The notes under the pieces: generated by a model | Databases searched by the model: none | Seen by the model: the letters and a program-made list of their open reading frames with translations, nothing else | What the model was told of the DNA's origin: nothing | Shown: positions 1 to 64,000 of the stretch, in pieces | Position numbering within the stretch: the stretch's first letter is position 1 | Layout: each line of letters opens with the position of its first letter | Program-made: the position numbers and the translations under genes | Source: an uncultured Candidatus Saccharibacteria bacterium | Lineage (GTDB): Bacteria > Patescibacteriota > Saccharimonadia > Saccharimonadales > UBA7683 | Direction of reading: 5' to 3' | DNA length: 64,000 nucleotides | NCBI GenBank assembly: GCA_964541305.1 | Contig: CAZIPE010000001.1 | Span: forward strand, 82,350 to 146,349

Positions 1-52
1 GGCTGCCTGAAATAATCTTTACGCTATCACCTCGCTTAATTCGCATACTCAT
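1..52 (-). CDS. rplX: 50S ribosomal protein L24, N-terminal fragment (gene runs off the window)
   Basis: ATG at 50-52 overlaps the rplN stop (TAATG). Translation [17 protein letters not shown] fits the L24 KOW N-terminus. Canonical position after rplN. Confidence 0.7.
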   Translation of the reverse strand, partial: MSMRIKRGDSVKIISGS

Positions 53-420
53 TAGAGTACCTCCGGAGCTAAGCTTATGATTTTACTGAAGCCACGATCG
101 CGTAGTTCACGAGGCACGGGCCCGAAGATACGTGTACCTTTAGGTAGTTTGTCGTCACCAATAATCACCGCAGCATTGTCATCAAAACTGATAGTAGAAC
201 CATCTTTACGACGAATCGTGTTCTTGGTACGGACCACCACAGCATGGACTACGCTCTTCTTCTTAACAGTTCCAGTCGGATTAGCTTGTTTTACTGTTGC
301 AACTATCTCGTCACCTATACCTGCATAGCGTTTACGTGAGCCACCGAGTACACGAATACAAAGCAGTTCTTTCGCGCCGCTATTATCGGTTACTTTTAAT
401 CGAGTTTCTTGTTGGATCAT
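52..420 (-). CDS. rplN: 50S ribosomal protein L14
   Basis: 122 aa, [27 protein letters not shown]..., unmistakable L14. The start overlaps the rpsQ stop (ATGA). Confidence 0.98.
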
Positions 421-683
421 GCGACCACCTCTTCTGCAGCGCCTTCTTTACGCTCAACAATAGAATCGAGCTTAAATGTTTTGTGACGGCTGATAGGTCG
501 GGTTTCAACAACTGCAACTACATCGCCAACTTGCGCTTCATTCTTTTCGTCGTGAACCTGATACTTTTTGCTGACACTATATTGTTTACGATAAATAGGG
601 TGTGTTTTTCGCACCTCGGTCTTAATAACAATTGTCTTGTTTTGAATATCAGAAACTACTGTTCCAGTCATACGTCGTGCCAT
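417..683 (-). CDS. rpsQ: 30S ribosomal protein S17
   Basis: 88 aa, S17-like ([28 protein letters not shown]). Lies between rpmC and rplN. Confidence 0.96.
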
Positions 684-919
684 TACTTGTTCTCCTTTGT
701 GCTCGTAGATTGAGCTTCTGTCGTCATTTGAGTAACTAGGGTATGTGCCTGCGCAATTGAACGGCGTAGTTCACCCAACTGATGCGTTTGCTTAGATTTA
801 CCTGACTGAAGCTCAAGTAGCAATGAAGTACGATCTTTCTTGAGGGATTCAATATAGGCAGTCAGTTCAGCTGGTTTCTTGGTACGCATCTCTTTACCTG
901 TAAGGGTCTTGATTTTCAT
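683..919 (-). CDS. rpmC: 50S ribosomal protein L29
   Basis: 78 aa, helical L29-like N-terminal part ([29 protein letters not shown]). Canonical position between rplP and rpsQ, with a short extra C-terminal tail. Confidence 0.9.
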
Positions 920-1335
920 TATGACTGCTCCCTTATGACAAACTTAGTTTTAACAGGTAGCTTGTGTGCAGCAAGTCGCATAGCCTCGCGAGCTTGTGCC
1001 TCATCTACGCCACGACCCATTTCGAATAAAACAGTGCCAGGTTTAACTTTTGCAACGAAGAACTCAGGGTTACCTTTACCGCTACCCATTTTCACATCCT
1101 GTGGTTTTCGTGTTACGGGAGTGTGAGGGAAAATACGAATCCATACTTTACCACCACGTTTGACGTAACGAGTCATCGCCTGACGTGCAGATTCAATCTG
1201 ACGTGAGGTAATGCGCTCGGCGTCCATGCTGACCAAACCATAGTCACCAAAGGCAATGTAGTTACCACTGGTAGCTATACCACGGTTTTTGCCCTTGCGT
1301 ACCTTTCGGAACTTAGTTTTTTTTGGAAGTAACAT
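919..1335 (-). CDS. rplP: 50S ribosomal protein L16
   Basis: 138 aa, [16 protein letters not shown]..., canonical L16. Confidence 0.98.
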
Positions 1336-1338
1336 AGT

Positions 1339-1968
1339 TTATGCCTCGCCCTTATAAATCCATACTTTAACACCGATAATACCGCTACTTGGGTATTTAG
1401 CCTTTGCGCCGTGGTAATCAATATCTGCTCGCAGAGTGTGGAGTGGTACACTGCCTTCAATATGCTTTTCTCGACGTGACATTTCAGCGCCCATTAAACG
1501 TCCCGCAACTTCGATTCTAATACCTTTAGCACCAGCACGCATGGTTGCAGCAGCAGTCATCTTAACCGCTCGTCTAAATGCAATGCGTCGTTCGAGCTGA
1601 CGGGCAATGTTCTCAGCCACAATCTTGGCTGACAACTCTGGTCGCTTAACTTCTTCAATGTTCACACGAACCTGAGTCATAAAGATATTCTCAGCAAGTA
1701 CCCTGATTTCACCAGCCCCTGAGCCACCTCTGCCAATGACTACACCAGCTTTTGATGTATGAATAGTAATAGTTACAAGGTTTGGTGAGCGTTCAATATC
1801 GATGCGATCAATGACAGCACGAGTTTCGAACTTAGCTTCAATTTCTTTACGGAGCTTAAGATCTTGGTTAAGGAATGTCGCGTAGTCTTTTTTGCCAGCA
1901 AACCACTTGCTTCGCCATTGCTTATTGACCTGAAGTCGCATGCTAATTGGATTTACTTTTTGACCCAT
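1339..1968 (-). CDS. rpsC: 30S ribosomal protein S3
   Basis: 209 aa, MGQKVNPISMRLQVNKQWRSKWF..., S3 with KH domain. Confidence 0.98.
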   Translation of the reverse strand: MGQKVNPISMRLQVNKQWRSKWFAGKKDYATFLNQDLKLRKEIEAKFETRAVIDRIDIERSPNLVTITIHTSKAGVVIGRGGSGAGEIRVLAENIFMTQVRVNIEEVKRPELSAKIVAENIARQLERRIAFRRAVKMTAAATMRAGAKGIRIEVAGRLMGAEMSRREKHIEGSVPLHTLRADIDYHGAKAKYPSSGIIGVKVWIYKGEA

Positions 1969-2357
1969 TATTTGGTCTCCTTCTTGGTCGTAACCTTAGC
2001 TTTTGGTCGAGGTTTTTCTTCACCAGATACAATAACGGTTACATGAGTAGTACGTTTCTGATACGGATGCGCAGAGCCACGAGCCACGGGGCGGAACCGC
2101 TTCATTCGTGGGCCAGGACTGACGTGAAGGTCGGTAATAAGCAAGTCATCTCCCTTAGCATTGTGATTGTGTGTCGCATTTGCTTTTGCACTATTAATAG
2201 CTTTAATGACAGGGCCAGCAGCGCGACGGGGAGTATGTTCTAAGATTACCAAGGCATCTTCAACAGTACGTCCACGGACAAGTGAAGCAACCTCACCAAT
2301 TTTTCGGGGAGTCATCTGAATACCTTTAGCCTGAGCCTTGATAGAGATAGTAGCCAT
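1968..2357 (-). CDS. rplV: 50S ribosomal protein L22
   Basis: 129 aa, L22 core (RKIGEVASLVRGRTVEDALVILEHTP) plus a Lys-rich C-terminal tail. Confidence 0.96.
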   Translation of the reverse strand: MATISIKAQAKGIQMTPRKIGEVASLVRGRTVEDALVILEHTPRRAAGPVIKAINSAKANATHNHNAKGDDLLITDLHVSPGPRMKRFRPVARGSAHPYQKRTTHVTVIVSGEEKPRPKAKVTTKKETK

Positions 2358-2620
2358 TATTTCGCCTTGCCTCCGTGCTTACGGAACTTACGGGTAGGAG
2401 AAAACTCACCAAGTTTATGACCAACCATGTTTTCACTCACAAATACCGGGACATGAACCTTACCATTATGAACCGCAATTGTTCGGCCAACCATTTCTGG
2501 AGTAATTGAACAGGCGCGCGCCCATGTCTTAATAACGGTTCTATCATCAGCACCCAAGGCTGCAACTTTCTTAGCAAGCTTCGGGTCTACGAATGGTCCT
2601 TTTTTCAGTGATCTACTCAT
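2357..2620 (-). CDS. rpsS: 30S ribosomal protein S19
   Basis: 87 aa, [15 protein letters not shown]..., canonical S19. Confidence 0.98.
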
Positions 2621-3459
2621 TATTTCTTCCTCTTAGCCTGGTGGCGGCTTCTTATAATAGATTTATTAGTTCGCTTATTGCGTCGAGTCTTAGTACCAAG
2701 TGTTGGTTTACCCCAAGGAGTCTTCGGCTGTCCACCAATACCGTGCGCACCACCATCACCACCACCATGTGGGTGATCTACGGCATTCATAACTACACCA
2801 CGAACGGATGGGCGGAATCCGAGATGTCGTTTGCGGCCTGCTGAACCAATCTTAACGTTCTGATGTTGTTCATTACCTACGGCACCAATAGTCGCCATAC
2901 ATTCAAGCTGTACCGTGCGTACTTCACCGCTTGGTAGTTTAATCTGTGCTAAATCACCTTCTTTGGCTGTAAGTTGAGCTTTTACACCAGCGCTTCGCAC
3001 GATTTGCGCACCACGACCCGGCTGGAGTTCAATACCATGGACAAAGGTACCGGCAGGAATGCTTCGAAGTGGAAGCCTGTTACCCGGTTCAATAGCAGAT
3101 TTTTCACCAACTGAGATAACCTGACCAACTTTCATGCCGTTACCAGCAAGAATGTAGTGATAGACATTTTTCTGATCTTTAATACGAGCGATACGAGCTG
3201 ATCGGTTTGGATCGTATTCAATAGCCTCAATTGTTGCCGACTCAATGTTGAGCTGAGAAAAGTTCATTATTCGGTAAAAACGCTTTGCTCCACCACCGCG
3301 ATGTCGAGTAGTGATTCTACCCTGATTATTGCGACCATTGGTACGTCGTTTAATAACAATAAGTGACTTGAGAGGTTTCTTGGTCGTAACCTGTGAAAGG
3401 TCTTGCGTTGTCATGCCTCTTCGGCCAGGAGTAGTTGGTTTGTAAGGGGTAACAGCCAT
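2620..3459 (-). CDS. rplB: 50S ribosomal protein L2
   Basis: 279 aa, [16 protein letters not shown] and HPHGGG motifs. Confidence 0.98.
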
Positions 3460-3809
3460 TACTTCTTCTCCTTCTTCTTTGCAGCTTTTTCGGCTTTAGC
3501 GACAGCTTTTTCTTCTTCTTCAAAAATCTTAATGCTATCACCATCTTTTAAGCGGACGTAGGCTTTCTTAATATCGTTTCGCTTACCCATAATCGGACGG
3601 GCCTTACGATTACCAAGTCGGACTGAGCGGGCAACTTTACCATTTTGTACAATGATATTCACATCAGTAACAGTAACCTTAAACTGCTCCTGGACCGCTT
3701 CTTTAACTTGCATCTTGTTGGCTGCGGTTGGTACCACAAATACATATGTCTGATTCATGACACTTTGCTGGTAAGCTTTTTCGCTCATTCGTGGCTTAAG
3801 ATCTATCAT
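3459..3809 (-). CDS. rplW: 50S ribosomal protein L23
   Basis: L23-like (PRMSEKAY, VFVVPTAANKMQVKEAV). I prefer the ATG at 3809, which overlaps the rplD stop (ATGA), over the GTG at 3827 used by the track. Glu/Lys-rich C-terminal tail. Confidence 0.92.
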   Translation of the reverse strand: MIDLKPRMSEKAYQQSVMNQTYVFVVPTAANKMQVKEAVQEQFKVTVTDVNIIVQNGKVARSVRLGNRKARPIMGKRNDIKKAYVRLKDGDSIKIFEEEEKAVAKAEKAAKKKEKK

Positions 3810-4456
3810 TTCTTTTCTCCTAACCACTCAGCGACCATATCGACAGCCTTTTTTGTAATAAGGATGTTATCAGCATTTAAAATGTCATACACATTAAGAT
3901 ATGAAGCTTGAACTACTTTGACATCAGATATGTTACGAGTAGAACGTTCAACCATAGCATCTTTTTGGTCAACAACCAGGAGAGTGTTTCTCTCGAGTTT
4001 ATGCTTAGCAATAAGATCAAGCGTTACTTTAACTTTACCGTCCTTAGATACAAAGCTATCAATAACGGTAACTTTCTTGGCTTTATTCGAAATACTAAGG
4101 GCTTGACGAATCGCTTGGCGCTTTTGAGCAACCGGAAGAGTTTTTGAGTAGTTTTCATTACCTGTTGGACCAAAGACAATACCACCACCGCGCCAGATAG
4201 GGTTTCTGCTGGAACCAAATCGGGCCCGTCCTGTACCTTTTTGACGCCATGGTTTTTTACCACCACCGCGAACAAGTCCTCGTGTTTTGGTTACGGCAAG
4301 GTTACCGCGTCCATTAGCAAGATAGGCCTGGTAAGCGCGTTGTAATAGTTCGTGGTTATTAACTTCAACAGAGAATACATCCTTAGGAAGTACTGTTGTC
4401 GTGGAAGACGCTTTAGCCTTAGGAGTAGTCTTGGTAGTTACTTTTGCTTCTGCCAT
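3806..4456 (-). CDS. rplD: 50S ribosomal protein L4
   Basis: 216 aa, KPWRQKGTGRAR motif, with a Thr/Lys-rich N-terminal extension of about 25 aa. Confidence 0.95.
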   Translation of the reverse strand: MAEAKVTTKTTPKAKASSTTTVLPKDVFSVEVNNHELLQRAYQAYLANGRGNLAVTKTRGLVRGGGKKPWRQKGTGRARFGSSRNPIWRGGGIVFGPTGNENYSKTLPVAQKRQAIRQALSISNKAKKVTVIDSFVSKDGKVKVTLDLIAKHKLERNTLLVVDQKDAMVERSTRNISDVKVVQASYLNVYDILNADNILITKKAVDMVAEWLGEKK

Positions 4457-4457
4457 A

Positions 4458-5081
4458 TTATGCCCCTACCACCACAACACTACCTTTTTTGGGACCGGGT
4501 ACTGCACCGGTAACCCCAAGTAGGTTCTTTGCTTCATCAATAAAAGCTACTTGAAGGCCGGATACTGTCACACGTTCGTGACCCATATGACCCGCCATAC
4601 GCTTACCTTTGAAGACTTTCTGTGGATACATCGAACCGATTGAACCAGGACGACGTACCATTCCATTACCACCATGAGTACTCGCACTGGTAGCAAAGTT
4701 ATGTCGCTTTACAGTACCCGCGAAACCCTTTCCTTTGCTGGTGCCAGTGACTTTTACCATGTCTCCAATGCTAAATTCTGAAACAGAAAAAGAGGAGCCT
4801 ACTTTCATTTGCTCCTCATCTTCAACTTTTACGTTACGGAATTCGCGAATCATTCGTGGTGCGAGTGCCTTATCTGCTTTTGCAACGTGCCCAGCCACCG
4901 GTTTGCTCGTATTCTTACCACCACCAACTGCCACTTGAACGGCATCATAACCATCAGTTTCAGTTGTTTTAATTTGAGTTATTACACAAGGACCTGCTTG
5001 CAGGATTGTTACGGGCGTAAGTGTTCCATCCTCAGCGAGGATCTGTGTCATACCTAATTTTGTGCCCAATAGTGCCTTCAT
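4458..5081 (-). CDS. rplC: 50S ribosomal protein L3
   Basis: [14 protein letters not shown]... and KGKGFAG are typical of L3. Start moved to ATG 5081, which has AAGGA a few nt upstream. The track start at 5108 remains possible. Confidence 0.95.
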
Positions 5082-5199
5082 ATAATCCTTGTTTTTACCT
5101 TTTAGCATATAAAAATCTTGGGCTACCTGTGGTTTCTTATATTTTTTGTATAGACCTTCAGATGTGCCAAGTGCTAAAGAAGCATAAAGTTACCAAGTA

Positions 5200-5229
5200 A
5201 GTGTATCAGATAAGCTGAACTGGTGTCAA
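5200..5229 (-). promoter_or_regulatory. sigma70-type promoter upstream of rplC
   Basis: Minus strand reads TTGACA (5224-5229), 18 nt, TACACT (5200-5205), roughly 110 nt upstream of the rplC ATG. Confidence 0.55.
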
Positions 5230-5232
5230 CAG

Positions 5233-5502
5233 TTAAATTGTAATGCCAACAGGGAGATAGAAGCTGATGAATGTGGCAGCCAGAAGTACTGCATACTCAA
5301 TTTTGCGATCTATCTGAAAATGTTCATGAGAAGCAAAGATTAAGCCGAGGATTAAACCCACCGGTATACTTAGGTGTTCGAACGGTCCAAACGAAACGTT
5401 TAATAGACGTATCCAAAACGTACCGAGGAGAAAATAGAGCACTAGTTTTAAAAAGTAGGCCGAATCACTCTCTCTCGAAGACTTCTTTTTTCTTTTTGCC
5501 AT
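5233..5502 (-). CDS. hypothetical small membrane protein
   Basis: 89-aa ORF with a Lys-rich N-terminus followed by hydrophobic helices. It fills the gap between rpsJ and rplC. I recognise no family. Confidence 0.5.
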   Translation of the reverse strand: MAKRKKKSSRESDSAYFLKLVLYFLLGTFWIRLLNVSFGPFEHLSIPVGLILGLIFASHEHFQIDRKIEYAVLLAATFISFYLPVGITI

Positions 5503-5569
5503 TATACTTATAGTTAAGCATAACTAGTGTCATCTGTCACGCAGTACCTACAAAGGGATCCAAAGCGCA

Positions 5570-5893
5570 CTAGTTCATTTTGATTTCAGCATCACAACCA
5601 GCTGGAAGACTGAGGTTCATGAGTGAATCAACTGTTTTTGGTGTAGGGTCAAGAATGTCTATAAGGCGCTTGTGCACGCGCATCTCAAACTGTTCCATGC
5701 CTTTTTTGTAGACATGTGGGCTCTTAATAACCGTGAACTTACTCTTTCGGGTTGGAAGAGGAATCGGACCGTTGATCGTTGCTCCGGTTCGAAGAGCCGT
5801 ATCAATAATTTGTTTGGCAGACTGGTCGATAATTTTATGATCGTATGCTTTAAGACGAATACGAATCTTTTGCTTTGGTGCTACTTCTGACAT
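5570..5893 (-). CDS. rpsJ: 30S ribosomal protein S10
   Basis: [26 protein letters not shown]... is canonical S10. Start moved to ATG 5893 (AAAGGA upstream), because the first 18 aa of the track ORF are not S10-like. Confidence 0.95.
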
Positions 5894-6014
5894 GGAATGT
5901 CCTTTCGTTGTTGTAATGTAACATCCCAAGGAGGTTATAGAGAACACACCTTGTGACTTTTAGTCATTACGATTAATGATGTAATCAAATTGTACAACAG
6001 GTAGCGAATTTTGT

Positions 6015-6413
6015 CTAGTGAGGTAAATTAACGCCCGCTTCTTTAGCGGTGATTATTGTATTTTTATAGGTAAGAAGTATTTTCTTTTCTAGGCTCAGTT
6101 TATGAAACTCTTGCTCGTCCTTGTCTGCACTCTTAGGCTGTGAAAGCATTGCATAAATTTCCTTGATATCGTTCTCTAGTGCCTCAACGCGTCCATCTAG
6201 TGAGTCGAATTTTTGATTTAGAAGTCTAACTTCACTCTTAAGATATGAAACATCATGCTTCAACGTTGAAATATCGGCTCTTATTTTAACTATGTCCTTT
6301 TTAATCCCTGCAATTTCGTGACGTAACTCGTCAAATTGTGGTCCAGTTACTGCCTCGACACCTTCAATAACAATCGTGCGAATTTGGTCAAGATCATTTT
6401 GCGTCAAGCTCAT
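6015..6413 (-). CDS. hypothetical coiled-coil protein
   Basis: About 132 aa, heptad-rich (IAGIKKDIVKIRADISTLKHDVSYLKSEVRLLNQKFDSLDGRVEALENDIKEI). Start set to the second ATG (6413), which lies 6 nt after a TGaTAAAAT extended -10. The track start is 6419. Confidence 0.6.
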   Translation of the reverse strand: MSLTQNDLDQIRTIVIEGVEAVTGPQFDELRHEIAGIKKDIVKIRADISTLKHDVSYLKSEVRLLNQKFDSLDGRVEALENDIKEIYAMLSQPKSADKDEQEFHKLSLEKKILLTYKNTIITAKEAGVNLPH

Positions 6414-6437
6414 AAGCATATTTTATCATAAATATTC

Positions 6438-6467
6438 AAAAGAGGTGCTCGTTGTGAACACCTCTTT
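6438..6467 (-). terminator. intrinsic terminator after tuf
   Basis: 9-bp stem AAAGAGGTG/CACCTCTTT (6439-6447 / 6459-6467) with an 11-nt loop. On the minus strand it is followed by a U-rich tract, about 20 nt downstream of the tuf stop. Confidence 0.6.
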
Positions 6468-6485
6468 ATTGGCTAGATTACTAAA

Positions 6486-7667
6486 TTATTTAGTGATCTT
6501 AGTAACCACACCAGCACCTACGGTTCGGCCACCTTCGCGGATTGCGAATCGAAGACCATCATCCATAGCGATTGGAGCGAGCAGTTTTACCTTGAAAGTG
6601 ATAGTATCACCAGGCATAACCATCTCTTTATCGGCTGGAAGTTCAACTTCACCAGTTACATCAGTAGTACGGAAGTAAAACTGTGGTTTGTAACCCTTAA
6701 AGAATGGAGTGTGACGTCCACCTTCTTCTTTGGTAAGAATGTATACTTCAGCATCAAATTCTGTGTGCGGAGTAATCGTACCTGGCTTTGCAAGCACCTG
6801 GCCGCGTTCAATATCTTCTCGTTCAATACCGCGAAGCAAGATACCTGCGTTATCACCAGCTTGACCTTGGTCAAGAGACTTCTTGAAAGCTTCGATACCT
6901 GTTACCACGCTCTTTCGAGTTTCACGGATACCAACGATTTCAACTTCGTCGTTTACTTTTACGATACCAGTTTCAACACGTCCGGTCGCAACTGTTCCAC
7001 GACCCTTGATTGAAAATACATCTTCAATAGGCATAAGGAATGACTTATCAAGATCACGTGTTGGTTCAGGAATGTAATCATCCATAGCCTTAACGAGTTC
7101 CATAACAGCGTCTTCGTCAGATGCAGATCCTTCAAGGGCCTTAGTAGCAGAACCCTTGATGATAGGACAATCTCGGTCGAATTCGTACTTCGCAAGAAGG
7201 TCACGAACATCTTCTTCAATAAGTTCTACGAGTTCAGCATCAGCAAGGTCCATCTTGTTGAGGAAAACAACAATCTTAGGTACGCCCACTTGCTTAGCAA
7301 GAAGAACGTGCTCTCGAGTTTGTGGCATAGGACCATCAGCTGCAGATACTACAAGAACAGCACCATCAATTTGTGCGGCACCAGTAATCATGTTCTTAAC
7401 GTAGTCGGCGTGACCTGGCATATCAACGTGAGCGTAGTGACGCTTTTCGCTTTCATACTCTTGGTGAGAAGTAGCAATGGTTATACCACGTGCTTTTTCT
7501 TCCGGTGCGTTATCGATTTGTGCGTAGTCGACTTTCTTGTTAACGTCGCTTGGTAGCTTCTTTGCTAATACGGTTGTAATAGCCGCTGTTAGTGTTGTCT
7601 TACCATGATCAACGTGACCCATAGTACCAACATTGACATGAGGTTTTGTTCGATCAAAATCTGCCAT
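6486..7667 (-). CDS. tuf: elongation factor Tu
   Basis: 393 aa, [18 protein letters not shown] and NKMD motifs. Full-length EF-Tu. Confidence 0.99.
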
Positions 7668-7761
7668 TATTTCTCCTTGTTATTACTTTCGTTAATTTTG
7701 TCACGCGGTCCTTATTGCTTGAGATAGCACTCAAACAACGCCCTCACGCGAGATACTCAAT

Positions 7762-7790
7762 TATTGTAATTCATTACCATGCTATTGTAA
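7762..7790 (-). promoter_or_regulatory. sigma70-type promoter upstream of tuf
   Basis: Minus strand reads TTTACA (7785-7790), 17 nt, TACAAT (7762-7767). The leader is roughly 95 nt and ends in AAGGAG before the tuf ATG. Confidence 0.5.
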
Positions 7791-7845
7791 AGATGAGTAT
7801 TGCTTTTAAAAACACTGTGGTTTACCTCTTCCCAGCAAATATGTT

Positions 7846-8253
7846 CTATCTGAGCTTATGCAGGGCTTTTACCGCACCCAATTGCTCTGCACCGGTTGCT
7901 TGAGCGCGCGCCACATGGTCAAACGGCGAATTATCTGCCCTGTCTTCGCCTATGCGGAATGGCGACTCCCGAATATCACCACTAGCAGTTACATTTCCGA
8001 GTATAAAACTCCGGGCCCGGCATGACATCAGTCTCCTGCCATCACATGTGACAGCTTCGACATAAGGGTTTGATGTGAGGTTGCGTGCATTCGAAATATC
8101 GTTCAGCTCCATCGCCTCATAGATTTCTTGCTTCACACGTCTGCAACTTGCGTAGCATTTTGGTTGAATAAATACTTGTACTTCGGTAGTCGGAAATACA
8201 TCCGGAGCCGATAATTGTTCTATTTTCGGAATTGTATGTATCATCTCAGCCAT
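7846..8253 (-). CDS. hypothetical protein (four Cys in two pairs)
   Basis: 135-aa ORF with a GAGGA Shine-Dalgarno sequence 6 nt upstream. Contains CYASC and CDGRRLMSC. It fills the fusA-tuf spacer. I recognise no family. Confidence 0.6.
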   Translation of the reverse strand: MAEMIHTIPKIEQLSAPDVFPTTEVQVFIQPKCYASCRRVKQEIYEAMELNDISNARNLTSNPYVEAVTCDGRRLMSCRARSFILGNVTASGDIRESPFRIGEDRADNSPFDHVARAQATGAEQLGAVKALHKLR

Positions 8254-8325
8254 AAGTGGTCCTCGCTCAATTTAGTTATCAGTACTATTATTCATTGCGT
8301 TAGCAACGAATGTCAAATTTAGTAC

Positions 8326-10407
8326 TTATTTACTGCGATTAGCGATAACTGCTTCAGCAACATTTGGTGGAACTTCCGCGTAGTGTGCGAGTTCCATCGT
8401 AGAGCTTGCGCGGCCCTGTGTCATCGAACGAATATCAGTGGTGTAACCAAACATTTCAGCGAGTGGAACAAAGGCATCAATAACCTTAGCGTTAGAACGA
8501 TCCTCCATGCTCTCAACGCGTCCACGTCGTGAATTGAGGTCTCCAATAACATCACCCATGAATTCCTCAGGAACAACAACTTCAACTTTCATTACAGGCT
8601 CAAGGAGAACACCACCGCCTTTTTTCACGCCTTCTTGAAGAGCCATGCTTCCGGCAATCTTAAAGGCCATTTCAGATGAGTCAACATCGTGATAACTACC
8701 ATCGTAAAGCTCAGCTGAAACGTCTACTACGGGGTAGCCAGCAATAACACCGTTGCCCATCGCTTCTTCAACACCTTGCTGAACAGGTTTGATGTATTCA
8801 CTTGGAACAGCACCACCCTTAATAGAGTTGATGAACTCGAAGCCCTTACCTGGTTCTTGAGGCTTAAGGCGAAGCCATACGTCACCGTACTGACCACGAC
8901 CACCAGATTGACGGATAAACTTACCCTGAATTTCAACTTCTTTTTTAATCGTTTCACGATAAGCAACTTGAGGTTGTCCAATGTTAGCTTCAACACTGAA
9001 TTCTCGCTTCATTCGATCAACAAGGATCTCGAGGTGAAGCTCACCCATTCCCGAGATAATAGTCTGACCAGTTTCCTCGTCTGTGTGAACGCGGAAGGTA
9101 GGATCTTCTTCGGCAAGACGCTGAAGGGCAATACCCATTTTTTCTTGGTCTGCTTTGGTCTTAGGTTCAATAGCAATTGAAACCGGAGGATCGGGGAAGG
9201 TAATGCTCTCAAGAATAATCGGATTAGTTGGATCACAAAGGGTGTTTCCGGTAGTCGTAGCTTTCATGCCAACAATGGCTGCAATATCCCCTGCTTCTAC
9301 CTCTTCTACGTCTTCTCGCTTATCGGCGTGCATACGGACCAAACGGCCAACACGGGTTTTTTCACCAGTAGAGCTGTTTAGAATATAACTACCAGCGGTA
9401 ATCTTTCCCGAATAGACACGGAAGAAACAGAGTTTGCCCATGAATGGATCGGTAGCGATTTTAAAGGCCAGACCAGAAAATGGTTCGGCGTTATCTGATT
9501 TTCGCTCAATTTCATCACCCGTCTTAGGGTGTGTTCCCCATACAGATCCACGGTCAAGCGGGCTAGGAAGGAATTGAATAACAAGGTCAAGTACCTTCTC
9601 AACAATAACCCCACGGCCATCTCCACCGGTAACAATGAAGAATTCACCAGTCAATACCGCTTTTCGAATAGCGGAACAGAGTTCTTCTTCAGTAATAGAC
9701 TCTTCACCGCTCTCAAAGTACTTATCAAGGAGTTCGTCGTCGTAACTCACCGCTGATTCAACGAGTAGGCTGCGAGCATTCTTGGCCTTTTCAACCATGT
9801 CTTCAGGAATTTCACCTTCAACGAGTGCCTTATCGGTAAAGTCTTTGTAGGTGTAGGCTTTCATAGTGATAAGATCAACGACGCCATTAATAGTCTGCTC
9901 AAAACCAATTGGGAGATGAACAGGCACTGCATGCTTTGTTAAGCGTTGGTGAATAGTTTCGAGAGATTTGTAGAAATCCCCGCCTGTTTGGTTAATCTTG
10001 TTAATAAAGCAGACACGAGGTACGCCGTACTTATCGGCTTGTCGCCATACAGTTTCAGATTGTGATTCAACACCCATCTTACCGTCAAAGACCGTAACAG
10101 CCCCATCAAGCACACGAAGTGATCGCTCAACTTCAGCCGTAAAGTCAATATGACCTGGTGTATCGATAATATTGATCTGGTGATCTTTCCAGAAACAGGT
10201 AACAGCAGCAGAGGTAATAGTAATACCACGCTCACGTTCTTGCTCCATCCAGTCAGTAGTGGTTTCACCTTCGTGAACCGCACCAATCTTGTGAGAGATA
10301 CCCGTACGGTATAGCACGCCCTCTGTTGTGGTGGTCTTACCCGCATCAATATGGGCAATAATCCCAATGTTACGCAGTTTTACTAAATCTATCTTCTTTG
10401 TTGCCAT
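8326..10407 (-). CDS. fusA: elongation factor G
   Basis: 693 aa, [20 protein letters not shown] and NKINQ motifs. Full-length EF-G. Confidence 0.99.
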
Positions 10408-10410
10408 ATA

Positions 10411-10428
10411 TTATCCTTTTTATCCTTT
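10411..10428 (-). repeat. tandem 9-mer AAAGGATAA x2 at the ORF120/fusA junction
   Basis: Minus strand reads ...gatagaaaa AAAGGATAA AAAGGATAA tatATG(fusA). The upstream copy carries the ORF120 stop, and the downstream copy is the fusA SD followed by TAA. Confidence 0.9.
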
Positions 10429-10782
10429 TTTTCTATCAAAAAATGCATGGGCATCGAGCAGCGTACTGTTAGTGTCTATCGAAACTCTTGAAACTATAAA
10501 GCTTGCCATAGTGCCACAAAGACTGCCATCACAATTTGAGTCATCTTGACCTTCGCTGGCTGCAATCACCTCATTACTGAAATTGGCAAGATGATCCTGA
10601 ATATAGCCGAGTTTGGGGGCAAGGAAAACTCTAAACATGGCATTCAAAGTTCGATTTTCATGTAATGTACTCAAATCTACAGTTGCACTCATTTCACCGG
10701 CAGCCTCACTTAGTTCGTTCAGGAATACTCGTGATTCGCACACCTCTCCACTAGCTGGACATCTTGTGTCTAGTAATGGCAT
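10420..10782 (-). CDS. hypothetical protein (four Cys in two pairs)
   Basis: The 120-aa ORF exactly fills the rpsG-fusA spacer. Its ATG is 1 nt after the rpsG TAA and its stop is 12 nt before the fusA ATG. Contains CPASGEVC and CDGSLC. No SD of its own, so reinitiation coupling is plausible. Confidence 0.55.
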   Translation of the reverse strand: MPLLDTRCPASGEVCESRVFLNELSEAAGEMSATVDLSTLHENRTLNAMFRVFLAPKLGYIQDHLANFSNEVIAASEGQDDSNCDGSLCGTMASFIVSRVSIDTNSTLLDAHAFFDRKKG

Positions 10783-10783
10783 A

Positions 10784-11263
10784 TTAAAATCTCGCGAAGT
10801 GGGCGAAAGCTCGGTTGGCTTCAGCCATTTTATGAGTATCTTCTTTTTTCTTCACAGCTGCGCCAGCATTATTATGAGCATCTACAATCTCTGCAGCCAG
10901 TCGCTTGTTATACGGCATGCCTTTTCGAGCGCGTGCCGCTTGAACAAACCACATCATACCAAGGTGTCCCTTACGGTGTCCTTCAACAGGAAATGGAATC
11001 TGGTAGTTTGCGCCACCAACTCGTCGGCTTTTTACTTCAACGTTAGGCAGGATATTGTTAACTGCTTCTTCAAGAGCTTGAAGTGGATCTTCAATCTTAA
11101 GTTTCTTAGCAGCTTGTTCCATAGCCTCATATACGGCAGTTTCTGCAGATACTTTTTTACCATCGAGCATACTTTTGTTAATCAGGCGCTGTACAAGTAC
11201 CGAGTTATACTTACGGTCTGGAGCTACTGGACGAATGAGCGATTTGGTCTTTTTTCTCGGCAT
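10784..11263 (-). CDS. rpsG: 30S ribosomal protein S7
   Basis: 159 aa, [21 protein letters not shown]..., canonical S7. The start overlaps the rpsL stop (TAATG). Confidence 0.98.
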   Translation of the reverse strand: MPRKKTKSLIRPVAPDRKYNSVLVQRLINKSMLDGKKVSAETAVYEAMEQAAKKLKIEDPLQALEEAVNNILPNVEVKSRRVGGANYQIPFPVEGHRKGHLGMMWFVQAARARKGMPYNKRLAAEIVDAHNNAGAAVKKKEDTHKMAEANRAFAHFARF

Positions 11264-11676
11264 TATTTACTCGCTTTCTTTGTTCCGTACTTAGAACGGC
11301 CCTGTTTTCTATCAGCAACACCTTGAAGGTCAAGATTACCGCGAACAATATGGTAACGAACACCGGGAAGATCGGGAACACGACCGCCACGAACAAGCAC
11401 TACTGCGTGCTCTTGAAGGTTGTGCCCTTCTCCACCGATATAAGCCCAAACTTCATGACCGTTTGTTAGTCGCACACGGGCAACCTTACGAAGGGCAGAG
11501 TTAGGTTTACGCGGAGTTTTAGTCGTTACCTTGATACAGACGCCTCGTTTGAACGGTGCCGGTTTTTCGTAACTGGTGTTCTTTTGAGAATTGGTAATCT
11601 TACGAAGAGCCGCAGTTTTCACCTTACGAGCTGTCGTCTTTCGTGGTTTACGAACCAATTGATTAATTGTTGGCAT
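11263..11676 (-). CDS. rpsL: 30S ribosomal protein S12
   Basis: [13 protein letters not shown]... is canonical S12. Start moved to ATG 11676, because the four track-extra codons are themselves the GGAGG SD. Confidence 0.98.
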
Positions 11677-11739
11677 CAATGCCTCCAACTATTTTTACAG
11701 TTGCATCTTGCATAAGAACTGATTTTAACAGATGTGAGC

Positions 11740-14700
11740 TCATAGTGCAACCTCTGACCCTTCTTTCATAGCGGGCGCACCGGTTCCAACAGGAATCTTG
11801 CGACCAATGATGACGTTCTCTTTAAGGCCGTAAAGGTGATCGACTTTACCACTTGTTGCGGCATTAATAAGTACGCGAGTCGTGTCTTGGAATGAGGCAG
11901 CAGATAGGAAGCTATCGCTCCAAGTAGAAACCTTGGCAATACCGAGTAGCAACTGTGTGAATTCAGCAGGTGCTTTGTTGTCCTCAGCAAGCTTAGCGTT
12001 GCCTTCAACGACTGAAGCCTTGCTGACAATATCACCGGTTACGAAGAGGCTATCTCCACTGTCTTCAATCTGAACTCGACTGAACATTTGTCTCACGATA
12101 ATCTCAAGATGTTGGTCAGCGAGCGTTACACCCTGCTGCGCAAACATACTCTGGATTTCGTTAATAATGTAGCGCTGCGTTTCTTCAATACCCTTGAGGC
12201 GCATCAAATCATGCAAGTTGAGTGAACCAGTTGTTAGTCGGTCACCAGCTTTGACGCTTTCACCTTCTGCAACTGTTAAGCTCTTGAAGCCCGGAATCTC
12301 ATATTTAACTGGAGTACTATGATGGGCCGTAAGAACCGCTTTACCATCGTGGAATTCAACCGTAGCTGAGAATGCTGCGACAAGTGGTCGTTCACCCTTA
12401 GCATCTGATGCAATGACGTCTCCGGCTAGTACTTCGTTACCATTTTTCAGCTGTGGCTTACGTTTTTCAAGAGCGAACTCCTCAATGCGAGCTTCAGATG
12501 GGGTAACTTGTACGACGTAGTGATTACCTTCTTCCCAGATGCTGACGTTACCATCGAGTTCAGACATTTGAGCCTGACTCTTAGGCGTACGAGCCTCAAG
12601 AAGCTCCTCAACACGAGGCAGACCCTGGGTCACATCTTCTACGCTTGCGGCACCAGCGGTGTGCTTGGTACGCATAGTAAGCTGAGTTCCTGGTTCACCA
12701 ATCGACTGAGCCGCAATAACACCAACCGGCTGATAAGCTTTGACTATATAGCCAGTAGCCTTGTCGAGACCGTAACTCTTCGGGCTAATGCCTCGGAGGT
12801 TTGCCGCACTCAAGACGCTTCGGATCAAGATTGAGTCGTGCTCACTGGCGTCAATAAGGGCACCAGCTTCTTCAGTAATCAGTTCGCCTGATTTAACAAC
12901 CGTTTTGCCGTCAACCTTAATAGTTTCAGCCGCATAACGTCCACTGACACGCTCACCAAAGTTCATGCCGATACCTTCGGTCTCAGGTCGCAAGACCTTG
13001 AAGCCTGGATCTTCACAATCATCATCTACAGTGAACATATCTTGAGCAACATCCACCATTCGACGAGTTAAGTAACCGGAGTCAGCCGTACGTAGGGCGG
13101 TATCAATCAGACCCTTACGTGAACCACGTGTATCAACGAAGTATTCAATCGGGGTAAGACCCTTCTTATAGTTGTTTCGAATAGGAAGTTCAACCTCACG
13201 GCCAAGCGCATCCACCACAAGACCCTTCATACCAGATACCTGCTTGATCTGTGAGGTGCTACCGCGAGCACCAGAGATCATAGCAATACCAATACTGGTA
13301 TCTTCGCCTTCGTATGCACTCACAAGTATGGCCTGGACTTGTTCATCAACTTCGCGCCACACGCCAACGGTGAGTCGGTAGCGTTCTTCTTCGCTGATTA
13401 AACCTTGTTCATACTGGTCAGATACATCTGAAGCTTTCTTTTCACCCGCTTCAAGTAGCGCATCAAGGCCTGGGAGATCGATATAGTCGTCCATACCCGT
13501 TGATATACCAGCAAATGTCGCGTAACTAAAGCCAAGTCGCATAAGGTTATCGGCAATTTCAGCTGCTACTTCAGAACCGTAGTTTCTAAATACTCGGCCC
13601 ATAACAGCTACTAACTTCTTCTTAGTCATAACATCATTTACGTAGGCAAAATCTTCAGGAAGAATACTGTTGAACAGTAATCGACCGAGGGTGGTCTGGA
13701 TACTGTTACCTCTGAAAGTCGTACGGATCGGTGTTTGAAGTTTGATCTTATCAGCTTCAAGTGCCATAAGTGCTTCGTCAATTGAGCTAACCGGAACTGG
13801 TGTTTTTACCATTGCATCAGGTTTGTCATAGGTTAGGTAGTAACAACCAAGGACAATATCTTGTTCAATGTGTAGAATTGGTGCACCATCAGCAGGCTTA
13901 AGCAAGTTTTTGCTCGCTTGCATCAGTTCCTTCGCTTCTTTCTGAGCAGAGTCAGAAAGTGGAAGATGCACCGCCATTTGGTCACCATCGAAGTCAGCGT
14001 TAAAGCCTTTACATACGAGAGGGTGCAATTGAATAGCTTTACCTTCAATCAGTTTCGGCTGGAAAGCCAAAATTGAAAGTCGGTGAAGGGTTGGTGCACG
14101 GTTAAGTAGTACGTACTTCTCTTTAATCACTTCGTCGAGGGCATCCCAGATAACTGTTTCACCTGCTTCAATCAAACGAGTTGCGTTCTTAATATTGTGA
14201 GCGTACTCATGTTGCATGAGCCAACCAATAACAAATGGTTTAAACAACTCAAGTGCCATAAGTTTTGGCAACCCACACTGATTAATCTTTAGTTCAGGAC
14301 CAGATACGATAACTGAACGACCAGAGTAATCTACGCGCTTACCAAGGAGGTTCTGACGGAATCGTCCGTGCTTACCCTTGAGCATATCGCTCAGAGATTT
14401 AAGACGTCGTCGTCCGCCCGTTGCGCTTACTGCGCGCCCTGAGCGTGCCGCTGAGTTGTCTATAAGAGCATCAACCGCTTCTTGCAACATTCGTTGCTCG
14501 TTGCGACGAATAACACCTGGGGCATTAAGGTCAATCAGCTTCTTCAATCGATTGTTACGGTTAATAACGCGGCGATAGAGGTCGTTCATGTCTGAAGTTG
14601 CAAAACGTCCACCAGTTAGCTGAACCATTGGTCGTAGGTCTGGAGGTATAACCGGAAGTACACTGACACACATGCTACCTGGCTCAATACCAGCTTGCAA

Positions 14701-15548
14701 CATGCTCTCTAGCACCTTTAGTCGCTTCATGATCTTCTTGGCACGTTGACCCTTGGCACTCTCAGCTTCTTTTGAGAGCTCAGCAATTAATTGCTCGAGA
14801 TCAATTTCGTCAAGAAGTTCTTTCAGCGCGTTGCCGCCCATTCCAACCTTAACGATTGCTTCATAGTCATCGGGGAGATTGCGGTAGTCGGTTTCTGAAA
14901 TGAGGCCGCATTTTACTAAACTTTCTAGCTGCTGTTTCTTTTGCAAGAAATTATCAGTTGCTTCATCGATTTCTTTACTTTGGGCCTCGGCCAATGCTTT
15001 GATCTCAGCACCTTCAGCTTCAGCTTCTTTTTCAAAGCGTGTCTTGATGGCTACTTTGGCAGCTTCGAGTTCTGCTTCAGCATCAGCAATAAACTGTGTC
15101 TTCTTCTCTTCATTAACTGAAATAATTAGGTATGAAGCAAAGTAAACAATACGCTCCAGGTTCTTGACAGTAATACCAAGGAGCAATCCAATTGGACTTG
15201 GGGTACCACGAAGGAACCAGATGTGTGCAACAGGTGACGCAAGGGTAATGTGTCCCATGCGTTCACGTCGTACGATGGAACGAGTAACAAGTTCACCCTT
15301 CTTATCTACTGCTGCTTCACGAGACCTCACACCCTTGTACTTCGCATCATGCGGGTTGATGTCTTTGACTGGTCCGAAAATTCGCTCACAGAAAAGTCCG
15401 TCGCGTTCTGGCTTCTGGGTTCGGTAATTAATCGTCTCGGGCTTCGTAACTTCACCGTAGCTCCAATCAAGTATGTCACTTGGGCTGGCCACTACAAGTT
15501 TTACTGCGTCAAAGTCGGTCATGTTGATGCCGGTATTTTGATGGTTCA

Positions 15549-15549
<1 letters not shown>
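11740..15549 (-). CDS. rpoC: DNA-directed RNA polymerase subunit beta'
   Basis: 1269 aa with the NADFDGDQM catalytic motif. The start overlaps the rpoB stop (TAATG). An alternative start at Met10 (MTDFDAVK) is possible. Confidence 0.99.
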
Positions 15550-18992
<3,443 letters not shown>

Positions 18993-19043
18993 GCTCCTTA
19001 AAGCTTTAAATTGTTGTTTGACCGAAGTTCCCTAAGCTTGTTC

Positions 19044-19083
19044 GCTTTGCTATCGTGCACGAATTTATTATTCATAGCAAAGC
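19044..19083 (-). promoter_or_regulatory. 10-bp perfect hairpin in the rpoB 5' leader
   Basis: GCTTTGCTAT (19044-19053) and ATAGCAAAGC (19074-19083) flank a 20-nt loop that contains the palindrome CGTGCACG. No U-tract follows, so it is not an obvious terminator. Confidence 0.5.
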
Positions 19084-19109
19084 TGCACTTACACTACCTC
19101 TTACGAACC

Positions 19110-19138
19110 ATTGTGAGACACGTGCCGTAAAATGTCAA
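19110..19138 (-). promoter_or_regulatory. sigma70-type promoter upstream of rpoB
   Basis: Minus strand reads TTGACA (19133-19138, overlapping the stop of the upstream ORF), 17 nt, CACAAT (19110-19115). Confidence 0.5.
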
Positions 19139-20214
19139 TCTTTTTTATCAGGGATCATGAGCATAAGGTCTCGAAGTTCCATCAACAACTGTTGGTGTAC
19201 TTCCTCATTCACTATGCCTTCAAACTGAATTGGAACCATTGCCATTGGATTTATGTGCGCTACGGGGAGGTACATCTGCCGACCAAATGATCTAGCTCCC
19301 GGTATCTCCTGAACCGAATACAATTTCATTCCTTCATCCCCTTCAAACACTTCAACATGTATTCGGCCTGGAAATTCAGTCCCATTGACTTGTATATTAC
19401 AGTCGATTGTCGTGGCACGTAAACCGGGGTTTGACGGGTGCTTTCGCTTCTTCTCCGCTAGCGCTACACACGTTTCTAATATGTACTCAATATCTTCGTT
19501 TGGCGTACCTAAGACCTCCCTAACGCGATCAACCACATTCATATTTGTAATATCAGCCGAAGGTAGGTGTAGTAATGCTTTTGAATCTCGTGATGGATAC
19601 TCACTTATTGTCTGACCTACCTCCCGCAGTAGTGCATACGTAGTCTTTAGGACTTCTTCACGTTCACCATTCAGGTCACGTTCTGTTACTACAAGACCTG
19701 AAAAGTTGTCATCAACATTATTTGTGATGTCAACGTCACCCAGTATTTTCACAAACCTACAATCACCGACAGGCTCGGAAGTAATAGTCATGATAGGTAC
19801 ACGCACCCCTCGCACCACCGCTGTAATCATCATCGGACGCTCAGTGTCATCTTCCCAGTATTCAGATGCATGCCTGTTGAATAGCCCCCACGTTCTAGTA
19901 TGTAGTCTTCTGTGCCATATTAGTTCAAGCGAAGTTATTCGTGCGTCCGGGTCGTATACGTCATCGGATAAGGGTAGGTGGCCAACAGGTAGTAGTTCGG
20001 TTAATCCAGTCTCCTCATTGTAGATTCCGACGGCTGTGTTGTCAGCAATACGATATAGATTCGCTCTGTTTCGCAGTGAAGCCGCTTCATTGGCAATATG
20101 CTCTGCTAACAGAAGACAGGGTTCAGAATACAGATCCGCAATATTTGCCATTCTTCTATAAGGGTCGGATTCGTACTGAAAATCCCTAGAAGTTACGTGT
20201 GAGAATTCGCTCAT
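19135..20214 (-). CDS. hypothetical protein, about 359 aa
   Basis: Long uninterrupted ORF, acidic, with no TM segment and no motif I recognise. Start set at MSEFSHV (20214), 10 nt after a TAGTAT box. The track start is 20226. Confidence 0.65.
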   Translation of the reverse strand: MSEFSHVTSRDFQYESDPYRRMANIADLYSEPCLLLAEHIANEAASLRNRANLYRIADNTAVGIYNEETGLTELLPVGHLPLSDDVYDPDARITSLELIWHRRLHTRTWGLFNRHASEYWEDDTERPMMITAVVRGVRVPIMTITSEPVGDCRFVKILGDVDITNNVDDNFSGLVVTERDLNGEREEVLKTTYALLREVGQTISEYPSRDSKALLHLPSADITNMNVVDRVREVLGTPNEDIEYILETCVALAEKKRKHPSNPGLRATTIDCNIQVNGTEFPGRIHVEVFEGDEGMKLYSVQEIPGARSFGRQMYLPVAHINPMAMVPIQFEGIVNEEVHQQLLMELRDLMLMIPDKKD

Positions 20215-20265
20215 GAAGCCAATCATACTATCGTCAGAGCTTTTGGAGCAAGCATAACCTTGACA

Positions 20266-20319
20266 CTAATTCACTCGTTTAGTGATAACTTTATCGACTA
20301 AGCCATATTTATGAGATTC
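20266..20319 (-). pseudogene. displaced clpP 3'-end fragment
   Basis: Encodes ESHKYGLVDKVITKRVN*, compared with the ClpP C-terminus ESLKYGLVDKIVTKPAKQ*. At the DNA level, 20277-20319 matches 21064-21106 at 36 of 43 positions in my manual alignment. Confidence 0.75.
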
Positions 20320-20361
20320 TCCAACTATAGCATCTGTGGGTGTACACTTGTGGAGACACAA

Positions 20362-21009
20362 TCAAGAAAGGTCACGGCGCCAGACAGTGCCTTCATATTC
20401 CTCACCCTCAATAACAGTGATACCTTCATCTATCTGTTTGAAGCCTAGCTCAGTTGGCTTTATATGGTGTTCTGTCACAACTAAGTCCCAATTCTTACCC
20501 TGTCGTTCAGCAACCCTAACAAGCTTTAGTGCACACAGACCCGCTTCTTTGGCAATTTTAATTCCACTGTTAACAACCTTTTCAGGGTTTATTTTCACTG
20601 CTAAAGACCCGTGAAACCAGGTAGACAACACGCGTTCACCCGATTCTCTAAATCTTGGCATCGTGTTATCTTGGCCAAATGAAAGCATGCCAATAGTGTA
20701 ATTTTCTGGCTCGCACACTGCACCCTCCAAGACATCTTTAATGAGGTATGCTGCGTTAGGGCGTCGTGATTGCACGCTTTTGCCAAATGCTTCGGCTCGC
20801 TGGTTGACACTTTGAACGCTTTTATAACGTTCGGGCAAATGATGACTCAAGCCTGCATTGATAAAATCTTCTACTGAAAACATGCCTACGAGTTCGGACA
20901 GGGCCTGTGCATTCTGTAGTCGCTCGGTTGTATTTGGGTTACTAGAGATTGCAGTATCTATTCGAGTCAAGGGATAACCATGCTCTGGTGGAAATTGTAT
21001 TTTACTCAT
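20362..21009 (-). CDS. hypothetical protein, 215 aa
   Basis: Uninterrupted ORF bracketed by the two clpP 3'-end copies. It has its own promoter-like element and no family I recognise. Confidence 0.65.
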   Translation of the reverse strand: MSKIQFPPEHGYPLTRIDTAISSNPNTTERLQNAQALSELVGMFSVEDFINAGLSHHLPERYKSVQSVNQRAEAFGKSVQSRRPNAAYLIKDVLEGAVCEPENYTIGMLSFGQDNTMPRFRESGERVLSTWFHGSLAVKINPEKVVNSGIKIAKEAGLCALKLVRVAERQGKNWDLVVTEHHIKPTELGFKQIDEGITVIEGEEYEGTVWRRDLS

Positions 21010-21017
21010 GAGGCATT

Positions 21018-21046
21018 ATTCTAGAGTGTGTAACATGAATCTGCAA
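21018..21046 (-). promoter_or_regulatory. promoter-like element for the 215-aa ORF
   Basis: Minus strand reads TTGCAG (21041-21046), 17 nt, TAGAAT (21018-21023), 8 nt, ATG (21009). No SD. Confidence 0.45.
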
Positions 21047-21049
21047 GCA

Positions 21050-21637
21050 CTACTGTTTTGCAGGTTTAGTGACAATCTTATCGACTAACCCGTATTTGAG
21101 AGATTCGTCTGATGTCATCCAGAAGTCTCGTTCCATATCTTTATGAATTTTTTCTAGCTTCTGACCAGTGTTTTTAGCCATGATTTGCTCGAGTAGATGC
21201 TTTAATCGAATTGACTCCTTGAGGTCGATTTCTTGGTCGGTAACTTTTCCACGAGTGCCGCTTGAAGGTTGGTGAATCATGACCGTAGCGTTTGGTAAGA
21301 TGAATCGCTTCCCTTTTGTGCCTGAACTGAGCAGGAAAGCAGCAGCTGATGCCTGAACACCAATACCAAATGTTTGAATGTCGTTATTGATATAACTCAT
21401 AGTGTCATAAATGGCGAGGGCATCATAGACACTTCCGCCTGGGCTGTTTATGTACATGTAAATATCTTTTTTAGGATCATCACTCTGTAAAAACAGAAGT
21501 TGGGCCACAATTAAACCGGCGGTGTGTTCGTTTACTTCATCGTGAAGAAAGATGATACGGTCTCTGAGCAGTCGACTGTAAATGTCGAAAGCGCGCTCGC
21601 CCTGTCCTGATGGTTCAATAACGGTTGGTACTAACAT
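21050..21637 (-). CDS. clpP: ATP-dependent Clp protease proteolytic subunit
   Basis: 195 aa, VPTVIEPSGQGERAFDIYSRLL, INSPGGSV, and an active-site Ser/His context. Confidence 0.98.
   Translation of the reverse strand: MLVPTVIEPSGQGERAFDIYSRLLRDRIIFLHDEVNEHTAGLIVAQLLFLQSDDPKKDIYMYINSPGGSVYDALAIYDTMSYINNDIQTFGIGVQASAAAFLLSSGTKGKRFILPNATVMIHQPSSGTRGKVTDQEIDLKESIRLKHLLEQIMAKNTGQKLEKIHKDMERDFWMTSDESLKYGLVDKIVTKPAKQ
21064..21106 (-). repeat. clpP 3'-end copy of the 43-bp imperfect direct repeat
   Basis: Partner of 20277-20319 (36/43 identical, same orientation, 787 bp apart). Confidence 0.8.
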
Positions 21638-21643
21638 GATTCT

Positions 21644-21672
21644 ATACTAGCAATTTAGCACTCAACATTCAA
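21644..21672 (-). promoter_or_regulatory. clpP promoter (apparently leaderless)
   Basis: Minus strand reads TTGAAT (21667-21672), 17 nt, TAGTAT (21644-21649), 6 nt, ATG (21637). No SD. Confidence 0.55.
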
Positions 21673-21681
21673 GATTGCTAA
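21655..21681. promoter_or_regulatory. CIRCE-like inverted repeat (putative HrcA operator)
   Basis: TTAGCACTC-aacattcaa-GATTGCTAA matches the consensus TTAGCACTC-N9-GAGTGCTAA at 17/18 positions, with an exact 9-nt spacer. It overlaps the -35 and spacer of the clpP promoter. Confidence 0.7.
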
Positions 21682-21682
21682 T

Positions 21683-21901
21683 TTAATCCGCTTTAGTGTC
21701 AAAAAATTTTAGACCGTCACCGAGCGCTACGGCCGCACAAAGAGTTCCAGTCACAACTAGGTGTTGATTAATTCCCGCAGCTACAAATACTTTATCCGCT
21801 GATGAGGCTAACAAGCAAAACGCTGTAATTGCCTCAGTTGCAATGCGCTCACGAGGTGTGTGTGCTATCTGCAGAAACTCTTCTTTCATGTCGCGAAGCA
21901 T
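21683..21901 (-). CDS. doubtful small ORF (72 aa) in the tig-clpP spacer
   Basis: This is the only ORF in the 227-bp spacer. It has no SD, no -10 box close to the ATG and no recognisable family, so it may be non-coding. Confidence 0.3.
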   Translation of the reverse strand: MLRDMKEEFLQIAHTPRERIATEAITAFCLLASSADKVFVAAGINQHLVVTGTLCAAVALGDGLKFFDTKAD

Positions 21902-21909
21902 ACTGAAAG

Positions 21910-23190
21910 CTACTTTGTTGCTTGCTGGTAAAGAAACTCGACTGTCTTTTCCGTAAGCATGCGGGAAAGTACTTCACGTTGCATTTCAGGTGTGTCAAAA
22001 TCACCAGCTTGTTGCTGATACTGCGTCTTGTAGAGACTTACTCTTTCGTTGAGCTCAGATTCAGATACAGTCAGCTTTTCTTTTTCAGCAACTTCAGCGA
22101 GCACCATGCCGACCGACACTCTTCGCTCAGCCTGTGGCTTAAGCGCTTTTTCTTTCCACTCATCTTCGTTTTTAAACTTTTCCTGCGCAATATAGTCTTT
22201 AAGGGTAATTCCGCGGTAGGTAAGATTCTGTTTCATATCATCTTGCAAACTAGCCATCTGATCATCAAGAAGTATCTTAGGTAAGGCAAGCTTTGACTTC
22301 TTCACCAACTCTTCAACAATTTCATCTTTTACTTTAGCGACTGCTTCAGACGTTTTTTGTTCAATGAGTTGAGTTTTGATGTCTTTCTTCAAATCATTAA
22401 GTGTTTTGAAGGGCCCAAGCTTTGCAGCAAGTTCATCATCAACTTTTGGGAGCACGACTTGCTTGATTTCCTTAACGGTTACTTTGAAAGTAATTTTAGT
22501 TCCCGCAAGATTCGTTGCATGATAATCTTTTGGAAACGCTAATTTCAAATCTTTCTTATCACCTTTTTTGACACCAACAAGTCCATCTTCAAAGCCGGGT
22601 ATAAAGGTGTTACTTCCCAGATTGAGAGGGTAATTATCACCGCTTGCACCAGCTACTTTTACACCTTTAGCGTCAACACCTTCAAAATCGATCCAAACTT
22701 CATCGCCATTTTCAGCTTTTTTATCAACAGACACCTTTTCTGCGACCCGAGTACGGAGGTTATCAACCACATCCATTACCTCTTTGTCGGTAGCTGTGAC
22801 TTTTGGCGCGCTTTTCTTAATTTTTGTATAATCCCCGAGTTTTATATCTGGCATGATTTCAAGTGCTGCTTCAAATTCTAGTTCAGTAAATGGCACAAAC
22901 TTCTTTACATCTACTTGCGGGGAAGCAAGGGGCTTGAGCAGCTCTTTAATAGCCGCTTCTTTGTAATACTTCTCAATTGCATCTTGCAAGACCTCAACCT
23001 GGAGCTGATTATCATCAATTTGCTTTTCAATAACAGAGGCTGGTGCTTTACCTGGTCGAAAGCCGGCTACTTTGAGCTTCTTACCAAGTTTAGCGACAGT
23101 TGATTTTTTGAGAGACTCGAGTTCTGCACTGCCAACTGATATAACAAGCTTCACTTCGGTTTCTGAGGTGTTGGTACATTTTACATTCAT
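21910..23190 (-). CDS. tig: trigger factor
   Basis: 426 aa with an N-terminal GFRPGKAP ribosome-binding motif. Canonical position upstream of clpP. Confidence 0.96.
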   Translation of the reverse strand: MNVKCTNTSETEVKLVISVGSAELESLKKSTVAKLGKKLKVAGFRPGKAPASVIEKQIDDNQLQVEVLQDAIEKYYKEAAIKELLKPLASPQVDVKKFVPFTELEFEAALEIMPDIKLGDYTKIKKSAPKVTATDKEVMDVVDNLRTRVAEKVSVDKKAENGDEVWIDFEGVDAKGVKVAGASGDNYPLNLGSNTFIPGFEDGLVGVKKGDKKDLKLAFPKDYHATNLAGTKITFKVTVKEIKQVVLPKVDDELAAKLGPFKTLNDLKKDIKTQLIEQKTSEAVAKVKDEIVEELVKKSKLALPKILLDDQMASLQDDMKQNLTYRGITLKDYIAQEKFKNEDEWKEKALKPQAERRVSVGMVLAEVAEKEKLTVSESELNERVSLYKTQYQQQAGDFDTPEMQREVLSRMLTEKTVEFLYQQATK

Positions 23191-23220
23191 AGATGTCGAT
23201 TATCGCACACTACTGAGCAT

Positions 23221-24510
23221 TTAAACAACTTTCGCTATCTCAGCAGTACTCAAAACATCTTCTTTTTGTGTTTCAACGTTTCGCAGAATATACTTCTTGC
23301 TCGCTACTTCATTTTCACCAACAAACAGGAGATGATCAATACTCATCTTTAAGGCAGATTTGATCTGTTTTTCGGGCTTTCTACCCGTAATGTCAACTGC
23401 CACATTCACCCCTTTACTGCGAAGGTCATGCGCGACCATTTGCGCCTCTTTAAGTACATCACCAATGACTACGAGGTAAATATCTGTTGAAGATGTCAGT
23501 TGTGGCTCCAAGTTGTTGCTGGCAAGAAAGTTTTCAATAGGTGCATCACCCATACCAAAACCAACAGTTGGAACTGGTTCAACACCAAAAGCTGCAACTA
23601 AACCGTCGTAGCGGCCCCCACCAAACATAGACCGGTTATTTTCCGGATTAAGATCGAACACCTCAAAAACAATATCTGTATAGTAATCGAAGCCTCGCAT
23701 TAACGTGATATCGAACTGAGCTGCCGTAATCTGGTGTTCGCTCAGTAGCGTGAAGAGTACCTGAATCTCAGTCACGGCCTGTGAACTTTTAATTTCATCC
23801 GGTAAATCTGCCAGTGATTTTGCCAAAAGTAGTGTCTTCAACTTCTCTAAACCGACTTTCTGATGCGCCGGCTTGAAAATAGTTTTAGCTTTTTCAACAA
23901 ATTCTGCGGGCTGCATTTTGTCCTTTTTATCAAAGAGCTGAATCATTTGCTTGGCTTCACCGGCATCAAGTTCAAGATACTGGCTCATAATGAGATTTAT
24001 TAACTTTCGACTATTGACCTTAATAGCAAACATATCCTCAGTAGCACCAAACTCTTTCATGAGCGCATCGGACATACTAATCATCTCTAAGTCAGCATCT
24101 ACCGTAGCAACGCCAAATAGATCGACATTCAATTGCCAGAACTGTCTATTGCGACCGCGCTGTGGTCGTTCATAGCGCCAACAATCGGGTATTGAATACC
24201 AGCGCAAAGGATACGGTAACTCTTGCCGACGAGCAGCCACCATGCGTGAGACACTCGGTGTCATTTCAGGGCGAAGCACAATATTCCGTCCTCCACGGTC
24301 AGTGAAGTTATAGGTCTGTTCGTTGACGATTTCATCGCTCGTTTTAGACGTATACAGCTCAATCGGCTCTAAGACTGGCGCAGTATACTCCTCGTAGCCA
24401 TAGCGTTCACATACTTTTTTCCACACACTAAAAATATAATTCTGAAGTCGCTTGTCTTCAGGATAAAAATCCCTCGCCCCTTTATAACTTTGTGTACTCA
24501 ATTTAGCCAT
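23221..24510 (-). CDS. hisS: histidine--tRNA ligase
   Basis: 429 aa with class II motifs (RPEMTPS, GGGRYD) and a C-terminal anticodon-binding domain. Confidence 0.97.
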   Translation of the reverse strand: MAKLSTQSYKGARDFYPEDKRLQNYIFSVWKKVCERYGYEEYTAPVLEPIELYTSKTSDEIVNEQTYNFTDRGGRNIVLRPEMTPSVSRMVAARRQELPYPLRWYSIPDCWRYERPQRGRNRQFWQLNVDLFGVATVDADLEMISMSDALMKEFGATEDMFAIKVNSRKLINLIMSQYLELDAGEAKQMIQLFDKKDKMQPAEFVEKAKTIFKPAHQKVGLEKLKTLLLAKSLADLPDEIKSSQAVTEIQVLFTLLSEHQITAAQFDITLMRGFDYYTDIVFEVFDLNPENNRSMFGGGRYDGLVAAFGVEPVPTVGFGMGDAPIENFLASNNLEPQLTSSTDIYLVVIGDVLKEAQMVAHDLRSKGVNVAVDITGRKPEKQIKSALKMSIDHLLFVGENEVASKKYILRNVETQKEDVLSTAEIAKVV

Positions 24511-25217
24511 TAGACCCTTTCTTTACTTACCAGTGTAGCGTAATACTCTGTAAGCTTTGAACCTATGAATATAGGAGCAATTATACCATCTACTCCAAGC
24601 ATTAGCTTATCCGCTTCTGTAATTGGCACAAATGGCTTCCAGCTTGCTGTATCGAGTTCAGCTTTCTCTTCCCATGTCACACGCCGTTGAAAGCGATACA
24701 CGCTAGCTAACGGCTCAACAAATTTCAAATCTACTTGTATTAACTCAGCAATTTTTTCATACCAGTAATCTTCGTCGTTGCGCCTACTGCTCAAACTAAT
24801 CTCAACAGAAAGTACATTTGGGCAGTACTTATTGATGCAGTCGTAAGTAGCTTTTATGCAGCTATTCAGCCCTAGAATACTTGAAACGCTCAGAAGCGCA
24901 ATTTGGCTGTTTATTCCCACGAAACTGCAATCGTTTTCGGGCGTTTGCGTATTGTGAAAATCCAGAACAAGATCATATTTCTTACAAAGCTTCTCAAGCT
25001 TTGACGCAATCTTCTCTTCTGCTGAAGCTGGCTTCCTTGAGCCGAAACTACGATTGAGATCTCTGCCAATGAATCTTCTATTTTGCTTTACTGCATTCTC
25101 GTTAGCGATAGTTGCATCAACGCCTTCAATAGGCCTTGATAGTAGTAGTTCCACAAGTTTAATACCGAGGGGTTCATTGCCGTGAACCCCTCCAATGATT
25201 AGTATGCTTTTATTCAT
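24510..25217 (-). CDS. succinylglutamate desuccinylase/aspartoacylase (AstE/AspA, M14-like) family protein
   Basis: 235 aa with the N-terminal IIGGVHGNEPLG zinc-ligand motif and a later DFHNT motif. Confidence 0.8.
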   Translation of the reverse strand: MNKSILIIGGVHGNEPLGIKLVELLLSRPIEGVDATIANENAVKQNRRFIGRDLNRSFGSRKPASAEEKIASKLEKLCKKYDLVLDFHNTQTPENDCSFVGINSQIALLSVSSILGLNSCIKATYDCINKYCPNVLSVEISLSSRRNDEDYWYEKIAELIQVDLKFVEPLASVYRFQRRVTWEEKAELDTASWKPFVPITEADKLMLGVDGIIAPIFIGSKLTEYYATLVSKERV

Positions 25218-25219
25218 AA

Positions 25220-25933
25220 CTAATTTCTCATTGAATTCTTGATTACGAGCAAGGTTCGTCTATCTGGTACGCCAGGCAGTTTGTACCCAGGGTTATCAAA
25301 TGCGTTGTTCATAACCTCTCGACCAGCACCATTTGTGCCTATATAGACGCTTGTGGATGCCAAGTTGTCTCGCAAAGTAGCAGCAACAATTTGCTCGGCT
25401 AAAGTTCGCGTAGCAATCGTCGAATCTCCATAAAATGAGGCTATTCGACCGATTGTTTCGCCACGCTGCCTTAGGTTACCTTTTGGTACCCTAATCCGAT
25501 TAGCAAATGTATCTTCTATCCAAACAAAACTGCTTGGTAGTAGTCGGGGTATCACTAATGCCATTTCTGGCACATCGCTATACTTTCTTTCGTAGAGCTC
25601 TCTAGGGTTTGTTGGCCTAGCCAACGTTGCTCTTTGCGGTAAACCTTCTGTAAAGGCAACTTCGAGTAAAGCATCCTCTTCTCTAACCATCGTTACCCAA
25701 GACTCCACGAGTTCATTTGTATCATAAGCTGGTGATAATACTGCTTGGCATTCAGGACATTCACAACCAGCCTCTAGTGAGCTTAAACCAATTATGCAAT
25801 TATCACTCACACATCTACTTACTTCGTTCCAGGGTGGCCCCGCAAAAGCTACTTTATAACTTTCAGCAAGATCTGCCCCTATCTCTTCAATTCTTTCTGC
25901 ATTTTCTGCAGTTATTATTTCTAAATTCTTCAT
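25220..25933 (-). CDS. hypothetical Cys-cluster protein, about 237 aa
   Basis: Start set at MKNLEII (25933), which has AGGAAA 5 nt upstream. Contains CVSDNC...CECPEC. The motif AFAGPPWNE faintly recalls some acyltransferase folds, but I cannot assign a family. Confidence 0.6.
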   Translation of the reverse strand: MKNLEIITAENAERIEEIGADLAESYKVAFAGPPWNEVSRCVSDNCIIGLSSLEAGCECPECQAVLSPAYDTNELVESWVTMVREEDALLEVAFTEGLPQRATLARPTNPRELYERKYSDVPEMALVIPRLLPSSFVWIEDTFANRIRVPKGNLRQRGETIGRIASFYGDSTIATRTLAEQIVAATLRDNLASTSVYIGTNGAGREVMNNAFDNPGYKLPGVPDRRTLLVIKNSMRN

Positions 25934-25964
25934 AATTTTCCTAATCATTAAATATCTACAAACA

Positions 25965-25994
25965 TTAAAAACGCCCCGATTGATCGGAGCGTTT
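25965..25994 (-). terminator. intrinsic terminator (minus-strand sense)
   Basis: Minus-strand RNA reads ACGCUCCGAUCAAUCGGGGCGUUUUUAAU. The single imperfect stem position is a U.G wobble on the minus strand but a C.A mismatch on the plus strand. A U5 tract follows. Confidence 0.7.
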
Positions 25995-26100
25995 GTTATA
26001 AATTCTAATGAATTGAATTAGGAAACTATCCGACCAAGCGAGGCTGGATATGTGCGTGGCTAGTGCTAGCCGTGATGATTAGATATACTTTACACATCTA
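25965..26100 (-). ncRNA. candidate ~135-nt small RNA or cis-regulatory leader
   Basis: Bounded by the promoter at 26107-26136 and the terminator at 25965-25994. It contains several short hairpins (for example GGCUAGCACUAGCC) and lies directly upstream of the ORF at 25933. Confidence 0.35.
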
Positions 26101-26106
26101 TATTTT

Positions 26107-26136
26107 ATTATTGCACCATTGTATTGCTTCTGTCAA
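26107..26136 (-). promoter_or_regulatory. promoter of the candidate RNA/leader
   Basis: Minus strand reads TTGACA (26131-26136), 18 nt, TGcAATAAT (extended -10, hexamer 26107-26112). Confidence 0.45.
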
Positions 26137-26152
26137 TAGTGGGTATGCCGTT

Positions 26153-26161
26153 TGCTATAAT
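26153..26161 (+). promoter_or_regulatory. extended -10 promoter of the 101-aa coiled-coil ORF
   Basis: TGCTATAAT lies 24 nt upstream of ATG 26185, and AAGGAG sits between them. Confidence 0.5.
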
Positions 26162-26184
26162 GCATATACAACATAAGGAGTAAT

Positions 26185-26490
26185 ATGGACGAGAGATTAG
26201 AAAACTTAGAAGCATGGATTCAACAGGTATTGAAAGAGATTCAAGATGTAAAAATACAGCTTAATGACACGCGCGGCGAAATACGAGCCAATTTCGATGA
26301 CTTAAGAGGCCACATCTCACGAAACGATCAAACTGATAACGATAATACCCGTATGGTGGAAAACGTTCGAAACCTCATTGAATCAAACAAAGGTGAGATT
26401 AATAATATCAAGTCAACGGTCAGCACACTCGACGGGCGTCTCAATGATATTAGAAACGGCATAAATGATATTCGAAGCAAAGTTCGCTAA
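26185..26490 (+). CDS. hypothetical coiled-coil protein, 101 aa
   Basis: Good SD (AAGGAG). Heptad-rich, ending in STLDGRLNDIRNGINDIRSKVR. One of the few plus-strand genes. Confidence 0.6.
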   Translation: MDERLENLEAWIQQVLKEIQDVKIQLNDTRGEIRANFDDLRGHISRNDQTDNDNTRMVENVRNLIESNKGEINNIKSTVSTLDGRLNDIRNGINDIRSKVR

Positions 26491-26566
26491 GCCGATATCT
26501 CATCAATTGCGCTATAATCACCGTATCTACCTATGTAATCAGCCACGTTATCAAACTGTGTTTGAT

Positions 26567-27193
26567 TTATGGCGTTATTTGCTCGAAGAATTTTTTAACT
26601 GTAGCAACGAGTCCGAGTGCTGGAGTAATTTCTATACCAGTTGCGTCTGCAACATCTTTAGAACCGCCCTCTTCCCTATCTAGCACTACAAAATAATCAC
26701 CGACAGTTAAGCCGGCTCTCCCTAGGGTGGCTATCGTCTCAATTTTAGTACCACCGTCTGTTATCACATCGTCAAAGGCAGCGACTCTGTCACCTTCTTG
26801 CCGCTTACCTAAAATTGGTGACTTGTTTCCGGTGGTTTTTGAAAGATTAACACGAGGCTACAATAAACTCATGTTAGCTTCATCTGCAATCCTCTCTGCA
26901 TACGAAGTCATTGCTTCAGGGCTACCAACAACATGCTCATAAAATTCATCTAGCTCTCCATAGGAGTTTACGTCGTTTTTCCAGAGCATAAGACGAGCCA
27001 TTGAATTTCCGATTAGTGCGCGAGTTTCGGGGTTTGAGAGACCAGGCCTTACATCAAAGTAATGCGGAGATTCTCGTTTACTTTTTAATGTTATATAGTC
27101 CTCTGGTGCTTCGGCTATTCCAAACAAACCTTCTGAATACATGTGCATTGCAAGCTTCTCTTGATGCAACTCTGGGAGCAAGTGACGCCCCAT
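26567..27193 (-). pseudogene. pyrE: orotate phosphoribosyltransferase interrupted by one in-frame TAG
   Basis: Track ORFs 26858-27193 and 26567-26767 are in the same frame. The interval between them has no other stop and reads ...ANMSLL*PRVNLSKTTGNKSPILGKRQEGDRVAAFDDVITDGGTK.... The PRPP-binding motif DDVITDGG and the N-terminal LKSKRESPHYFD are OPRTase-like. Confidence 0.85.
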
Positions 27194-27906
27194 TAGAGTG
27201 CGGCCTCGAGCTCAGATACTAAATCTTCATAAGCTTGCGCTGGGTCTTCGGCCTTTGCTATTTGCCTCCCGATCACCAACAAGTCAGCTCCATCTCTAAT
27301 CGCTGCTGTAGGTGTCCGGACATTAGATTGATCATGACTATCCGCCCCCGCTGATCGAGTACCGGGTATCATTGCAAATAAATTACTAGTTACCTCATCC
27401 GACTTAATTCCACCCACCTCTTTCGGTGAAGCCACTACCCCCTTTAAACCCGCTACAGCAGCGTCACGTGCTAGTCTTGTCACTAGCTCGGGGCGCGTAA
27501 GTCCATAGCGCGCCTCAGTCTCTTCTGCTGGGATGGACGTCAACTCTGTAACGCCGAGCATAAGAATATCGCCAGCTTCTTCTTGAGATACACGCATCGC
27601 ATCGATTCCAGCTTTAGTGTGTATGGTTATGCCAAAAGGAGCGTGAGATTTGGCCGCTATATTCTTAACTGCACCTGCCACAGTAGTTGGAATGTCATCC
27701 AACTTGGCATCGGCTACCCAGTCTAGGCCGTGACGTCCCGCTAAGTCTGCGCAGTAGTCCCAGCTGGTAGCTGTTTGAAGCTCTAAACCTAACTTTACAA
27801 AACGAGCACCCGCCTCTTCGGCAATTTGTGCAAGTCTTTCAGCATCTTCTGCTCTAGATGCATCAATTGCTAATATGATACGCTCTCTTGCCGGTAATTC
27901 AGACAT
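27193..27906 (-). CDS. pyrF: orotidine 5'-phosphate decarboxylase
   Basis: About 237 aa, ILAIDAS...FVKLG...ADAKLDDIPTT...LVIGRQI. Start set at ATG 27906, which follows GGAGGG. The stop overlaps the pyrE ATG. Confidence 0.92.
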   Translation of the reverse strand: MSELPARERIILAIDASRAEDAERLAQIAEEAGARFVKLGLELQTATSWDYCADLAGRHGLDWVADAKLDDIPTTVAGAVKNIAAKSHAPFGITIHTKAGIDAMRVSQEEAGDILMLGVTELTSIPAEETEARYGLTRPELVTRLARDAAVAGLKGVVASPKEVGGIKSDEVTSNLFAMIPGTRSAGADSHDQSNVRTPTAAIRDGADLLVIGRQIAKAEDPAQAYEDLVSELEAAL

Positions 27907-27974
27907 TCTACCCTCCAACCCACCACATTAATAATGATGTTATTCAATATAGCCCGCGGTTATATCACTTTGCA

Positions 27975-28010
27975 AGAAAAAATAGACATATGTTGTTAAA
28001 TATGTCTATT
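27975..28010 (-). terminator. intrinsic terminator after tRNA-Leu
   Basis: Perfect 11-bp stem AATAGACATAT/ATATGTCTATT (27981-27991 / 28000-28010) with an 8-nt loop, followed on the minus strand by a U6 tract. Confidence 0.75.
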
Positions 28011-28046
28011 CGTCATCTTAATTATATTTGTTATGTAAGTTAATTT

Positions 28047-28131
28047 TGGTACCGTGGAGAGGACTTGAACCTCCACGCCTTGCGGCACTAGCTCCTAAGG
28101 CTAGCGTGTCTACCAATTCCACCACCACGGC
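28047..28131 (-). tRNA. tRNA-Leu (anticodon UAG), class II with long variable arm, CCA encoded
   Basis: I folded the reverse complement GCCGTGGTGGTGGAATTGGTAGACACGCTAGCCTTAGGAGCTAGTGCCGCAAGGCGTGGAGGTTCAAGTCCTCTCCACGGTACCA by hand. The anticodon loop is CTTAGGA, the variable arm is 13 nt, the T-loop is TTCAAGT and the discriminator is A73. Confidence 0.93.
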
Positions 28132-28174
28132 GTACCTCATATATGATATCAAAAAAATAGCCATCACGCGACAG

Positions 28175-28705
28175 CTACTTTAAACGGTAGGAGATCAGTG
28201 ATGCGTCGCCATAATTTCGATTGTCCACCACAACAACTCCATTAGCGGTCATCACTGGCTCTCTACCTGGTTGTGATAATACCATAAGCCCATTCGGTTT
28301 TAAATGCCTAAAAAGTGCGAAAACTGTGGATAACTGCAAATCGTTGTAGGGCGGGTCGCAAAATATGATATCAAATTGCGCATCACGATTAGTGCTACTC
28401 CAGGCTTTTGCACTCGCTCGTACTACTGTAACCAGCTTAGTTACCTTAAGTTTTTCAACATTTGCTTTTATGACCTCATAGGCTTGAGAGTCTTTATCAG
28501 TTGCCAGCGCAGAAGTTGCCCCACGGCTAACCGCCTCAAGGGCGAGTGAGCCACTACCAGCAAACGCATCCCACACCTCCAGGCCTTCGAGTGAACCAAG
28601 GCTGTTAAATAGTGATTGTCGAATTCTCTCACTCATCGGGTGAGTTTTAAATCCTCGTGGGGTCTTTATAATTCTGCCACCGAGAGTTCCTGCAATTATT
28701 CTCAT
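28175..28705 (-). CDS. rsmD: 16S rRNA (guanine966-N2)-methyltransferase
   Basis: 176 aa, MRIIAGTLGGRIIKTP...RPMSERIRQSLFN, DAFAGSGSLALEA and DPPY motifs. Confidence 0.9.
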   Translation of the reverse strand: MRIIAGTLGGRIIKTPRGFKTHPMSERIRQSLFNSLGSLEGLEVWDAFAGSGSLALEAVSRGATSALATDKDSQAYEVIKANVEKLKVTKLVTVVRASAKAWSSTNRDAQFDIIFCDPPYNDLQLSTVFALFRHLKPNGLMVLSQPGREPVMTANGVVVVDNRNYGDASLISYRLK

Positions 28706-28739
28706 ATTGCTCTAGTATAGGCGATTTCGAGGGTTCAGC

Positions 28740-29546
28740 CTACTCTACCGACTCTTCAACCGCCATCAGCCATAGAACCGCAATAGTTTTAGTGATAGTT
28801 GGCGCCAAATGAAGTCGCACATCTTTGGCGAGTGACGGAGTCCAGCCTTTTTTAAGAAATCGCTCATACATGTTAAGGGCATAGATGTGCATAGTTACTT
28901 CTTTAAGATATCCATCAATACCCAGATTGCGTGCGTGAATGATATCTGGTTTTGTAGGTTTTGCTTTCTTAAGACTGAGCGGACGAGATATGGTTGAAAC
29001 ACCACCCTCAAACATAAAGTGGCTTGCATATAGACCTTTAGCACCCCAGAACTGCCAGTTCTTAGATATCGTCTGTCGATGCGAATCACCCTTGATGATG
29101 AGTTTTTTACGAATTGTATCGCGCGTTTCTTTTGCTTCGCCACCACGAATCTCCATCAGCTTCTTCTCATATGGATAATGATGGGCTGGTGTCATCCCGT
29201 CGACTATAGCGTGAGCGAGCCAGGCCGCTTCAAAAGCTGACCTCACCTTATCTTTTACTTGTAAAGAATGAACGAGCTCCTGGTAATGCATATTGATAGT
29301 GCGCAGTAGTGTAGTATCATTTTCATTTGTTGGGTCCCAGTAATGCCACGGCTCATCCCGACCCGGACTCTTTACTTTTATCCCATCCGGACCGTTCTTG
29401 CCTTCAAAGTGTAATATCTCTTTTCCTGTAGGAAAGAAAGACCCTTTATGTAAGTCGTGGACAAACTTAGCAGCCACTCTATCGAACTTTTGATGAGCGC
29501 CGAGAAGATTTCCTGATTTATTATGAAGTGATGAGCCTGACCACAT
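28740..29546 (-). CDS. hypothetical protein, 268 aa (His-rich motif AHAIVDGMTPAHH)
   Basis: Uninterrupted ORF with a TTGCGA-17-TACACT-7-ATG promoter-like context. A metal-dependent hydrolase is possible, but the family is not recognised. Confidence 0.6.
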   Translation of the reverse strand: MWSGSSLHNKSGNLLGAHQKFDRVAAKFVHDLHKGSFFPTGKEILHFEGKNGPDGIKVKSPGRDEPWHYWDPTNENDTTLLRTINMHYQELVHSLQVKDKVRSAFEAAWLAHAIVDGMTPAHHYPYEKKLMEIRGGEAKETRDTIRKKLIIKGDSHRQTISKNWQFWGAKGLYASHFMFEGGVSTISRPLSLKKAKPTKPDIIHARNLGIDGYLKEVTMHIYALNMYERFLKKGWTPSLAKDVRLHLAPTITKTIAVLWLMAVEESVE

Positions 29547-29595
29547 AGCGTTTAGTGTACCGTTTGCTGTTCTCTATCGCAAATGAACGCACATG

Positions 29596-30540
29596 TTATT
29601 TACGTTGAAATTTTCTGATAATGAGCGTCGTAGCGGTGCCGAAAGATAATAGCGTCGCAATCAGTATGAATGTATAACGGGTATCTAGAGGCTTTTTCTG
29701 ACCAGCATCAGGAACACCCGGCACCTCCTCCTCTACAACTGCAAGCGGGTCAGCCCACGGAAGGAGCTCCCAGTTAGTCATTGTGATATCCCAGTCATAT
29801 AAGCCTGAGTTTGCGAAATTATCGAGATTACCACCAACTGTTCTGAATAGTCCTGGTGCACTTGTAACACCCTCATAGTCTGTTACTGCAATGTTATCAA
29901 CAAGATAGTAATCTTCTTGCCACGTTAAATCGCTATCGGCCACACAGTAGGGAAAGTCATCGCCCGTATCCCAGTGAACAGCTTGTTCGGTTCGATAATG
30001 AATAGCTTGAACACCCGGTGATACCGTGACGTATCCCAAAATTGTGGCAGTCCATGTATTTACACCAGTACATCCAGTGCTTCCATCAAGTTTAGTTGTT
30101 GTCTGAGTTGTACTGCCACTTGTAGTCCACGATGCAGTATCATTCCAATACCGTGGCAATAGCTGTATCGGCGTACTAAAGGTGACGTCTTTATCATTTG
30201 TATCACAACCATCATACGTCTCTTTATAATTAAGTTCGTCACCCTCCCAGCTGAGTAAATCCCAGTGACAGTCTTTTTGAGCATCTTCAGGGGCATTGTT
30301 ATACTGTTTAAAGGCGTCTGGATCTCCATCAACTGAACCGAACCAAAGCACCGCTCTCTCCGGGCTGCCTTCAATTCGATTATTGAACCCTTCTAAGTAG
30401 TAGTTGTTCATAAGATCAGGATTTGGATAATAGCTTTTTAGGTCGATTGTTGCTGCACTAACTGATTGAGAAGCAAGCAATGTCAAAAAGACGAACACAA
30501 ACAACCCAATGATGTTTTTCAGTATATTTTTATGTTTCAT
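29596..30540 (-). CDS. secreted/surface protein with C-terminal anchor-like signal
   Basis: Start set at MKHKNILKN (30540, AAAGGG upstream). Signal peptide ...LASQSVSA/AT. The mature part is rich in W/Y/D/T. The C-terminus is VPDAGQKKPLDTRY, then a hydrophobic helix, then RKFQRK. Confidence 0.65.
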   Translation of the reverse strand: MKHKNILKNIIGLFVFVFLTLLASQSVSAATIDLKSYYPNPDLMNNYYLEGFNNRIEGSPERAVLWFGSVDGDPDAFKQYNNAPEDAQKDCHWDLLSWEGDELNYKETYDGCDTNDKDVTFSTPIQLLPRYWNDTASWTTSGSTTQTTTKLDGSTGCTGVNTWTATILGYVTVSPGVQAIHYRTEQAVHWDTGDDFPYCVADSDLTWQEDYYLVDNIAVTDYEGVTSAPGLFRTVGGNLDNFANSGLYDWDITMTNWELLPWADPLAVVEEEVPGVPDAGQKKPLDTRYTFILIATLLSFGTATTLIIRKFQRK

Positions 30541-30620
30541 TTTATAAACCCTTTTACTGTTTATGGTTACTAAATGTAATGATATACCTAAAATTAGCAT
30601 AAAGCAATACTTCTATGTCA

Positions 30621-32651
30621 TCAGTTTAGATAGGTTAGAGATCGATTTTGCTGAACCTTTTGATTCAGTTTTGAATAGTCAGTCAGTTCCTCATCTGAAT
30701 TAAGGAATTCTATAGCACTTTGCTTAGCGGTGGCGATTAATTTTGTATCAGTAATGTTCGCAATCTTAAGATCTAATTTTCCGTGCTGTCGCAAACCATA
30801 CAGTGCACCTGGACCACGGAGCTCGAGATCAAGTTCTGCAAGTTTAAACCCATCATTAGTCGTTTCCATAGCTCGAAGTCGTTTTGATGGCTTCTGTGAG
30901 CTTGTTGGCATAAGGTAGCAATAGCCCTGATAATGGGAACGACCAACTCTGCCACGAAGTTGGTGTAACTGAGCTAGGCCAAATTGATCAGCTGCCTCAA
31001 TAAGCATCACGCTGGCATTTGGCACATCAATTCCGACCTCAATCACTGTTGTACTTACAAGAATATCGAGGTTTCCTTTTAGAAATTCGTTCATGACAGC
31101 AGACTTCTCCTCATCTTTAACCTTGCCATGCAGCAATCCGATTCGTCGATGTTTAAATGGACCTTTTGAAAGTAACTTCAACTCCTCATTGACGCTTTTT
31201 ACTCCTGTAGTATCTGACTCGTCGATAAGTGGGCACACTACAAAGACCTGCCTCCCGCTCGTAATTTCACGATCAATTTCATCGTACAACTGAGCTCTGG
31301 AATTCGGTGACCAGATCTCAGTCTTAATGGGCAGCCTGTTACTTGGTTTTTGGTTGATAATTGATATGTCTAGTTCACCATACACGGTCAGCGCTAGGCT
31401 GCGTGGAATTGGCGTCGCAGTCATGCTCAGTATATGAGGAATAACAACACCTTTATCTACTAGCTTCTGACGCTGGTTGACACCGAAGCGATGCTGTTCA
31501 TCGATTACCACATAACCTAGGTTGTGAAAGCTCACATCTTCTTGCAGTAAGGCATGTGTACCGACCACAATATCTACCTGACCCTGTGCTAACTGATCTT
31601 TAAGTAATTGTTTATTTGTTTTTTTGACAGCTGAAGTGAGCAGAGCTACTTTGATACCTACAGGTTCAAGTAAATCTGCCAGGGTTTTGGCATGTTGACG
31701 CGCCAGCAACTCTGTTGGTGCTAAAAATGCTGACTGCACGTTGTTATGAGTCGCCATGACGGCTCCAAAAGCAGCTACAACTGTTTTTCCGGCCCCAACG
31801 TCACCCTCCAGAAGTCTATTCATAGGCGTAGATTTATTAATATCTTGCAAGATTTCCCAGGCCGTTTTCTTTTGCGCCGGCGTGAGGTCAAACGAGAGAA
31901 GCTTGGTGTATTTTTTGGCAACAGCTTCATCAAATTTAATTTGCACCGCCGTTTCGGATTCCACCTCTCGCTTATTAAGTTGTCCTGCGAGCACGTAACT
32001 AAAGATCTCTTCGAAACCTATGGTGTGCCTAGCCATGTCGAGCCTATCACCATCTTCGGGCCAATGAAGTTGTCGCGCAGCATCCTGAAACTTCATGAGT
32101 TTGTTACTTTTTATAACTGACTGGGGTAAGTGATCTTGAAGATCGGCAAAGAGGCCGGTACATTCATGAATGAACGAACGAATTTCACGAGATGTCAGGC
32201 CCTTGGTCTCAGAGTAAATAGGTACGATACGAGCGGTATTTTTTGTAAATTCTGCTACCTGCTCCACCGAAGGATTCAAAAGAGTATAGCGATTGTAGCT
32301 AAAATCATATAACCCCGAGAAGTAATAATCGGCTCCTTGCTTAAAATACTTTTCACGGTAAGGTTGATTAAACCACACTGCCTTAATCGCTCCTGTATCA
32401 TCGCGTAGATTAGCTTCGGTTATGTGCATACCTCTACGAACCCGACGAGTTTTTACTGATTCTACTCGTGCTTTTATAGTCACCGCACCGGGCTTTATCT
32501 GTGAAATAGTTATTACTTCACTGTAATCATCATATCTGCGAGGCCAATACGTCAGCAGATTTTCTATAGAGCTCACCCCAAGCTTTTCGAGTTTCTTGGC
32601 TGTTTCCTTGCCAACCCCCTTAATATATTCGACAGAATCACTTAACTTCAT
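30621..32651 (-). CDS. recG: ATP-dependent DNA helicase RecG
   Basis: 676 aa with a wedge domain plus SF2 helicase motifs (GDVGAGKT, DEQHRFG). Confidence 0.97.
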   Translation of the reverse strand: MKLSDSVEYIKGVGKETAKKLEKLGVSSIENLLTYWPRRYDDYSEVITISQIKPGAVTIKARVESVKTRRVRRGMHITEANLRDDTGAIKAVWFNQPYREKYFKQGADYYFSGLYDFSYNRYTLLNPSVEQVAEFTKNTARIVPIYSETKGLTSREIRSFIHECTGLFADLQDHLPQSVIKSNKLMKFQDAARQLHWPEDGDRLDMARHTIGFEEIFSYVLAGQLNKREVESETAVQIKFDEAVAKKYTKLLSFDLTPAQKKTAWEILQDINKSTPMNRLLEGDVGAGKTVVAAFGAVMATHNNVQSAFLAPTELLARQHAKTLADLLEPVGIKVALLTSAVKKTNKQLLKDQLAQGQVDIVVGTHALLQEDVSFHNLGYVVIDEQHRFGVNQRQKLVDKGVVIPHILSMTATPIPRSLALTVYGELDISIINQKPSNRLPIKTEIWSPNSRAQLYDEIDREITSGRQVFVVCPLIDESDTTGVKSVNEELKLLSKGPFKHRRIGLLHGKVKDEEKSAVMNEFLKGNLDILVSTTVIEVGIDVPNASVMLIEAADQFGLAQLHQLRGRVGRSHYQGYCYLMPTSSQKPSKRLRAMETTNDGFKLAELDLELRGPGALYGLRQHGKLDLKIANITDTKLIATAKQSAIEFLNSDEELTDYSKLNQKVQQNRSLTYLN

Positions 32652-32667
32652 ATACTATTAGGGTATC

Positions 32668-32961
32668 ATGTCAAACATACCAAAAGGATGGATCAAAAAA
32701 GACAATACGCTGATACTCTCATTGAAGTTACCGGATTTCATGCGGGCCATAGCGCTCCTTAATTCTGTCGGAGATATTGCTCAGCAACTGAATCATCACC
32801 CAGATATGCTCATACATAATTACAGCGAACTTAAAATTGCTACAACAACACACTCTACCAATAGTCTTACTCAAAAAGATTACGAGCTAGCTCAAAAAAC
32901 AACTGATTTACTTGAATATCAAGACAAGAAAGAAGATATTCAGAAGAACGGACGCAGTTAG
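32668..32961 (+). CDS. pterin-4-alpha-carbinolamine dehydratase-like protein
   Basis: 97 aa with NHHPD and a THS... motif typical of the PCD/DCoH fold. Confidence 0.8.
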   Translation: MSNIPKGWIKKDNTLILSLKLPDFMRAIALLNSVGDIAQQLNHHPDMLIHNYSELKIATTTHSTNSLTQKDYELAQKTTDLLEYQDKKEDIQKNGRS

Positions 32962-32967
32962 GCATCT

Positions 32968-34200
32968 TTAATTTTTAATGAGAGCAAAACCGTTTTTACC
33001 ACGTTTGAGTAGTAAATAACCAATAGGCGCCTTATGTAGCGTACGGTCATCTTGAACGGTTATCTTTTCACCATTTATTGAGACTGCTCCAGATTCTATG
33101 AATCTTCTTGCCTCTGAATTTGACTTAGCCAGATTAGAATCTACAAGTGCAGAGATGACATCTTCAGGTTCAACTACAGGAATTTCAGTCGCGAGCTCCT
33201 CAATGTCGTCGCTTGAAAGTTCAGCAAACAACCCTGCTCCAAACAGAACCTCGCTCACACGCTTTACACTTTCAGCTCGTTTTTCACCGTGAACCAACTT
33301 AGTCACTTCGTAGGCTAGGTATTTTTGCGCAGAACGTGATGCTCTGTTGGATTCGAAATCCTTCATCAACTCATCATATTCTTCAGGTGGGATTGCGGTA
33401 TATATCTTAATGTAGTCACCAACGCCTTCATCATCTAAGTTTAGCCAAAACTGATAAAACTTAAAGGCACTAGTTAGTTCTGAATCTAACCATACAGCGC
33501 CATCTTCAGATTTACCGAATTTGACACCAGTCGTTTTGTTTACAATTAGTGGTACCGAGTAAACATGGGCTTCTTTTCCGTCTAGTTTCCTGATCATTTC
33601 CACGCCAGCAAGGCTATTGCCCCACTGGTCGGCGCCACACACCTGAAGTGTTACGTTTTTACTGCGATATAAATGCAGAAAGTCATATCCCTGAATGAGT
33701 GAGTAGCTGAATTCGGCATAGCTTATACCCGCACCGTCTTTGCCGATACGATTTTTCACAAACTCTCGGTCGAGAAGTTGAGTCATTGAAAGATGTTTGC
33801 CGATATCGCGCAGAAAATCGAGATAGCCAATATCTTTGAACCAATCGTAATTATCTACTATCTCAAACTCTTGACCAGAAAATACTGTTTTGTACTGCTC
33901 AGCAATTGACTGCTTGTTCTCAGAAATTTGCTCGATAGTTAATAGTTCTCTTTCTTGCTTTTTCCCATCTGGATCACCAATTAGACCCGTGGCACCACCT
34001 ACAAGAAGTATCGGGGTGTAGCCATGCTTCATTAGCACTTTCACCATCATGGCCGAGGCAAGGTTACCTATGGTCATGCTCGAAGCTGAAGGGTCAACGC
34101 CGAAGTAAAACGTACGTTTTTCATTGTCTAGTTCGGTAATATCTTTGAATGTCGTCTGGTTTACAAAACCGCGCCAGGTAAGTTCTTCTGAAAGCTTCAT
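32968..34200 (-). CDS. tyrS: tyrosine--tRNA ligase
   Basis: Start set at MKLSEELTWRGF (34200, AAAGGA upstream). Class I motifs and a C-terminal S4-like domain. Confidence 0.97.
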   Translation of the reverse strand: MKLSEELTWRGFVNQTTFKDITELDNEKRTFYFGVDPSASSMTIGNLASAMMVKVLMKHGYTPILLVGGATGLIGDPDGKKQERELLTIEQISENKQSIAEQYKTVFSGQEFEIVDNYDWFKDIGYLDFLRDIGKHLSMTQLLDREFVKNRIGKDGAGISYAEFSYSLIQGYDFLHLYRSKNVTLQVCGADQWGNSLAGVEMIRKLDGKEAHVYSVPLIVNKTTGVKFGKSEDGAVWLDSELTSAFKFYQFWLNLDDEGVGDYIKIYTAIPPEEYDELMKDFESNRASRSAQKYLAYEVTKLVHGEKRAESVKRVSEVLFGAGLFAELSSDDIEELATEIPVVEPEDVISALVDSNLAKSNSEARRFIESGAVSINGEKITVQDDRTLHKAPIGYLLLKRGKNGFALIKN

Positions 34201-34302
34201 TATGTTCCTTTGTTTATCAGATTGCTTATTAGTATAACATTGCACGAAAACACGTACAAAATGCTATAATTAATACCATAAGCATGAGGTATAATTAGAG
34301 AT

Positions 34303-36975
34303 ATGGCAAAAACTGTTAAGAAGGGCTCTGTGAGAAAGCCCGCTCAACGTAAGGGTTCTCACTCGGTTTACACTAATCTTGCAACTAAGCGCAAGGTAAA
34401 GGTAGATGCACGCTCCAGACAAAAAGCAGAATTTCTTGCAACACTTCCAAAATCGCGCATAAAGCGTTTCTTTTACCGTATGCATCCGCGACGCTTCTTT
34501 AAATACTGGTTCTCTAAAGAGGGTGGCTTGATGGCACTCAAAATTGGTGGGCTCGGTCTGGCGGCTTTTGTTATTCTTATCCTCACCATTTTCGCAATTT
34601 TCAGAAAAGATTTGGCGCTCGGCCCTGATGAACTCACCAAGCGCGTTCAGAGTCGAACGACAAAATTTTACGACCGAACAGGTCAAGTGCTTTTGTATGA
34701 TCTATATAAGGACCAACAACTGACCTTCGTAAAGCCCGATCAGATCTCAAACAACATGAAATATGCCATGGTGGCTATTGAAGATAAAGACTTCTATAAA
34801 CATGGTGGTTTTGATGTAAAGGGTATAGCGCGCTCTGTCGTAAACAACGCAAGTGGTGGTGGTAAACAAGGCGCCTCAACCATCACTCAGCAGTTGGCGC
34901 GTGTGGTTATTCTTGAAGACAATACTAGTACCGGGCTGGCGGGATACACTCGTAAAATTAAAGAACTCATTCTTTCAATTGAGCTAGAGCGTTCGTATTC
35001 AAAAGATGAGATACTTAACTTCTACCTCAACTCCGTCAGCTTTGGGGGCACAGCGATTGGTGTTGAATCTGCTGCTCAACGTTACTTCAACAAGCCTGCC
35101 AGTAAGTTGAGCATTGCCGAAGCAGCCTACATTGCGTCCATTCCACAATACCCTACGCTTTATGACAAAAATAATCCTAACTTCGATGCCGAACGCACAC
35201 TCGCACGGCAACAAACGGTTATAGATTATATGCGTGACCAGGGCTATATTACTGAAAAAGAAGCTACCGAAGCCAAGGAAGTTAAGATTCTCGCCAAAAT
35301 TAAACCGCTGAAGAATCAACAGAACATCAAAGCCCCTCACTTTGTGAACGAGATTATTAAAGACTTAGAAGGCCAATATGGTGCCGAAAATGTAAGACAA
35401 GGTGGCTGGCGCATTACCACAACACTTGATTGGAACATGCAACAACTTGCAGAAAAATCAATTGCAGATAACATTGCTAACGTTGATGCGCGCAATGGAG
35501 ATAATGCTGCACTTGTTGCCGTTGATGTAAAGACGAATCAAGTACTTGCCATGTCTGGTAGTCGCAACTACACCTTTAAAGGGTACGGCCAAACAAACGC
35601 AGCAACAGCCAAATTACAGCCAGGTTCGAGCCTTAAACCATTTGTGTATACCGAGCTATTTGATCAGGGCTCATACGGACCCGGCAGTGTCATACCGGAC
35701 ACCAGACAGGCCTTTTACGGCATTTATCCAAATAACTTCGATCGAGGCTTTAGAGGAAATATTAGTATACGAAGTGCTCTCGCTGAATCTCGTAACTTAC
35801 CCGCCATGAAAGCTGCACAAATGGTGGGTATGGACAAAGTTATTGAATCGCTTAAGAAGGCTGGTGAAACCGATATCACATGTGGTGTTGAGGGCGAATG
35901 TACCAACCCGTTCTTGGCAATCGGCTCAGGTGACGTTAATCTCGACCAACACACGGCCGCCTACGCCACTATTGCACGTGGATATGAAGCAAAACCTCAA
36001 ACCTCTATTCTTAAAATTGAAAAGCCTAATGGTGAAATTGTTCAGGAATGGAAAGACGCAAAGGGCTCACAAATCTACGGCGACGCCAACCGAGGTGAAC
36101 AGTTACGTTTCCTTATTAGTAGCATACTTTCTGATGATGTCGCGCGAGCTCCAACCTTTGGCTATGGACAACCTTGGTTCAATACACCTGGCGTGAAGAT
36201 GGCCATAAAAACTGGTACAACCGATAACTCGAAAGATGGTTGGATGATGGGCTACTCTCCTAAATTAGCTGTAGGTGTATGGGCTGGCAATCATGACGGC
36301 ACACCAATGGGAACGGCGACCGATCAAAGTACCGGCCCCATTTTTGGTCAGTTCGTAAAGGAAGCTCACGATAAAGTTATGACTAAGCCTCAGTACGGAT
36401 ATAAAGCAAATGAATGGTTCACTCAACCACAGGGTATACAGAAAATGAGAGTGGGGGGAAGGTGGGATATCTTCCAATCTTGGTTTAGAAAACCAAAGGA
36501 AAGTAAAAAGAAATTTACTATGGATAAAGTCTCAAAGAAGCTCGCAACGAGCTGTACACCAGCCGATGCCAAGGAGACTATTGAGGTTACTGTAGTAAGC
36601 GATCCGAATAGACCTGGTAGTGAAGTTATTGGTACGCCTCCCGCAGGCTACGATATTAAGAACAATGATGATGTACACAAATGTGGTGATAAAAAGCCGT
36701 CTGTAGGTGCTATCGGCCTCACAGAGATAGATCCTGATTCCAGAACCTACACTATTACCGCAAGCGTCAGCAAAGGCAAATTTAGTCTCGATAAAGTGGA
36801 ATTTATTGTCAACGGCCAGGTAGTCAGTTCGCAAAATGCAAAAGGTTCAAGTTACTCAACAACCTACAAGTTCCCCAAAGATGGTACTTACACTATCCGA
36901 GTCAGGACGGTTGACGAAGGATACTATCAAGGCGAGAATAGCATTACATCTGTAGTACCTGAAATTGAACCGTAA
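34303..36975 (+). CDS. class A penicillin-binding protein (glycosyltransferase + transpeptidase) with extra C-terminal beta-rich domain
   Basis: 890 aa. Contains a basic N-terminus plus TM segment, GT51 motifs (EDKDFYKHGGFD, RKIKE), and transpeptidase SxxK (GSSLKP), SRN and KTGT motifs. Confidence 0.95.
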   Translation: MAKTVKKGSVRKPAQRKGSHSVYTNLATKRKVKVDARSRQKAEFLATLPKSRIKRFFYRMHPRRFFKYWFSKEGGLMALKIGGLGLAAFVILILTIFAIFRKDLALGPDELTKRVQSRTTKFYDRTGQVLLYDLYKDQQLTFVKPDQISNNMKYAMVAIEDKDFYKHGGFDVKGIARSVVNNASGGGKQGASTITQQLARVVILEDNTSTGLAGYTRKIKELILSIELERSYSKDEILNFYLNSVSFGGTAIGVESAAQRYFNKPASKLSIAEAAYIASIPQYPTLYDKNNPNFDAERTLARQQTVIDYMRDQGYITEKEATEAKEVKILAKIKPLKNQQNIKAPHFVNEIIKDLEGQYGAENVRQGGWRITTTLDWNMQQLAEKSIADNIANVDARNGDNAALVAVDVKTNQVLAMSGSRNYTFKGYGQTNAATAKLQPGSSLKPFVYTELFDQGSYGPGSVIPDTRQAFYGIYPNNFDRGFRGNISIRSALAESRNLPAMKAAQMVGMDKVIESLKKAGETDITCGVEGECTNPFLAIGSGDVNLDQHTAAYATIARGYEAKPQTSILKIEKPNGEIVQEWKDAKGSQIYGDANRGEQLRFLISSILSDDVARAPTFGYGQPWFNTPGVKMAIKTGTTDNSKDGWMMGYSPKLAVGVWAGNHDGTPMGTATDQSTGPIFGQFVKEAHDKVMTKPQYGYKANEWFTQPQGIQKMRVGGRWDIFQSWFRKPKESKKKFTMDKVSKKLATSCTPADAKETIEVTVVSDPNRPGSEVIGTPPAGYDIKNNDDVHKCGDKKPSVGAIGLTEIDPDSRTYTITASVSKGKFSLDKVEFIVNGQVVSSQNAKGSSYSTTYKFPKDGTYTIRVRTVDEGYYQGENSITSVVPEIEP

Positions 36976-36997
36976 GTTACTTATCAGAATTTTATAG

Positions 36998-37708
36998 CTA
37001 CCGTTTTGTATCACGTCGAGGATCACGTAGTGCCTTGGCGAACATCATCCGCCCAGCTGAAGTTTGCAAGTTACGAGTAAACTCGACTGCCACCACCTTC
37101 CCCATCTGATTTGCCGCGTTCTCAACCACTACCATCGTGCCATCATCAAGATAGCCAACACCTTGAGTGCGTTCTTGGCCTTTTTGTACAATCTTAATTT
37201 CAGCTTTTTCACCCGGTAAACGTGCAGGACGAAGATTCTGTGCCAGTTCATTTATATTAAGTACTCGAACACCTTCGATCTCAGCAACTTTAAGTAAATT
37301 ATAGTCGGTGGTATATAAAAGTGAACCTGTCTTTTTTGCTACTTTGACTAGCTTCTCGTCAACACCAGATTCACTCGGCTCGTCATCAGAAATAATTCGG
37401 ATTTCTGCGTGACGACTATCTTGAAGTTCTTGTATTACTTGAAGCCCAAAACGGGCTCGTTCGCGCTTTAAATGATCCGCCTTGTCAGCCAATAGCTGTA
37501 ATTCAGCAATCACAAAACGCGGTACCAGCAGTTCCCCTGGTACGAAGCCTGAGCGGACTACTTCTAGTACTCGCCCATCCATCAGTGCGCTTGTGTCGAG
37601 TAAAACTCGGGAGTTAGCTTTTGGCGCGCGCTTATGTATGAGCACATACAAGATGCTGATTCCGACAATAAGTGATAGTGATGATATGAGTAGCAATAAT
37701 TCTGTCAT
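36998..37708 (-). CDS. membrane-anchored PIN + TRAM domain protein (YacL-like)
   Basis: 236 aa with an N-terminal TM segment, a PIN domain (VLLDTSALMDGR) and a C-terminal TRAM-like OB fold. It lies downstream of radA, as in Firmicutes. Confidence 0.85.
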   Translation of the reverse strand: MTELLLLISSLSLIVGISILYVLIHKRAPKANSRVLLDTSALMDGRVLEVVRSGFVPGELLVPRFVIAELQLLADKADHLKRERARFGLQVIQELQDSRHAEIRIISDDEPSESGVDEKLVKVAKKTGSLLYTTDYNLLKVAEIEGVRVLNINELAQNLRPARLPGEKAEIKIVQKGQERTQGVGYLDDGTMVVVENAANQMGKVVAVEFTRNLQTSAGRMMFAKALRDPRRDTKR

Positions 37709-37718
37709 GTGTTTCCTT

Positions 37719-39062
37719 TTACGATTTTAAATAGGTATTGAGTGCTTCACGTAAGCTCGAAATTGATTGATACGTTGCGAGCGAGGTGTCTGATTTTGGC
37801 CCAATAGCCAGCTTAAAGCCAAGCTGTTTTGCCTCTTTAACTCGCTTTTCTATCTGTGGCACGTGGCGAACTTCACCAGAAAGACCCACTTCTCCGAATA
37901 CTACTGCATCTTGTTTGAGCTTCAAGCCTTTTGCTGCCGATGCAATTGCCATACATACTGCAAGATCCGCTGCCGGTTCAGTTATTTTGATACCGCCTAC
38001 AATGTTGATATACACGTCTTGCTCGCTTAAATCGAGTTTGGTGCGACGCGATAATACCGCAGTAAGTAGCGTCAAGCGGTTCAAATCAAAGCCCGAGGCG
38101 GCGCGCTTAGGGTAGCCAAACGATGTTCTATTCACTAGCGCTTGAACTTCAACCAAAATAGGTCGCGTTCCTTCCATGGCAGCAAGAACAATTGACCCAT
38201 CTGCCACTTGCCTCTCAGCAAGTAATGTGGCAGAGGGATTCTCAACGGGTAGCAATCCACCTTCTTTCATTTCAAATATCCCCACCTCTGAGGTAGAGCC
38301 ATATCTATTTTTAACTGCTCGGAGTGTTTTGAATCCACCGTATCTGTCTCCCTCTAAATTCAGCACCACGTCAACGAGGTGCTCCATCAGCTTAGGCCCA
38401 GCGATAGAGCCTTCTTTTGTGACATGGCCTACTAGAATAAGGGTAGTATTTGTTTGCTTGGCGACTTGCGAAAGAATATGGGTCGAATTGGTAATCTGAC
38501 TTACACTACCAGGAGCTGAAGCAACAGCTTGAGAGGTAATAGTTTGAATTGAATCAACAATAATGAGATCATAGTCCCCACTTAAAATTGTTTGAGCAAT
38601 GTCTTCAGTGCTATTAGAACTAGCGAGCAACACATCTTTATAGTTCTTCGTCACACGCTCAGCTCTGTTACTGACTTGATCAAGCGATTCTTCTCCGCTG
38701 ACGTAAAGTACTTTTTGCTTCTGTGCGATATTTGCTGCAATTTGCACAAGGAGTGTACTCTTGCCTATTCCTGGTTGTCCTGCCATCAATGACACGCTAC
38801 CGCATACAAAACCGCCCCCCAGCACACTATCCACATCACTGATAGAGCTTGAGATACGCCCCTTGGTGGTAGTTTTTGATGAACCCGCAGCCGTTGCCTT
38901 CAAGTGTGCACCACCGAGTCGGGCAGAAGTCAGATTAACGTTTTGTGGAAGTTCTTCAACAAGACTGTTCCAGGCGCCACAGCTCGAGCATCTTCCCGCC
39001 CATTTACTATGTTTGTAGCCACATTCCTGGCAAATAAATTGTGCTGTTTTTTTCGCCATCAT
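37719..39062 (-). CDS. radA: DNA repair protein RadA/Sms
   Basis: 447 aa with an N-terminal CxxC...CxxC zinc finger, a Walker A motif (GQPGIGKST), KNRYG and a Lon-like C-terminal domain. Confidence 0.97.
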   Translation of the reverse strand: MMAKKTAQFICQECGYKHSKWAGRCSSCGAWNSLVEELPQNVNLTSARLGGAHLKATAAGSSKTTTKGRISSSISDVDSVLGGGFVCGSVSLMAGQPGIGKSTLLVQIAANIAQKQKVLYVSGEESLDQVSNRAERVTKNYKDVLLASSNSTEDIAQTILSGDYDLIIVDSIQTITSQAVASAPGSVSQITNSTHILSQVAKQTNTTLILVGHVTKEGSIAGPKLMEHLVDVVLNLEGDRYGGFKTLRAVKNRYGSTSEVGIFEMKEGGLLPVENPSATLLAERQVADGSIVLAAMEGTRPILVEVQALVNRTSFGYPKRAASGFDLNRLTLLTAVLSRRTKLDLSEQDVYINIVGGIKITEPAADLAVCMAIASAAKGLKLKQDAVVFGEVGLSGEVRHVPQIEKRVKEAKQLGFKLAIGPKSDTSLATYQSISSLREALNTYLKS

Positions 39063-39081
39063 CTGACCTACAGTATATCAT

Positions 39082-40041
39082 CTAGCGGAGTGTGGCTTTG
39101 GAACTATCAAGCTGATTAGCTAAATCATTCTCAGAAACTGCTAATTCGTTACGGAGCTTGACGATTGAATTATATTCTGTAATTTTACTACGCAGTTCGG
39201 TCAAGGAAGCGTTATAGGCTTGCACGGCTTGATTAAAGCTGGGGACGCGCTGGTTATATGCACTAGCGCTACCGGACGATCGCAGTGATTCAAGGGTTTT
39301 TTGCAAACTCTCAATCTGAGCGTTTTGTGCTTCAAGCTCTGCATTACCTGAATCAATTTGAGATTTAAGAGTTTTGAGCTGTGCATCGTATGATTCACGC
39401 TTACGCTCGAGGTCCGTAAATTTCTTCTGATATTTCTGAGAATAAGCAACGATAGTAGCCCTATCTTTAAAGTACCTGCTGTAATGTTGTTCAAGTTGAG
39501 GTGAAAGTTTCTTAAGCTCTGTTCCAAAAATTGAGTGCATTTCATTAAGCAGGTCTTCGGTGCCTGCTTTTTTATACAAGGCAAGCGTCTCCTTAACGCG
39601 CGCGTCTGTAACCGTCTGTGCATGCTTTTGCAGTAGTTCGTCTATTTCACGGCGTTCAGCGCTTGAAAGCCGTTCATAAGCAGCGTGGAGCACCTCGTGT
39701 GCCGCAGTGACCTGCTGTACGCCATCAAGCTGTGTGTCATCAACTTCGTACACATAAACACGTTGTTTAGTGTAGCAACCGAGTACGATATTGTTCTGCT
39801 CGAGCCCACTACACGAACTCCTGAACTGCTTAGCTTCCTGAACTTCACTCTGACTTGCTTGATAGAGAAATTCACCCTCATCAGTCAATTCTAACTGTTT
39901 GGCTAATTGTGCTGACTGACTTGAGATATCAGTCGTGTTCACGATATAGAGATCTTTGAGGTGCTGACGATTAGCGTACGCAAGTATGCCACCAGCAATA
40001 AGCACTACTATCACCACCCAGGAAAAGATACGCTTATTCAC
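39082..40041 (-). CDS. hypothetical membrane-anchored HExxH + coiled-coil protein
   Basis: 319 aa with an N-terminal TM segment, HEVLH at AAHEVLHAAY and a long C-terminal coiled coil. The start overlaps the clpC stop. Confidence 0.65.
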   Translation of the reverse strand: MNKRIFSWVVIVVLIAGGILAYANRQHLKDLYIVNTTDISSQSAQLAKQLELTDEGEFLYQASQSEVQEAKQFRSSCSGLEQNNIVLGCYTKQRVYVYEVDDTQLDGVQQVTAAHEVLHAAYERLSSAERREIDELLQKHAQTVTDARVKETLALYKKAGTEDLLNEMHSIFGTELKKLSPQLEQHYSRYFKDRATIVAYSQKYQKKFTDLERKRESYDAQLKTLKSQIDSGNAELEAQNAQIESLQKTLESLRSSGSASAYNQRVPSFNQAVQAYNASLTELRSKITEYNSIVKLRNELAVSENDLANQLDSSKATLR

Positions 40042-42578
40042 TTAGAAATAGTATCCTTTATGCGTGTTTTTTTAGAAGATGATTTTGGCTTATCGCCTGT
40101 CTCCAACTGAAATACCAGTTTTTTCTTTAAGGCCTGTACGGTGATAGTCTGTTCAGTCTTATAGGTGCCAGAGAGCACACCTTCAGCCAGCTGATCTTCA
40201 ACCTCATCTTGCAATACTCTTCGCAGTGATCGTACGCCGTTGTGGGCATCATAACCCTTTTTGAGCAGCCACTTTTTAGCGCTTGGCTGCACTACTAACT
40301 GAAGGGGCGTTGATGTGTGGGCCAGGCGTTGATTGAGATCTTTTATTTGTAGATCAAGTACCTGCCCAGCTTCTTTTTGAGTAAGCGCCCTGAAAACCAC
40401 TATTTTATCGAGACGATTGATTAGTTCGGGTCGCATTACGCCCTTCAGCTCATCAAGCACTCGTTCTTTATTGCTTTCATGCAAATCATCGAGATTATCC
40501 AGATCTTTTTTGGTTTCAGCACGAAACCCAAGTATAGATTCTTTCTGTAAACTCTCAGCTCCTACGTTGCCTGTCATGATTATGACAGTATTAGTGAAAT
40601 CTACACTTCGGCCTTTGGCATCGGTCAAAACACCATCTTCAAGAATCTGAAGGAGCATATTGAAGATATCGGGATGAGCCTTTTCAATTTCATCAAGCAA
40701 TATAACGCTATACGGATTACGTCGCACTTTATCAGTCAGCTGTCCGCCGTCCTCGTAACCAACGTAACCGGCCGGTGCACCAACCAAACGAGAGGCAGTG
40801 TGTCGTTCGCTAAATTCACTCATATCGATTTTAATTAACGCATCTTTTCGCTCGTATAATTCACGAGCCAAAACGCGGGCTAGCTCAGTCTTGCCGACCC
40901 CTGTTGGGCCTAGGAATATAAAAGAACCAATCGGTCGTTTTTTATCACTCATGCCAAGCCGATTGCGCCTTAAGGCACGAGCAACTGATGTGATTGCTTC
41001 TTTTTGACCGATGACATAACGAGAAAGACTCTTCTCAAGCTTAAGTAAGTAATTTGCTTCTTTTTTTATCACTTTGTGCGCGGGAATGCCGGTCATTAGT
41101 TCAATCGTCTCAGCAAGGTCTGCTTCAGAAAGCGTAAGTTTAGCTCGACCGCGTCCTCGCTGTTTTTCAAGTGTTTTTTCAAGCTCTGCCAGCTTTGTTT
41201 TATGTCGTGCTGCCGCCTCAAAGTTTTCATGATCAACCGATTCTGCCAGACGGTGCCGTATGAGCTTAATTTCTTTAAGTAATTTTCGCTGACTCTCGGG
41301 GGTTTTGCCTCGCGAGATTCTAATATGAGCGGCAGATTCGTCTAAAAGATCCAGAGCTTTGTCGGGCATGAATCGCTCGCTCAAATACCGATCGCTCAAC
41401 TCTACGGCCTGATCAATTACCTCATCAGTAATTGCCACACTATGGTGCTCTTCGTAGTGCTTCTTGAGTCCTTTAAGAATCTCGCTGGTTTGTCTGAGTG
41501 TGGGCGGGTGGACCATAACAGTTTGGAAGCGACGCTCAAGAGCGCTATCTTTTTCGATACTCTTACGATATTCCTCAATGGTCGTTGCGCCAATAACTCG
41601 TACACTTCCTCGTGCCAAAACAGGTTTAAGCATATTTGCTGCATCCATAGAACCCTCGGCTGCACCTGCACCAACAAGCAAGTGTAGTTCATCAATAAAC
41701 AGCAGTACCGTCGGGTCATTGCTGATTTCATGCATTAACGCCTTTAAGCGCTCTTCAAATTCACCGCGGTACTTTGTGCCTGCAATTAAGCCAGCAAGGT
41801 CGAGCATAATAACTCTTTTGTCGAGCAGTTTTTCTGGCACCTGCTCTTTTGCAATTCGCTGAGCGAGGCCTTCCGCAATAGCCGTTTTACCCACACCAGG
41901 CTCACCAATAAGCACCGGGTTATTCTTAGTGCGCCGGCTCAATATCGTAATAACACGACGTAATTCTTCTTCTCGACCGATAACAGGATCGAGCTTGTTG
42001 GCACGCGCCTCTTCAGTCAGATCCGTTCCAAAATATTCTAGTGCACTCTTGCCTTTTTTCCGTTTCACCTTTGATGCGTTAGCTGGTTGATTAGGTTGCA
42101 GATCTTCAAACTCATATCGTTGTTGCTGGAGATACTGTTCGAGATCTACAACTAATTCTTCTACATTAATACTCATATCGCGGAGCAGTACGTTAGCCCG
42201 AGCGTTCTTTTGAATTAAGATTCCGTATAAAATATGCTCGGTACCACAGAAGTCTTGGTTAAATTCTTTAGCAATTTCCCAGCTTGTACGAAGCGTCAGC
42301 TTTGCCGCTTCACTCAAACCCTTGCTACCGACACTTATAACGATAGATTTAGGAGTTAACTTCAAAGCCGTGCGAGCACGATCAATTGTCACACCAGATG
42401 TTTCAAGTAGCTTCGCTCCGACAGAACTTTCTTGGCTGAGCACTCCAAGAAGTATGTGTTCCGTTCCTACATAGGCGCTACCCATACTCCGGGCAATTCC
42501 TTCGGCATTTCGAAGAGACAACCGAGCATTTTCAGTCAGTCGTTTGAGGTAATCCTGAAAGTCTGAACTTGCGTGCAT
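40038..42578 (-). CDS. clpC: ATP-dependent Clp protease ATP-binding subunit ClpC
   Basis: 846 aa with a double Clp_N repeat and two AAA+ modules ([16 protein letters not shown]). Confidence 0.97.
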
Positions 42579-42656
42579 GTTCTAATTATACTCCCTATCG
42601 CCCATTGTTTCGTTAGTATTGAAAATTTTACGATATAAATTTATAGTCACTCCTAC

Positions 42657-42685
42657 AGTATAGTAAATTAGCACTCTCGATACAA
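42657..42685 (-). promoter_or_regulatory. clpC promoter
   Basis: Minus strand reads TTGTAT (42680-42685), 17 nt, TATACT (42657-42662). The leader is roughly 75 nt and carries an AGGGAG SD. Confidence 0.55.
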
Positions 42686-42694
42686 GACTGCTAA
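42668..42694. promoter_or_regulatory. CIRCE-like inverted repeat (putative HrcA operator)
   Basis: TTAGCACTC-tcgatacaa-GACTGCTAA matches the CIRCE consensus at 17/18 positions, with the single mismatch at the same position as the clpP copy. It overlaps the -35 and spacer of the clpC promoter and the stop codon of the upstream ORF. Confidence 0.7.
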
Positions 42695-43224
42695 TCTAAT
42701 CGCTCTGTGAAATCAGGTTGCGCAGTGAATTTTGGTTCATTTACTCGTTGACCGGTAAACCCATCTCTCGGATGGAAGTATTTGTCCTGAAAGTAGTCTC
42801 TTTTAAGACCGTCGAATGCGCAGAGTATATCACCCTGTAATTCCCCTTGTGTAAAATAACTCATAGCTGTCTCTATCTGATCAAGCGTCGATCTATGGTC
42901 ACGTTCTGTTTCGTTCCGCACCTCATCGAGTGCATAAAAAAATGATCGAGCACGTGCATCTGGGCCAAGCCTGTCAGGTTCATCAGAATACATCACTTCT
43001 AGAACTACCGGTACGATATCAACCAGTTCATTGTCGGGATTATCTTGCATAGCAATATCGAGTATTGCACGGTGTAGATGTCCGCCCCAGTTGTCTCTTA
43101 GTTTCGGCCACACCCACTCTTCTTCCACAACTTGGCGCATAAAGTCTCTACACTCACCAAACTTTACAAAAGCAACTGGGCTGCAGTTTCGCTCTCTCCA
43201 AAGTGAGACTGGATATTCCGTCAT
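42691..43224 (-). CDS. hypothetical protein, 177 aa
   Basis: Uninterrupted acidic, Trp-rich ORF between nusA and clpC. I recognise no family. Confidence 0.6.
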   Translation of the reverse strand: MTEYPVSLWRERNCSPVAFVKFGECRDFMRQVVEEEWVWPKLRDNWGGHLHRAILDIAMQDNPDNELVDIVPVVLEVMYSDEPDRLGPDARARSFFYALDEVRNETERDHRSTLDQIETAMSYFTQGELQGDILCAFDGLKRDYFQDKYFHPRDGFTGQRVNEPKFTAQPDFTERLD

Positions 43225-43230
43225 ATCTAT

Positions 43231-44457
43231 CTACTCTTCGTGGGACTCGATGGCGTCAATTAAGCCGGCCTCGATGTCGTCGCGTCGCTTTGGTTTTGTA
43301 GACTTCTTCTCGGCTGGTTTTGAAGGCGCTGGAGCAGGCTTAGGAGCTTCAACTTCAACAGGTTTTTCAGCTGGCTTTTCTTCAACTACTTCAACAACGG
43401 GAGCTGGAGCAGGAGTTGCTGATTCAATGTCGAGCTCATAGCCTGTAAGCTTGCTAGCAAGTCGTACGTTTTGACCACCCTTACCAATAGCAATTGAAAG
43501 CTGATCTTGTGGGACAAGCACTCGGGCATGTTTACCAGATTCGTTAATTTCAACACGAGTTACTTCTGTTGGTGAAAGTGCGTTTTTAATGTACGTTTCA
43601 GAGTCTTCAGCAAATGTGATGATGTCAATCTTCTCCTGTTCACCAATCTCCTGCATAACAGCCTGTACGCGAGTACCGTGACCACCAACGAAGGTGCCCA
43701 CTGGGTCAACACCCGGAACGGTAGAAGCAACTGCCAGCTTGGTGCGCATACCTGCTTGACGTGCGATACCTTTAATTTCAACAGCACCACTTTCCATTTC
43801 TGGCACTTCTTGTCGGAAAAGGAACTCAATGAACTTATCGTTAGCTCGCGAAAGCACCAGCTGAGGACCTCTGAATTCGCGTTCAACATCTTTTAGAAAT
43901 ACTTTTACACGTGCACCGACGCCGTAGTATTCACCAGGTATCTGTTCGCTAGCAGGTAGAATCCCCACTGCTTTACCAAGATCAATACGAACTATGCGAG
44001 GCTCAACACGTTGGACAGTACCAACAAGCACGGTACCGATCTTATCTTCATATTCGTTCATGATGATCTCACGTTCTGCTTCACGTAGACGTTGTAAGAT
44101 GACCTGCTTCGCTGTCTGAGCTGCAACACGACCAAAAGTAGTAGGATGCTCGGTAATTTCAATCACATCACCGACTTTCGCATCTTTTTTATGTGCTTTT
44201 GCCTGCTCAACTGTCATTTGCTGAGCATCGTTTTCAACCGCATCACCTTCGACTACATCGTAGCTTGTAACGGCCGTCATGTCGCCGGTGTGATGATTTA
44301 GTATTACTTTTACATTCTGCTCTCGTTCACCGTAATCTTTGCGGTACGCAGCTGCTAGCGCCTGCTCGACAGACTCGGCTACGATATCTTCAGGAAGATT
44401 CTTTTCTTCAGCGATTTGTTTAATTGCTGTTATTAATTGTTTTATTTGTAGTTCCAT
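43231..44457 (-). CDS. nusA: transcription termination/antitermination factor NusA (with Pro/Ala/Lys-rich C-terminal tail)
   Basis: 408 aa with an N-terminal domain, S1 and two KH domains (IGKGGQNVRLASKLTG). The last ~70 aa are low-complexity. Confidence 0.97.
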   Translation of the reverse strand: MELQIKQLITAIKQIAEEKNLPEDIVAESVEQALAAAYRKDYGEREQNVKVILNHHTGDMTAVTSYDVVEGDAVENDAQQMTVEQAKAHKKDAKVGDVIEITEHPTTFGRVAAQTAKQVILQRLREAEREIIMNEYEDKIGTVLVGTVQRVEPRIVRIDLGKAVGILPASEQIPGEYYGVGARVKVFLKDVEREFRGPQLVLSRANDKFIEFLFRQEVPEMESGAVEIKGIARQAGMRTKLAVASTVPGVDPVGTFVGGHGTRVQAVMQEIGEQEKIDIITFAEDSETYIKNALSPTEVTRVEINESGKHARVLVPQDQLSIAIGKGGQNVRLASKLTGYELDIESATPAPAPVVEVVEEKPAEKPVEVEAPKPAPAPSKPAEKKSTKPKRRDDIEAGLIDAIESHEE

Positions 44458-44500
44458 TTTATGTTTCCTTTCGTTTTAAAATGAATGTGGTTCTAAGATG

Positions 44501-44523
44501 AAAAACGCCGACCTGCTGGCCGG
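44501..44523 (-). terminator. short hairpin + U-tract between the upstream ORF and nusA
   Basis: Minus-strand RNA reads CCGGCC-AGCA-GGUCGG then CGUUUUU. It forms a G.U wobble on the minus strand only, and an A.C mismatch on the plus strand. Confidence 0.5.
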
Positions 44524-44536
44524 ACTGTACATGCCT

Positions 44537-44564
44537 ATTATACTCCCTGGGAATAATGAGTCAA
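44537..44564 (-). promoter_or_regulatory. strong promoter-like element upstream of nusA
   Basis: Minus strand reads TTGACT (44559-44564), 16 nt, TATAAT (44537-44542). It lies immediately after the stop of the upstream ORF and upstream of the hairpin. Confidence 0.55.
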
Positions 44565-44565
44565 C

Positions 44566-45015
44566 CTAACCCTCTGCAAAATATGGCATCTCATTAGCTG
44601 AAAAAGCTGACATACTGACCATGCCCAAAGCAATCTGGTCTTCCGCACGCTTAACTCTCATTGACGCGATTTCACCATAAGACTCAGCAACGACCGTCTC
44701 TGCAAGCGCAACACCAAAACCTTCTCTAGCAGTAAATAACAGTAGTGCCCTCCCCGATAACCTGAGCAGACCATCCGGAGTATCTTTTTCAGAAAAGCGT
44801 TCCACTAATAACCCCGTTGATATCTGAACTACTCCGCCAACATCTCCTCTGGATCTTATGGCTATACCACGAAATTTCGTGCTTGCCTGATCACCAGGCA
44901 TTACTACAGAAGCAAGGTCACAAAGAGCCTCTGAAAGTATTGGGGATGCCCAATTACTCATGACGAGACCCTCGGGGTCACTTCGACTCACAATCACCAT
45001 ATCTCTTTCACTCAT
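44566..45015 (-). CDS. hypothetical protein, about 149 aa
   Basis: Start set at MSERDMVIV (45015), 8 nt after TATACT, with TTGACA further upstream. It occupies the position usually held by rimP but shows no RimP similarity. Confidence 0.55.
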   Translation of the reverse strand: MSERDMVIVSRSDPEGLVMSNWASPILSEALCDLASVVMPGDQASTKFRGIAIRSRGDVGGVVQISTGLLVERFSEKDTPDGLLRLSGRALLLFTAREGFGVALAETVVAESYGEIASMRVKRAEDQIALGMVSMSAFSANEMPYFAEG

Positions 45016-45068
45016 GAATATATAGTATATCATTTTGTCGTATATGTCAATACTTTATACTAGTGCCT

Positions 45069-47588
45069 ATGATTAAAAAACTACACGATCTTTTCAAGCC
45101 AGAAAACTATGACCTGCACCTCGACATCAACACCAAAGATTCTGAGTTTTTTGGTATTGTTGAAATTTCAGGTGAGCTTGCCTACGAAAGTTCCATGGTA
45201 GAGCTTCACTCAAAAGACTTGAAAATAATCTCGGCGACCATTAACGGTGATAAAGCCTCTGCAAGCTTTGGAGCCCACGACACACTAAAGCTTCAAAACG
45301 AGAAGGAGCTTAAAGCAGGACAGATTAAGATCAAGGTTGAATTTTCTGGAACAATCACCGATCACATGCATGGTATATATCCTTGTTATTTTAACTATGA
45401 AGGAAAGCGCAAAAAACTTATTGCCACACAGTTTGAAAGTCATCATGCACGCGAAGCATTCCCTTGCGTAGACGAGCCCTCAGGTAAAGCAACTTTTGAT
45501 CTCGAGTTTGCAACCAATGCGAACGAGACCGTACTTGCAAACACCCCTGTTAAAAAACAACGTACCGAACATACACGGCTCATAACACGCTTTGAAACAA
45601 CGCCAAAAATGAGTCCGTATCTTCTTGCGTTTGTTACCGGCGAGATGATCAGCGTAGAAGCTAAAACTAAAAGTGGCATAACGGTAAAGAGTTGGGCCTC
45701 AAAAGCGCAAGATCCGAGCTTTCTAAACTTTTCGGTATCAGAAGCAGTTGCGTATATTGATTTTTATGAGGAATACTTCGGTGTAAAATACCCACTTAGC
45801 AAATGCGATCAGGTAGCGTTACCTGATTTTGAGAGCGGTGCAATGGAAAACTGGGGCTTAATTACCTACCGCGAATCGGTCATGCTTGATAACCCCACCA
45901 ACCCTTCGCTCAGTACACGACAGTACATTGCCATTGTGACTGCTCACGAGCTCGCCCATCAGTGGTTTGGGAACTTGGTGACCATGAAGTGGTGGGATGA
46001 CTTGTGGCTCAACGAGAGTTTTGCAAGCATTATTGAATATATTGCTGTTGATCGCATACATCCTGAATGGCATATGTGGGAAGATTACGTCTCAGCCGAC
46101 GCAATCAACGCCACGAACCGTGATGTGTACTTAGATGTTCAGCCGGTTCGTGTTGAAGTAAATGACCCTGAAGTTATTCATACAATTTTTGACCCTTCAA
46201 TTGTCTACGCTAAAGGGGGTAAATTATTGAAAGCCTTACATGACTTTATTGGTGAAGATGCATGGCGTAAAGGTTTAAAACAGTATTTCAAGACGCACGC
46301 CTACAGCAACACTACGGGAGATGACCTATGGGAGGCACTTGCCGAAGCATCTGGTGCAGATGTTGCAGGGCTTATGAATACCTGGCTTGAACAGCCCGGG
46401 CTACCAAAGGTGAGTGTTACCCAGCACGGCCACGGGGTTGAACTAGAGCAGAAGCGACTACTACTTGATGGAAGCGATGGTGACTCAACCTGGATTATCC
46501 CTCTCGCAAACGGGAAAGAAGTTACGATGTTGGCGACAGCCTCTCAATCAGTAGAAATGAAAGATGATAACTGGGTCATGCTCAATCATAGTGGGATTGG
46601 GCACTTCGTCACCGACTACACCGTTCCAGCACACAAAAAATGGATTGCTCAGCAGATACATAACCCAAAACAACCCAGCACCTGGAAGATTGCGCGTTTG
46701 AATGAGTTAATTATGTTAGCTCGCCACGGTGATACTGATTTGACCGAAGCTTTGAATGGTATTGAGGGCAGTTCCGGTGAACAACGGGCGGCGGTATGGT
46801 CACAAATTGCGACGGTTATCGGACATGCCAGAAACTTAACCGAGGGCGATAAAGAAACACGCTATAAAATACGTACTTGGATGTATAACTTAGTTGAAGA
46901 TCATTACGAAAAGCTCGGCTGGGACTATAGTGAAACAGAAGACAGTAACACCACACACCTGAGAACGACCGTACTTAGCATAGCGATGGGTTCGCGCAAC
47001 GAACAAGCAATAAAAAAAGCCCTTGAGATCTACGCACTAACGTCAGATATAGCTAATCTTCCTTCTGAAATACGAACAAACATTCTCGGAGTAGCGGTAC
47101 GACGCAGTAAAGATCCTGATGTGGCGCAAGAGTTGCTGAAGATATACACCGCATCTCACAGCGCTGAACTGCGCAGTGATATCTGCGTAGCCCTTACTTC
47201 AACACACAAAAAAGAAGACTACACTCACCTCATTTCACTCATGACCGACACCACTATCGTACGGACACAAGATACCATACGCTGGTTTGTGTATTTACTC
47301 AGAAATCGCCATAGTCGTGATGCAACCTGGCATTGGTTAAAAGAAAATTGGAGTTGGATTGAAAAAACCTTCGGAGGAAGTAAAAGTTATGATGATTTTG
47401 CACGCTACAGCGCCAGTATATTCAACACTGAGGAGTGGCTTAAGCGCTACATCGCGTTCTTTTCAGACAGGCAGTCCGATCCTACGCTAAAGCGAACCAT
47501 TGCCATCGGCATTAAAGAGATTGAAGCGCGTGTTGCGTGGCGTGAACGAGATGAGCCGAAAATTGTATCTTGGTTTGAAAAACGTTAA
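45069..47588 (+). CDS. pepN: aminopeptidase N (M1 family)
   Basis: About 839 aa with GAMENWG and HELAHQWFGNLVTMKWWDDLWLNESFA motifs. The ATG at 45069 lies 7 nt after TATACT. The track GTG at 45063 is possible. Confidence 0.96.
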   Translation: MIKKLHDLFKPENYDLHLDINTKDSEFFGIVEISGELAYESSMVELHSKDLKIISATINGDKASASFGAHDTLKLQNEKELKAGQIKIKVEFSGTITDHMHGIYPCYFNYEGKRKKLIATQFESHHAREAFPCVDEPSGKATFDLEFATNANETVLANTPVKKQRTEHTRLITRFETTPKMSPYLLAFVTGEMISVEAKTKSGITVKSWASKAQDPSFLNFSVSEAVAYIDFYEEYFGVKYPLSKCDQVALPDFESGAMENWGLITYRESVMLDNPTNPSLSTRQYIAIVTAHELAHQWFGNLVTMKWWDDLWLNESFASIIEYIAVDRIHPEWHMWEDYVSADAINATNRDVYLDVQPVRVEVNDPEVIHTIFDPSIVYAKGGKLLKALHDFIGEDAWRKGLKQYFKTHAYSNTTGDDLWEALAEASGADVAGLMNTWLEQPGLPKVSVTQHGHGVELEQKRLLLDGSDGDSTWIIPLANGKEVTMLATASQSVEMKDDNWVMLNHSGIGHFVTDYTVPAHKKWIAQQIHNPKQPSTWKIARLNELIMLARHGDTDLTEALNGIEGSSGEQRAAVWSQIATVIGHARNLTEGDKETRYKIRTWMYNLVEDHYEKLGWDYSETEDSNTTHLRTTVLSIAMGSRNEQAIKKALEIYALTSDIANLPSEIRTNILGVAVRRSKDPDVAQELLKIYTASHSAELRSDICVALTSTHKKEDYTHLISLMTDTTIVRTQDTIRWFVYLLRNRHSRDATWHWLKENWSWIEKTFGGSKSYDDFARYSASIFNTEEWLKRYIAFFSDRQSDPTLKRTIAIGIKEIEARVAWRERDEPKIVSWFEKR

Positions 47589-47592
47589 GTTC

Positions 47593-47931
47593 TTACGTTA
47601 AGCTTGGCTCAAAGCGGGCTACAACAAAGTCTGAAGCTACCTCTACTCCTGAAAGCTCCCAATCACCTTCGTAGTTATGCTCTTGCACCCAGCACTGAGC
47701 AGCAAACTGCATTTGATGTAGTTTTTTGGGTGTAATATATTCTAACCCACCACCTTGATTTTCCGTACTTCTATATTTCACTTCAACAAAATAGGCTACA
47801 TTATCTCTCCTCGCAATGATATCAATCTCACACATTCGTGTGCGCCAATTTCTTTCAATAATTGCAAACCCATTTTCAATTAAATAGTCGCACGCAGAAG
47901 ATTCTGCCTGATTACCAACCTCGGTGCTCAC
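47593..47931 (-). CDS. yraN: YraN-family (UPF0102) endonuclease-like protein
   Basis: 112 aa, ACDYLIENGFAIIERNWRTRMCEIDIIA...YFVEVKYR. Lies downstream of rnhB, as in many bacteria. Confidence 0.85.
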   Translation of the reverse strand: MSTEVGNQAESSACDYLIENGFAIIERNWRTRMCEIDIIARRDNVAYFVEVKYRSTENQGGGLEYITPKKLHQMQFAAQCWVQEHNYEGDWELSGVEVASDFVVARFEPSLT

Positions 47932-48485
47932 AACAAGGCCTTAATTGGTTTGTATGATTGTCTGTGAATCTCAGTTACACCGTGCTCCTGCAGTGCACTA
48001 CGATGCAATCGTGTTCCGTAGCCAACATGTTTTTCAAAAGAATAGTTCGGGTATTTTACGGCAATTTCTTTCATGTAACTGTCGCGTGCCACCTTAGCGA
48101 CAATTGAAGCGGCAGACACAGCAGGTACGGTGTCATCAGCTTTAATCAAAGCAGTAGTACGAGGTATGTCAGAAAGAAAGTTATAGTTACCATCAATTAC
48201 TATTTCAATATCATAATAGTCAATTTGTTCGAGCGCCCTTCGCATGGCCAGTCTCACGCTTTCGGTCAGACCGAGAACGTCAACCTCTTTTGCATCAACC
48301 CAGCCTACGCCAATTGCGTGGGCATTTTTTTGAATCTCTACATTGAGTAGGTTTCGCTTACGTTCAGATAACTTTTTAGAATCTTTCAACCCATTAATCG
48401 CCGTCACGTCATCCATTAGTACTGCCGAGGCCACTAGAGGCCCCGCCCAACAACCTCGCCCCACTTCATCAATGCCTATAATCAT
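47928..48485 (-). CDS. rnhB: ribonuclease HII
   Basis: 185 aa, IIGIDEVGRGCWAGPLV..., DSKKLS. Confidence 0.95.
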   Translation of the reverse strand: MIIGIDEVGRGCWAGPLVASAVLMDDVTAINGLKDSKKLSERKRNLLNVEIQKNAHAIGVGWVDAKEVDVLGLTESVRLAMRRALEQIDYYDIEIVIDGNYNFLSDIPRTTALIKADDTVPAVSAASIVAKVARDSYMKEIAVKYPNYSFEKHVGYGTRLHRSALQEHGVTEIHRQSYKPIKALL

Positions 48486-48515
48486 AGGTTAGATTATAGC
48501 AATAGTGAGACTACT

Positions 48516-49043
48516 CTACTTAGCTTCGGCTTGTTTGTGAGCTTCTTCTACTGCCTTTGCTTTTGCTTCAAGCTTGGCTTCTTCTTCAGCTTTTTTAGCT
48601 GCTTCAATTTCGTGTTGCTTTTCAGCTTCAAGTTTCAGCTTCTCTTCTTCTGCTTCTGCTTGTGCATCATGAACGTCGTTCACTGCAGATTTATCAAAAT
48701 CAACACTTGAAAGTCGAGCACTCTTACCGCTACGGCTACGCATGTAGGTAAGATAATTGCGTCGAACTTTGCTTCGCTTTACTACTTCAACTTTCGTAAT
48801 AGTAGGGCTGTGAAGAATAAAGCTTTTTTCGACTCCAACGCCACTTGCAATACGTCGTACGGTGATGGTACTGGTGAGACTGTCTTTTCGGTCAGTACGA
48901 ATAACGAGTCCTTCAAAAATCTGGACGCGCTCTTTGTTGCCTTCTTTAATTTTTTGGTGAACTTTTACCGTATCACCGCTACGCACGTCGACGACCTGCT
49001 TTTTCTTAAATGAAGATTCAATTTCTTTAATAACTGATTGCAT
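48516..49043 (-). CDS. rplS: 50S ribosomal protein L19 with Lys/Glu/Ala-rich C-terminal extension
   Basis: L19 core (GDTVKVHQKIKEGNKERVQIFEGLVI...) followed by an AEAEEEKLKLEAEKQ... tail of about 60 aa. Start set at ATG 49043. The track uses the TTG at 49049. Confidence 0.95.
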   Translation of the reverse strand: MQSVIKEIESSFKKKQVVDVRSGDTVKVHQKIKEGNKERVQIFEGLVIRTDRKDSLTSTITVRRIASGVGVEKSFILHSPTITKVEVVKRSKVRRNYLTYMRSRSGKSARLSSVDFDKSAVNDVHDAQAEAEEEKLKLEAEKQHEIEAAKKAEEEAKLEAKAKAVEEAHKQAEAK

Positions 49044-49159
49044 AACCAAACAACTTTACCTTATCTTTACTATTTTTGCAATTAGCACTATCTTATCACA
49101 TCTGTTAATTTAACGCAACGGGTAGGCAATATCTTAATTGAACCTTATACTAGGTACTT

Positions 49160-50293
49160 ATGGACGAAATATCGCAAAAAGCACTGGAGATACATAAAAA
49201 ACTTCGTGGAAAGATCGAGGTAACATTAAAAGATAAACTCGACAAACCCGAGAAATTAAAACTGTACTACACCCCTGGCGTTGGCGCAGTGAGTTCATAC
49301 GTTGCACAGCACCCTGAGGAAGCTCGTGACTACACCTGGCTCAATAACTCAGTTGCCGTCGTGTCTGATGGCTCAGCAGTACTGGGACTCGGCAATATTG
49401 GACCTCTCGGCGCTTTACCAGTTATGGAAGGTAAATGCATGCTTTTCAAACAGTTTGCGGGCATTGATGCTGTTCCAATAGTTCTTGATGTGCACAGTGC
49501 CGATGAGATCGTTTCAGCGGTTAAAGCAATTGCGCCAAGTTTTGGTGCCATTAATCTTGAAGATATTGCAGCACCAATTTGTTTTGAAGTTGAAGAAAGA
49601 CTGAAAGAAGAGCTGTCCATTCCTGTCATGCACGATGATCAACACGGCACCGCCATCGTGGTGTTAGCTGGGCTCATCAATTCTATGAAAGTGGTTGGCA
49701 AGAATCTTTCGGACTGTAAAATTGTCTTAGTTGGTGCAGGCGCAGCCGGAGTGGCCGTTGCTAAACTGATTCAGCTCTACGCACAGCCGACTATTATTGC
49801 TGTGGATAGTAAGGGAATCGTGGAATCATCAAGAACTGACTTAAATAGTGAGAAGCAACTTCTTGCAGGCTTTTCGCAGAACACACAACCTGGCTCCCTC
49901 GCCGATGCCCTGCAAAATGCAGATGTCTTTATCGGTGTCTCACAACCAGGCTTACTGACACCTGATATGATTCGAACAATGGCGAAAGATCCTGTTGTAT
50001 TTGCTCTCGCCAACCCGGTGCCTGAAATTATGCCGGAAGAAGCGCTTGGTGCTGGCGCAAAAGTAGTTGCTACCGGAAGAAGCGACTTTCCCAACCAGGT
50101 AAATAACGCTCTCGCCTTCCCTGGAATTTTCCGCGGAGCGCTAGATAACCAAGTTGAGAAGATAACAGACGAGCACAAAATCGCAGCCGCAGAGACAATA
50201 GCCGGGCTCGTCAAAACTCCAACCCCGAGTGAAATTATTCCCTCAATATTTGCTGATGGTCTTACGAAACTGATTGCGGACACAATCAATTAG
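49160..50293 (+). CDS. NAD(P)-dependent malic enzyme (short form)
   Basis: 377 aa, ALEIHKKLRGKIEV, YTPGV, and a GAGAAG Rossmann motif. Confidence 0.92.
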   Translation: MDEISQKALEIHKKLRGKIEVTLKDKLDKPEKLKLYYTPGVGAVSSYVAQHPEEARDYTWLNNSVAVVSDGSAVLGLGNIGPLGALPVMEGKCMLFKQFAGIDAVPIVLDVHSADEIVSAVKAIAPSFGAINLEDIAAPICFEVEERLKEELSIPVMHDDQHGTAIVVLAGLINSMKVVGKNLSDCKIVLVGAGAAGVAVAKLIQLYAQPTIIAVDSKGIVESSRTDLNSEKQLLAGFSQNTQPGSLADALQNADVFIGVSQPGLLTPDMIRTMAKDPVVFALANPVPEIMPEEALGAGAKVVATGRSDFPNQVNNALAFPGIFRGALDNQVEKITDEHKIAAAETIAGLVKTPTPSEIIPSIFADGLTKLIADTIN

Positions 50294-50634
50294 TTACAAT
50301 TTGTAAACGTTGTTGAGCCTATAGTATTTGAGGTACAGTTCAATGACTGCTTGGGTTTATATGTATTTCCAACATAGTTAATGGCTGCTTGCCTTAGTTC
50401 ATTGTATTCATCAACGAGATCATTATATTCATCGCTCGAGACTGTTGATGCACTAGCCTCATTGTATGCCTCATCATGACCCACACTTCTTCCGCTTTGG
50501 TAACCAGCACTCCAGCTTTTATCGCTACCGGTTGCGTATCCCTGTTTATATGATGTGTATCCGACAACTATAAGTATTCCAGAAACAATAATAGCGCTTA
50601 CAGTCTGTGAAGTATTTTTACCTTTAGTGCTCAT
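50290..50634 (-). CDS. hypothetical small membrane protein
   Basis: Start set at MSTKGKNT (50634), which avoids a 49-nt overlap with the upstream ATPase gene. One TM segment, a Ser/Tyr/Asn-rich ectodomain and 2 Cys near the C-terminus. Confidence 0.5.
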   Translation of the reverse strand: MSTKGKNTSQTVSAIIVSGILIVVGYTSYKQGYATGSDKSWSAGYQSGRSVGHDEAYNEASASTVSSDEYNDLVDEYNELRQAAINYVGNTYKPKQSLNCTSNTIGSTTFTNCN

Positions 50635-50642
50635 ATTTTGAA

Positions 50643-52259
50643 TTATATCACGCGATTTATTTCTTCGAGAGTAGTGATACCCTGGATACACTTTAAAATA
50701 CCGTCTTGGTACATGGTGAGCATACCTTGCTGTTGCGCTTGAGCTTCAATTTGCGGTGCTGAGGGGATATTGTAGGGGTCTTTTAAGAGCGCTTGAATTT
50801 CGGGCGTGATTATCAGCTCTTCTAGAACGGTCACCCGACCTCTATAACCGAATTGGTTCTCTTCTGACTTACCTGGTTTGTATAGTTTTACTGTAGCAAG
50901 ATCAGGTTTTTCAACTGAATCCGGCAAATCTTTCAGTGAATCTTCAAGATGTTTTTTAAGCGCGGCATCAGGCTCATATTCTATTTTTGTTGCGTCATCA
51001 AGTCGACGCACGAGTCGCTGACTTATAATCAACTTTATTGCTGATATAAGTATCGGGTTTTGCCCAATCATATCAATCATGCGCGTAAACGCCTCTGCAG
51101 CAGAACCGGCGTGAAAGGTGGAAAGTACAAGATGACCCGTAATCGATGCCTGGAGGGCGGTACGAGCCGTGTCAACGTCTCTAATTTCACCGACCATGAC
51201 AACATCGGGGTCAAGTCGTAGAACCGCTCGAAGCTTGTTAGCAAAACTATCGCCTTCACGAGTGGAAACCGGAATCTGGCTCATGCCGTCCAGCCCATAT
51301 TCAACAGGATCCTCAAGTGTCAGAATCTTTCTTTCTGAGGTGTTTAAACGTTGAAGAATTGAATACAATGTCGTCGTTTTACCCGAACCAGTCGGACCCA
51401 CCATCAAGACCATGCCTCGAGGATGTGAAATCACTTCATCAATCGGCACACGCTCGCGTTCAGTTAAACCAAGGTTATCGAGATTCAAAAGCTCTGTGTC
51501 CATGTTAAACAAACGTAGTACTGCGTCCTGGCCGTACAGCGTAGGCACCGTTTCAATACGCATGTTTAGCGTTTTTGTGGTGCCATCAGCACCCGTTATC
51601 TCTTGACTCAAATGTCCCGTCTGGGCATCAGGTGCAGAGGTTGATATATTTGCTTTTACGGCTATCGATTGTTGAATTTGGCGATACTTCATATGGGTAA
51701 CAACCGCAATAAGGTGCAAGGCCCCATCAATACGCAGCCGCAAACGTACTCCCATTTTTGCTGTTTCAAAGTGAATATCTGAGGCAGTCAGCTTATCGGC
51801 CTGATTTATGACGTATTCCAAGATGTCGTCAGATTTAACACCTTCGAGTGTCTCTGATACTTTTTTGAGGTTCTCACTTGCACCTTCAGTTTTAATACTG
51901 ATGTCATCGTACACCACCTCTTTGGGCGGGTCGTGACGTAGCATAAATTCTTTGTAGCCACTTTTTGAGATCATGACAAATTCAATAATCTTGTCAATAA
52001 ACCTCTCGCGTAACTCTCTGAGCGTTTGTTGCGGGGTGTCTATGGTTATTGCAAAGGTATATCCCGTACCGGTGTCATAGAGTGGGATTAGTTTTTTTTC
52101 GTACATCTCTTCAATCGTTAGCACATTCCGAACCAAAGGGGTGTCTTTAAGCGTACGGCTATCAACGTACTGAAGTTTGAGCAGTGTCGCACGTTGTCTC
52201 GTGCTACCCTCATCGGTCTCGCGAAACTTGACCTGGTCGCCTGAAGTATTAAAAGCCAT
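50643..52259 (-). CDS. pilB: type IV pilus / type II secretion assembly ATPase (GspE/PilB family)
   Basis: 538 aa with Walker A (GPTGSGKTTT), Asp and His boxes, and an N-terminal GSPII_E-like domain. Confidence 0.9.
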   Translation of the reverse strand: MAFNTSGDQVKFRETDEGSTRQRATLLKLQYVDSRTLKDTPLVRNVLTIEEMYEKKLIPLYDTGTGYTFAITIDTPQQTLRELRERFIDKIIEFVMISKSGYKEFMLRHDPPKEVVYDDISIKTEGASENLKKVSETLEGVKSDDILEYVINQADKLTASDIHFETAKMGVRLRLRIDGALHLIAVVTHMKYRQIQQSIAVKANISTSAPDAQTGHLSQEITGADGTTKTLNMRIETVPTLYGQDAVLRLFNMDTELLNLDNLGLTERERVPIDEVISHPRGMVLMVGPTGSGKTTTLYSILQRLNTSERKILTLEDPVEYGLDGMSQIPVSTREGDSFANKLRAVLRLDPDVVMVGEIRDVDTARTALQASITGHLVLSTFHAGSAAEAFTRMIDMIGQNPILISAIKLIISQRLVRRLDDATKIEYEPDAALKKHLEDSLKDLPDSVEKPDLATVKLYKPGKSEENQFGYRGRVTVLEELIITPEIQALLKDPYNIPSAPQIEAQAQQQGMLTMYQDGILKCIQGITTLEEINRVI

Positions 52260-52330
52260 AACCGTTATTATACTGTACTGTGGCGTATCTCGTCATCCCT
52301 AAAGTACAAAAGTCGCGTATACTGATGCAC

Positions 52331-52846
52331 ATGAACGTTATTCTTGTAGCCCATGATATACGAAGCACCCACAATGTCGGAGCATTTTTCCGCACCTGTG
52401 ACGGGCTTGGTATTTCAAAGATTATTTTTAGTGGCTACACGCCGTTCCCTGCGTTTGAAGGTGATAGTCGTCTGCCTCATTTCGCCGATAAAATAACCCG
52501 ACAAATTCACAAAACCGCTCTAGGAGCTGAATCAAGTGTACTCTTTGATGTATTCAAAACGATGGAAGAGGCGCTCGCCAGCCTCAAAGAATCCGGTGTT
52601 ACTCTGGTTGCGTTAGAACAAGAAAAAAATAGTTTAAGTCCTGAAACAATACGCCAAAAACTCATCAAGACTAATCGAAACAAAACAGTCGCTCTTATTG
52701 TAGGCAACGAGATACATGGTGTTGACAACGAGACCCTTAAGGACGTTGACTACATTATGGAAATTCCGATGCATGGCACCAAGGAGTCACTCAATGTCTC
52801 GGTTGCCACTGCTATTGCTCTGTACGAGCTGACCCGTACTACTTGA
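52331..52846 (+). CDS. SpoU/TrmH-family RNA 2'-O-methyltransferase
   Basis: MNVILVAHDIRSTHNVGAFFRTCDGLG...IVGNEIHGV...SLNVSVATAIALYE. Start set 7 nt after TATACT (52318-52323). The track start at 52280 is a GTG. Confidence 0.85.
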   Translation: MNVILVAHDIRSTHNVGAFFRTCDGLGISKIIFSGYTPFPAFEGDSRLPHFADKITRQIHKTALGAESSVLFDVFKTMEEALASLKESGVTLVALEQEKNSLSPETIRQKLIKTNRNKTVALIVGNEIHGVDNETLKDVDYIMEIPMHGTKESLNVSVATAIALYELTRTT

Positions 52847-55800
52847 AAACTATGCATTCTGGCTGAAAAACATCTTTAAGCTTATCTTGAAGGTCGGTAT
52901 CTGTGGTGATACTAAACGGCATCTTGAGTGCTGTCTTTTTGCTATCTTCTCCAATAACCAAAATAAGTTCGTGATCCCCTGGGTGTTCACCGGCCAGTTT
53001 TTTCAGTGATAATAATTTTTCGTGATCTTGAGGATCCTTAAGATGGACATACAGCTTAGGTTGTGATGCATGTGTTGGCGAGACCACTGGAGATTGAACG
53101 GGCTGTTTCATTTCTTTCTTTTCTTCTGGTTTTTTCGGTTTCGGTGCTTTAGGCTTCTTGCCAGTTGGTTTATAGGCGTCAACATCTTCCTGGGTGATTT
53201 CTTTAAGATCATCAACCATTAATTTCACTTCATCGCTCAGCCCACCATCACGGTCCTTGCAGTTTATTTTGCCTTTTACTACCACAATCTTATCTTGAAC
53301 CAACGAATCTTGCACTGCGTCATATGATTTAGGAAAGACAATTAACTCCATATCACCAGATTTATCTTCAAGCTTAACAAAAGCCATTTTAGAACCGTTC
53401 TTAGTAGTAATATTTCGGACGGAATTTATCACACCACCAATAGTAGTGGACTTATTGTCCATTGCAGAAGTCAAACTTGTAATGGGAACGGCGTTTTCTT
53501 CAAAATAGGCTCCGTACGGATCAAGTGGATGAGATGAAAGATACAGCCCAAGCAATTCACGCTCCCAAAGTAGCATTTCCCTTTCCGATGACTGTTCAGG
53601 CGCCGTTTCAAACGTAAACTGTGGAGCAACGCTTGGCGCAGCATCGTCAAGCCCACCAAAGATATCAGCCTGATTGGTTTCTTTTTCTTTATGAATTTTT
53701 GAACCTAGCGCCAAAATACCATCGAGGTTGTACAGTAAATCACCACGACTTTTTCCAAGACTATCAAACCCGCCCGATTTTATGAGACTTTCCCATACTT
53801 TGCGATTCACTTTTCGAGTATCGACGCGTGTAACGAAATCATTGATATCCTTGAAAGTGCCACCCTCTTCACGTGTAGCAATAATCTCTTCTACCGCGCC
53901 AGTTCCGACATTTTTAATAGCGCTCATACCAAACCGAATCTGTTTTTTATCAGGCACTACTGCAAATTCGACGAACGATTCATTCACATCGGGTTGAAGT
54001 ACTTCAAGGCCCATGTGCTGACATTCCGTAATTTCAATGCTAAGACGGTCGATATCGTCAGCATCACTCGTCATAAGAGCCGCCATAAATGCATCAGGAT
54101 AGTGCGCCTTTAAGTATGCCGTCCAGTAGGCAATTAAGCCGTAACAGGCTGCGTGAGACTTATTAAAACAATAGGCTGCAAAATCTTCTAACTGCTTCCA
54201 GAATCGCTCCATGAGGTCTCGTGATATACCTGAGTGCTTTTCACCACCCTCAATCATTTGGTCTTTCATTTTTGCCATTAGCTGAGCATTTTTTTTACCA
54301 ATTGCCTTGCGCAGGGTATCCGCCTGGCCACCCGTAAATCCGCAGACTTCTTTAGATATCTGCATAACCTGCTCTTGATAGACCAGGATTCCGTAGGTAT
54401 TGATTAAGGAGTTTTCCATACTCGCATGCGGGTAGGTTATCTTCTTTTCGCCGTGCTTTCGTGAAATAAATTCGTCTATAAACTGCATTGGTCCTGGGCG
54501 GTAGAGTGCGACCATAGCAACAATATCTTCAAAAACTGTAGGTTTGAGTTGACGCAGGTAGCGCTTCATGCCAGCTGACTCAAGCTGGAAGACGCCCGTC
54601 GTGTCGCCCTTCTGAAATAGTTCAAACGCCTTCTCATCATCAAGCGGTATTTCATCTAGATCGATTGCCGAACCATAGACTCGTTTTATGATTCTCAGAG
54701 CATTACGCAGAATGGTCAAGTTAGAAAGACCCAAAAAATCCATTTTAAGTAGGCCCAGGTCTTCTACTGGCCCCATGGCATATTGCGTCGAAACAACCCC
54801 TTTTTGAGCCATTTCGAGTGGCACAAACTTAACGATGTCGTCTGGTGCAATCACCACACCCGCCGCGTGTACACCATGTGAGCGAATAGTACCTTCAAGC
54901 CGAACCGCCAGATCAATAACTTGTTTTGTCGTGGCATTATTCTCGTATTCAGCCTTGAGGTCTTTATCATTTTTTATGCTTTCCGCTAGTGGAATGTGTC
55001 TGCCTTGCACTGGTGGAGGAATTAGTTTTGCGATTCTATCTGCTTCAGCGTATGGCACTTGTAGTACTCGAGCCACATCTCGAATTGCCGCTCGGGCTGC
55101 CATGGTTCCAAAGGTCACAATATTCGCAACCCTATCACGACCGTACTTTTCAGCGCAGTATTCTATCACCTCGTTACGACGTGTGTCTTGAATATCAATA
55201 TCAATATCAGGCATGCTGATACGATCAGGGTTGAGAAATCGCTCAAACAGAAGATCATACTTCAACGGGTCGAGTTCAGTGATACGCGTAGAGTAAGCCA
55301 CGATTGAGCCCGCCGCCGATCCACGGCCAGGGCCAAAAACTATTCCCTGATCTTTGCCCCAATTTATAAAATCAGAGACAATTAAAAAGTACCCGTTGAA
55401 GCCCATTTTGTCTATCACCTCGAGTTCATATGTGGCACGCTCAAGAATATCTTTGGGAAGCGTTTGCATCGCTTCTTCTTGGGTGATGCGTTTCGAGCGC
55501 GCTTCTTCAACACCTCCGTAACGCCACGCAAGCCCTCTATACACTAGTTTGTGAAGGTATGATTTTTCATCTTCTCCTTTTGGTACGGGAAACTTTGGAA
55601 TCAATATCTTTCCCAGATCTAACTCCACATTACATCTGTCTGCTATAGCTTTGGTGTTGGTAATAACGTCTGGATGTTCATCTGCCCAACGAGCAATAAT
55701 TTCTTTAGGATCAGTAACATGTAGCTCGAATTCTTTGAGACTCATCCTATTTTGGTCGGACAAAAAAGCCCCTGTTTGAACACACAACAAGATCTCGTGC

Positions 55801-56498
55801 GCCTCTTGATCTTCATGTTGCAAGTAATGTGCATCACACGTCACGACAACGGGAATATCTAACTTTTTGGCAAGTTCAAATAGCTTTTTATTAACTTTCA
55901 CCTGTTCATCCCAGCGGCTCGGTGCATCAGGATGGCCATGGTCTTGTACTTCAATGTAGTAGCGGTCTCCAAACACCTTCTTGTACCAAGTGGCTGTCTC
56001 ATAGGCTTGTGCATCTTGATTGTTGCGTAGATAATCCCCGATTTCACCACCTATACAACCCGAGAGAACTATTAGACCTTCGTTATATTTTTCAAGTAAA
56101 TCATGGTCAATCCGTGGTTTAAAATAGAAACCATCCAGATTAGCAATAGTGGAAAGTCGCATTAGGTTTTGATACCCCTGATTGTTCATGGCTAGTAATA
56201 TAAGGTGATATCGCGCCTTATCGACACCAGGTTCTTTGTCGAGATGTGTTCGGTTAGCAACGTAGGTTTCCATACCGATAATTGGCTTCATATCTCGATC
56301 TTTTGCTGCCTTGTAAAACTCAATCGCACCCGAAAGCGTACCGTGGTCGGTAATAGCAACGCTTTCCATGCCCATTACCTTCACGCCATCAAGCATTTGT
56401 GGTACTTTTTGCAGACCATCAAGAAGACTATAGTGGGTATGATTATGCAAATGAACATACTCACTTGGTTTAATTTTTACTCCATCAGCACTCATCAT
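52839..56498 (-). CDS. dnaE: DNA polymerase III alpha subunit
   Basis: 1219 aa with an N-terminal PHP domain (HLHNHTHYSLLDG), polymerase core, OB fold, and a Lys/Pro-rich linker plus an extra C-terminal domain. Confidence 0.98.
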   Translation of the reverse strand: MMSADGVKIKPSEYVHLHNHTHYSLLDGLQKVPQMLDGVKVMGMESVAITDHGTLSGAIEFYKAAKDRDMKPIIGMETYVANRTHLDKEPGVDKARYHLILLAMNNQGYQNLMRLSTIANLDGFYFKPRIDHDLLEKYNEGLIVLSGCIGGEIGDYLRNNQDAQAYETATWYKKVFGDRYYIEVQDHGHPDAPSRWDEQVKVNKKLFELAKKLDIPVVVTCDAHYLQHEDQEAHEILLCVQTGAFLSDQNRMSLKEFELHVTDPKEIIARWADEHPDVITNTKAIADRCNVELDLGKILIPKFPVPKGEDEKSYLHKLVYRGLAWRYGGVEEARSKRITQEEAMQTLPKDILERATYELEVIDKMGFNGYFLIVSDFINWGKDQGIVFGPGRGSAAGSIVAYSTRITELDPLKYDLLFERFLNPDRISMPDIDIDIQDTRRNEVIEYCAEKYGRDRVANIVTFGTMAARAAIRDVARVLQVPYAEADRIAKLIPPPVQGRHIPLAESIKNDKDLKAEYENNATTKQVIDLAVRLEGTIRSHGVHAAGVVIAPDDIVKFVPLEMAQKGVVSTQYAMGPVEDLGLLKMDFLGLSNLTILRNALRIIKRVYGSAIDLDEIPLDDEKAFELFQKGDTTGVFQLESAGMKRYLRQLKPTVFEDIVAMVALYRPGPMQFIDEFISRKHGEKKITYPHASMENSLINTYGILVYQEQVMQISKEVCGFTGGQADTLRKAIGKKNAQLMAKMKDQMIEGGEKHSGISRDLMERFWKQLEDFAAYCFNKSHAACYGLIAYWTAYLKAHYPDAFMAALMTSDADDIDRLSIEITECQHMGLEVLQPDVNESFVEFAVVPDKKQIRFGMSAIKNVGTGAVEEIIATREEGGTFKDINDFVTRVDTRKVNRKVWESLIKSGGFDSLGKSRGDLLYNLDGILALGSKIHKEKETNQADIFGGLDDAAPSVAPQFTFETAPEQSSEREMLLWERELLGLYLSSHPLDPYGAYFEENAVPITSLTSAMDNKSTTIGGVINSVRNITTKNGSKMAFVKLEDKSGDMELIVFPKSYDAVQDSLVQDKIVVVKGKINCKDRDGGLSDEVKLMVDDLKEITQEDVDAYKPTGKKPKAPKPKKPEEKKEMKQPVQSPVVSPTHASQPKLYVHLKDPQDHEKLLSLKKLAGEHPGDHELILVIGEDSKKTALKMPFSITTDTDLQDKLKDVFQPECIVFK

Positions 56499-56500
56499 CT

Positions 56501-56521
56501 TCTAGTATAGCGTATACTAGA
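56501..56521. promoter_or_regulatory. palindrome formed by two back-to-back -10 boxes (dnaE / recF)
   Basis: TCTAGTATA-gcg-TATACTAGA has perfect 9-bp arms. The minus-strand TATACT (56504-56509) serves dnaE and the plus-strand TATACT (56513-56518) serves recF. Confidence 0.6.
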
Positions 56522-56529
56522 GTTCTGAT

Positions 56530-57627
56530 ATGGTAGGTAATTCACTCAGCTCACTTAAGCTCGTACATATGCGCTCACACGTACATGGCGATTTCACTTT
56601 TGATGAAAATGTTAATGCTATTGTTGGTCTGAATGGCAGTGGCAAAACGACTCTACTTGAAGCGATGTATGTACTACTACGTGGCAGTAGTTTTCGTGGC
56701 ACTACAGCTGAAATGATACGATGGGGTGAACATTCAATGGCACTCGAATTGACAGTTACAAACTCGCAAGATAGTAACACTATCCGACGCTTACATGTTA
56801 ATCTGCCTGAAAATAATACGCCCATCAAAAAATGGGTCGTTAACAACAATACGTCGGCTCGACTGGCGCCACGAGATAAACTTCCTGTGGTACTTTTTGA
56901 GCCCGATATAGGCAGAATGATTACCGGTTCTCCAGAGCGCCGACGTCATTATTTAGACAATCTCGCATCTCAACTCGATCCACATGTTGCGCAGGCACAA
57001 CTTCGCTTCGAGCGTGCTCTTAGGCAGCGCAACCTGTTACTTAAGTCACTCGACCCACATCACATTACTAAGACTCAGAATGATCAGTTGTTCGTCTGGA
57101 ATATGCAGCTCGCCACACTAAGTGAAACGCTAGTTACAGGCCGTCAAGAAGTGCTAGTAGCGCTCCAAAAAGATATCAGCTCGCAGTACAAAATACTGGG
57201 TGGTGATGATCACGTTCTCCTTACCTACCAGAGTAGCGTAACAGACCAAGCTAACTTGTATGCAAATCGCCTTCTTCAATTTTTTGAAACATCTTTGATG
57301 CGCGATGCAATTGTTGGCCATACTAGTTTTGGCCCACATCGGGACGATATTGAAATTCGACTCGCAGACCAACCTGCTAAAGAGCGTGCATCTCGCGGTG
57401 AAATCAGAACAATTGTTCTAGCCTTAAAACTACTAGAAGCCGAGCTACTCCGTAAAAAGTATACTAAGAGTAACGTTCGCCCGGTTCTGCTTTTTGATGA
57501 CGTACTGAGTGAGCTCGATTTGCATCACCAAGCACAGATACTCTCTGGCTTCAAAGACTACCAAGTCTTTATTACGACAACAGATGCCCACACCCTTACT
57601 CCAGGAACGTATACTATCGCTTTGTAG
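56530..57627 (+). CDS. recF: DNA replication and repair protein RecF
   Basis: 365 aa with Walker A (GLNGSGKTTLLEA) and an SMC-like signature near the C-terminus (SRGEIRT..LLFDDV). Confidence 0.93.
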   Translation: MVGNSLSSLKLVHMRSHVHGDFTFDENVNAIVGLNGSGKTTLLEAMYVLLRGSSFRGTTAEMIRWGEHSMALELTVTNSQDSNTIRRLHVNLPENNTPIKKWVVNNNTSARLAPRDKLPVVLFEPDIGRMITGSPERRRHYLDNLASQLDPHVAQAQLRFERALRQRNLLLKSLDPHHITKTQNDQLFVWNMQLATLSETLVTGRQEVLVALQKDISSQYKILGGDDHVLLTYQSSVTDQANLYANRLLQFFETSLMRDAIVGHTSFGPHRDDIEIRLADQPAKERASRGEIRTIVLALKLLEAELLRKKYTKSNVRPVLLFDDVLSELDLHHQAQILSGFKDYQVFITTTDAHTLTPGTYTIAL

Positions 57628-57645
57628 CTACTGGATGTAACTTGG

Positions 57646-57933
57646 CTATTTGACTTGGATTGATTTTTCTATAGACTGCCGTGCATTATCAATGAGCGGA
57701 ACCTCATCAAACTGAGCAAGAATACTTATGACAATCGTTGAGACTATAGCAATCCCAACAATCGTACCCATGCTAAAAAATATACCTCTCATGAAGTTAG
57801 CAAAGTACAAATGTTTTTTGCTCACATACCCTGCAGCGAGCAGATACTCCAATGCTTCAACTGCCGCCTTTGTATCAAGGTTATTCGGTGTTCCGTTGAT
57901 TGGCTTGGATAGTTTATTCAAAATCACCCTCAC
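57646..57933 (-). CDS. small membrane protein (DUF5665-like, tentative)
   Basis: 95 aa, ...NFMRGIFFSMGTIVGIAIVSTIVISIL.... The family name is from memory only. Confidence 0.55.
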   Translation of the reverse strand: MRVILNKLSKPINGTPNNLDTKAAVEALEYLLAAGYVSKKHLYFANFMRGIFFSMGTIVGIAIVSTIVISILAQFDEVPLIDNARQSIEKSIQVK

Positions 57934-58117
57934 TCAAAAATGGATCGTTTACGTTACCGTCGAAGTCATGTATTTCAGGCATGTCTGGTAAAAAGTTCGC
58001 AGCTATCAACGTGAGCGCACCGACAGCAATTCCAACTCGCAGTGCTACGCTAAATAGCCTTTCAGAAAAACTATGATGATCTTCTACTGGCACGTGTTGC
58101 GCGTCTGCAGTGATCAT
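57914..58117 (-). CDS. hypothetical small membrane protein
   Basis: 67 aa with one TM segment. It overlaps the downstream ORF by 20 nt. Confidence 0.4.
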   Translation of the reverse strand: MITADAQHVPVEDHHSFSERLFSVALRVGIAVGALTLIAANFLPDMPEIHDFDGNVNDPFLSEGDFE

Positions 58118-58124
58118 GCTCAGA

Positions 58125-58532
58125 CTACAAACTCTTTACTTTTGCTACTATTTTTTTACGAAGTGCCTCAAAATCTTGCATGAGCTGGTCAATAGTGGCG
58201 TCGTCATTATCATCATCACCGCTTTTAATTGAGGTGATTGCCGTCTTTACGCGCGCCTTTAATTCTTCTGCCTTGACACTTAGTTCCTTCAGTTCTTCTT
58301 TCGCTTTACCTTGTAGTTCACTAGCCTTCTTCATCGCTTGCTCGGAAAGCTTCCCAAGTTCTTTGTGGGCATCTTTTAGCTTGCGTTCTGCTGCACCTTT
58401 TACTTCTTTGGCTTTTTCTTTGATATCTTGACGAGTTTCTTTACCACTTTTGGGTGCAGTCAGCAGGCCAGTTACAACGCCTGCAACGGCTCCTACAAGT
58501 ACTCCAATTCCGAATTTACTTCCTTTTGACAT
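58125..58532 (-). CDS. YtxH-domain protein
   Basis: 135 aa, GVLVGAVAGVVTGLLTAPKSGKETRQDIKEKAKE, followed by a charged helical region. Confidence 0.75.
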   Translation of the reverse strand: MSKGSKFGIGVLVGAVAGVVTGLLTAPKSGKETRQDIKEKAKEVKGAAERKLKDAHKELGKLSEQAMKKASELQGKAKEELKELSVKAEELKARVKTAITSIKSGDDDNDDATIDQLMQDFEALRKKIVAKVKSL

Positions 58533-58798
58533 TATTCGTCCTCCTTATTGTGTTTCTTTACTGCATTGCTAATTTGGTCTGCAACAAACTTTGCGACTAC
58601 AGCAGGTGCTGCGGCTGTTTTCATGGTTGCTGCTACTGAACCAGCATCTTTTACAAGTTGGCTTGCTTTATCAGAAATTTCTTTTACGTTTTTCATGAAC
58701 TTTACAAGGTACACCAAAACGATAATTCCTAGTAGAAGAAAGATTGCCAGAAAGACCGATAAAATAATTACGAGTATGTCATATGAATCCATGTTCAC
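58532..58798 (-). CDS. DUF948-like small membrane protein
   Basis: 88 aa with an N-terminal TM segment then a helical region. It sits immediately upstream of the YtxH gene, as in Firmicutes. The family name is from memory. Confidence 0.6.
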   Translation of the reverse strand: MNMDSYDILVIILSVFLAIFLLLGIIVLVYLVKFMKNVKEISDKASQLVKDAGSVAATMKTAAAPAVVAKFVADQISNAVKKHNKEDE

Positions 58799-58828
58799 AT
58801 TCTACCATTTTTAGTACAAAGCTTCAAT

Positions 58829-60271
58829 CTAGCTAACGTTTAGTTGCTTTTTAATTATCTGCTGAGCCAGGCCGGGGTTAGCCTGTCCTTTAGATTTTGC
58901 CATTACCTGGCCAACCAAAAAACCAATTGCTTTCATTTCACCGTTTTTGACGTCTTGTGCAGCTTGCTCGTTCTCCACTAGCACTTCACTCACAATTGCT
59001 TCAATAGCTCCCTCATCTGATACTTGAATAAGATTTTTCTCTTTAGCCAAGGTTTGAGGATCGGCTCCGCCCAGCACTGCTAGAAGAATTTCCTTGGCAG
59101 CAGTTGAGCTGAGCTGCTTCTCCTCAAACATACGTGCGAGTTTCTGTACTTCATCGGGATGTGAAACAGCTTCCTCCCACGTTAAATCACCCTCACTCAC
59201 CGCTCGCAGGACATCGCTCGTGAACCAGTTAACTACAGTCTTAGCGAGTCGTGGCTCGAGCGAAACAATAAATCGAGCAACCTGAGGCTCTTCTAGAATA
59301 GTTTCAATCTGTGAATGTTCGAGATGTAATGTTGATAGAGTGGCGCGAAGTTGAGGTGGTAGATCTGGCACTAATTTTTTAGCTCTAGCGATATACTCAT
59401 CCGTTAGAACGATGGGTGGAATATCGGGCTCCGGCATGTACCTATAATCGTGAGCATCTTCTTTTGTGCGCTGAGAAAAAGTTTTTTGCTTAGCATCATC
59501 CCAGCCTCTTGTTTCCTGAACAACCTCGCCTCCACTTTCGAGTAGCTCAATTTGTCGATTAACTTCAAAATCTACTGCTTTTTCAACAGCCCTGAAACTA
59601 TTGAGATTCTTAGTTTCACTGCGAGTTCCAAGTTTCGCGTGATCTTTGCTCACAGATACATTTACATCAAAACGCATGTTTCCGTGATACAAATCTACGT
59701 CACTTACGTCAGCATATTTCATAAGTAGGTAGAGTTCATGCGCATAGGCTCTTGCTTCGACTGCTGAGTGCATATCTGGTTCCGAAACAATCTCGAGAAG
59801 TGGTGTTCCGGCACGATTAAGATCAACCAGACTGTAGTCTTTACCGCTTGGGTGTGAGGATTTTCCAGCATCTTCTTCAAGATGAGCTCGAGTGATACCG
59901 ATTCGCTTTGTCTCGCCATTTACCAAAATATCTACATAACCACCAAGTATAATTGGTTCTTCGAACTGACTAATCTGATAACCTTTCGGAAGGTCGGGAT
60001 AAAAATAGTGCTTTCTATCGAATTTGCTAAATTTTTGTGGCTCGGTATTCAGCGCAAAAGCAACCTGGGACGCCAAGTCAATCACTTTTTCATTTAATAC
60101 TGGCAACGCGCCTGGCATACCAAAACTGACATGACCTACTACGGTATTTGGCTGAGCATCCCGAGCATCGTTTATCTCACTCGAGAATAATTTTGTTGTT
60201 GTCTTGAGCTGCACGTGACACTCAATGCCAACGGTTGTAGTGTAGCTATCTTTTACCTCGGCAGAAATCAT
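58829..60271 (-). CDS. gatB: Asp/Glu-tRNA amidotransferase subunit B
   Basis: 480 aa, VGIECHVQL..., with a YqeY-like C-terminus. The start overlaps the gatA stop. Confidence 0.98.
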   Translation of the reverse strand: MISAEVKDSYTTTVGIECHVQLKTTTKLFSSEINDARDAQPNTVVGHVSFGMPGALPVLNEKVIDLASQVAFALNTEPQKFSKFDRKHYFYPDLPKGYQISQFEEPIILGGYVDILVNGETKRIGITRAHLEEDAGKSSHPSGKDYSLVDLNRAGTPLLEIVSEPDMHSAVEARAYAHELYLLMKYADVSDVDLYHGNMRFDVNVSVSKDHAKLGTRSETKNLNSFRAVEKAVDFEVNRQIELLESGGEVVQETRGWDDAKQKTFSQRTKEDAHDYRYMPEPDIPPIVLTDEYIARAKKLVPDLPPQLRATLSTLHLEHSQIETILEEPQVARFIVSLEPRLAKTVVNWFTSDVLRAVSEGDLTWEEAVSHPDEVQKLARMFEEKQLSSTAAKEILLAVLGGADPQTLAKEKNLIQVSDEGAIEAIVSEVLVENEQAAQDVKNGEMKAIGFLVGQVMAKSKGQANPGLAQQIIKKQLNVS

Positions 60272-61728
60272 AGTTGTAGCTCCTGAAATGTGTGAGCAAT
60301 TTGCAGTAATTCATGGTCGTTTCGTTGTGGGGCCATAAGCTGTAAACCGACCGGCAAGCCATCGACTTCGCCACTCGGCACACTCACCGCAGGAATGCCC
60401 ACAAGACTAGCCGCTACTGTCATGATATCTCCTAAATACATACTAAGTGGGTCACTGGTATTTTCACCAATCCTAAATGCGGTAGTAGGAACCGTTGGAC
60501 CCAGTAAATAATCTACCGTTTTGAACGCACTGTTGAACTCATTTATTAGCTTAGTACGTACTGTTTGGGCTTTTTTATAATAAGCATCGTAGTAACCGGA
60601 GGAAAGTACGTAGGCACCAATCATAATGCGTCGCTTTGCTTCGGCGCCAAAACCTTCTTCTCGTGCAGTTTCATAGCTTTCGTCAATATTTTTGGCTGTT
60701 TTGGTGTGATGACCAAAACGCTGACCGTCGTAGCGCGCAAGATTGCTACTCACTTCTGCTGGGCAAATAATATAGTATACGGCAAGTGCATACGCAAGGC
60801 TCGGCAAACTCACTTCGGAAATGATAGCCCCAGCGTTCTTCAGTGTTTCTATTGATTTTTCAACCTCAGCTTTTACACCTGCATCAAGTCCATCTTGGAA
60901 ATACTCTTTAATCACGCCTATTTTCTTGCCACTCAGTGAATTGCTAACCAGCTCAGTGTAATGCGCTTCACCTCGGTCAATTGTAGTGCTATCTAGAGGG
61001 TCTTTACCTGAAATAACATCCAGCACCAGTGCCACGTCTTCAACTGTACGTGCTATCGGCCCTACAACATCAGTACTACTGGCCATGGCAACAACACCAC
61101 TCCTTGAAACTAGTCCATAGGTTGGCTTGTATCCGACCACTCCACAAAAACTGGCCGGCTGGCGAATTGAGCCACCAGTATCGGTCCCCAGAGCAAACGG
61201 CGTCAGTCGTAGTGCGACGGATGCTGCGGATCCTCCAGAAGATCCGCCTGCTACTCGCTCGATATCGTGGGGGTTTTTAGTCGTGAAAAAATCACTATTT
61301 TCTGTTGATGCTCCGTGAGCGAACGCATCAAGGTTTGCTTTAGCGACGCAAATTGCTCCTTCAGCTTCTAGTCGTTCGATTGCCGTCGCCTGATACGGTG
61401 CCTCAAAGCCTTTTAGGATATTGCTGGCTGCTGTTGTCTGGGCACCAAAAACGAGGAAGTTATCTTTTGCAATAAATGGCACGCCGACAAGTCGACCACC
61501 ATCTTTTCCGTCTGCAATAGTTGCATCTATGTCTTTTGCTCGTTTTTTCGCACGCTCATCAAGCGTTACAATAATCGCCTGGAATTCGCTGTGCTCCTCA
61601 ATTAGCCGTAGCGCTTTTTCTACTAAGCCTGTTGCCGAAAGTTCACTGGCCTGAACTTTCTTCGCCAAAACAGATATTGGTTCCCAGCCATTTTGCATGT
61701 CATGCATTGCTTTTTGCATACTATCCAA
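60268..61728 (-). CDS. gatA: Glu-tRNA(Gln) amidotransferase subunit A
   Basis: 486 aa with the amidase signature (GGSSGGSAA). The start may be a downstream Met. Confidence 0.97.
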   Translation of the reverse strand: MDSMQKAMHDMQNGWEPISVLAKKVQASELSATGLVEKALRLIEEHSEFQAIIVTLDERAKKRAKDIDATIADGKDGGRLVGVPFIAKDNFLVFGAQTTAASNILKGFEAPYQATAIERLEAEGAICVAKANLDAFAHGASTENSDFFTTKNPHDIERVAGGSSGGSAASVALRLTPFALGTDTGGSIRQPASFCGVVGYKPTYGLVSRSGVVAMASSTDVVGPIARTVEDVALVLDVISGKDPLDSTTIDRGEAHYTELVSNSLSGKKIGVIKEYFQDGLDAGVKAEVEKSIETLKNAGAIISEVSLPSLAYALAVYYIICPAEVSSNLARYDGQRFGHHTKTAKNIDESYETAREEGFGAEAKRRIMIGAYVLSSGYYDAYYKKAQTVRTKLINEFNSAFKTVDYLLGPTVPTTAFRIGENTSDPLSMYLGDIMTVAASLVGIPAVSVPSGEVDGLPVGLQLMAPQRNDHELLQIAHTFQELQL

Positions 61729-62008
61729 CCATCCTCTTCACCTTAATGTGATCGCCTTCAACATCGGGTACATTTTTTAACAGCTCCTCTTTTGAAACCT
61801 GTTCACCAACCTCATCTTTTCGTACAACATTATGTAAGCCAGTAACTTGGTAGGTTGGTTTGAGACCGCTCACATCTACCGATTCGAGCTGATTCACGTA
61901 ATCGAGAATTGCACTAAGCTCGCCTTCAAACTGCACAATCTCATCATCTGAAAGCTTCAGACGACTCAATCGAGCCAGTTTTAAAACATCATCTTTAGAT
62001 AACTTCAT
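61721..62008 (-). CDS. gatC: Asp/Glu-tRNA amidotransferase subunit C
   Basis: MKLSKDDVLKLARLSRLKLSDDE... is canonical GatC. Start moved to ATG 62008. Confidence 0.93.
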   Translation of the reverse strand: MKLSKDDVLKLARLSRLKLSDDEIVQFEGELSAILDYVNQLESVDVSGLKPTYQVTGLHNVVRKDEVGEQVSKEELLKNVPDVEGDHIKVKRMVG

Positions 62009-62094
62009 TACTTTAATTATAACAGATTGAATGAAATGTGTTTGCAAATGATTAAGATTAGGCTTATGATTAACAAAAGGTACGGAGACTCAGT

Positions 62095-63240
62095 ATGCTT
62101 ATTGTCGACAAAGCCAAAGTGTGTATCGAAACGACTTCTAGCCGAATACTGCGTTCTGTTCTCCCATACGAAGCAATCGAATCGTACAATAATCCCCGAC
62201 TTGAAACACTAGACTATTTGTCGGAAGAACATAGAGGCGAAATTTACGATAATTCGCACGTTGTCGATTGTACGCAAATTGAGAATAGCGAACACATTCC
62301 TGGAGTTGGGACTATTGATAGGTATGGTTTTACCACAAAAAGTGGATACAGCTACGGTGCAGTGGTCGCATTACCAGAAAATCCCTTAACCACCATTCCC
62401 AGCATCGGTACTAGTGCATGGCACACAAGTCTAAGGGGTCATAACGAGCACACAATACGCAATCTCATGCGCGCAGGGACGCCAGTTGTGTACGTCGGAG
62501 CGGAAGGCAGTTGGCATACGGATTCTAATCCTCAGAGACCGATTACGCTTGCAGATTCTGCGGGTGCAGTACTACAGTTTGCAAGTATTGCGACAGGTGA
62601 ATACTCTCTGGATTCAGTTCGTCGTAATGTCATTGGTGAATCTCGCGGAGCTATGGTAGGGATGGGTATTGTTGCACTCGCAGAGGAATTTGACCAGGAA
62701 ATCATTCTAGCAGACCTTACCGCACCCTGTTTACCACGAAAAATGACTGTGGATGATCTCATGGAAATGTCGGGACAATTAAGAATTGAACCGGGAGAGA
62801 TAATCAAACTTGGTGGTCGTCTCGCACTTAAGCGCCTAGTTCACTATCCTGCAACAATTGATCCGAACCTCAACGCCCAAAAACATCAACTTGCCATCGG
62901 CTTTGCGTTATTCAGCGGTGAAGCAGGTGATCTCGCTCGGCACATTCCGAAGGAATCACTTATGCACGTAACTACGTTCAACAAAGACTTTGCTTCTATG
63001 GAAGCAGAGTGGCGTCAGATATTTAATAACCACCCAAATGTACGGGTGACCCCATTACTTGGTAGTCATCTTACACTCGCAGATCCTGAGACGTTGCAGT
63101 TTATTTTGGCGCGAAATGAGTGCATTAGAGATGCGACTGACAGTAAAACAACACCTACTCAGGCAAATGTTTTTGACCGAGCACACTCATTTGTAGAAAA
63201 CCCTACTCTTGTGATGCAGGAGGTGGCACTAGCCGCTTAA
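62095..63240 (+). CDS. alpha/beta-hydrolase-fold protein (putative)
   Basis: 381 aa with an ACGGAG SD. Contains the nucleophile-elbow motif GESRG and a late GSH that could be the catalytic His. The family is not recognised. Confidence 0.6.
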   Translation: MLIVDKAKVCIETTSSRILRSVLPYEAIESYNNPRLETLDYLSEEHRGEIYDNSHVVDCTQIENSEHIPGVGTIDRYGFTTKSGYSYGAVVALPENPLTTIPSIGTSAWHTSLRGHNEHTIRNLMRAGTPVVYVGAEGSWHTDSNPQRPITLADSAGAVLQFASIATGEYSLDSVRRNVIGESRGAMVGMGIVALAEEFDQEIILADLTAPCLPRKMTVDDLMEMSGQLRIEPGEIIKLGGRLALKRLVHYPATIDPNLNAQKHQLAIGFALFSGEAGDLARHIPKESLMHVTTFNKDFASMEAEWRQIFNNHPNVRVTPLLGSHLTLADPETLQFILARNECIRDATDSKTTPTQANVFDRAHSFVENPTLVMQEVALAA

Positions 63241-63944
63241 CTTTGTGGGCTAAGGATCCACTGAATAACTTCTTGACGGAGCTTCATATATTCAGCCTCC
63301 TCGAACTGCATGTTTGCTATGCAGAATCTCTTACCCTTGATGTTCGTGCAAAACATACTATCTTGCATATCGGCCGCATCATGGATGAAAAAACAATTTG
63401 TAATCCTTGATGACCACGAAACGCCGAAACTATTTGTGCATTCTCCGCTGTCTTCTATGCGAATACAAAAGGTATTTGCGCCGCTTCTTTGTCCCGCGAC
63501 AATAAATTCAGAATCTTCTATACCATCTGAAAATAAAATATTCTTAGAACGTCGTATATCTTGAGAACGAAATACATTTTCAGATTTTATGATGCTATCT
63601 GACTCAGCAACGTTAAGCGAATCTATTTCACGTTCAGTTGTAGTTAAATTAATTTTGTTCCACTTTTCAAGTAACTCTTGTAAATTATTAATGGGCTCCT
63701 TTGCATACAAGCCTTCTGTAGCAGTGGCCTCGTTATTGCGAGCATTATCCATCTTAATAAATCTAGTAGGGTTCGTTGATGAAGCCCAAGTTGGGGAGTT
63801 ATCCGTTGAGTCATACACTTGCTGGGGTAAACGAATATCGAAAGTAAATTTTTGCATAAACTGCTCGAGGCTAAGTGGGTTTTGGTAACCAAATACTTGC
63901 CCTATGATCTTATCCAGTATAGTTTTGGCTTCGACTGCGTTCAT
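63237..63944 (-). CDS. hypothetical protein, 235 aa (Cys-containing repetitive C-terminal half)
   Basis: Uninterrupted ORF. Its C-terminal half contains spaced Cys/Asn/Ser segments (FCIRIEDSGECTNSFGVSWSSRITNCFFIHDAADMQDSMFCTNIKGKRFCIANMQF). It converges on the hydrolase gene and overlaps it by 4 nt. Confidence 0.6.
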   Translation of the reverse strand: MNAVEAKTILDKIIGQVFGYQNPLSLEQFMQKFTFDIRLPQQVYDSTDNSPTWASSTNPTRFIKMDNARNNEATATEGLYAKEPINNLQELLEKWNKINLTTTEREIDSLNVAESDSIIKSENVFRSQDIRRSKNILFSDGIEDSEFIVAGQRSGANTFCIRIEDSGECTNSFGVSWSSRITNCFFIHDAADMQDSMFCTNIKGKRFCIANMQFEEAEYMKLRQEVIQWILSPQS

Positions 63945-64000
63945 GTAGTTCCTTTATTTCCTTAGTTTTTTACGTGATGATGAATGACTGGCTAGAATAT

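Follow-up and report, generated by a model that had tools for sequence, protein, structure and literature searches.

The window, a stretch of 64,000 nucleotides from an uncultured Candidatus Saccharibacteria bacterium, carries a str operon on its minus strand, in which an open reading frame of 120 codons, hereafter ORF X, is wedged between rpsG and fusA (Table 1). The rpsG stop codon TAA (10786-10784) is followed by a single T (10783) and then by the ATG of ORF X (10782-10780), reading ...TTT TAA T ATG CCA... on the minus strand, and the TAA of ORF X (10422-10420) ends 12 nt before the fusA ATG (10407-10405). The cysteines of the predicted protein, whose GRAVY is -0.07, lie at residues 8, 15, 84 and 89 and form two pairs, C-x6-C and C-x4-C. 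Gene order, TAAtATG junction, 12-nt downstream gap and both Cys pairs are all present as described in the initial annotation, whose statement that the rpsG-fusA spacer is normally short also holds for the non-Saccharibacteria loci recovered with an S7 query, where it spans ~10-170 nt.

Table 1. Genes and sequence features in and around the rpsG-fusA junction of the window
Feature	Position	Strand	Remarks
rpsL (S12)	11263..11688	-	stop overlaps rpsG ATG (TAATG at 11263)
rpsG (S7, 159 aa)	10784..11263	-	TIGR01029 at 4.7e-54; stop TAA = 10786-10784
TAAtATG junction rpsG/ORF X	10780..10786	-	presumed translational coupling site
ORF X (120 aa, pI 4.6, net charge -8, four Cys)	10420..10782	-	from the ORF list
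N-terminal Cys pair of X, residues 8-15, CPASGEVC = C-x3-G-x2-C	10738..10761	-	
Met31, alternative start of X	10690..10692	-	GAGG 11-14 nt upstream
C-terminal Cys pair of X, residues 84-89, CDGSLC = C-[DE]-x3-C	10516..10533	-	
ORF X/fusA gap, 12 nt, AAAGGATAATAT	10408..10419	-	SD-like AAGGA for fusA
fusA (EF-G, 693 aa)	8326..10407	-	TIGR00484, 1063.9 bits, E = 0
Orphan ORF between fusA and tuf, 135 aa	7846..8253	-	four Cys: C33-x3-C37, C70-x7-C78

As rpsL and rpsG themselves overlap, genes of this operon are generally tightly coupled. Only a weak GAGA (cgcGAGAttttaatATG) is present in the 25 nt preceding ORF X, and fusA has a Shine-Dalgarno (SD) sequence of its own inside the 12-nt gap. The lack of an SD had been taken to suggest that ORF X is translated by termination-reinitiation; the absence of a strong motif stands, whereas reinitiation can only be presumed, most relatives carrying AGG(T), GAGG or AGGAG within the last S7 codons, 7-12 nt 5' of the ORF ATG. 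Judged against these, the GCGAGA of the window is a weakened version of the SD-like motif. An Rfam scan of positions 7600-11800 returned sub-threshold chance matches alone, and terminator-like hairpins were no commoner in this region than expected by chance.

Coding signature of ORF X

By its statistical properties, ORF X is almost certainly a genuine protein-coding gene. Randomizing the 376-nt spacer 20,000 times produced a single ORF of 363 nt or longer (P = 5e-5); calculated analytically, 120 open codons have a probability of 2.6e-4. In a codon log-odds test whose training set was 34 long window genes, the frame of X, alone of the six, is positive (+0.28 per codon), the other five all being negative. 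Segments of 120 codons taken from real genes score 0.46 +/- 0.14, X lying at their 8th percentile, and 23 spurious overlapping ORFs score at most 0.01. The GC content at the three codon positions is 0.52/0.43/0.33 in X versus 0.57/0.39/0.38 in real genes. Two Logan contigs (L168 and L169) are 100% identical to the window at the DNA level, and two more (L001 and L002) represent a sister strain with 97.6% DNA identity, which differs from the window within X by two synonymous and no non-synonymous changes, one of them (TGC/TGT) in the codon for Cys15. The strain of the window occurs in samples SRR14932662 and SRR14932695, and the sister strain in ERR15976506 and ERR15976507. The shuffling result, the frame-specific codon usage and the exclusively synonymous strain differences bear out the earlier proposal of a real gene, which is also tightly coupled to rpsG and fusA.

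The start of X is ambiguous between Met1 and Met31: on L168 and L169, gene callers began the gene at Met31, yielding a protein of 90 aa (database entry P0001 is this form). The conserved C8/C15 pair precedes Met31, which argues for Met1. AlphaFold2 models reached a mean pLDDT of 49.4 with a five-sequence alignment and 39.7 with X alone, values too poor for fold comparison or for judging the proximity of the cysteines. Both low-pLDDT models place helices at residues ~16-30, 44-77 and 86-118, the five-sequence model (pLDDT 49.4) adding a short bridge at residues 7 and 14 that resembles a hairpin, and X is thus predicted to be mainly helical.

Homology searches returned no credible match for X, its alignment or the neighbouring orphan ORFs in Pfam, NCBIfam, PHROGs, PADLOC or PDB sequences. 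NCBIfam gave zero matches to X, the single Pfam match (12.7 bits) was rejected as spurious, the best PDB profile hit had E 0.72, and the only PHROGs match was non-significant (E 0.053); the 135-aa ORF between fusA and tuf had no Pfam, PHROG or PADLOC match, and no paralogy between it and X was detectable. No ribosomal family in Pfam or NCBIfam matched X, and no similarity to FusB/FusC was found in Pfam or PDB for X or its alignment A2. A word-seeded search of 5.8 billion clustered proteins recovered X itself alone, and an exhaustive phmmer search of 1.84 billion representatives recovered X itself and P0002, a 3,875-aa Ig-repeat adhesin that was rejected because its score is inflated by repeats and composition (eight stretches at 24% identity). 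No match to X came from GTDB genomes or JGI metagenomes, nor from phage and plasmid records searched by tblastn with a cut-off of E = 1.

The rpsG-fusA slot in related genomes

The S7 and EF-G sequences assign the window to the Saccharimonadales (Saccharibacteria/TM7). Relatives were compared by position. Loci were fetched with S7 (58 Saccharibacteria from GTDB and 80 from metagenomes, plus contigs found via homologues), and the gap was measured wherever rpsG and fusA were both present, giving ~85 related junctions. In 14 loci, rpsG and fusA are no more than 110 nt apart; 34 have a gap of 111-500 nt, and in 36 it exceeds 500 nt, reaching ~3.7 kb. Among the loci with 111-500 nt, the fraction of the gap covered by the longest same-strand ORF follows a bimodal distribution: 20 distinct loci, including the window, are filled to 0.78-1.0 (0.89-1.0 except L043), ~7 sequence types fall below 0.5, and one further locus is interrupted by Ns. 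The gap-filling ORFs encode 75-126 aa, start 1-11 nt past the rpsG stop, except in L043 (56 nt), and end between -1 and ~35 nt before the fusA start, several of the junctions being direct (TAAATG, TAGATG or TAATG). Other lineages have no ORF in this slot or carry kilobase insertions of unrelated genes, and non-coding gaps of 176-345 nt as well as short gaps of 12-50 nt also occur.

The three closest relatives (L088, L089 and L090), with S7 83-86% and EF-G 80-88% identical to the window, have gap-filling ORFs of 125, 111 and 106 aa, respectively, and L170 (S7 86% identical) likewise has a slot ORF. A gap-filling ORF is therefore neither absent nor frame-disrupted in close relatives, being kept in all three, and these products also have four Cys; sequence similarity between X and the slot ORFs of these relatives (S7 ~85%) is undetectable. 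X is this genome's occupant of a slot that is conserved in one large Saccharimonadales clade. Although the initial annotation treated it as a one-off, it is one case of a pattern that is clade-wide and extends over several junctions.

The slot products are small, soluble and nearly always acidic (pI 4.1-5.9 in 18 of 20). At least three Cys occur in 15 of the 20 slot ORFs (3.3-5.4% Cys), compared with 0.55% Cys in the 53 proteins of the window, and the probability of at least four Cys in 120 aa is 0.005; four Cys are reached by just two of the window's 26 small genes, X and the fusA|tuf ORF. One Cys or none is found in the remaining 5 of 20, so that the Cys scaffold is not universal. The usual layout comprises an N-terminal C-xn-C (n = 2-6), 40-70 intervening residues and a C-terminal C-xn-C (n = 4-16), often with Pro directly after Cys.

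X aligns end to end with L047, L050, L054 and P0005 (alignments A1 and A2), and we refer to X, L047/P0006, L050/P0004, L054/P0003 and P0005 as family A, all members of which are encoded in the rpsG-fusA interval, co-directionally with the two genes and abutting both. Invariant in A1 and A2 are C8, G12, C15, C84, C89 and the start Met, with one Asn more in A2. Six-frame translation of all loci gave 3,801 unique ORFs of 60 aa or more, of which five match the pattern C...G..C.{30,90}C[DE]...C, partly defined after X had been seen; these five are exactly the slot ORFs of family A. The half-motifs alone match 14 and 25 ORFs. The identity of X to P0003, P0004, P0005 and P0006 is only 15-22%. A leave-X-out HMM ranked X second of 257 window ORFs with an end-to-end alignment at E = 0.71, and pairwise searches with X were likewise non-significant (phmmer against L050, E = 0.26). 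X is thus tied to family A by motif, register and position, since the alignment statistics are non-significant, whereas L050, L054 and L083 are significantly similar among themselves. Pairwise and profile searches link small groups alone (L050-L054-L083, L088-L170(-L133), L043-L158 and L009-L022), and the family A profile does not retrieve other Cys-bearing slot ORFs; we therefore make no claim of homology across all slot ORFs.

A second subfamily, B (L088, L170 and L133), has nine invariant columns, namely four Cys together with the start Met, Arg, Pro, Gly and Glu. The Cys pairs are the most conserved feature in A1/A2 and in subfamily B, and X displays, on sequence alone, the four-conserved-Cys, two-knuckle pattern of Zn(Cys)4 small proteins. 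Of the suggestion that X is a small metal-binding module, the Cys pairs have thus been substantiated as the conserved element, with metal binding itself being predicted; such a module is plausible.

The neighbouring junctions of the operon show a similar behaviour. In the sister strain, 294 nt are inserted precisely where rpsL and rpsG overlap (rpsL TAATG...TAAgttATG rpsG) and encode a 96-aa acidic four-Cys protein, and the presence or absence of this ORF distinguishes strains that are 97.6% identical. Nine of the 15 rpsG differences of the sister strain fall within the 40 nt adjoining the indel, suggesting a recombination tract. Homologues of the 96-aa protein occupy the same slot in L056 (38% identity) and L170 (55%), and the four Cys are conserved throughout. 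In many relatives, a variable ORF of 69-143 aa follows 0-21 nt past the fusA stop, some of these ORFs carrying four Cys; the window's occupant of this position is the 135-aa ORF at 7846-8253. Every str-operon junction in this clade thus offers a place for small accessory ORFs.

Divergence within the slot is rapid. Between L054 and L083, the slot ORF is 74% identical, with S7 at 96% and EF-G at 93%, and dN/dS is 0.144, showing that this one homologue pair is under purifying selection. Between L050 and L054, identity of the slot ORF drops to 26%, with S7 at 87% and EF-G at 92% and with synonymous sites saturated. Plain fast divergence would thus suffice to account for lost similarity at S7 ~85%, although cassette replacement by a different gene may have operated instead. 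At S7 ~85%, the rpsL|rpsG ORF retains 55% identity and a coiled-coil ORF between tuf and rpsJ 36%, so that the rpsG|fusA slot evolves fastest of the three. An EF-G neighbour-joining tree, built without bootstrap support, joins the window to L088 and L089, and the sister clade of this group holds nearly all other wedged ORFs, with the members of family A scattered over the whole assemblage. The slot gene has been lost in three lineages inside this assemblage (gaps of 12-37 nt), and the slot ORF of L052 looks degraded. In the other major clade, to which Nanosynbacter-labelled loci belong, the slot either lacks an ORF or holds a large insertion, often headed by a YajQ-like gene. From this distribution, we infer that the slot gene was ancestral to the clade and then underwent rapid divergence and repeated loss.

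Possible roles of the slot gene

We incline, with slightly better than even confidence, to the reading that X is a real slot gene whose product is likely a dispensable accessory factor, co-made with S7 and EF-G, clasped by its cysteines and acting on the translation apparatus. X would be transcribed with the str operon, and ribosomes ending S7 would translate it by coupling before passing to fusA, which could also be initiated from its own SD. The two Cys pairs would close the mainly helical chain round a metal ion, most likely as a Zn(Cys)4 clasp. The slot would have been filled in the ancestor of the clade, with fast divergence leaving the Cys scaffold alone and with several subsequent losses. 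Least certain is the activity of the product, which may modulate, protect or chaperone a component of translation as a dispensable accessory factor rather than serve as a structural ribosomal protein. A partner as conserved as S7 or EF-G sits uneasily with so fast an evolution and with the repeated loss of the gene.

The extreme divergence despite a retained Cys scaffold, the loss of the slot gene in several lineages and the insertion of kilobases of unrelated genes at this position in others would also be expected of cargo or conflict genes, that is, accessory genes for host interaction, immunity or anti-phage functions that exploit the strong constitutive expression of the str operon and evolve in an arms race. 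The strain-specific rpsL|rpsG ORF, with its divergent tract beside the indel, points in the same direction. However, sequence inspection reveals no obvious signal peptide or membrane segment in X (GRAVY -0.07), X is unmatched in PADLOC and in the phage and plasmid collections, with one non-significant match in PHROGs, no mobile-element features were seen, and the occupation of three adjacent junctions of one translation operon looks more specific than random; we regard this explanation as rather unlikely. A further proposal is that the junction ORFs (rpsL|rpsG, rpsG|fusA and fusA-downstream) are co-produced guardians that protect or chaperone the adjacent S12, S7, EF-G or EF-Tu and diversify against host inhibitors. 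S12, S7, EF-G and EF-Tu are classic targets of antibiotics made by Actinobacteria. Actinobacteria are also the hosts of the cultivated Saccharibacteria. We consider such guardians highly improbable.

Selection could instead act on translation of the spacer, maintaining coupling from rpsG to fusA and preventing polarity after an ancient insertion, with the protein itself largely irrelevant. This would suit a gap that is filled end to end with tight junctions in ~20 lineages without sequence conservation, as well as the codon score of X, the lowest among clearly real genes (8th percentile). It is nevertheless improbable in view of the dN/dS of the L054/L083 pair, the invariant Cys and Gly columns in two subfamilies, the six- to ten-fold enrichment of Cys and the consistently acidic products; moreover, the window fusA retains its own SD, and lineages whose gap is 12-50 nt long, or 176-345 nt long but non-coding, evidently manage unbridged. 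A core stoichiometric ribosomal role for X appears unlikely, because slot ORF identity is 26% where that of S7 is 87%, outright losses occur within the clade and the products are acidic. Operon position and coupling, together with the unusual nature of CPR ribosomes, would be in keeping with a new Saccharibacteria-specific core ribosomal protein or obligatory translation factor present 1:1 with S7, but the pI of 4.6, the acidity of 18 of 20 slot products, the absence of the gene from many Saccharimonadales, even within the same clade, and the lack of a match between X and any ribosomal family leave this with a probability little short of negligible. Least tenable of all is the view that X arose by chance, or by an error of annotation, in non-coding spacer DNA: the absence of homologues outside the slot among 5.8 billion or 1.84 billion proteins and the start disputed between gene callers would be consistent with it, yet the shuffling P of 5e-5, the frame-specific codon usage, the exclusively synonymous sister-strain differences and the recurrence of a gap-filling ORF in related genomes all oppose it.

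The str operon is among the most conserved bacterial gene arrangements, and extra cistrons inside it are rare. What is new here is a positionally conserved, hypervariable set of genes for four-Cys mini-proteins in the Saccharimonadales str operon; the literature searched contains neither this set nor any description of extra genes in Saccharibacteria str operons. The slot protein, which is probably metal-clasped, would be made from the S7/EF-G message and evolves more than 10-fold faster than S7 and EF-G. Should it target the translation apparatus, it would represent a lineage-specific accessory factor in a phylum with already unusual ribosomes; if not, accessory genes would be colonizing the best-expressed operon of a minimal genome. 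The guardian proposal, if true, would amount to a new kind of operon-embedded target-protection system. The slot family is unannotated, invisible to similarity searches and definable by position and Cys scaffold only, and position-based comparison could reveal more such genes.

Comparison with known systems

The E. coli str operon has the order rpsL-rpsG-fusA-tufA, with autoregulation by S7 and coupled translation of the downstream genes. This gene order is common to the window and E. coli, and TAATG at rpsL/rpsG and TAAtATG at rpsG/X imply that translation would be coupled in the window as well. To our knowledge, E. coli has no gene between rpsG and fusA, and the window differs in having an extra cistron in the relay between these two genes. 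In addition, the S7 operator located between rpsL and rpsG in E. coli is absent from the window, because rpsL and rpsG overlap.

The zinc-binding ('C+') forms of bL31, bL33, bL36, uS14 and bS18 are small proteins with four Cys in two pairs, encoded in ribosomal-protein operons. X resembles them in its small size, its two Cys pairs and the location of its gene among those for the translation apparatus. However, the C+ ribosomal proteins are basic, RNA-binding, conserved across bacteria and recognized by Pfam/NCBIfam, whereas X is acidic, predicted to be helical, hypervariable, often lost and without a family.

FusB/FusC are proteins of ~213 aa with a C-terminal four-Cys zinc-binding domain, which bind EF-G and rescue it from fusidic acid. 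X is half their size and has no sequence similarity to them in Pfam or PDB searches, and we know of no FusB gene embedded in a str operon. FusB/FusC provide a precedent for a small Cys4 accessory protein with EF-G as its partner, which would fit a gene directly upstream of fusA. Counterparts of X in the slot itself are P0003, P0004, P0005 and P0006, annotated as 'hypothetical protein' (two of them labelled VFX79_03460 and VFX86_01740 in NCBI MAGs), which occupy the same slot in the same orientation and share with X the C-x3-G-x2-C near residue 8, the C-[DE]-x3-C near residues 83-91 and a similar length and acidity.

An additional ORF between rpsL and rpsG in a sister strain

In the sister strain (L002), which is 97.6% identical to the window, an additional small ORF is inserted exactly at the point where rpsL and rpsG overlap as TAATG in the window. 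Homologues of this 96-aa ORF occupy the same rpsL/rpsG slot in two related loci, L056 (38% identity) and L170 (55% identity). Nine of the 15 differences between the rpsG genes of the sister strain and the window fall within the first 40 nt, adjoining the indel, and this clustering suggests a recombination tract at the start of rpsG.

Small ORFs at downstream junctions of the operon

Small ORFs are also found further along the operon in the window. The ORF at the fusA/tuf junction (codon score +0.14) carries four Cys residues arranged as two pairs, C33-x3-C37 and C70-x7-C78, and lies directly downstream of a strong promoter-like site (TTGACA-18-AATAAT, window 8316-8287). It has no family matches, and tblastn over the collected related loci returned no match; the position immediately 3' of fusA is taken by different, variable ORFs in relatives. 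The tuf/rpsJ ORF, for which Pfam matches are weak and limited to coiled coils, is conserved in L170, where its 110-aa counterpart at the same position is 36% identical (E = 1e-21). Elsewhere in the window, rpoB encodes a protein with a long acidic tail at its C-terminus (...DDQTDDTQDDESPDEVQDEKEVA).

Coordinates of the features discussed
Feature	Location	Strand	Context
Acidic four-Cys ORF, 96 aa	L002:84-374 (= window position 11263)		sister strain
rpoB	window 15549-18992	-	stop overlaps rpoC start at 15549
Orphan ORF, 135 aa	window 7846-8253	-	between fusA and tuf
Coiled-coil ORF, 134 aa	window 6015-6419	-	between tuf and rpsJ
Basic ORF, 89 aa	window 5233-5502	-	between rpsJ (5570-5947) and rplC (4458-5108); codon score +0.21
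rpsG-fusA gap, 345 nt	L052:1041-1385		locus within ORF-bearing clade

The rpsG-fusA gap and contig quality in related loci

In L170, a JGI contig, fusA is called in two ORFs of 181 and 512 aa (L170:1544-3624), so that either the gene is frameshifted or the contig is misassembled there. L037 (DATMTU010000041.1), labelled 'Dongiaceae bacterium', encodes an S7 of the Saccharibacteria type (73% identity to the window S7) and is probably a mis-binned contig. The L052 gap holds a sole ORF of 53 aa with a GTG start and a C-x8-C motif, which may be what is left of a slot gene in decay, or may reflect a frameshift introduced by sequencing.

The gap reaches 0.7-3.2 kb in 10 loci (L011, L015, L017, L019, L020, L023, L058, L115, L156 and L163), some labelled Nanosynbacter and one Minimicrobia. 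In these loci it opens, just downstream of rpsG, with a conserved, putatively YajQ-like gene of 164 aa (MASFSFDIVSEIDKAEMNNVF...), which is broken in two at residue 91 in L058.

Follow-up and report, generated by a model that had tools for sequence, protein, structure and literature searches.

Probable CIRCE-Type Operators Fused to the Predicted clpP and clpC Promoters of Candidatus Saccharibacteria

In an uncultured Candidatus Saccharibacteria bacterium, clpP and clpC are each preceded by a CIRCE-type palindrome lying over a predicted promoter. Judged by comparison across the order, both palindromes are very probably operators of the HrcA repressor of this lineage, fused to sigma-70-type promoters, with the two clp genes being repressed by HrcA and co-derepressed with the heat-shock set. 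HrcA and CIRCE are classically tied to groESL and dnaK (PMC3842655). The DNA under study, hereafter the window, is a contiguous stretch of 64,000 nucleotides from a genome with a GC content of 44%.

Predicted Operator–Promoter Units in the Window

Positions 21655–21681 of the plus strand read TTAGCACTC AACATTCAA GATTGCTAA and match the CIRCE arms at 17 of 18 positions, with a 9-nt spacer. When up to three mismatches are allowed, CIRCE occurs in the 64-kb window at this place and at 42668–42694 only; the chance expectation is a mean of 0.05 matches, and none of 100 dinucleotide-preserving shuffles reaches two. A preliminary description had placed a CIRCE element with 17 matching positions and the exact 9-nt spacer on the clpP promoter, and both the re-reading and the shuffle expectation bear this out.

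On the minus strand, which carries clpP, the upstream region runs from the TAA stop codon of a 72-aa ORF (21685–21683) through a single A into the palindrome TTAGCAATC-TTGAATGTT-GAGTGCTAA (21681–21655), and continues 3′ of it with ATTGC, TAGTAT (21649–21644), AGAATC and the ATG (21637–21635). The entire intergenic region comprises only 45 nt. In gene orientation the operator is TTAGCAATC-N9-GAGTGCTAA, its sole mismatch being at position 7 of the promoter-distal arm. The −35 hexamer TTGAAT (21667–21672, minus strand) occupies spacer positions 1–6 and is equivalent in position to the TTGAC of the relatives described below. The −10 hexamer TAGTAT (21644–21649, minus strand) follows 17 nt past the −35, begins 6 nt past the right arm and ends 6 nt before the start codon; the preliminary description had given the same geometry, which proved correct on re-reading the minus strand. 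The offset of this −10 matches that of the relatives and of the metagenomic sites considered below, where, among the loci listed, 97 of 118 have TAnnnT 4–6 nt past the proximal arm against a background of 2.6%.

The gene itself (21050–21637, minus strand) encodes a protein of 195 aa matching the Pfam family CLP_protease (E = 4.9e-75). Since its ATG lies only 6 nt past the −10 (21635–21649, minus strand), a Shine-Dalgarno sequence has no space, and the predicted clpP mRNA looks leaderless. The CIRCE element lies between tig and clpP, with the 72-aa ORF following tig; the stop codon of this ORF, which is without a Pfam match, sits 1 nt from the palindrome. Directly downstream of clpP are two ORFs of 215 and 363 aa (19135–21009), also without Pfam matches, and clpX does not adjoin clpP in this genome.

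The second site, at 42668–42694, reads TTAGCACTC TCGATACAA GACTGCTAA on the plus strand and again matches 17 of 18 arm positions around a 9-nt spacer. On the gene strand (minus) the layout is TTAGCAGTC-TTGTATCGA-GAGTGCTAA, TTTAC, TATACT, about 78 nt and then the clpC ATG at 42578, the operator being TTAGCAGTC-N9-GAGTGCTAA with C7G in the promoter-distal arm as its only mismatch. The −35 hexamer TTGTAT (42680–42685, minus strand) is located within the spacer, where the relatives carry TTGCAT, TTGCGT, TTGTAT or TTGAC, and the −10 hexamer TATACT (42657–42662, minus strand) lies 17 nt past it, beginning 6 nt past the right arm; a 5′ UTR of about 72 nt is predicted. A second copy on the clpC promoter had also been part of the preliminary description, and it stands: the site has the same score, its mismatch is again at arm position 7, and the promoter geometry is the same.

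The clpC gene (40038–42578, minus strand) encodes 846 aa with Clp_N and two AAA+ modules according to Pfam, and is followed by a 319-aa ORF and radA. It is preceded by nusA and by a 177-aa ORF that matches no Pfam family; the TAG stop codon of this ORF (42693–42691) falls inside the distal arm of the palindrome (TTAGCA). At both clp genes, ORF ends and operators are very closely packed. A further −10-like hexamer, TATAAT, stands exactly 6 nt before the clpC ATG with GGGAG ahead of it (42579–42590, minus strand), and two clpC relatives have a second −10-like hexamer laid out likewise just upstream of the gene (TACAAT in L212, TAGAAT in L215). Going by its position, this hexamer could be a CIRCE-independent proximal promoter yielding a leaderless transcript for basal clpC expression; alternatively, the GGAG of this proximal element could be a distant Shine-Dalgarno sequence.

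A generic promoter scan of the window lists neither clp promoter, as each scores 8 of 12 against TTGACA/TATAAT at a cut-off of 9. We call these hexamers promoters because they occupy the same position as the near-consensus TTGAC and TATAAT/TATACT hexamers of the relatives. Both −35 hexamers of the window (TTGAAT and TTGTAT) are weaker than the relatives' TTGAC, and both operators carry a substitution at position 7, a position kept in 76 of 80 relatives. The same substitution, with the remaining positions intact, is found upstream of clpP in L005, L006 and L038 and upstream of clpC in L210. Taken together with the weak −35 hexamers, this shared change could indicate that repression is weaker in the subclade of the window.

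Conservation Across Saccharimonadales

For clpP, we took 80 of the closest relatives of the window's ClpP (72–89% identity), sampled as one-genome-per-species representatives, all of them metagenome-assembled genomes of Candidatus Saccharibacteria/Saccharimonadales, and recorded the best CIRCE match within 200 nt upstream of the gene. All 80 species possess the element: it is free of mismatches in 42, has one in 17, two in 19, three in one and four in one. The two most divergent sites differ in character. That of L039, with four arm mismatches, is fully symmetric (CTGGCACTC..GAGTGCCAG), and in that of L068 (TTAGCACTC..GAATGCCAG) one arm holds all three mismatches.

With the sites aligned on the element, the arms hold 1.84 and 1.82 bits per position, the spacer 0.66 and the flanks 0.14 and 0.19. 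Neither arm varies at positions 2, 4, 5, 6, 8 or 9, and transitions are tolerated at positions 1 and 3. The information in the spacer is attributable to the −35 hexamer. Among 82 sites tabulated (the clpP sites of the 80 relatives plus the two of the window), TTGAC is found at spacer positions 1–5 in 50 and at positions 5–9 in 26, while the subclade of the window has TTGnnn; a TAnnnT −10 is present at the matching distance in the clpP relatives. In the first register the −10 lies about 5–6 nt past the arm and in the second about 9–10 nt past it (L003–L082). The existence of two operator–promoter registers implies that the promoter was displaced by 4 nt while the operator stayed in place as the order evolved. 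An in-frame ATG is located 4–9 nt past the −10 in 45 of the 80 clpP orthologues, a leaderless geometry; the same geometry is seen at clpC in L211, L213 and L214.

Six ClpC homologues were picked by identity step (62–82%) and contig size, blind to DNA motifs. Each of the six genes has a CIRCE element with no or one mismatch 16–68 nt before the ATG, with a −35 beginning with TTG in the spacer; the closest relative (L210, 82% identity) carries the same TTAGCAGTC variant, C7G, as the window. The order nusA, CIRCE, clpC, an ORF of about 320 aa and radA is common to the six relatives (L210–L215). A further ORF of 79–184 aa is inserted between nusA and clpC in three of them (L210, L211 and L212). The ORF of about 320 aa has no significant Pfam domains, and its place between clpC and radA (37719–42578 in the window) is kept in all six.

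Upstream conservation in relatives had been proposed as a check on the CIRCE reading, and the element is indeed kept, at 80/80 clpP and 6/6 clpC genes. The preliminary description had further spoken of a "rewired" heat-shock regulon. This part does not hold: the arrangement, present in 80/80 species, is conserved throughout the order and is not a local or recent rewiring.

Genes Preceded by the Element

A total of 1.44 Mb of Saccharimonadales DNA contains 85 CIRCE matches with at most two mismatches, all of them upstream of clpP (78), clpC (6) or dnaK (1). In the relative L016, hrcA (234 aa) and grpE are followed by clpP with its CIRCE and then by a second CIRCE directly ahead of dnaK, all within 6 kb. 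Two paralogous ORFs of 328 aa (L016:8948-9934 and L016:10594-11580), absent from the window, flank clpP in this cluster between hrcA-grpE and dnaK.

Public metagenomes were scanned with the exact pattern TTAGCACTCTTGACNNNNGAGTGCTAA, i.e., CIRCE with TTGAC in the spacer, which is present at at least 120 loci. The downstream gene was defined as the first substantial ORF in the direction of the promoter, giving 108 ORFs among the matches listed. Among these matches, it is a short hrcA in 38 cases, dnaK in 25, clpP in 8, clpC in 6, groES in 5, clpB in 4 and hsp20 in 3; the remainder comprises two genes for a Zn-ribbon protein, one dnaJ, one groEL and 15 unclassified ORFs. [quoted passage not shown]

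On this comparative reading, the element is a fused operator–promoter cassette, predicted to act before hrcA, before the classical HrcA targets and, here, before the Clp genes. Whether groES and dnaK also carry CIRCE had been suggested as a check, and they do so in relatives and in metagenomic DNA (dnaK in L016, both genes in the census); they lie outside the window. The earlier proposal that Clp is under an HrcA-type operator thus gains comparative support from the sites at 80/80 clpP and 6/6 clpC genes, from the same module at hrcA, dnaK, groES, clpB and hsp20, and from the lack of a CtsR box at the clp genes.

In Firmicutes, clpP, clpC and clpE constitute the class III regulon of CtsR, and the preliminary description had used this as its baseline. 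The comparison was ill-chosen, since the genome is that of a saccharibacterium (CPR/Patescibacteria) whose closest ClpP relatives are all Saccharimonadales. Its contention that the clp genes carry a palindrome rather than a CtsR heptad repeat is nevertheless upheld. The CtsR heptad direct repeat RGTCAAANANRGTCAAA has eight matches with at most three mismatches in the window against 9.5 expected, none of them upstream of clpP or clpC; the count is at chance level. Upstream of clpC, ctsR-mcsA-mcsB was not found in the window or in the six relatives. The arrangement described here is thus like the Firmicute CtsR regulon in its target genes and in the clpC–radA linkage, but the Firmicute operator is a heptad direct repeat and not a palindrome, and ctsR-mcsA-mcsB stands ahead of clpC where nusA and a small ORF are found here.

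A Shortened HrcA

No hrcA was found in the window by tblastn with two queries, an approximate B. subtilis HrcA sequence and the short HrcA of L016. Nor was it found in about 7 kb past one window end (L203, with uvrB and DUF87 genes) or in the ribosomal operon past the other (L206), about 80 kb being inspected in total; these extensions contain no CIRCE either. Had hrcA been lost, the retention of 17 of 18 positions by both operators would not be easily explained.

The hrcA gene of L016 (L016:7723-8427) encodes a protein of 234 aa, here called mini-HrcA. At E ≤ 1e-20 its relatives number at least 8000, and the best 120 of them are almost all 231–247 aa long; the family carries the Pfam domains HrcA and HrcA_DNA-bdg. 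An exhaustive search of cluster representatives gave 9509 matches; about 110 of the best 150 measure 225–280 aa, and HrcA proteins of 340–350 aa match mini-HrcA in two separate stretches. Alignment with five full-length sequences attributes the difference to one contiguous deletion of about 108 residues (about 100–108), corresponding approximately to residues 135–240 of the full-length protein. The missing segment was reportedly named the inserted dimerizing domain by Liu et al. in 2005. Mini-HrcA matches both PF03444 and PF01628, the latter only over profile positions 107–215, i.e., its second half, and scores 184 bits against TIGR00331, below the equivalog cut-off of 197.2. The winged-helix motifs of HrcA are conserved in it.

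An AlphaFold (AF2) model built with 106 diverse cluster representatives reached a pLDDT of 95.6; a shallower run with 24 close homologues gave 44.7 and was discarded. The model matches T. maritima HrcA (1STZ) with a query-normalised TM-score of 0.85 (E = 2.4e-13), leaving about 90 target residues unmatched. A sequence search of the PDB aligned only residues 2–117 to 1STZ, and the C-terminal domain became visible by fold search. According to the model, the HrcA of Saccharimonadales is a mini form of about 232 aa with a winged helix and a GAF-like domain, without the inserted dimerization domain. Similar sequences apparently extend this form to many CPR lineages. In Chlamydia HrcA, residues 152, 154, 222, 229 and 230 belong to the homodimer interface (2025 preprint, PMC12154930); by residue numbering only, with no Chlamydia sequence in the alignment, these fall into the segment missing from mini-HrcA.

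Proposed Mechanism and Alternatives

In the reading we favor, occupation of both half-sites by HrcA would mask the −35 and the spacer of the promoter and exclude RNA polymerase, because the −35 is flanked by the half-sites and the proximal one takes up the gap between −35 and −10. Under normal conditions, the leaderless clpP transcript and the clpC transcript with its leader of about 72 nt would be held low; upon inactivation of HrcA, clpP and clpC would be derepressed alongside hrcA-grpE, dnaK, groES, clpB and hsp20. In the textbook model, unfolded proteins titrate GroEL away and HrcA repression is released (PMC3842655, PMC7737663), and HrcA would be inactivated in the same manner in this lineage. 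We infer HrcA binding, repression, induction by heat or proteotoxic stress and dependence on GroEL, as well as the presence of hrcA in this genome. In the one saccharibacterial transcriptome retrieved, that of TM7x, clpB and clpP rise together.

The two sites of the window might instead be decaying relics, former CIRCE operators that confer no repression now, either because hrcA was lost or because the operator became too weak, with clpP and clpC effectively constitutive. Decay would account for the change at arm position 7 in both sites, unchanged in 76/80 relatives, for −35 hexamers that are degenerate where most relatives have TTGAC, and for the failure to find hrcA in the roughly 80 kb inspected. 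However, both sites retain their 17 other arm positions unaltered, and neither spacer deviates from 9 nt. The position-7 change, moreover, recurs in L005, L006, L038 and L210 with everything else kept, so that it looks like a tolerated variant and not random decay, and hrcA is very widespread in the order; we consider decay improbable. The atypical nature of the lineage's HrcA, which is without the inserted domain and below the TIGR00331 equivalog cut-off, raises the question of whether another regulator reads the palindrome, or whether it is a lineage-specific promoter element only. Yet the sequence is identical to the CIRCE consensus of the literature, it precedes hrcA in 38 of the 108 census ORFs among the matches listed, which is the typical autoregulatory layout of HrcA, its targets are the classical HrcA set plus Clp, and the winged-helix motifs of HrcA are conserved. 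A reader other than HrcA is, in our estimate, very improbable.

At clpP the palindrome follows the preceding ORF's stop codon by 1 nt, and at clpC it overlaps such a codon. These positions also bring to mind an RNA hairpin in place of a DNA operator, ending or stabilising the transcripts from upstream (tig-ORF72 and nusA-ORF177), and read-through RNA could form a 9-bp stem. Against this, no T-tract follows the repeat, and a terminator scan gave no call at either palindrome, its single site (42761–42775) lying upstream of the clpC repeat. The −35 would be in the loop and the −10 after the 3′ arm, and the palindrome would not be part of the mRNA of the gene it precedes, as its distal arm is upstream of the predicted start of transcription. 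Among the 80 species the upstream genes vary and the downstream gene is constant. The arm sequence itself is kept and not the pairing alone, 6 of 9 pairs being invariant with no compensatory changes. We regard a function as an RNA hairpin as extremely improbable, and the reading of both palindromes as HrcA operators is retained below.

Relation to Known Heat-Shock Regulons

The class I regulon of B. subtilis, whose HrcA repressor is modulated by GroE, has the same 9-N9-9 repeat with the consensus TTAGCACTC-N9-GAGTGCTAA, and, as there, hrcA, grpE, dnaK and groES carry CIRCE in DNA related to the window, where hrcA appears autoregulated. The Saccharimonadales regulon differs in adding clpP and clpC (and, in related DNA, clpB and hsp20). 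In B. subtilis, CIRCE lies between the promoter and the start codon, whereas here the operator encloses the −35, many of the targets are leaderless, and the repressor is shorter by about 110 residues.

A parallel in layout is offered by the genome-reduced M. pneumoniae, whose HrcA regulon comprises dnaK, dnaJ, groEL/ES, clpB, lon, pepA and pip, i.e., both chaperones and proteases, and where CIRCE stands between tig and lon (PMC7737663) as it stands between tig and clpP here. However, M. pneumoniae belongs to another phylum, its protease genes concerned are lon and clpB and not clpP or clpC, and a shortened HrcA is not reported in that work (PMC7737663). A precedent for clpP itself in an HrcA/CIRCE regulon is found in S. 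salivarius, where, according to the title of Chastanet and Msadek 2003 as cited in PMC3842655, clpP is dually controlled by CtsR and HrcA. As far as this title goes, the control in S. salivarius is shared with CtsR, whereas here neither a CtsR box nor ctsR-mcsAB accompanies the clp genes, and the arrangement extends over an entire order.

No paper connecting Saccharibacteria, Patescibacteria or the Candidate Phyla Radiation with HrcA or CIRCE came up in our full-text literature searches. The present finding extends the HrcA regulon, with good conservation, to clpP and clpC in a phylum that has received little study; elsewhere, control of protease genes by HrcA is already known. Less expected are the operator–promoter fusion driving leaderless genes and the minimised repressor.

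Implications for Saccharibacteria and the CPR

Most CPR bacteria are epibionts that have not been cultivated, their genomes measuring about 1 Mb, and to our knowledge hardly anything has been learned about how Saccharibacteria or other members of the CPR regulate transcription. As a broader and tentative proposal, to which we give somewhat less than an even chance, a single minimal HrcA consisting of a winged helix and a GAF-like domain, without the inserted dimer-interface domain, may control the chaperones together with ClpP, ClpC, ClpB and Hsp20 across Saccharibacteria, and apparently in much of the CPR, through a compact operator–promoter cassette that often drives leaderless mRNAs. If this is true, mini-HrcA must dimerise on, or read, a two-fold symmetric operator in a manner unlike the HrcA of T. 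maritima and Chlamydia, and it may also sense stress differently.

The finding gives the entire order a well-supported regulon that can be tested, in which one repressor and one promoter-fused operator of 27 bp would serve the chaperones and the Clp protease. The parallel with Mycoplasma, where HrcA took over protease genes, suggests that this is a recurrent outcome of genome reduction. For the annotation of metagenome bins of CPR bacteria, the CIRCE cassette is also of practical use, marking promoters, leaderless starts and stress genes, and a naturally minimised HrcA could reveal what the protein requires to bind its operator and to sense stress.

Follow-up and report, generated by a model that had tools for sequence, protein, structure and literature searches.

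A CIRCE-type operator around the -35 box of the clpC promoter in a Saccharibacteria genome and its predicted control by a truncated HrcA

The Firmicute CtsR class III regulon comprises ctsR-mcsA-mcsB-clpC, clpP and clpE, and its heat-sensitive repressor occludes the clpC and clpP promoters. The 64-kb stretch of DNA that we analysed (hereafter, the window) carries both clpC and clpP, and an earlier note, made from the sequence alone, had pointed to a CIRCE-type inverted repeat at the clpC promoter and to the lack of ctsR-mcsA-mcsB upstream of the gene. The question raised by this locus is which repressor would govern its Clp genes, and how an operator in this position would act on clpC transcription.

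The clpC locus and its lineage

The clpC gene (40038..42578, minus strand; assigned from Pfam, NCBIfam and its sequence) encodes a protein of 846 amino acids that combines the features by which a ClpC-type Hsp100 is recognised: two Clp_N repeats, two AAA+ modules, a short middle domain and, in D2, a ClpP-docking loop of the (I/L/V)G(F/L) type, here ILGF at residues 682-685, past the D2 sensor-1 region. The protein fell short of every NCBIfam equivalog cutoff, the top match being ClpB at 868 bits against a cutoff of 1232. Its identity with ClpC from Candidatus Saccharibacteria MAGs is 70-81%, against about 45% with ClpC of other phyla, and the window shares with these MAGs the succession of a divergent M1 peptidase gene, nusA, a variably present ORF, clpC, a 319-aa HExxH ORF, radA, a TRAM-domain gene and a PBP gene. 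Identity and synteny place the window in a Saccharibacterium, a member of the CPR, and not in a Firmicute.

As that note had claimed, ctsR-mcsA-mcsB does not lie directly upstream of clpC, either in the window or in its relatives; in the window, nusA (43231..44457, minus strand; Pfam) and a 177-aa ORF, orf177 (42691..43224, minus strand), stand there instead. The missing CtsR is the norm for the phylum Saccharibacteria and not a loss in a Firmicute. A search for the CtsR box RGTCAAANANRGTCAAA, allowing up to 3 mismatches, returned 8 matches against 9.5 expected, with none at the clpC or clpP promoter (the match at 40993 lies inside the clpC coding sequence). Neither Pfam nor NCBIfam assigned orf177 to a family, and it had been described as an unrelated orphan preceding clpC. 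Its position and its want of a family stood, but its status as a strict orphan did not: homologues occupy the same position in two relatives (54% identity in L001, 3392-3898; 43% in L010, 3456-3944) and are missing from the others. On this comparison, orf177 is a variable insertion between nusA and clpC, not a unique orphan.

Downstream of clpC, the 319-aa ORF (39082..40041, minus strand) begins with a GTG that overlaps the clpC stop codon, and it is therefore probably co-transcribed with clpC. The encoded protein combines a hydrophobic N-terminal segment with an invariant AHExLH motif and a long coiled-coil-like tail, and the HExxH was retained in 15 of 15 sequences, that is, in the window ORF and in 14 orthologues downstream of clpC (L001-L007, L009, L010, L016-L018, L021 and L022). 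Matches in Pfam and NCBIfam were sub-threshold only, and of coiled-coil type; the clpC operon may here encode a metalloprotease-like partner anchored in the membrane. Next come radA (37719..39062, minus strand) and, in a YacL-like position, the gene for a TRAM-domain protein (36998..37708, minus strand), both assigned from Pfam and synteny. The note's order of clpC, HExxH ORF, radA and PIN/TRAM gene was thus recovered except for the PIN domain, of which Pfam saw none in the 36998..37708 product at E<=0.001. This downstream order is like that of Firmicutes, with clpC ... radA ... TRAM-domain gene in B. subtilis.

The operator and promoter boxes upstream of clpC and clpP

Plus-strand positions 42668-42694 read TTAGCACTC TCGATACAA GACTGCTAA, a 17/18 match, with one mismatch, to the CIRCE consensus TTAGCACTC-N9-GAGTGCTAA. 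In gene orientation, on the minus strand, the promoter region reads TTAGCAgTC-TTGTATCGA-GAGTGCTAA-tttac-TATACT. A putative -35 hexamer, TTGTAT (42680..42685), falls within the spacer of the repeat, and a -10 hexamer, TATACT (42657..42662), follows 5 nt past the right arm, at a -35/-10 spacing of 17 nt, such that the operator overlaps both the -35 box and the spacer of this predicted promoter, P1. From the end of the -10 box to the clpC ATG (42578) there are 78 nt; transcription is predicted to start near 42650, which would give a 5' leader of about 72 nt (42579..42650). P1 escaped a consensus promoter scan, because its TTGTAT agrees with TTGACA at no more than three of six positions. The TAG stop codon of orf177 (42691-42693) supplies nucleotides 2-4 of the distal arm. 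On the plus strand, opposite clpC, a TTGAAA-17-TATAGT pair (42619-42647) is aimed into the CIRCE and the 3' end of orf177; one such pair was found against 0.8 expected, as by chance.

We searched the whole 64-kb window for the CIRCE consensus with up to 3 mismatches and compared the result with shuffles. Exactly two sites were found, the one at clpC and a sister site at clpP, each with a single mismatch, against a shuffle expectation of 0.05 sites; two sites occurred in none of 100 shuffles. The third-ranked CIRCE-like site had 4 mismatches and lay within coding sequence. When up to 6 mismatches were allowed, the 15 sites observed were at the shuffle level of 16.7, and the clpC and clpP sites are therefore clear outliers. 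The mismatch of both copies falls at position 7 of the promoter-distal arm, as a G at clpC and an A at clpP, and in both it interrupts the palindrome.

The sister operator (21655..21681, minus strand; also 17/18) precedes clpP (21050..21637, minus strand; Pfam and NCBIfam), which lies downstream of tig (21910-23190). The clpP promoter reads TTAGCAaTC TTGAATGTT GAGTGCTAA attgc TAGTAT agaatc ATG, with a -35 box TTGAAT at 21672-21667, a -10 box TAGTAT at 21649-21644 and the ATG 6 nt further on, a distance from which the clpP mRNA is predicted to be leaderless. The clpC and clpP promoter regions align over about 30 nt. On all of these particulars (the extent of the match to CIRCE, the arm position of the mismatch shared with clpP, the overlap with TTGTAT-17-TATACT, the alignment of the two promoters and the orf177 stop codon inside the operator arm) the claims made in the earlier note were borne out.

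Conservation of the operator and a truncated HrcA in relatives

A lack of the repeat in relatives that keep clpC had been named in the note as a ground for refutation, and we looked for it in 80 clpC loci of about 10 kb each, taking one genome per species; the outcome did not refute the claim. A CIRCE with up to 2 mismatches was present upstream of clpC in 22 of 22 loci of the Saccharibacteria/Patescibacteria type (L001-L022). The other 58 clpC loci, which belong to other phyla and include Planctomycetota, Nitrospirota, Dehalococcoidia and Clostridia, had none anywhere in their roughly 10 kb. The end of the CIRCE is 16-132 nt from the clpC ATG in 17 of the 22; in the remaining five (L011-L015) the CIRCE lies upstream of nusA, and nusA adjoins a Shine-Dalgarno-led clpC. 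The clpP CIRCE is likewise conserved, in L016-L018, where the order is clpC, coiled-coil ORF, CIRCE and clpP, and in L146 and L182, metagenome contigs that are syntenic with the tig-clpP region of the window and encode a ClpP about 70% identical.

Four of the loci with an operator upstream of nusA, which form one Saccharibacteria clade (L011, 2508-2705; L012; L014; L015, 1156-1300), have, after the CIRCE promoter of nusA-clpC, a leader of about 80-170 nt with a hairpin and a T-run (for example, ...cagcgagcggcttttttag). This leader may function as an attenuator, or it may yield a short RNA under CIRCE control; Rfam gave no match on L011, L014 or L015.

Aligning 28 distinct Saccharibacteria CIRCE sites on the repeat revealed near-invariant arms and unconserved flanks. 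Positions 1-3 of the spacer read TTG (as TTGACA, TTGCAT or TTGTAT), and a TAnnnT box lies about 5 nt past the right arm; nearly all related loci have a -10-like box at this offset. In L005, L006, L019, L021 and L011-L014, where the TTG occupies another place in the spacer, the -10 box moves along with it. This conserved joint register argues that the operator is built around the -35 box, and a protein seated on both arms would cover the -35 box and the greater part of the -35/-10 spacer. In 11 of the 17 loci with the operator directly before clpC, and at all clpP sites, the ATG begins only 5-8 nt (mostly 6-8 nt) past the -10 box, and leaderless mRNAs are therefore predicted for these genes. 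Long leaders of 60-132 nt are found in the window, L001, L004 and L007-L009.

No hrcA was found in the 64-kb window, by Pfam and NCBIfam scans of its ORFs of HrcA-like length, or in the clpC loci, and tblastn with an approximate B. subtilis HrcA query gave no match in the window or in L001-L080; hrcA therefore does not lie near clpC. We also scanned metagenome contigs for the exact pattern TTAGCACTCTTG-N6-GAGTGCTAA. The genes downstream of these sites encode at least 25 HrcA-like proteins, as well as DnaK, DnaJ, GroES, HtpG, ClpC/B-like proteins and ClpP. Many of the HrcA-like proteins are short, at 217-295 aa against about 340 aa, and the Saccharibacteria form has about 235 aa. The short form retains the HrcA winged helix (PF03444) but, of PF01628, just the C-terminal half (profile positions of about 106-215), and it scores 186.7 bits on TIGR00331, whose cutoff is 197.2; falling just under this cutoff, it is labelled at NCBI only as a 'transcriptional regulator'. 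A protein search returned thousands of short HrcA-like proteins, among which P0014, P0049 and P0078 carry the NCBI label Candidatus Saccharibacteria. Loci encoding the truncated form include L201, L158, L178, L151, L155, L087, L102 and other metagenome loci, on Saccharibacteria and other CPR-like contigs.

The gene for P0049 (L201, 6001-6708) heads the series hrcA-grpE-(70 aa)-dnaK-...-dnaJ. In front of it stands a perfect CIRCE whose spacer contains TTGACA, and a second CIRCE, with 3 mismatches, abuts the hrcA start codon. Such a tandem pair at the Saccharibacteria hrcA operon, with the perfect copy over the -35 box and the degenerate copy at the start codon, was seen in L201 (5923-5999) and in L178 (545-608). 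The N-terminus of P0049 aligns with residues 16-92 of T. maritima HrcA (1STZ) at an E value of 5e-19, and in a profile alignment of the short protein with a canonical 344-aa HrcA the N-terminal 75 and the C-terminal 85 residues match while about 100 central residues are missing. An AlphaFold model of the short HrcA was of low confidence (pLDDT 62.8); a fold search with it, which counts as weak support, ranked 1STZ first, followed by GAF domains. Judged by the alignments, Saccharibacteria have an HrcA homologue with a DNA-binding domain fitting the canonical CIRCE, and from the relatives we infer an hrcA in this particular genome. Among the retrieved metagenome loci, a -10 box in register with the spacer TTG accompanied the short HrcA in 14 of 14 complete loci and the long HrcA in 0 of 9. 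Over all sites this register was seen in 55 of 119, against 4.5% by chance.

The metagenome contigs also held perfect CIRCE sites upstream of genes for small zinc-ribbon proteins with an FmdB-like N-terminus (YEY.C..C), in L092, L097, L157 and L187, all of them contigs from outside the Saccharibacteria. These genes are a possible further family of HrcA targets beyond the phylum.

Predicted regulation of clpC and its relation to known systems

We consider it very probable that the clpC repeat is a functional HrcA operator (CIRCE) set around the -35 box of a sigma-70-type promoter, P1, in a Saccharibacteria genome, with repression by HrcA relieved by stress. What the analysis shows is the sequence itself, its occurrence beyond chance, its conservation across the phylum in a constant register with the promoter boxes, and an HrcA homologue encoded behind the same operator in Saccharibacteria; HrcA binding, repression, heat induction and the transcription start are what we infer. 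The lack of hrcA in the 64-kb window would also suit an operator bound by some regulator other than HrcA, or a functionless chance palindrome, but either is highly improbable given that the arms are the canonical CIRCE consensus, that a site expected 0.05 times per window is conserved in 22 of 22 loci, and that Saccharibacteria have an HrcA homologue alignable to 1STZ which is itself encoded behind the same element. The chance palindrome was rejected on the conservation of the arm sequence across relatives. A role exerted mainly at the RNA level, with the repeat forming a 3' hairpin that terminates or stabilises the nusA-orf177 transcript, would be in keeping with the folding of the region (-16.8 kcal/mol, z -3.4) and with the orf177 stop codon inside the arm. 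We nonetheless regard it as quite unlikely. No U-tract follows the stem (UUUACUAUACU); it is the arm sequence, and not mere pairing, that is conserved, with no compensatory changes even when loci whose ClpC is about 50% identical are included; the same element precedes clpP, hrcA and clpC regardless of the gene upstream; and the conserved spacer TTG and downstream -10 box would be needless for an RNA hairpin. The conserved arm sequence and the missing U-tract led us to reject the pure-terminator reading, while an RNA-level role is possible as a side effect of the repeat.

A different concern arises close to the gene. A second TATAAT (42585..42590, minus strand), preceded by GGGAG (42591-42595), lies 6 nt before the clpC ATG, the start region reading ggagTATAATtagaacATG. 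L004, L009 and L001 share this GGAG-TAtAaT block at about 6 nt from the ATG, and L008 keeps a TATAAT at 9 nt, while the leader sequence is divergent among relatives except at its two ends. No significant structure was detected in the clpC leader (z -0.42), and Rfam found one tRNA only in the window and no family in the leader. At 12 nt, the GGAG is more distant from the ATG than in those window genes that are led by a Shine-Dalgarno sequence. Many first genes in the window, such as the PBP gene at 34303 (gaggTATAATtagagatATG), a pilB-like gene and recF, lack a Shine-Dalgarno sequence and carry a -10-like box (TAnnnT) that begins at -12 to -14, and leaderless transcription appears to be common in this genome. 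Examples of such boxes lie in 34290-34302, 47928-48500, 50643-52280 and 56499-56529; internal ribosomal-protein genes carry GGAG. There are also two divergent gene pairs with very short intergenic regions and overlapping -10 boxes, at 52259/52280 (20 nt) and at 56498/56530 (31 nt, with the near-palindrome CTAGTATAGCGTATACTAG).

We see about an even chance that the proximal TATAAT belongs to a second, HrcA-independent leaderless promoter, P2, which would provide ClpC at a basal level, while a stress-inducible transcript with a leader would come from P1 in addition. Given the possible P2, HrcA control of clpC may be partial in this genome. It is rather unlikely, in our judgement, that P2 dominates, so that most clpC mRNA would be leaderless and come from a promoter some 80 nt beyond the operator and out of reach of HrcA, with the CIRCE providing a stress increment or being largely vestigial. 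The abundance of first genes with a TAnnnT box and no Shine-Dalgarno sequence, the conservation of the GGAG-TAtAaT block within a diverging leader and the distance of the GGAG from the ATG all speak for such dominance. P2 has, however, no recognisable -35 box and no TG extension; the CIRCE and P1 are intact in every long-leader relative, which argues for their continued use; and for 11 of 17 relatives the only leaderless promoter is the CIRCE promoter itself.

If the clpC repeat is the HrcA operator that we favour, a dimer of the truncated HrcA (about 235 aa) would bind both CIRCE arms and exclude RNA polymerase from P1, because the -35 box is enclosed between the arms, within the 9-nt spacer, and most of the -35/-10 spacer is taken up by the right arm. 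As unfolded proteins accumulate, HrcA would lose activity, as in the GroEL-titration model of HrcA control in Bacillus subtilis (Mogk et al. 1997, as cited in PMC6305308 and PMC7737663). P1 would then transcribe clpC, the translationally coupled HExxH ORF and probably radA, and the same module, at clpP here and at hrcA-grpE-dnaK-dnaJ in relatives, would give a parallel response. With this one module at clpC, clpP and the hrcA operon, a single repressor would cover what Firmicutes split between CtsR and HrcA, and HrcA probably controls chaperones and Clp proteases across the phylum. In one comparison of the TM7x transcriptome, clpB (a ClpC-like gene) and clpP rise together (bioRxiv 10.1101/2022.03.25.485537), which lends weak support to shared HrcA control.

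We put forward a broader proposal tentatively, as plausible though short of probable. Saccharibacteria, and probably much of the CPR, may run their whole cytosolic proteostasis network (hrcA-grpE-dnaK-dnaJ, clpC with the HExxH membrane protein, and clpP, with groES, dnaJ, htpG and small heat-shock proteins as members in other CPR lineages) from a single minimal module, consisting of a truncated HrcA without the roughly 100 central residues and a CIRCE with the -35 box in its spacer, often on a leaderless promoter. The perfect co-occurrence of short HrcA and promoter-embedded operator among the retrieved metagenome loci suggests a co-evolved variant, which could be mechanistically distinct, for example in its mode of dimerisation or of chaperone sensing.

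The predicted system is like the HrcA/CIRCE system of B. subtilis in its 9-bp inverted repeat with a 9-nt spacer, its putative HrcA-family repressor with a conserved winged helix and the predicted autoregulation of hrcA-grpE-dnaK-dnaJ, placed behind a CIRCE. The B. subtilis CIRCE is located downstream of the transcription start site. In Saccharibacteria, by contrast, the operator is centred on the -35 box, the targets include clpC and clpP, many of the mRNAs are predicted to be leaderless, and HrcA has about 100 aa fewer and scores slightly under the NCBIfam HrcA cutoff. The Firmicute CtsR regulon is a functional analogue of the Saccharibacteria clpC/clpP module but relies on another repressor family and on an operator that is a heptad direct repeat. 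The clpP gene of Streptococcus salivarius is under dual CtsR and HrcA control (Chastanet & Msadek 2003, PMC145324, as cited in PMC6305308); there too a CIRCE lies upstream of clpP, but it acts with CtsR, whereas in our case no CtsR boxes or ctsR are nearby and clpC is also a target.

The closest precedent is the Mycoplasma HrcA regulon, with clpB and lon. According to PMC7737663, the M. pneumoniae regulon comprises dnaK, dnaJ, groESL, clpB, lon, pepA and pip, with a CIRCE between tig and lon. The two cases are alike in having a reduced genome without CtsR, one HrcA over chaperone and AAA+ disaggregase/protease genes, and a tig-CIRCE-protease order; they differ in that the targets are ClpB and Lon there and ClpC and ClpP here, in an unrelated phylum. 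The passages of that paper that we consulted mention neither a -35-in-spacer design nor a truncated HrcA. In the window, the resemblance to tig-CIRCE-lon lies in tig-CIRCE-clpP, with positions 21682-21909 between tig and the operator.

Control of clp genes by HrcA is thus already known elsewhere (clpP in S. salivarius; clpB and lon in Mollicutes), and the Saccharibacteria arrangement is a lineage-specific variant of a well-known system. Our search of a library of openly available papers found no paper linking HrcA or CIRCE to Saccharibacteria, Patescibacteria or CPR biology, and nothing relevant on leaderless transcription in Saccharibacteria. What appears to be new is the predicted phylum-wide HrcA control of clpC and clpP in Saccharibacteria, an operator with the -35 box inside it, in many cases on leaderless promoters, and the truncated HrcA.

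Gene regulation in the CPR is almost uncharted, and the CIRCE sites give a sequence-defined, predicted regulon with one repressor, one operator and a fixed promoter geometry for chaperones and Clp proteolysis alike. Genetic tools for Saccharibacteria now exist through natural transformation (PMC10633639), and the CIRCE promoter is predicted to be a stress-inducible promoter/operator module for these bacteria. In the truncated HrcA, dimerisation and sensing may differ from those of the textbook protein. Saccharibacteria would represent a second, independent case, after the Mollicutes, of regulon consolidation under HrcA in reduced genomes.

Follow-up and report, generated by a model that had tools for sequence, protein, structure and literature searches.

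Here, we observe that many genes in the window, a stretch of 64,000 nt from an uncultured Candidatus Saccharibacteria bacterium (contig CAZIPE010000001.1), carry a TATACT-like hexamer a few nucleotides before their start codon and lack a Shine-Dalgarno (SD) sequence. These hexamers are very probably the -10 elements of sigma-70 promoters of leaderless-type genes, which would form one half of a dual system, the other half being coupled or leadered genes with an SD. According to this model, RNA polymerase would use a -10 element of consensus TA(t/c)A(a/c)T, often with an extended TGn and with only a weak -35 element, and would begin transcription on the A of the start codon or no more than 1-3 nt away. 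Such mRNAs would have neither a 5' UTR nor an SD, and ribosomes presumably bind the 5'-terminal AUG directly. Canonical SDs would be used by tightly coupled operon-internal genes, as well as by genes that have a genuine leader and are strongly expressed or regulated, such as those of ribosomal proteins, tuf, rpoBC, nusA and tyrS. That these mRNAs start where the model puts them, and that they are translated without a leader, is inferred here from the arrangement of sequence signals.

An earlier note on this DNA had proposed such a dual system from eleven hexamer/ATG pairs. All eleven were recovered at their coordinates when the sequence was checked directly, with gaps of 5-8 nt, and about eight further cases were added. 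The SDs read at rpoB, rpsL, rplC and pyrF are present as well, and the identities of these genes were confirmed by Pfam. The division into SD-less starts abutted by a -10 element and SDs on coupled or long-leader genes is backed by every sequence-level test that was run.

The position of the motif was evaluated with a motif-blind start rule, i.e., the first ATG of each ORF (59 genes), against 1000 dinucleotide shuffles of the upstream regions. TAnnnT ending 5-9 nt before the ATG occurs in 21 of the 59 genes versus 7.7±2.5 in shuffles (maximum 15), and TATA[AC]T in 10 of 59 versus 0.36±0.61 (maximum 4). The distances between hexamer and ATG, for which the earlier note had proposed a shuffle check, are clearly above those of shuffled upstream regions. 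Before internal ATGs, the same interval holds TAnnnT in 7.8% and TATA[AC]T in 0.1% of cases. In-frame TAA or TAG stops before the first ATG were considered as a source of the peak and ruled out, because the hexamers that carry it, TA[TC]..T, cannot be stop codons. The commonest gaps in the window are 7-8 nt and not the 6 nt that would put +1 on the A of ATG, and therefore some transcripts may carry leaders of 1-3 nt. Altogether, about 19 of approximately 63 genes in the window look leaderless-type, which is about half of the genes that are not tightly coupled to an upstream gene.

For comparison, 31 other Saccharibacteria loci with 355 genes were collected. Relatives were found with an alignment query; a contig scan with the single pepN protein gave no confirmed relatives. 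In this set, whose loci are syntenic so that pooled counts are not fully independent, the gap between hexamer and ATG peaks at 6 nt (50 genes), followed by 7 nt (29) and 8 nt (25). The peak is sharp at 6-8 nt and the background elsewhere is flat; gaps of 20-30 nt, where an archaeal-type box would fall (approximately 26 nt), show no peak. Orthologues of individual genes repeat the architecture, with intergenic sequence that is otherwise unalignable: a proximal -10 element is present in 13 of 14 orthologues of the malic enzyme, 12 of 15 of trmH, 13 of 19 of pilB, 16 of 25 of rnhB and approximately 27 of 33 of pepN, versus none of 24 of nusA. Beyond this lineage, TGnTAnAAT-N6-ATG is found at 7 of the 18 genes of a Nomurabacteria locus.

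Presence of the hexamer or of an SD depends on the intergenic context. Genes that follow a same-strand neighbour at less than 15 nt have a proximal -10 element in 1 of 21 cases and an SD in 14 of 21, those at 15-60 nt in 7 of 9 and 0 of 9, respectively, and divergent genes in 10 of 16 and 4 of 16. The two signals almost exclude each other: just 2 of the 59 genes have both. The genes described as first in their operon in the earlier note include many that follow a same-strand gene at a distance of only 35-50 nt.

Genes without an SD and with a motif just where a ribosome-binding site would sit could also be explained by an A/T-rich, SD-independent ribosome-binding or enhancer element within a normal 5' UTR, similar to that of Bacteroidetes, with transcription starting further upstream. 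In agreement with this, a generic scan of the window that required both a -35 and a -10 element was not enriched (40 versus 35±5.6 in shuffles), from which it follows that the -35 element contributes little; at least four of six -35 matches are found in 7 of 21 window cases versus 1 at control spacings. Such an element would be expected before operon-internal genes too, but only one of 21 has the motif. Furthermore, TGn, which is recognised by sigma region 3.0, precedes the hexamer in 61 of 129 cases (47%) across the Saccharibacteria loci versus 5 at a control position, and TG.TA...T is found at gaps of 6-9 nt in 64 genes versus approximately 1.5 per other position. In the window, 8 of 19 cases carry TGn. 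This enrichment marks the hexamer as a probable sigma-70 promoter element and not a ribosome-binding motif. The same hexamer also occurs 20-75 nt upstream of the SD-led genes nusA, tyrS and 26185, where it can only be a promoter, and exactly 5 nt separate such a hexamer from the CIRCE transcriptional operator upstream of it at both clpP and clpC, as well as in orthologues. Taken together, a ribosome-binding role appears quite improbable.

The three SD-led genes illustrate the contrast. On the minus strand, nusA (44455-44564) has TTGACT-16-TATAAT (44537-44564), a hairpin with a U tract (44508-44523), the SD AAAGGAAA and its ATG at 44457. The leader has no Rfam match, and its fold is no better than those of shuffles. 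In addition to the missing proximal -10 elements, 22 of 24 nusA orthologues carry an SD; NusA Pfam domains were found in L081/L082. The short-leader gene with ATG 26185 (26150-26187, plus) shows TGcTATAAT followed by 20 nt containing AAGGAG, and tyrS (34198-34245, minus; Pfam tRNA-synt_1b) shows TATACT at 34231-34236 and 28 nt containing AAGGA before ATG 34200.

We return to the leaderless-type genes with a divergent pair. The 149-aa ORF (promoter 45013-45050, minus) combines TTGACA (45045-45050), TGa and TATACT (45024-45029) with ATG 45015. Both elements named in the earlier note are thus present, but they are only 15 nt apart; the alternative register TACTAT (45022-45027, gap 6 nt) gives a spacer of 17 nt, and the generic scan picks TTGACA-17-TACTAT. 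A homologue with 58% identity shares the start Met, with the layout TTGACA-17-TAAAAT-8-GTG. The NCBI annotation of this ORF is also 149 aa long. Its interpretation as a divergent RimP was rejected, with no Pfam match even at E=0.1. On the other side, pepN, encoding an M1 aminopeptidase (45056-45071, plus), has TATACT, 7 nt and ATG 45069, from which the N-terminus MIK..L....Y is conserved in 43 homologues. In the approximately 27 of 33 orthologues counted above, TAnnnT stands 6-9 nt before the ATG, and the stretch TGTCAATACTTTATACT..TGCCTATG is conserved in a 93% relative. In a relative with 58-61% identity the divergent pair is repeated: TATACT-7-ATG stands opposite the element of the 149-aa homologue.

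Another alternative is that start codons were mis-called, and that the true starts lie downstream, behind ordinary promoters and leaders, with SDs hidden in presumed coding sequence. In-frame alternatives within a few codons do exist at 6419/6413, 52325/52331, 56498/56495 and 39062/39059, and public annotation differs at two of these genes. These alternatives are, however, only 1-2 codons apart and still in the leaderless range, the N-termini of pepN and the malic enzyme are conserved from the proposed Met, as is the start of the 149-aa ORF in its homologue, and for tig, rsmD, rnhB, trmH and recF the Pfam profile starts no more than 1-3 residues from the Met. We therefore give this explanation very little weight. 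The shortened starts suggested in the earlier note fit the Pfam coordinates and the N-termini of homologues. Of seven leaderless-type starts that were looked up, five are already used by the annotation published for the source contig, which differs in using 6419 for 6413 and 52325 for 52331.

Several of the leaderless-type starts are supported by such profiles. For trigger factor (tig; 23188-23207, minus; TGcGATAAT, 8 nt, ATG 23190), positions 1-144 of Trigger_N align to residues 1-145, and for rsmD (28703-28719, minus; TATACTAG, gap 8, ATG 28705), positions 1-181 of Cons_hypoth95 align to residues 1-173. The first position of RNase_HII falls on residue 3 of rnhB (48483-48501, minus; TGcTATAAT, 7 nt, ATG 48485), whose orthologues with the element mostly have a gap of 6 nt. 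Position 2 of the SpoU profile is at residue 3 of the SpoU/TrmH methylase (52318-52333, plus; TATACT, 7 nt, ATG 52331), where the alternative ATG 52325 follows 1 nt after the hexamer. The GatC profile fits the 95-aa protein of gatC (62006-62024, minus; TGtTATAAT, 7 nt, ATG 62008), which is 95 aa in public annotation as well. In radA (39060-39080, minus), TGaTATACT is 9 nt from ATG 39062 and 12 nt from ATG 39059; the Zn-ribbon profile begins at residue 9, and 7 of 17 orthologues have a -10 element and 8 of 17 an SD. For the malic enzyme (49146-49162, plus; TAGGCA-17-TATACTAG, gap 8, ATG 49160), 13 of the 14 orthologues share an MDYN start, with TAnnnT placed 6-7 nt ahead of it.

The remaining cases are similar in layout. 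The coiled-coil ORF (6411-6425, minus) has TGaTAAAAT, 6 nt and ATG 6413, while ATG 6419 abuts the hexamer. The 215-aa ORF (21007-21023, minus) has TAGAAT, 8 nt and ATG 21009, and PBP1A (34290-34305, plus; Pfam Transgly/Transpeptidase) has TATAAT, 7 nt and ATG 34303. For the 268-aa ORF (29544-29559, minus; TACACT, 7 nt, ATG 29546), TTGCGA, claimed earlier as the -35 element, is indeed present at 17 nt from TACACT. The pilB-like T2SSE ATPase (52257-52272, minus) shows ATGACG-18-TATAAT, 7 nt and ATG 52259, and an 86-aa membrane ORF (58790-58807, minus), of the same length in public annotation, shows TTGAAG-17-TGgTAGAAT, 6 nt and ATG 58792. At clpP (21635-21681, minus; Pfam CLP_protease), the CIRCE operator (21655-21681) is followed by 5 nt, TGcTAGTAT (hexamer 21644-21649), 6 nt and ATG 21637.

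Three genes are individually ambiguous. The clpC gene (42576-42694, minus) has TATAAT (42585-42590) 6 nt before ATG 42578, and a second promoter, consisting of CIRCE (42668-42694), 5 nt and TATACT (42657-42662), whose leader would be approximately 72 nt. This case is thus either ambiguous or a two-promoter gene and may be leadered; 5 of 23 orthologues have the -10 element, three of them as CIRCE-5nt-hexamer-ATG, and 13 of 23 have an SD. For dnaE (56493-56509, minus), TATACTAG lies at a gap of 5 to ATG 56498 or 8 to ATG 56495, the two start codons offered by the earlier note, and gaps of 8-9 occur in two orthologues. Back to back with this -10 element lies recF (56513-56532, plus), whose ATG 56530 has either TATACT 11 nt or TAGAGT 6 nt ahead of it, with position 2 of the SMC_N profile at residue 6 and only 31 nt between the two ATGs. 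The cases absent from the earlier note are tig, radA, clpC, rnhB, the pilB-like gene, recF, the 86-aa ORF and gatC.

Finally, that TA-rich hexamers are simply common near starts in AT-rich intergenic DNA, as might be thought from the 44% GC of the window and the TAnnnT background before internal ATGs, is an explanation that the shuffle controls and the positional controls have refuted, and it retains next to no probability: observed counts exceed all 1000 shuffles, the peak rises sharply from a flat background, and orthologues keep the pattern where nothing else aligns.

The type of architecture is already known. TA-led genes, or leaderless genes of GeneMarkS-2 group C, are described for Actinobacteria and Deinococcus-Thermus and were validated by dRNA-seq in M. 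tuberculosis, M. smegmatis, D. deserti and S. coelicolor (PMC3160421, PMC6028130, PMC3898074, PMC4007540, PMC4633059). The signature of the window matches the published definitions of bacterial leaderless genes (PMC3160421, PMC6028130). In both, genes that have a promoter of their own carry a TAnnnT Pribnow box 6-8 nt ahead of the start codon and no SD, operon-internal genes carry an SD, 20-40% of genes are affected, and orthologues alternate between the TA-led and the SD-led state in the course of evolution. They differ in the host, since Saccharibacteria (CPR/Patescibacteria) are absent from the published surveys, and in the hexamer, whose middle is informative here (TATACT/TATAAT at approximately 44% GC), whereas high-GC TA-led phyla show a bare TAnnnT. 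The frequent TGn extension, the weak -35 element and the very compact divergent pairs, with 31-71 nt between start codons, are further differences. TA-led systems are backed by mapped transcription start sites, while the Saccharibacteria case is known here from sequence. Group B (Bacteroidetes/FCB) resembles the window in its many SD-less genes with an A/T-rich motif shortly before the start; there, however, the motif precedes first and internal genes alike, inside leadered mRNAs, whereas the motif of the window is kept out of internal genes and bears the hallmarks of a promoter. Archaeal leaderless genes (group D) likewise are first in the operon, with SDs on internal genes, but their TATA box lies approximately 26 nt before the start, and the window motif has no peak at 22-30 nt.

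For Saccharibacteria, TM7, Patescibacteria or CPR, we found no published description of a leaderless or TA-led architecture, only co-occurrences in reference lists. A 2024 perspective on Patescibacteria and a 2023 genetics paper make no mention of transcription start sites, UTRs or ribosome-binding sites, and a TM7x transcriptome preprint has no text on transcription start sites or promoters. The only start site set found for Saccharibacteria, from N. lyticus TM7x, comprises 188 sites that were inferred from RNA-seq coverage and are described as imprecise.

On balance, we lean slightly towards the reading that Saccharibacteria as a lineage, together with at least some other CPR/Patescibacteria, have conserved an abundance of leaderless genes, amounting to approximately 25-35% of genes and about half of the transcription units. 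Such abundance is otherwise reported mainly for Actinobacteria and Deinococcus-Thermus. If true, CPR bacteria would be among the major users of SD-independent initiation, and a deep-branching, genome-reduced lineage would be added to the heavy users of leaderless genes. This bears on the ancestry of translation initiation mechanisms, and on the question whether genome compaction produced leaderless initiation as a side effect or Terrabacteria-like lineages inherited it from their ancestor. In practical terms, a leaderless-aware model would better place start codons in metagenome-assembled genomes of Saccharibacteria and CPR; the two starts at which public annotation of the source contig deviates precede the predicted point where transcription begins. 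In Saccharibacteria, which have newly become tractable, a minimal promoter could be designed as TGnTATA(A/C)T, 6-8 nt and ATG, without a ribosome-binding site. Leaderless-type starts would also be the reason why divergent genes can stand only 31-71 bp apart.

Some genes fit neither class cleanly and were left unclassified, namely recG (32651), rplS (49043), the 363-aa ORF (20226) and those at 30600 and 25948. The element TATACTAG has six copies in the window, five of which lie directly before a start codon, while the sixth is antisense to the clpP -10 element.

Within the 53 nt that separate the divergent start codons of the 149-aa ORF (minus strand, ATG 45015) and pepN (plus strand, ATG 45069), the region 45013-45071 carries two leaderless-type promoters back to back. 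Here, a -10-like hexamer ending 5-9 nt before a start codon is called a proximal -10. We write hexamer, gap in nt and start codon in this order; TGn before the hexamer marks an extended -10. With a GC content of about 44%, the window holds rpoBC, the ribosomal-protein genes of the str and S10 region, and housekeeping genes such as clpP, tig and dnaE. Hundreds of homologues of its pepN (M1 aminopeptidase) are labelled Candidatus Saccharibacteria or Saccharimonadales, which places the window on a Saccharibacteria (TM7, CPR/Patescibacteria) chromosome.

All eleven hexamer/start-codon pairs that the earlier note had read as leaderless first-in-operon genes were confirmed at the exact positions it gave; their gaps measure 5-8 nt. 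The upstream regions of every likely gene of the window were listed and the coordinates verified, and eight cases were added: tig (TGcGATAAT-8-ATG 23190), radA (TGaTATACT-9-ATG 39062), clpC (TATAAT-6-ATG 42578), rnhB (TGcTATAAT-7-ATG 48485), pilB (TATAAT-7-ATG 52259), an 86-aa ORF (TGgTAGAAT-6-ATG 58792), gatC (TGtTATAAT-7-ATG 62008) and recF (TATACT-11 or TAGAGT-6 before ATG 56530). This amounts to about 19 of roughly 63 genes; clpC, recF, dnaE, rplS and recG are ambiguous as single cases. Both strands together hold 43 copies of TATACT; after about ten of them, the first ATG of a long ORF follows at a distance of 5-11 nt. Further divergent start codons are separated by 31 nt (dnaE/recF) and 71 nt (pilB/trmH). 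Another divergent pair, at 32649-32670, leaves only 16 nt between recG (minus strand, ATG 32651) and a pterin-4a-carbinolamine dehydratase gene (plus strand, ATG 32668); recG has neither a Shine-Dalgarno (SD) sequence nor a well-placed -10.

In the window, -10 and SD signals are almost mutually exclusive and depend on gene context. Genes less than 15 nt from an upstream gene on the same strand show a proximal -10 in 1/21 and an SD-like sequence in 14/21 cases. At 15-60 nt, the counts are 7/9 and 0/9, and for divergent genes 10/16 and 4/16. These counts support the proposed dual system of SD-less hexamer starts and SD-led internal genes. The SD-led genes include those for ribosomal proteins as well as tuf, fusA, rpoB, rpoC, pyrF, nusA and tyrS. 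Such a distribution, with the hexamer rare at less than 15 nt and frequent at 15-60 nt or between divergent genes, is expected of a promoter and not of a ribosome-binding motif.

For a comparison with shuffled upstream regions, as the earlier note had proposed, starts were assigned by a motif-blind rule: in each of 59 genes, defined by simple codon-usage calls, the first ATG counted as the start. TAnnnT occurs 5-9 nt before the ATG in 21/59 genes, against 7.7±2.5 (maximum 15) in 1000 dinucleotide shuffles, and TATA[AC]T in 10/59, against 0.36±0.61 (maximum 4). Before internal ATGs, the same spacing yields 7.8% and 0.1%, respectively, and 5-nt windows farther upstream yield 7-15 and 0-2 genes. 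Since in-frame TAA or TAG codons before a first ATG can mimic TAnnnT, the motif was split: the peak is due entirely to TA[TC]..T, which is never a stop codon, and TA[AG]..T has no peak at 5-9 nt in the window, ruling out this artefact.

Promoter hallmarks accompany the hexamers. TGn precedes 8/19 of them, and a -35 element matching at 4/6 or more positions, spaced 16-18 nt away, was found in 7/21 window cases vs 1/21 at control spacings. Overall, the -35 is weak, and a generic scan requiring both -35 and -10 was not above shuffles (40 vs 35±5.6). Identical hexamers also serve as obvious promoters distant from SD-led genes, namely nusA, tyrS (TATACT-28-ATG, the 28 nt containing AAGGA) and the ORF at 26185 (TGcTATAAT, then 20 nt containing AAGGAG).

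The nusA promoter, TTGACT-16-TATAAT, is the best full promoter of the scanned region (promoter and leader at 44455-44564, minus strand). Its leader of about 75 nt carries a 6-bp hairpin with U tract (CCGGCCAGCAGGTCGG CGTTTTT) and an SD. In most Saccharibacteria loci, hairpin and U tract hardly vary in front of nusA (ccggccggcaggtcgg-ttttt). The leader has no Rfam match and a fold energy no better than shuffles; the hairpin resembles a conserved attenuator, possibly serving NusA autoregulation.

Two CIRCE inverted repeats (HrcA operators) lie in front of clpP (21655-21681) and clpC (42668-42694), against 0.05 expected by chance; both differ from TTAGCACTC-N9-GAGTGCTAA by a single mismatch. Exactly 5 nt separate either repeat from a -10 hexamer downstream, and the layout of CIRCE, 5 nt, hexamer, 6 or 8 nt and ATG recurs in three clpC orthologues (loci L008, L022 and L052 of other genomes). 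They precede clpP and clpC, not the usual groESL or dnaK. In the window, the CIRCE-linked TATACT of clpC is followed after 6 nt by a GTG opening a 22-codon ORF.

Behind the sequence anatomy, statistics and conservation observed here, we infer transcription start and translation mode from the identical signature, experimentally validated in Actinobacteria and Deinococcus (PMC6028130, PMC3160421). RNA polymerase holoenzyme would recognise an extended -10 promoter with its last T 6-8 nt ahead of the ATG, transcription would start at the A of the ATG or 1-2 nt before, and the mRNA would be translated without SD from its 5'-terminal AUG. The architecture is the "TA-led" class (Zheng et al. 2011), equal to GeneMarkS-2 group C. 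In this class, first-in-operon starts follow a Pribnow box at 6-8 nt, and SDs mark operon-internal genes. With about 30% of genes in the window and about 24% net of background in Saccharibacteria loci, the leaderless-type share is in the high range of reported TA-led averages (19% in Actinobacteria, 39% in Deinococcus-Thermus, 4% in Firmicutes; PMC3160421). CPR bacteria are in neither survey (PMC3160421, PMC6028130), and in full-text literature searches no paper was found that links leaderless or SD usage to Saccharibacteria or CPR; a 2025 promoter study drew on 188 coverage-inferred TSS of N. lyticus without comment on leaders.

Protein evidence agrees with the proposed starts. In five cases, the proposed Met is within 1-3 residues of the start of the Pfam profile: trigger factor (residues 1-145 to profile 1-144), RsmD (1-173 to 1-181), RNase HII (residue 3 to position 1), SpoU/TrmH (residue 3 to position 2) and RecF (residue 6 to position 2). 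The GatC profile is compatible with a 95-aa protein, the PepN N-terminus is conserved from ATG 45069 in 43 homologues, and the sole diverged homologue of the 149-aa ORF begins at the same Met. Public annotation of the contig already uses 45015, 45069, 56498, 58792 and 62008. It places two other starts at 6419 and 52325, as against 6413 and 52331 in the leaderless model (regions 6411-6425 and 52318-52333). The annotated codons lie only 0-1 nt after the hexamer and would thus be upstream of the predicted transcription start; under this model they would be absent from the transcript.

Among Saccharibacteria orthologues, the architecture is kept gene by gene despite unalignable intergenic DNA. A proximal -10 precedes the malic enzyme gene in 13/14 (with a conserved MDYN start), trmH in 12/15, pilB in 13/19, rnhB in 16/25 (often directly after a terminator hairpin) and pepN in about 27/33 orthologues (SD instead in four or five). 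For radA, -10 and SD counts are 7/17 and 8/17, for clpC 5/23 and 13/23, and for nusA 0/24 and 22/24.

Of the 80 loci that a profile search provided, 31 are from Saccharibacteria, 21 from Lactobacillales, 9 from Chloroflexota and 4 from other CPR. In the 355 pooled Saccharibacteria genes, whose counts are not fully independent as the loci are syntenic, TAnnnT gaps peak at 6 nt (50 genes), 7 (29) and 8 (25). TG precedes 61/129 hexamers vs 5 at a control position, and TG.TA...T at gaps 6-9 occurs in 64 genes vs about 1.5 per other position. The hexamer consensus reads TA(t/c)A(a/c)T, with an A-rich discriminator downstream, and the context dependence of -10 and SD mirrors the window. The 9 Chloroflexota loci have no TAnnnT peak. 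In one Candidatus Nomurabacteria locus (L058), 7/18 called genes show TGnTAnAAT, exactly 6 nt and ATG, a hint that the architecture may reach other CPR; in two Doudnabacteria loci (L056, L067) it is rare (2/19 and 1/18). Lactobacillales use SDs in all contexts, with few recurring leaderless-type genes. Near pepN, streptococci (L024, L026, L042, L044, L070 and other Lactobacillales controls) have a few genes with TGgTATAAT-7/8-ATG, e.g., for a 310-aa protein starting MEKIIITATAESIEQ and an 817-aa protein starting MKTIGNRYVVVDLEA, and leaderless-type starts are thus sporadic in these SD-dominated genomes.

The focal divergent pair itself is reproduced in a relative at 58-61% identity (TTGACA-17-TAAAAT-8-GTG and TATACT-7-ATG). 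Another relative, whose pepN is 93% identical, keeps the pepN promoter and start but has another gene as divergent neighbour. Upstream of nusA, rimP would be expected. The slot between nusA and pepN is variable (window 44566-45015; L081 9385-9948; L082 9426-9944). Among 5.8 billion proteins, only two are related to the 149-aa ORF; none of the 149-, 187- and 172-aa ORFs of this slot has a Pfam match, the latter two being unrelated ORFs that replace the 149-aa ORF in relatives whose pepN is 93% and 62% identical.
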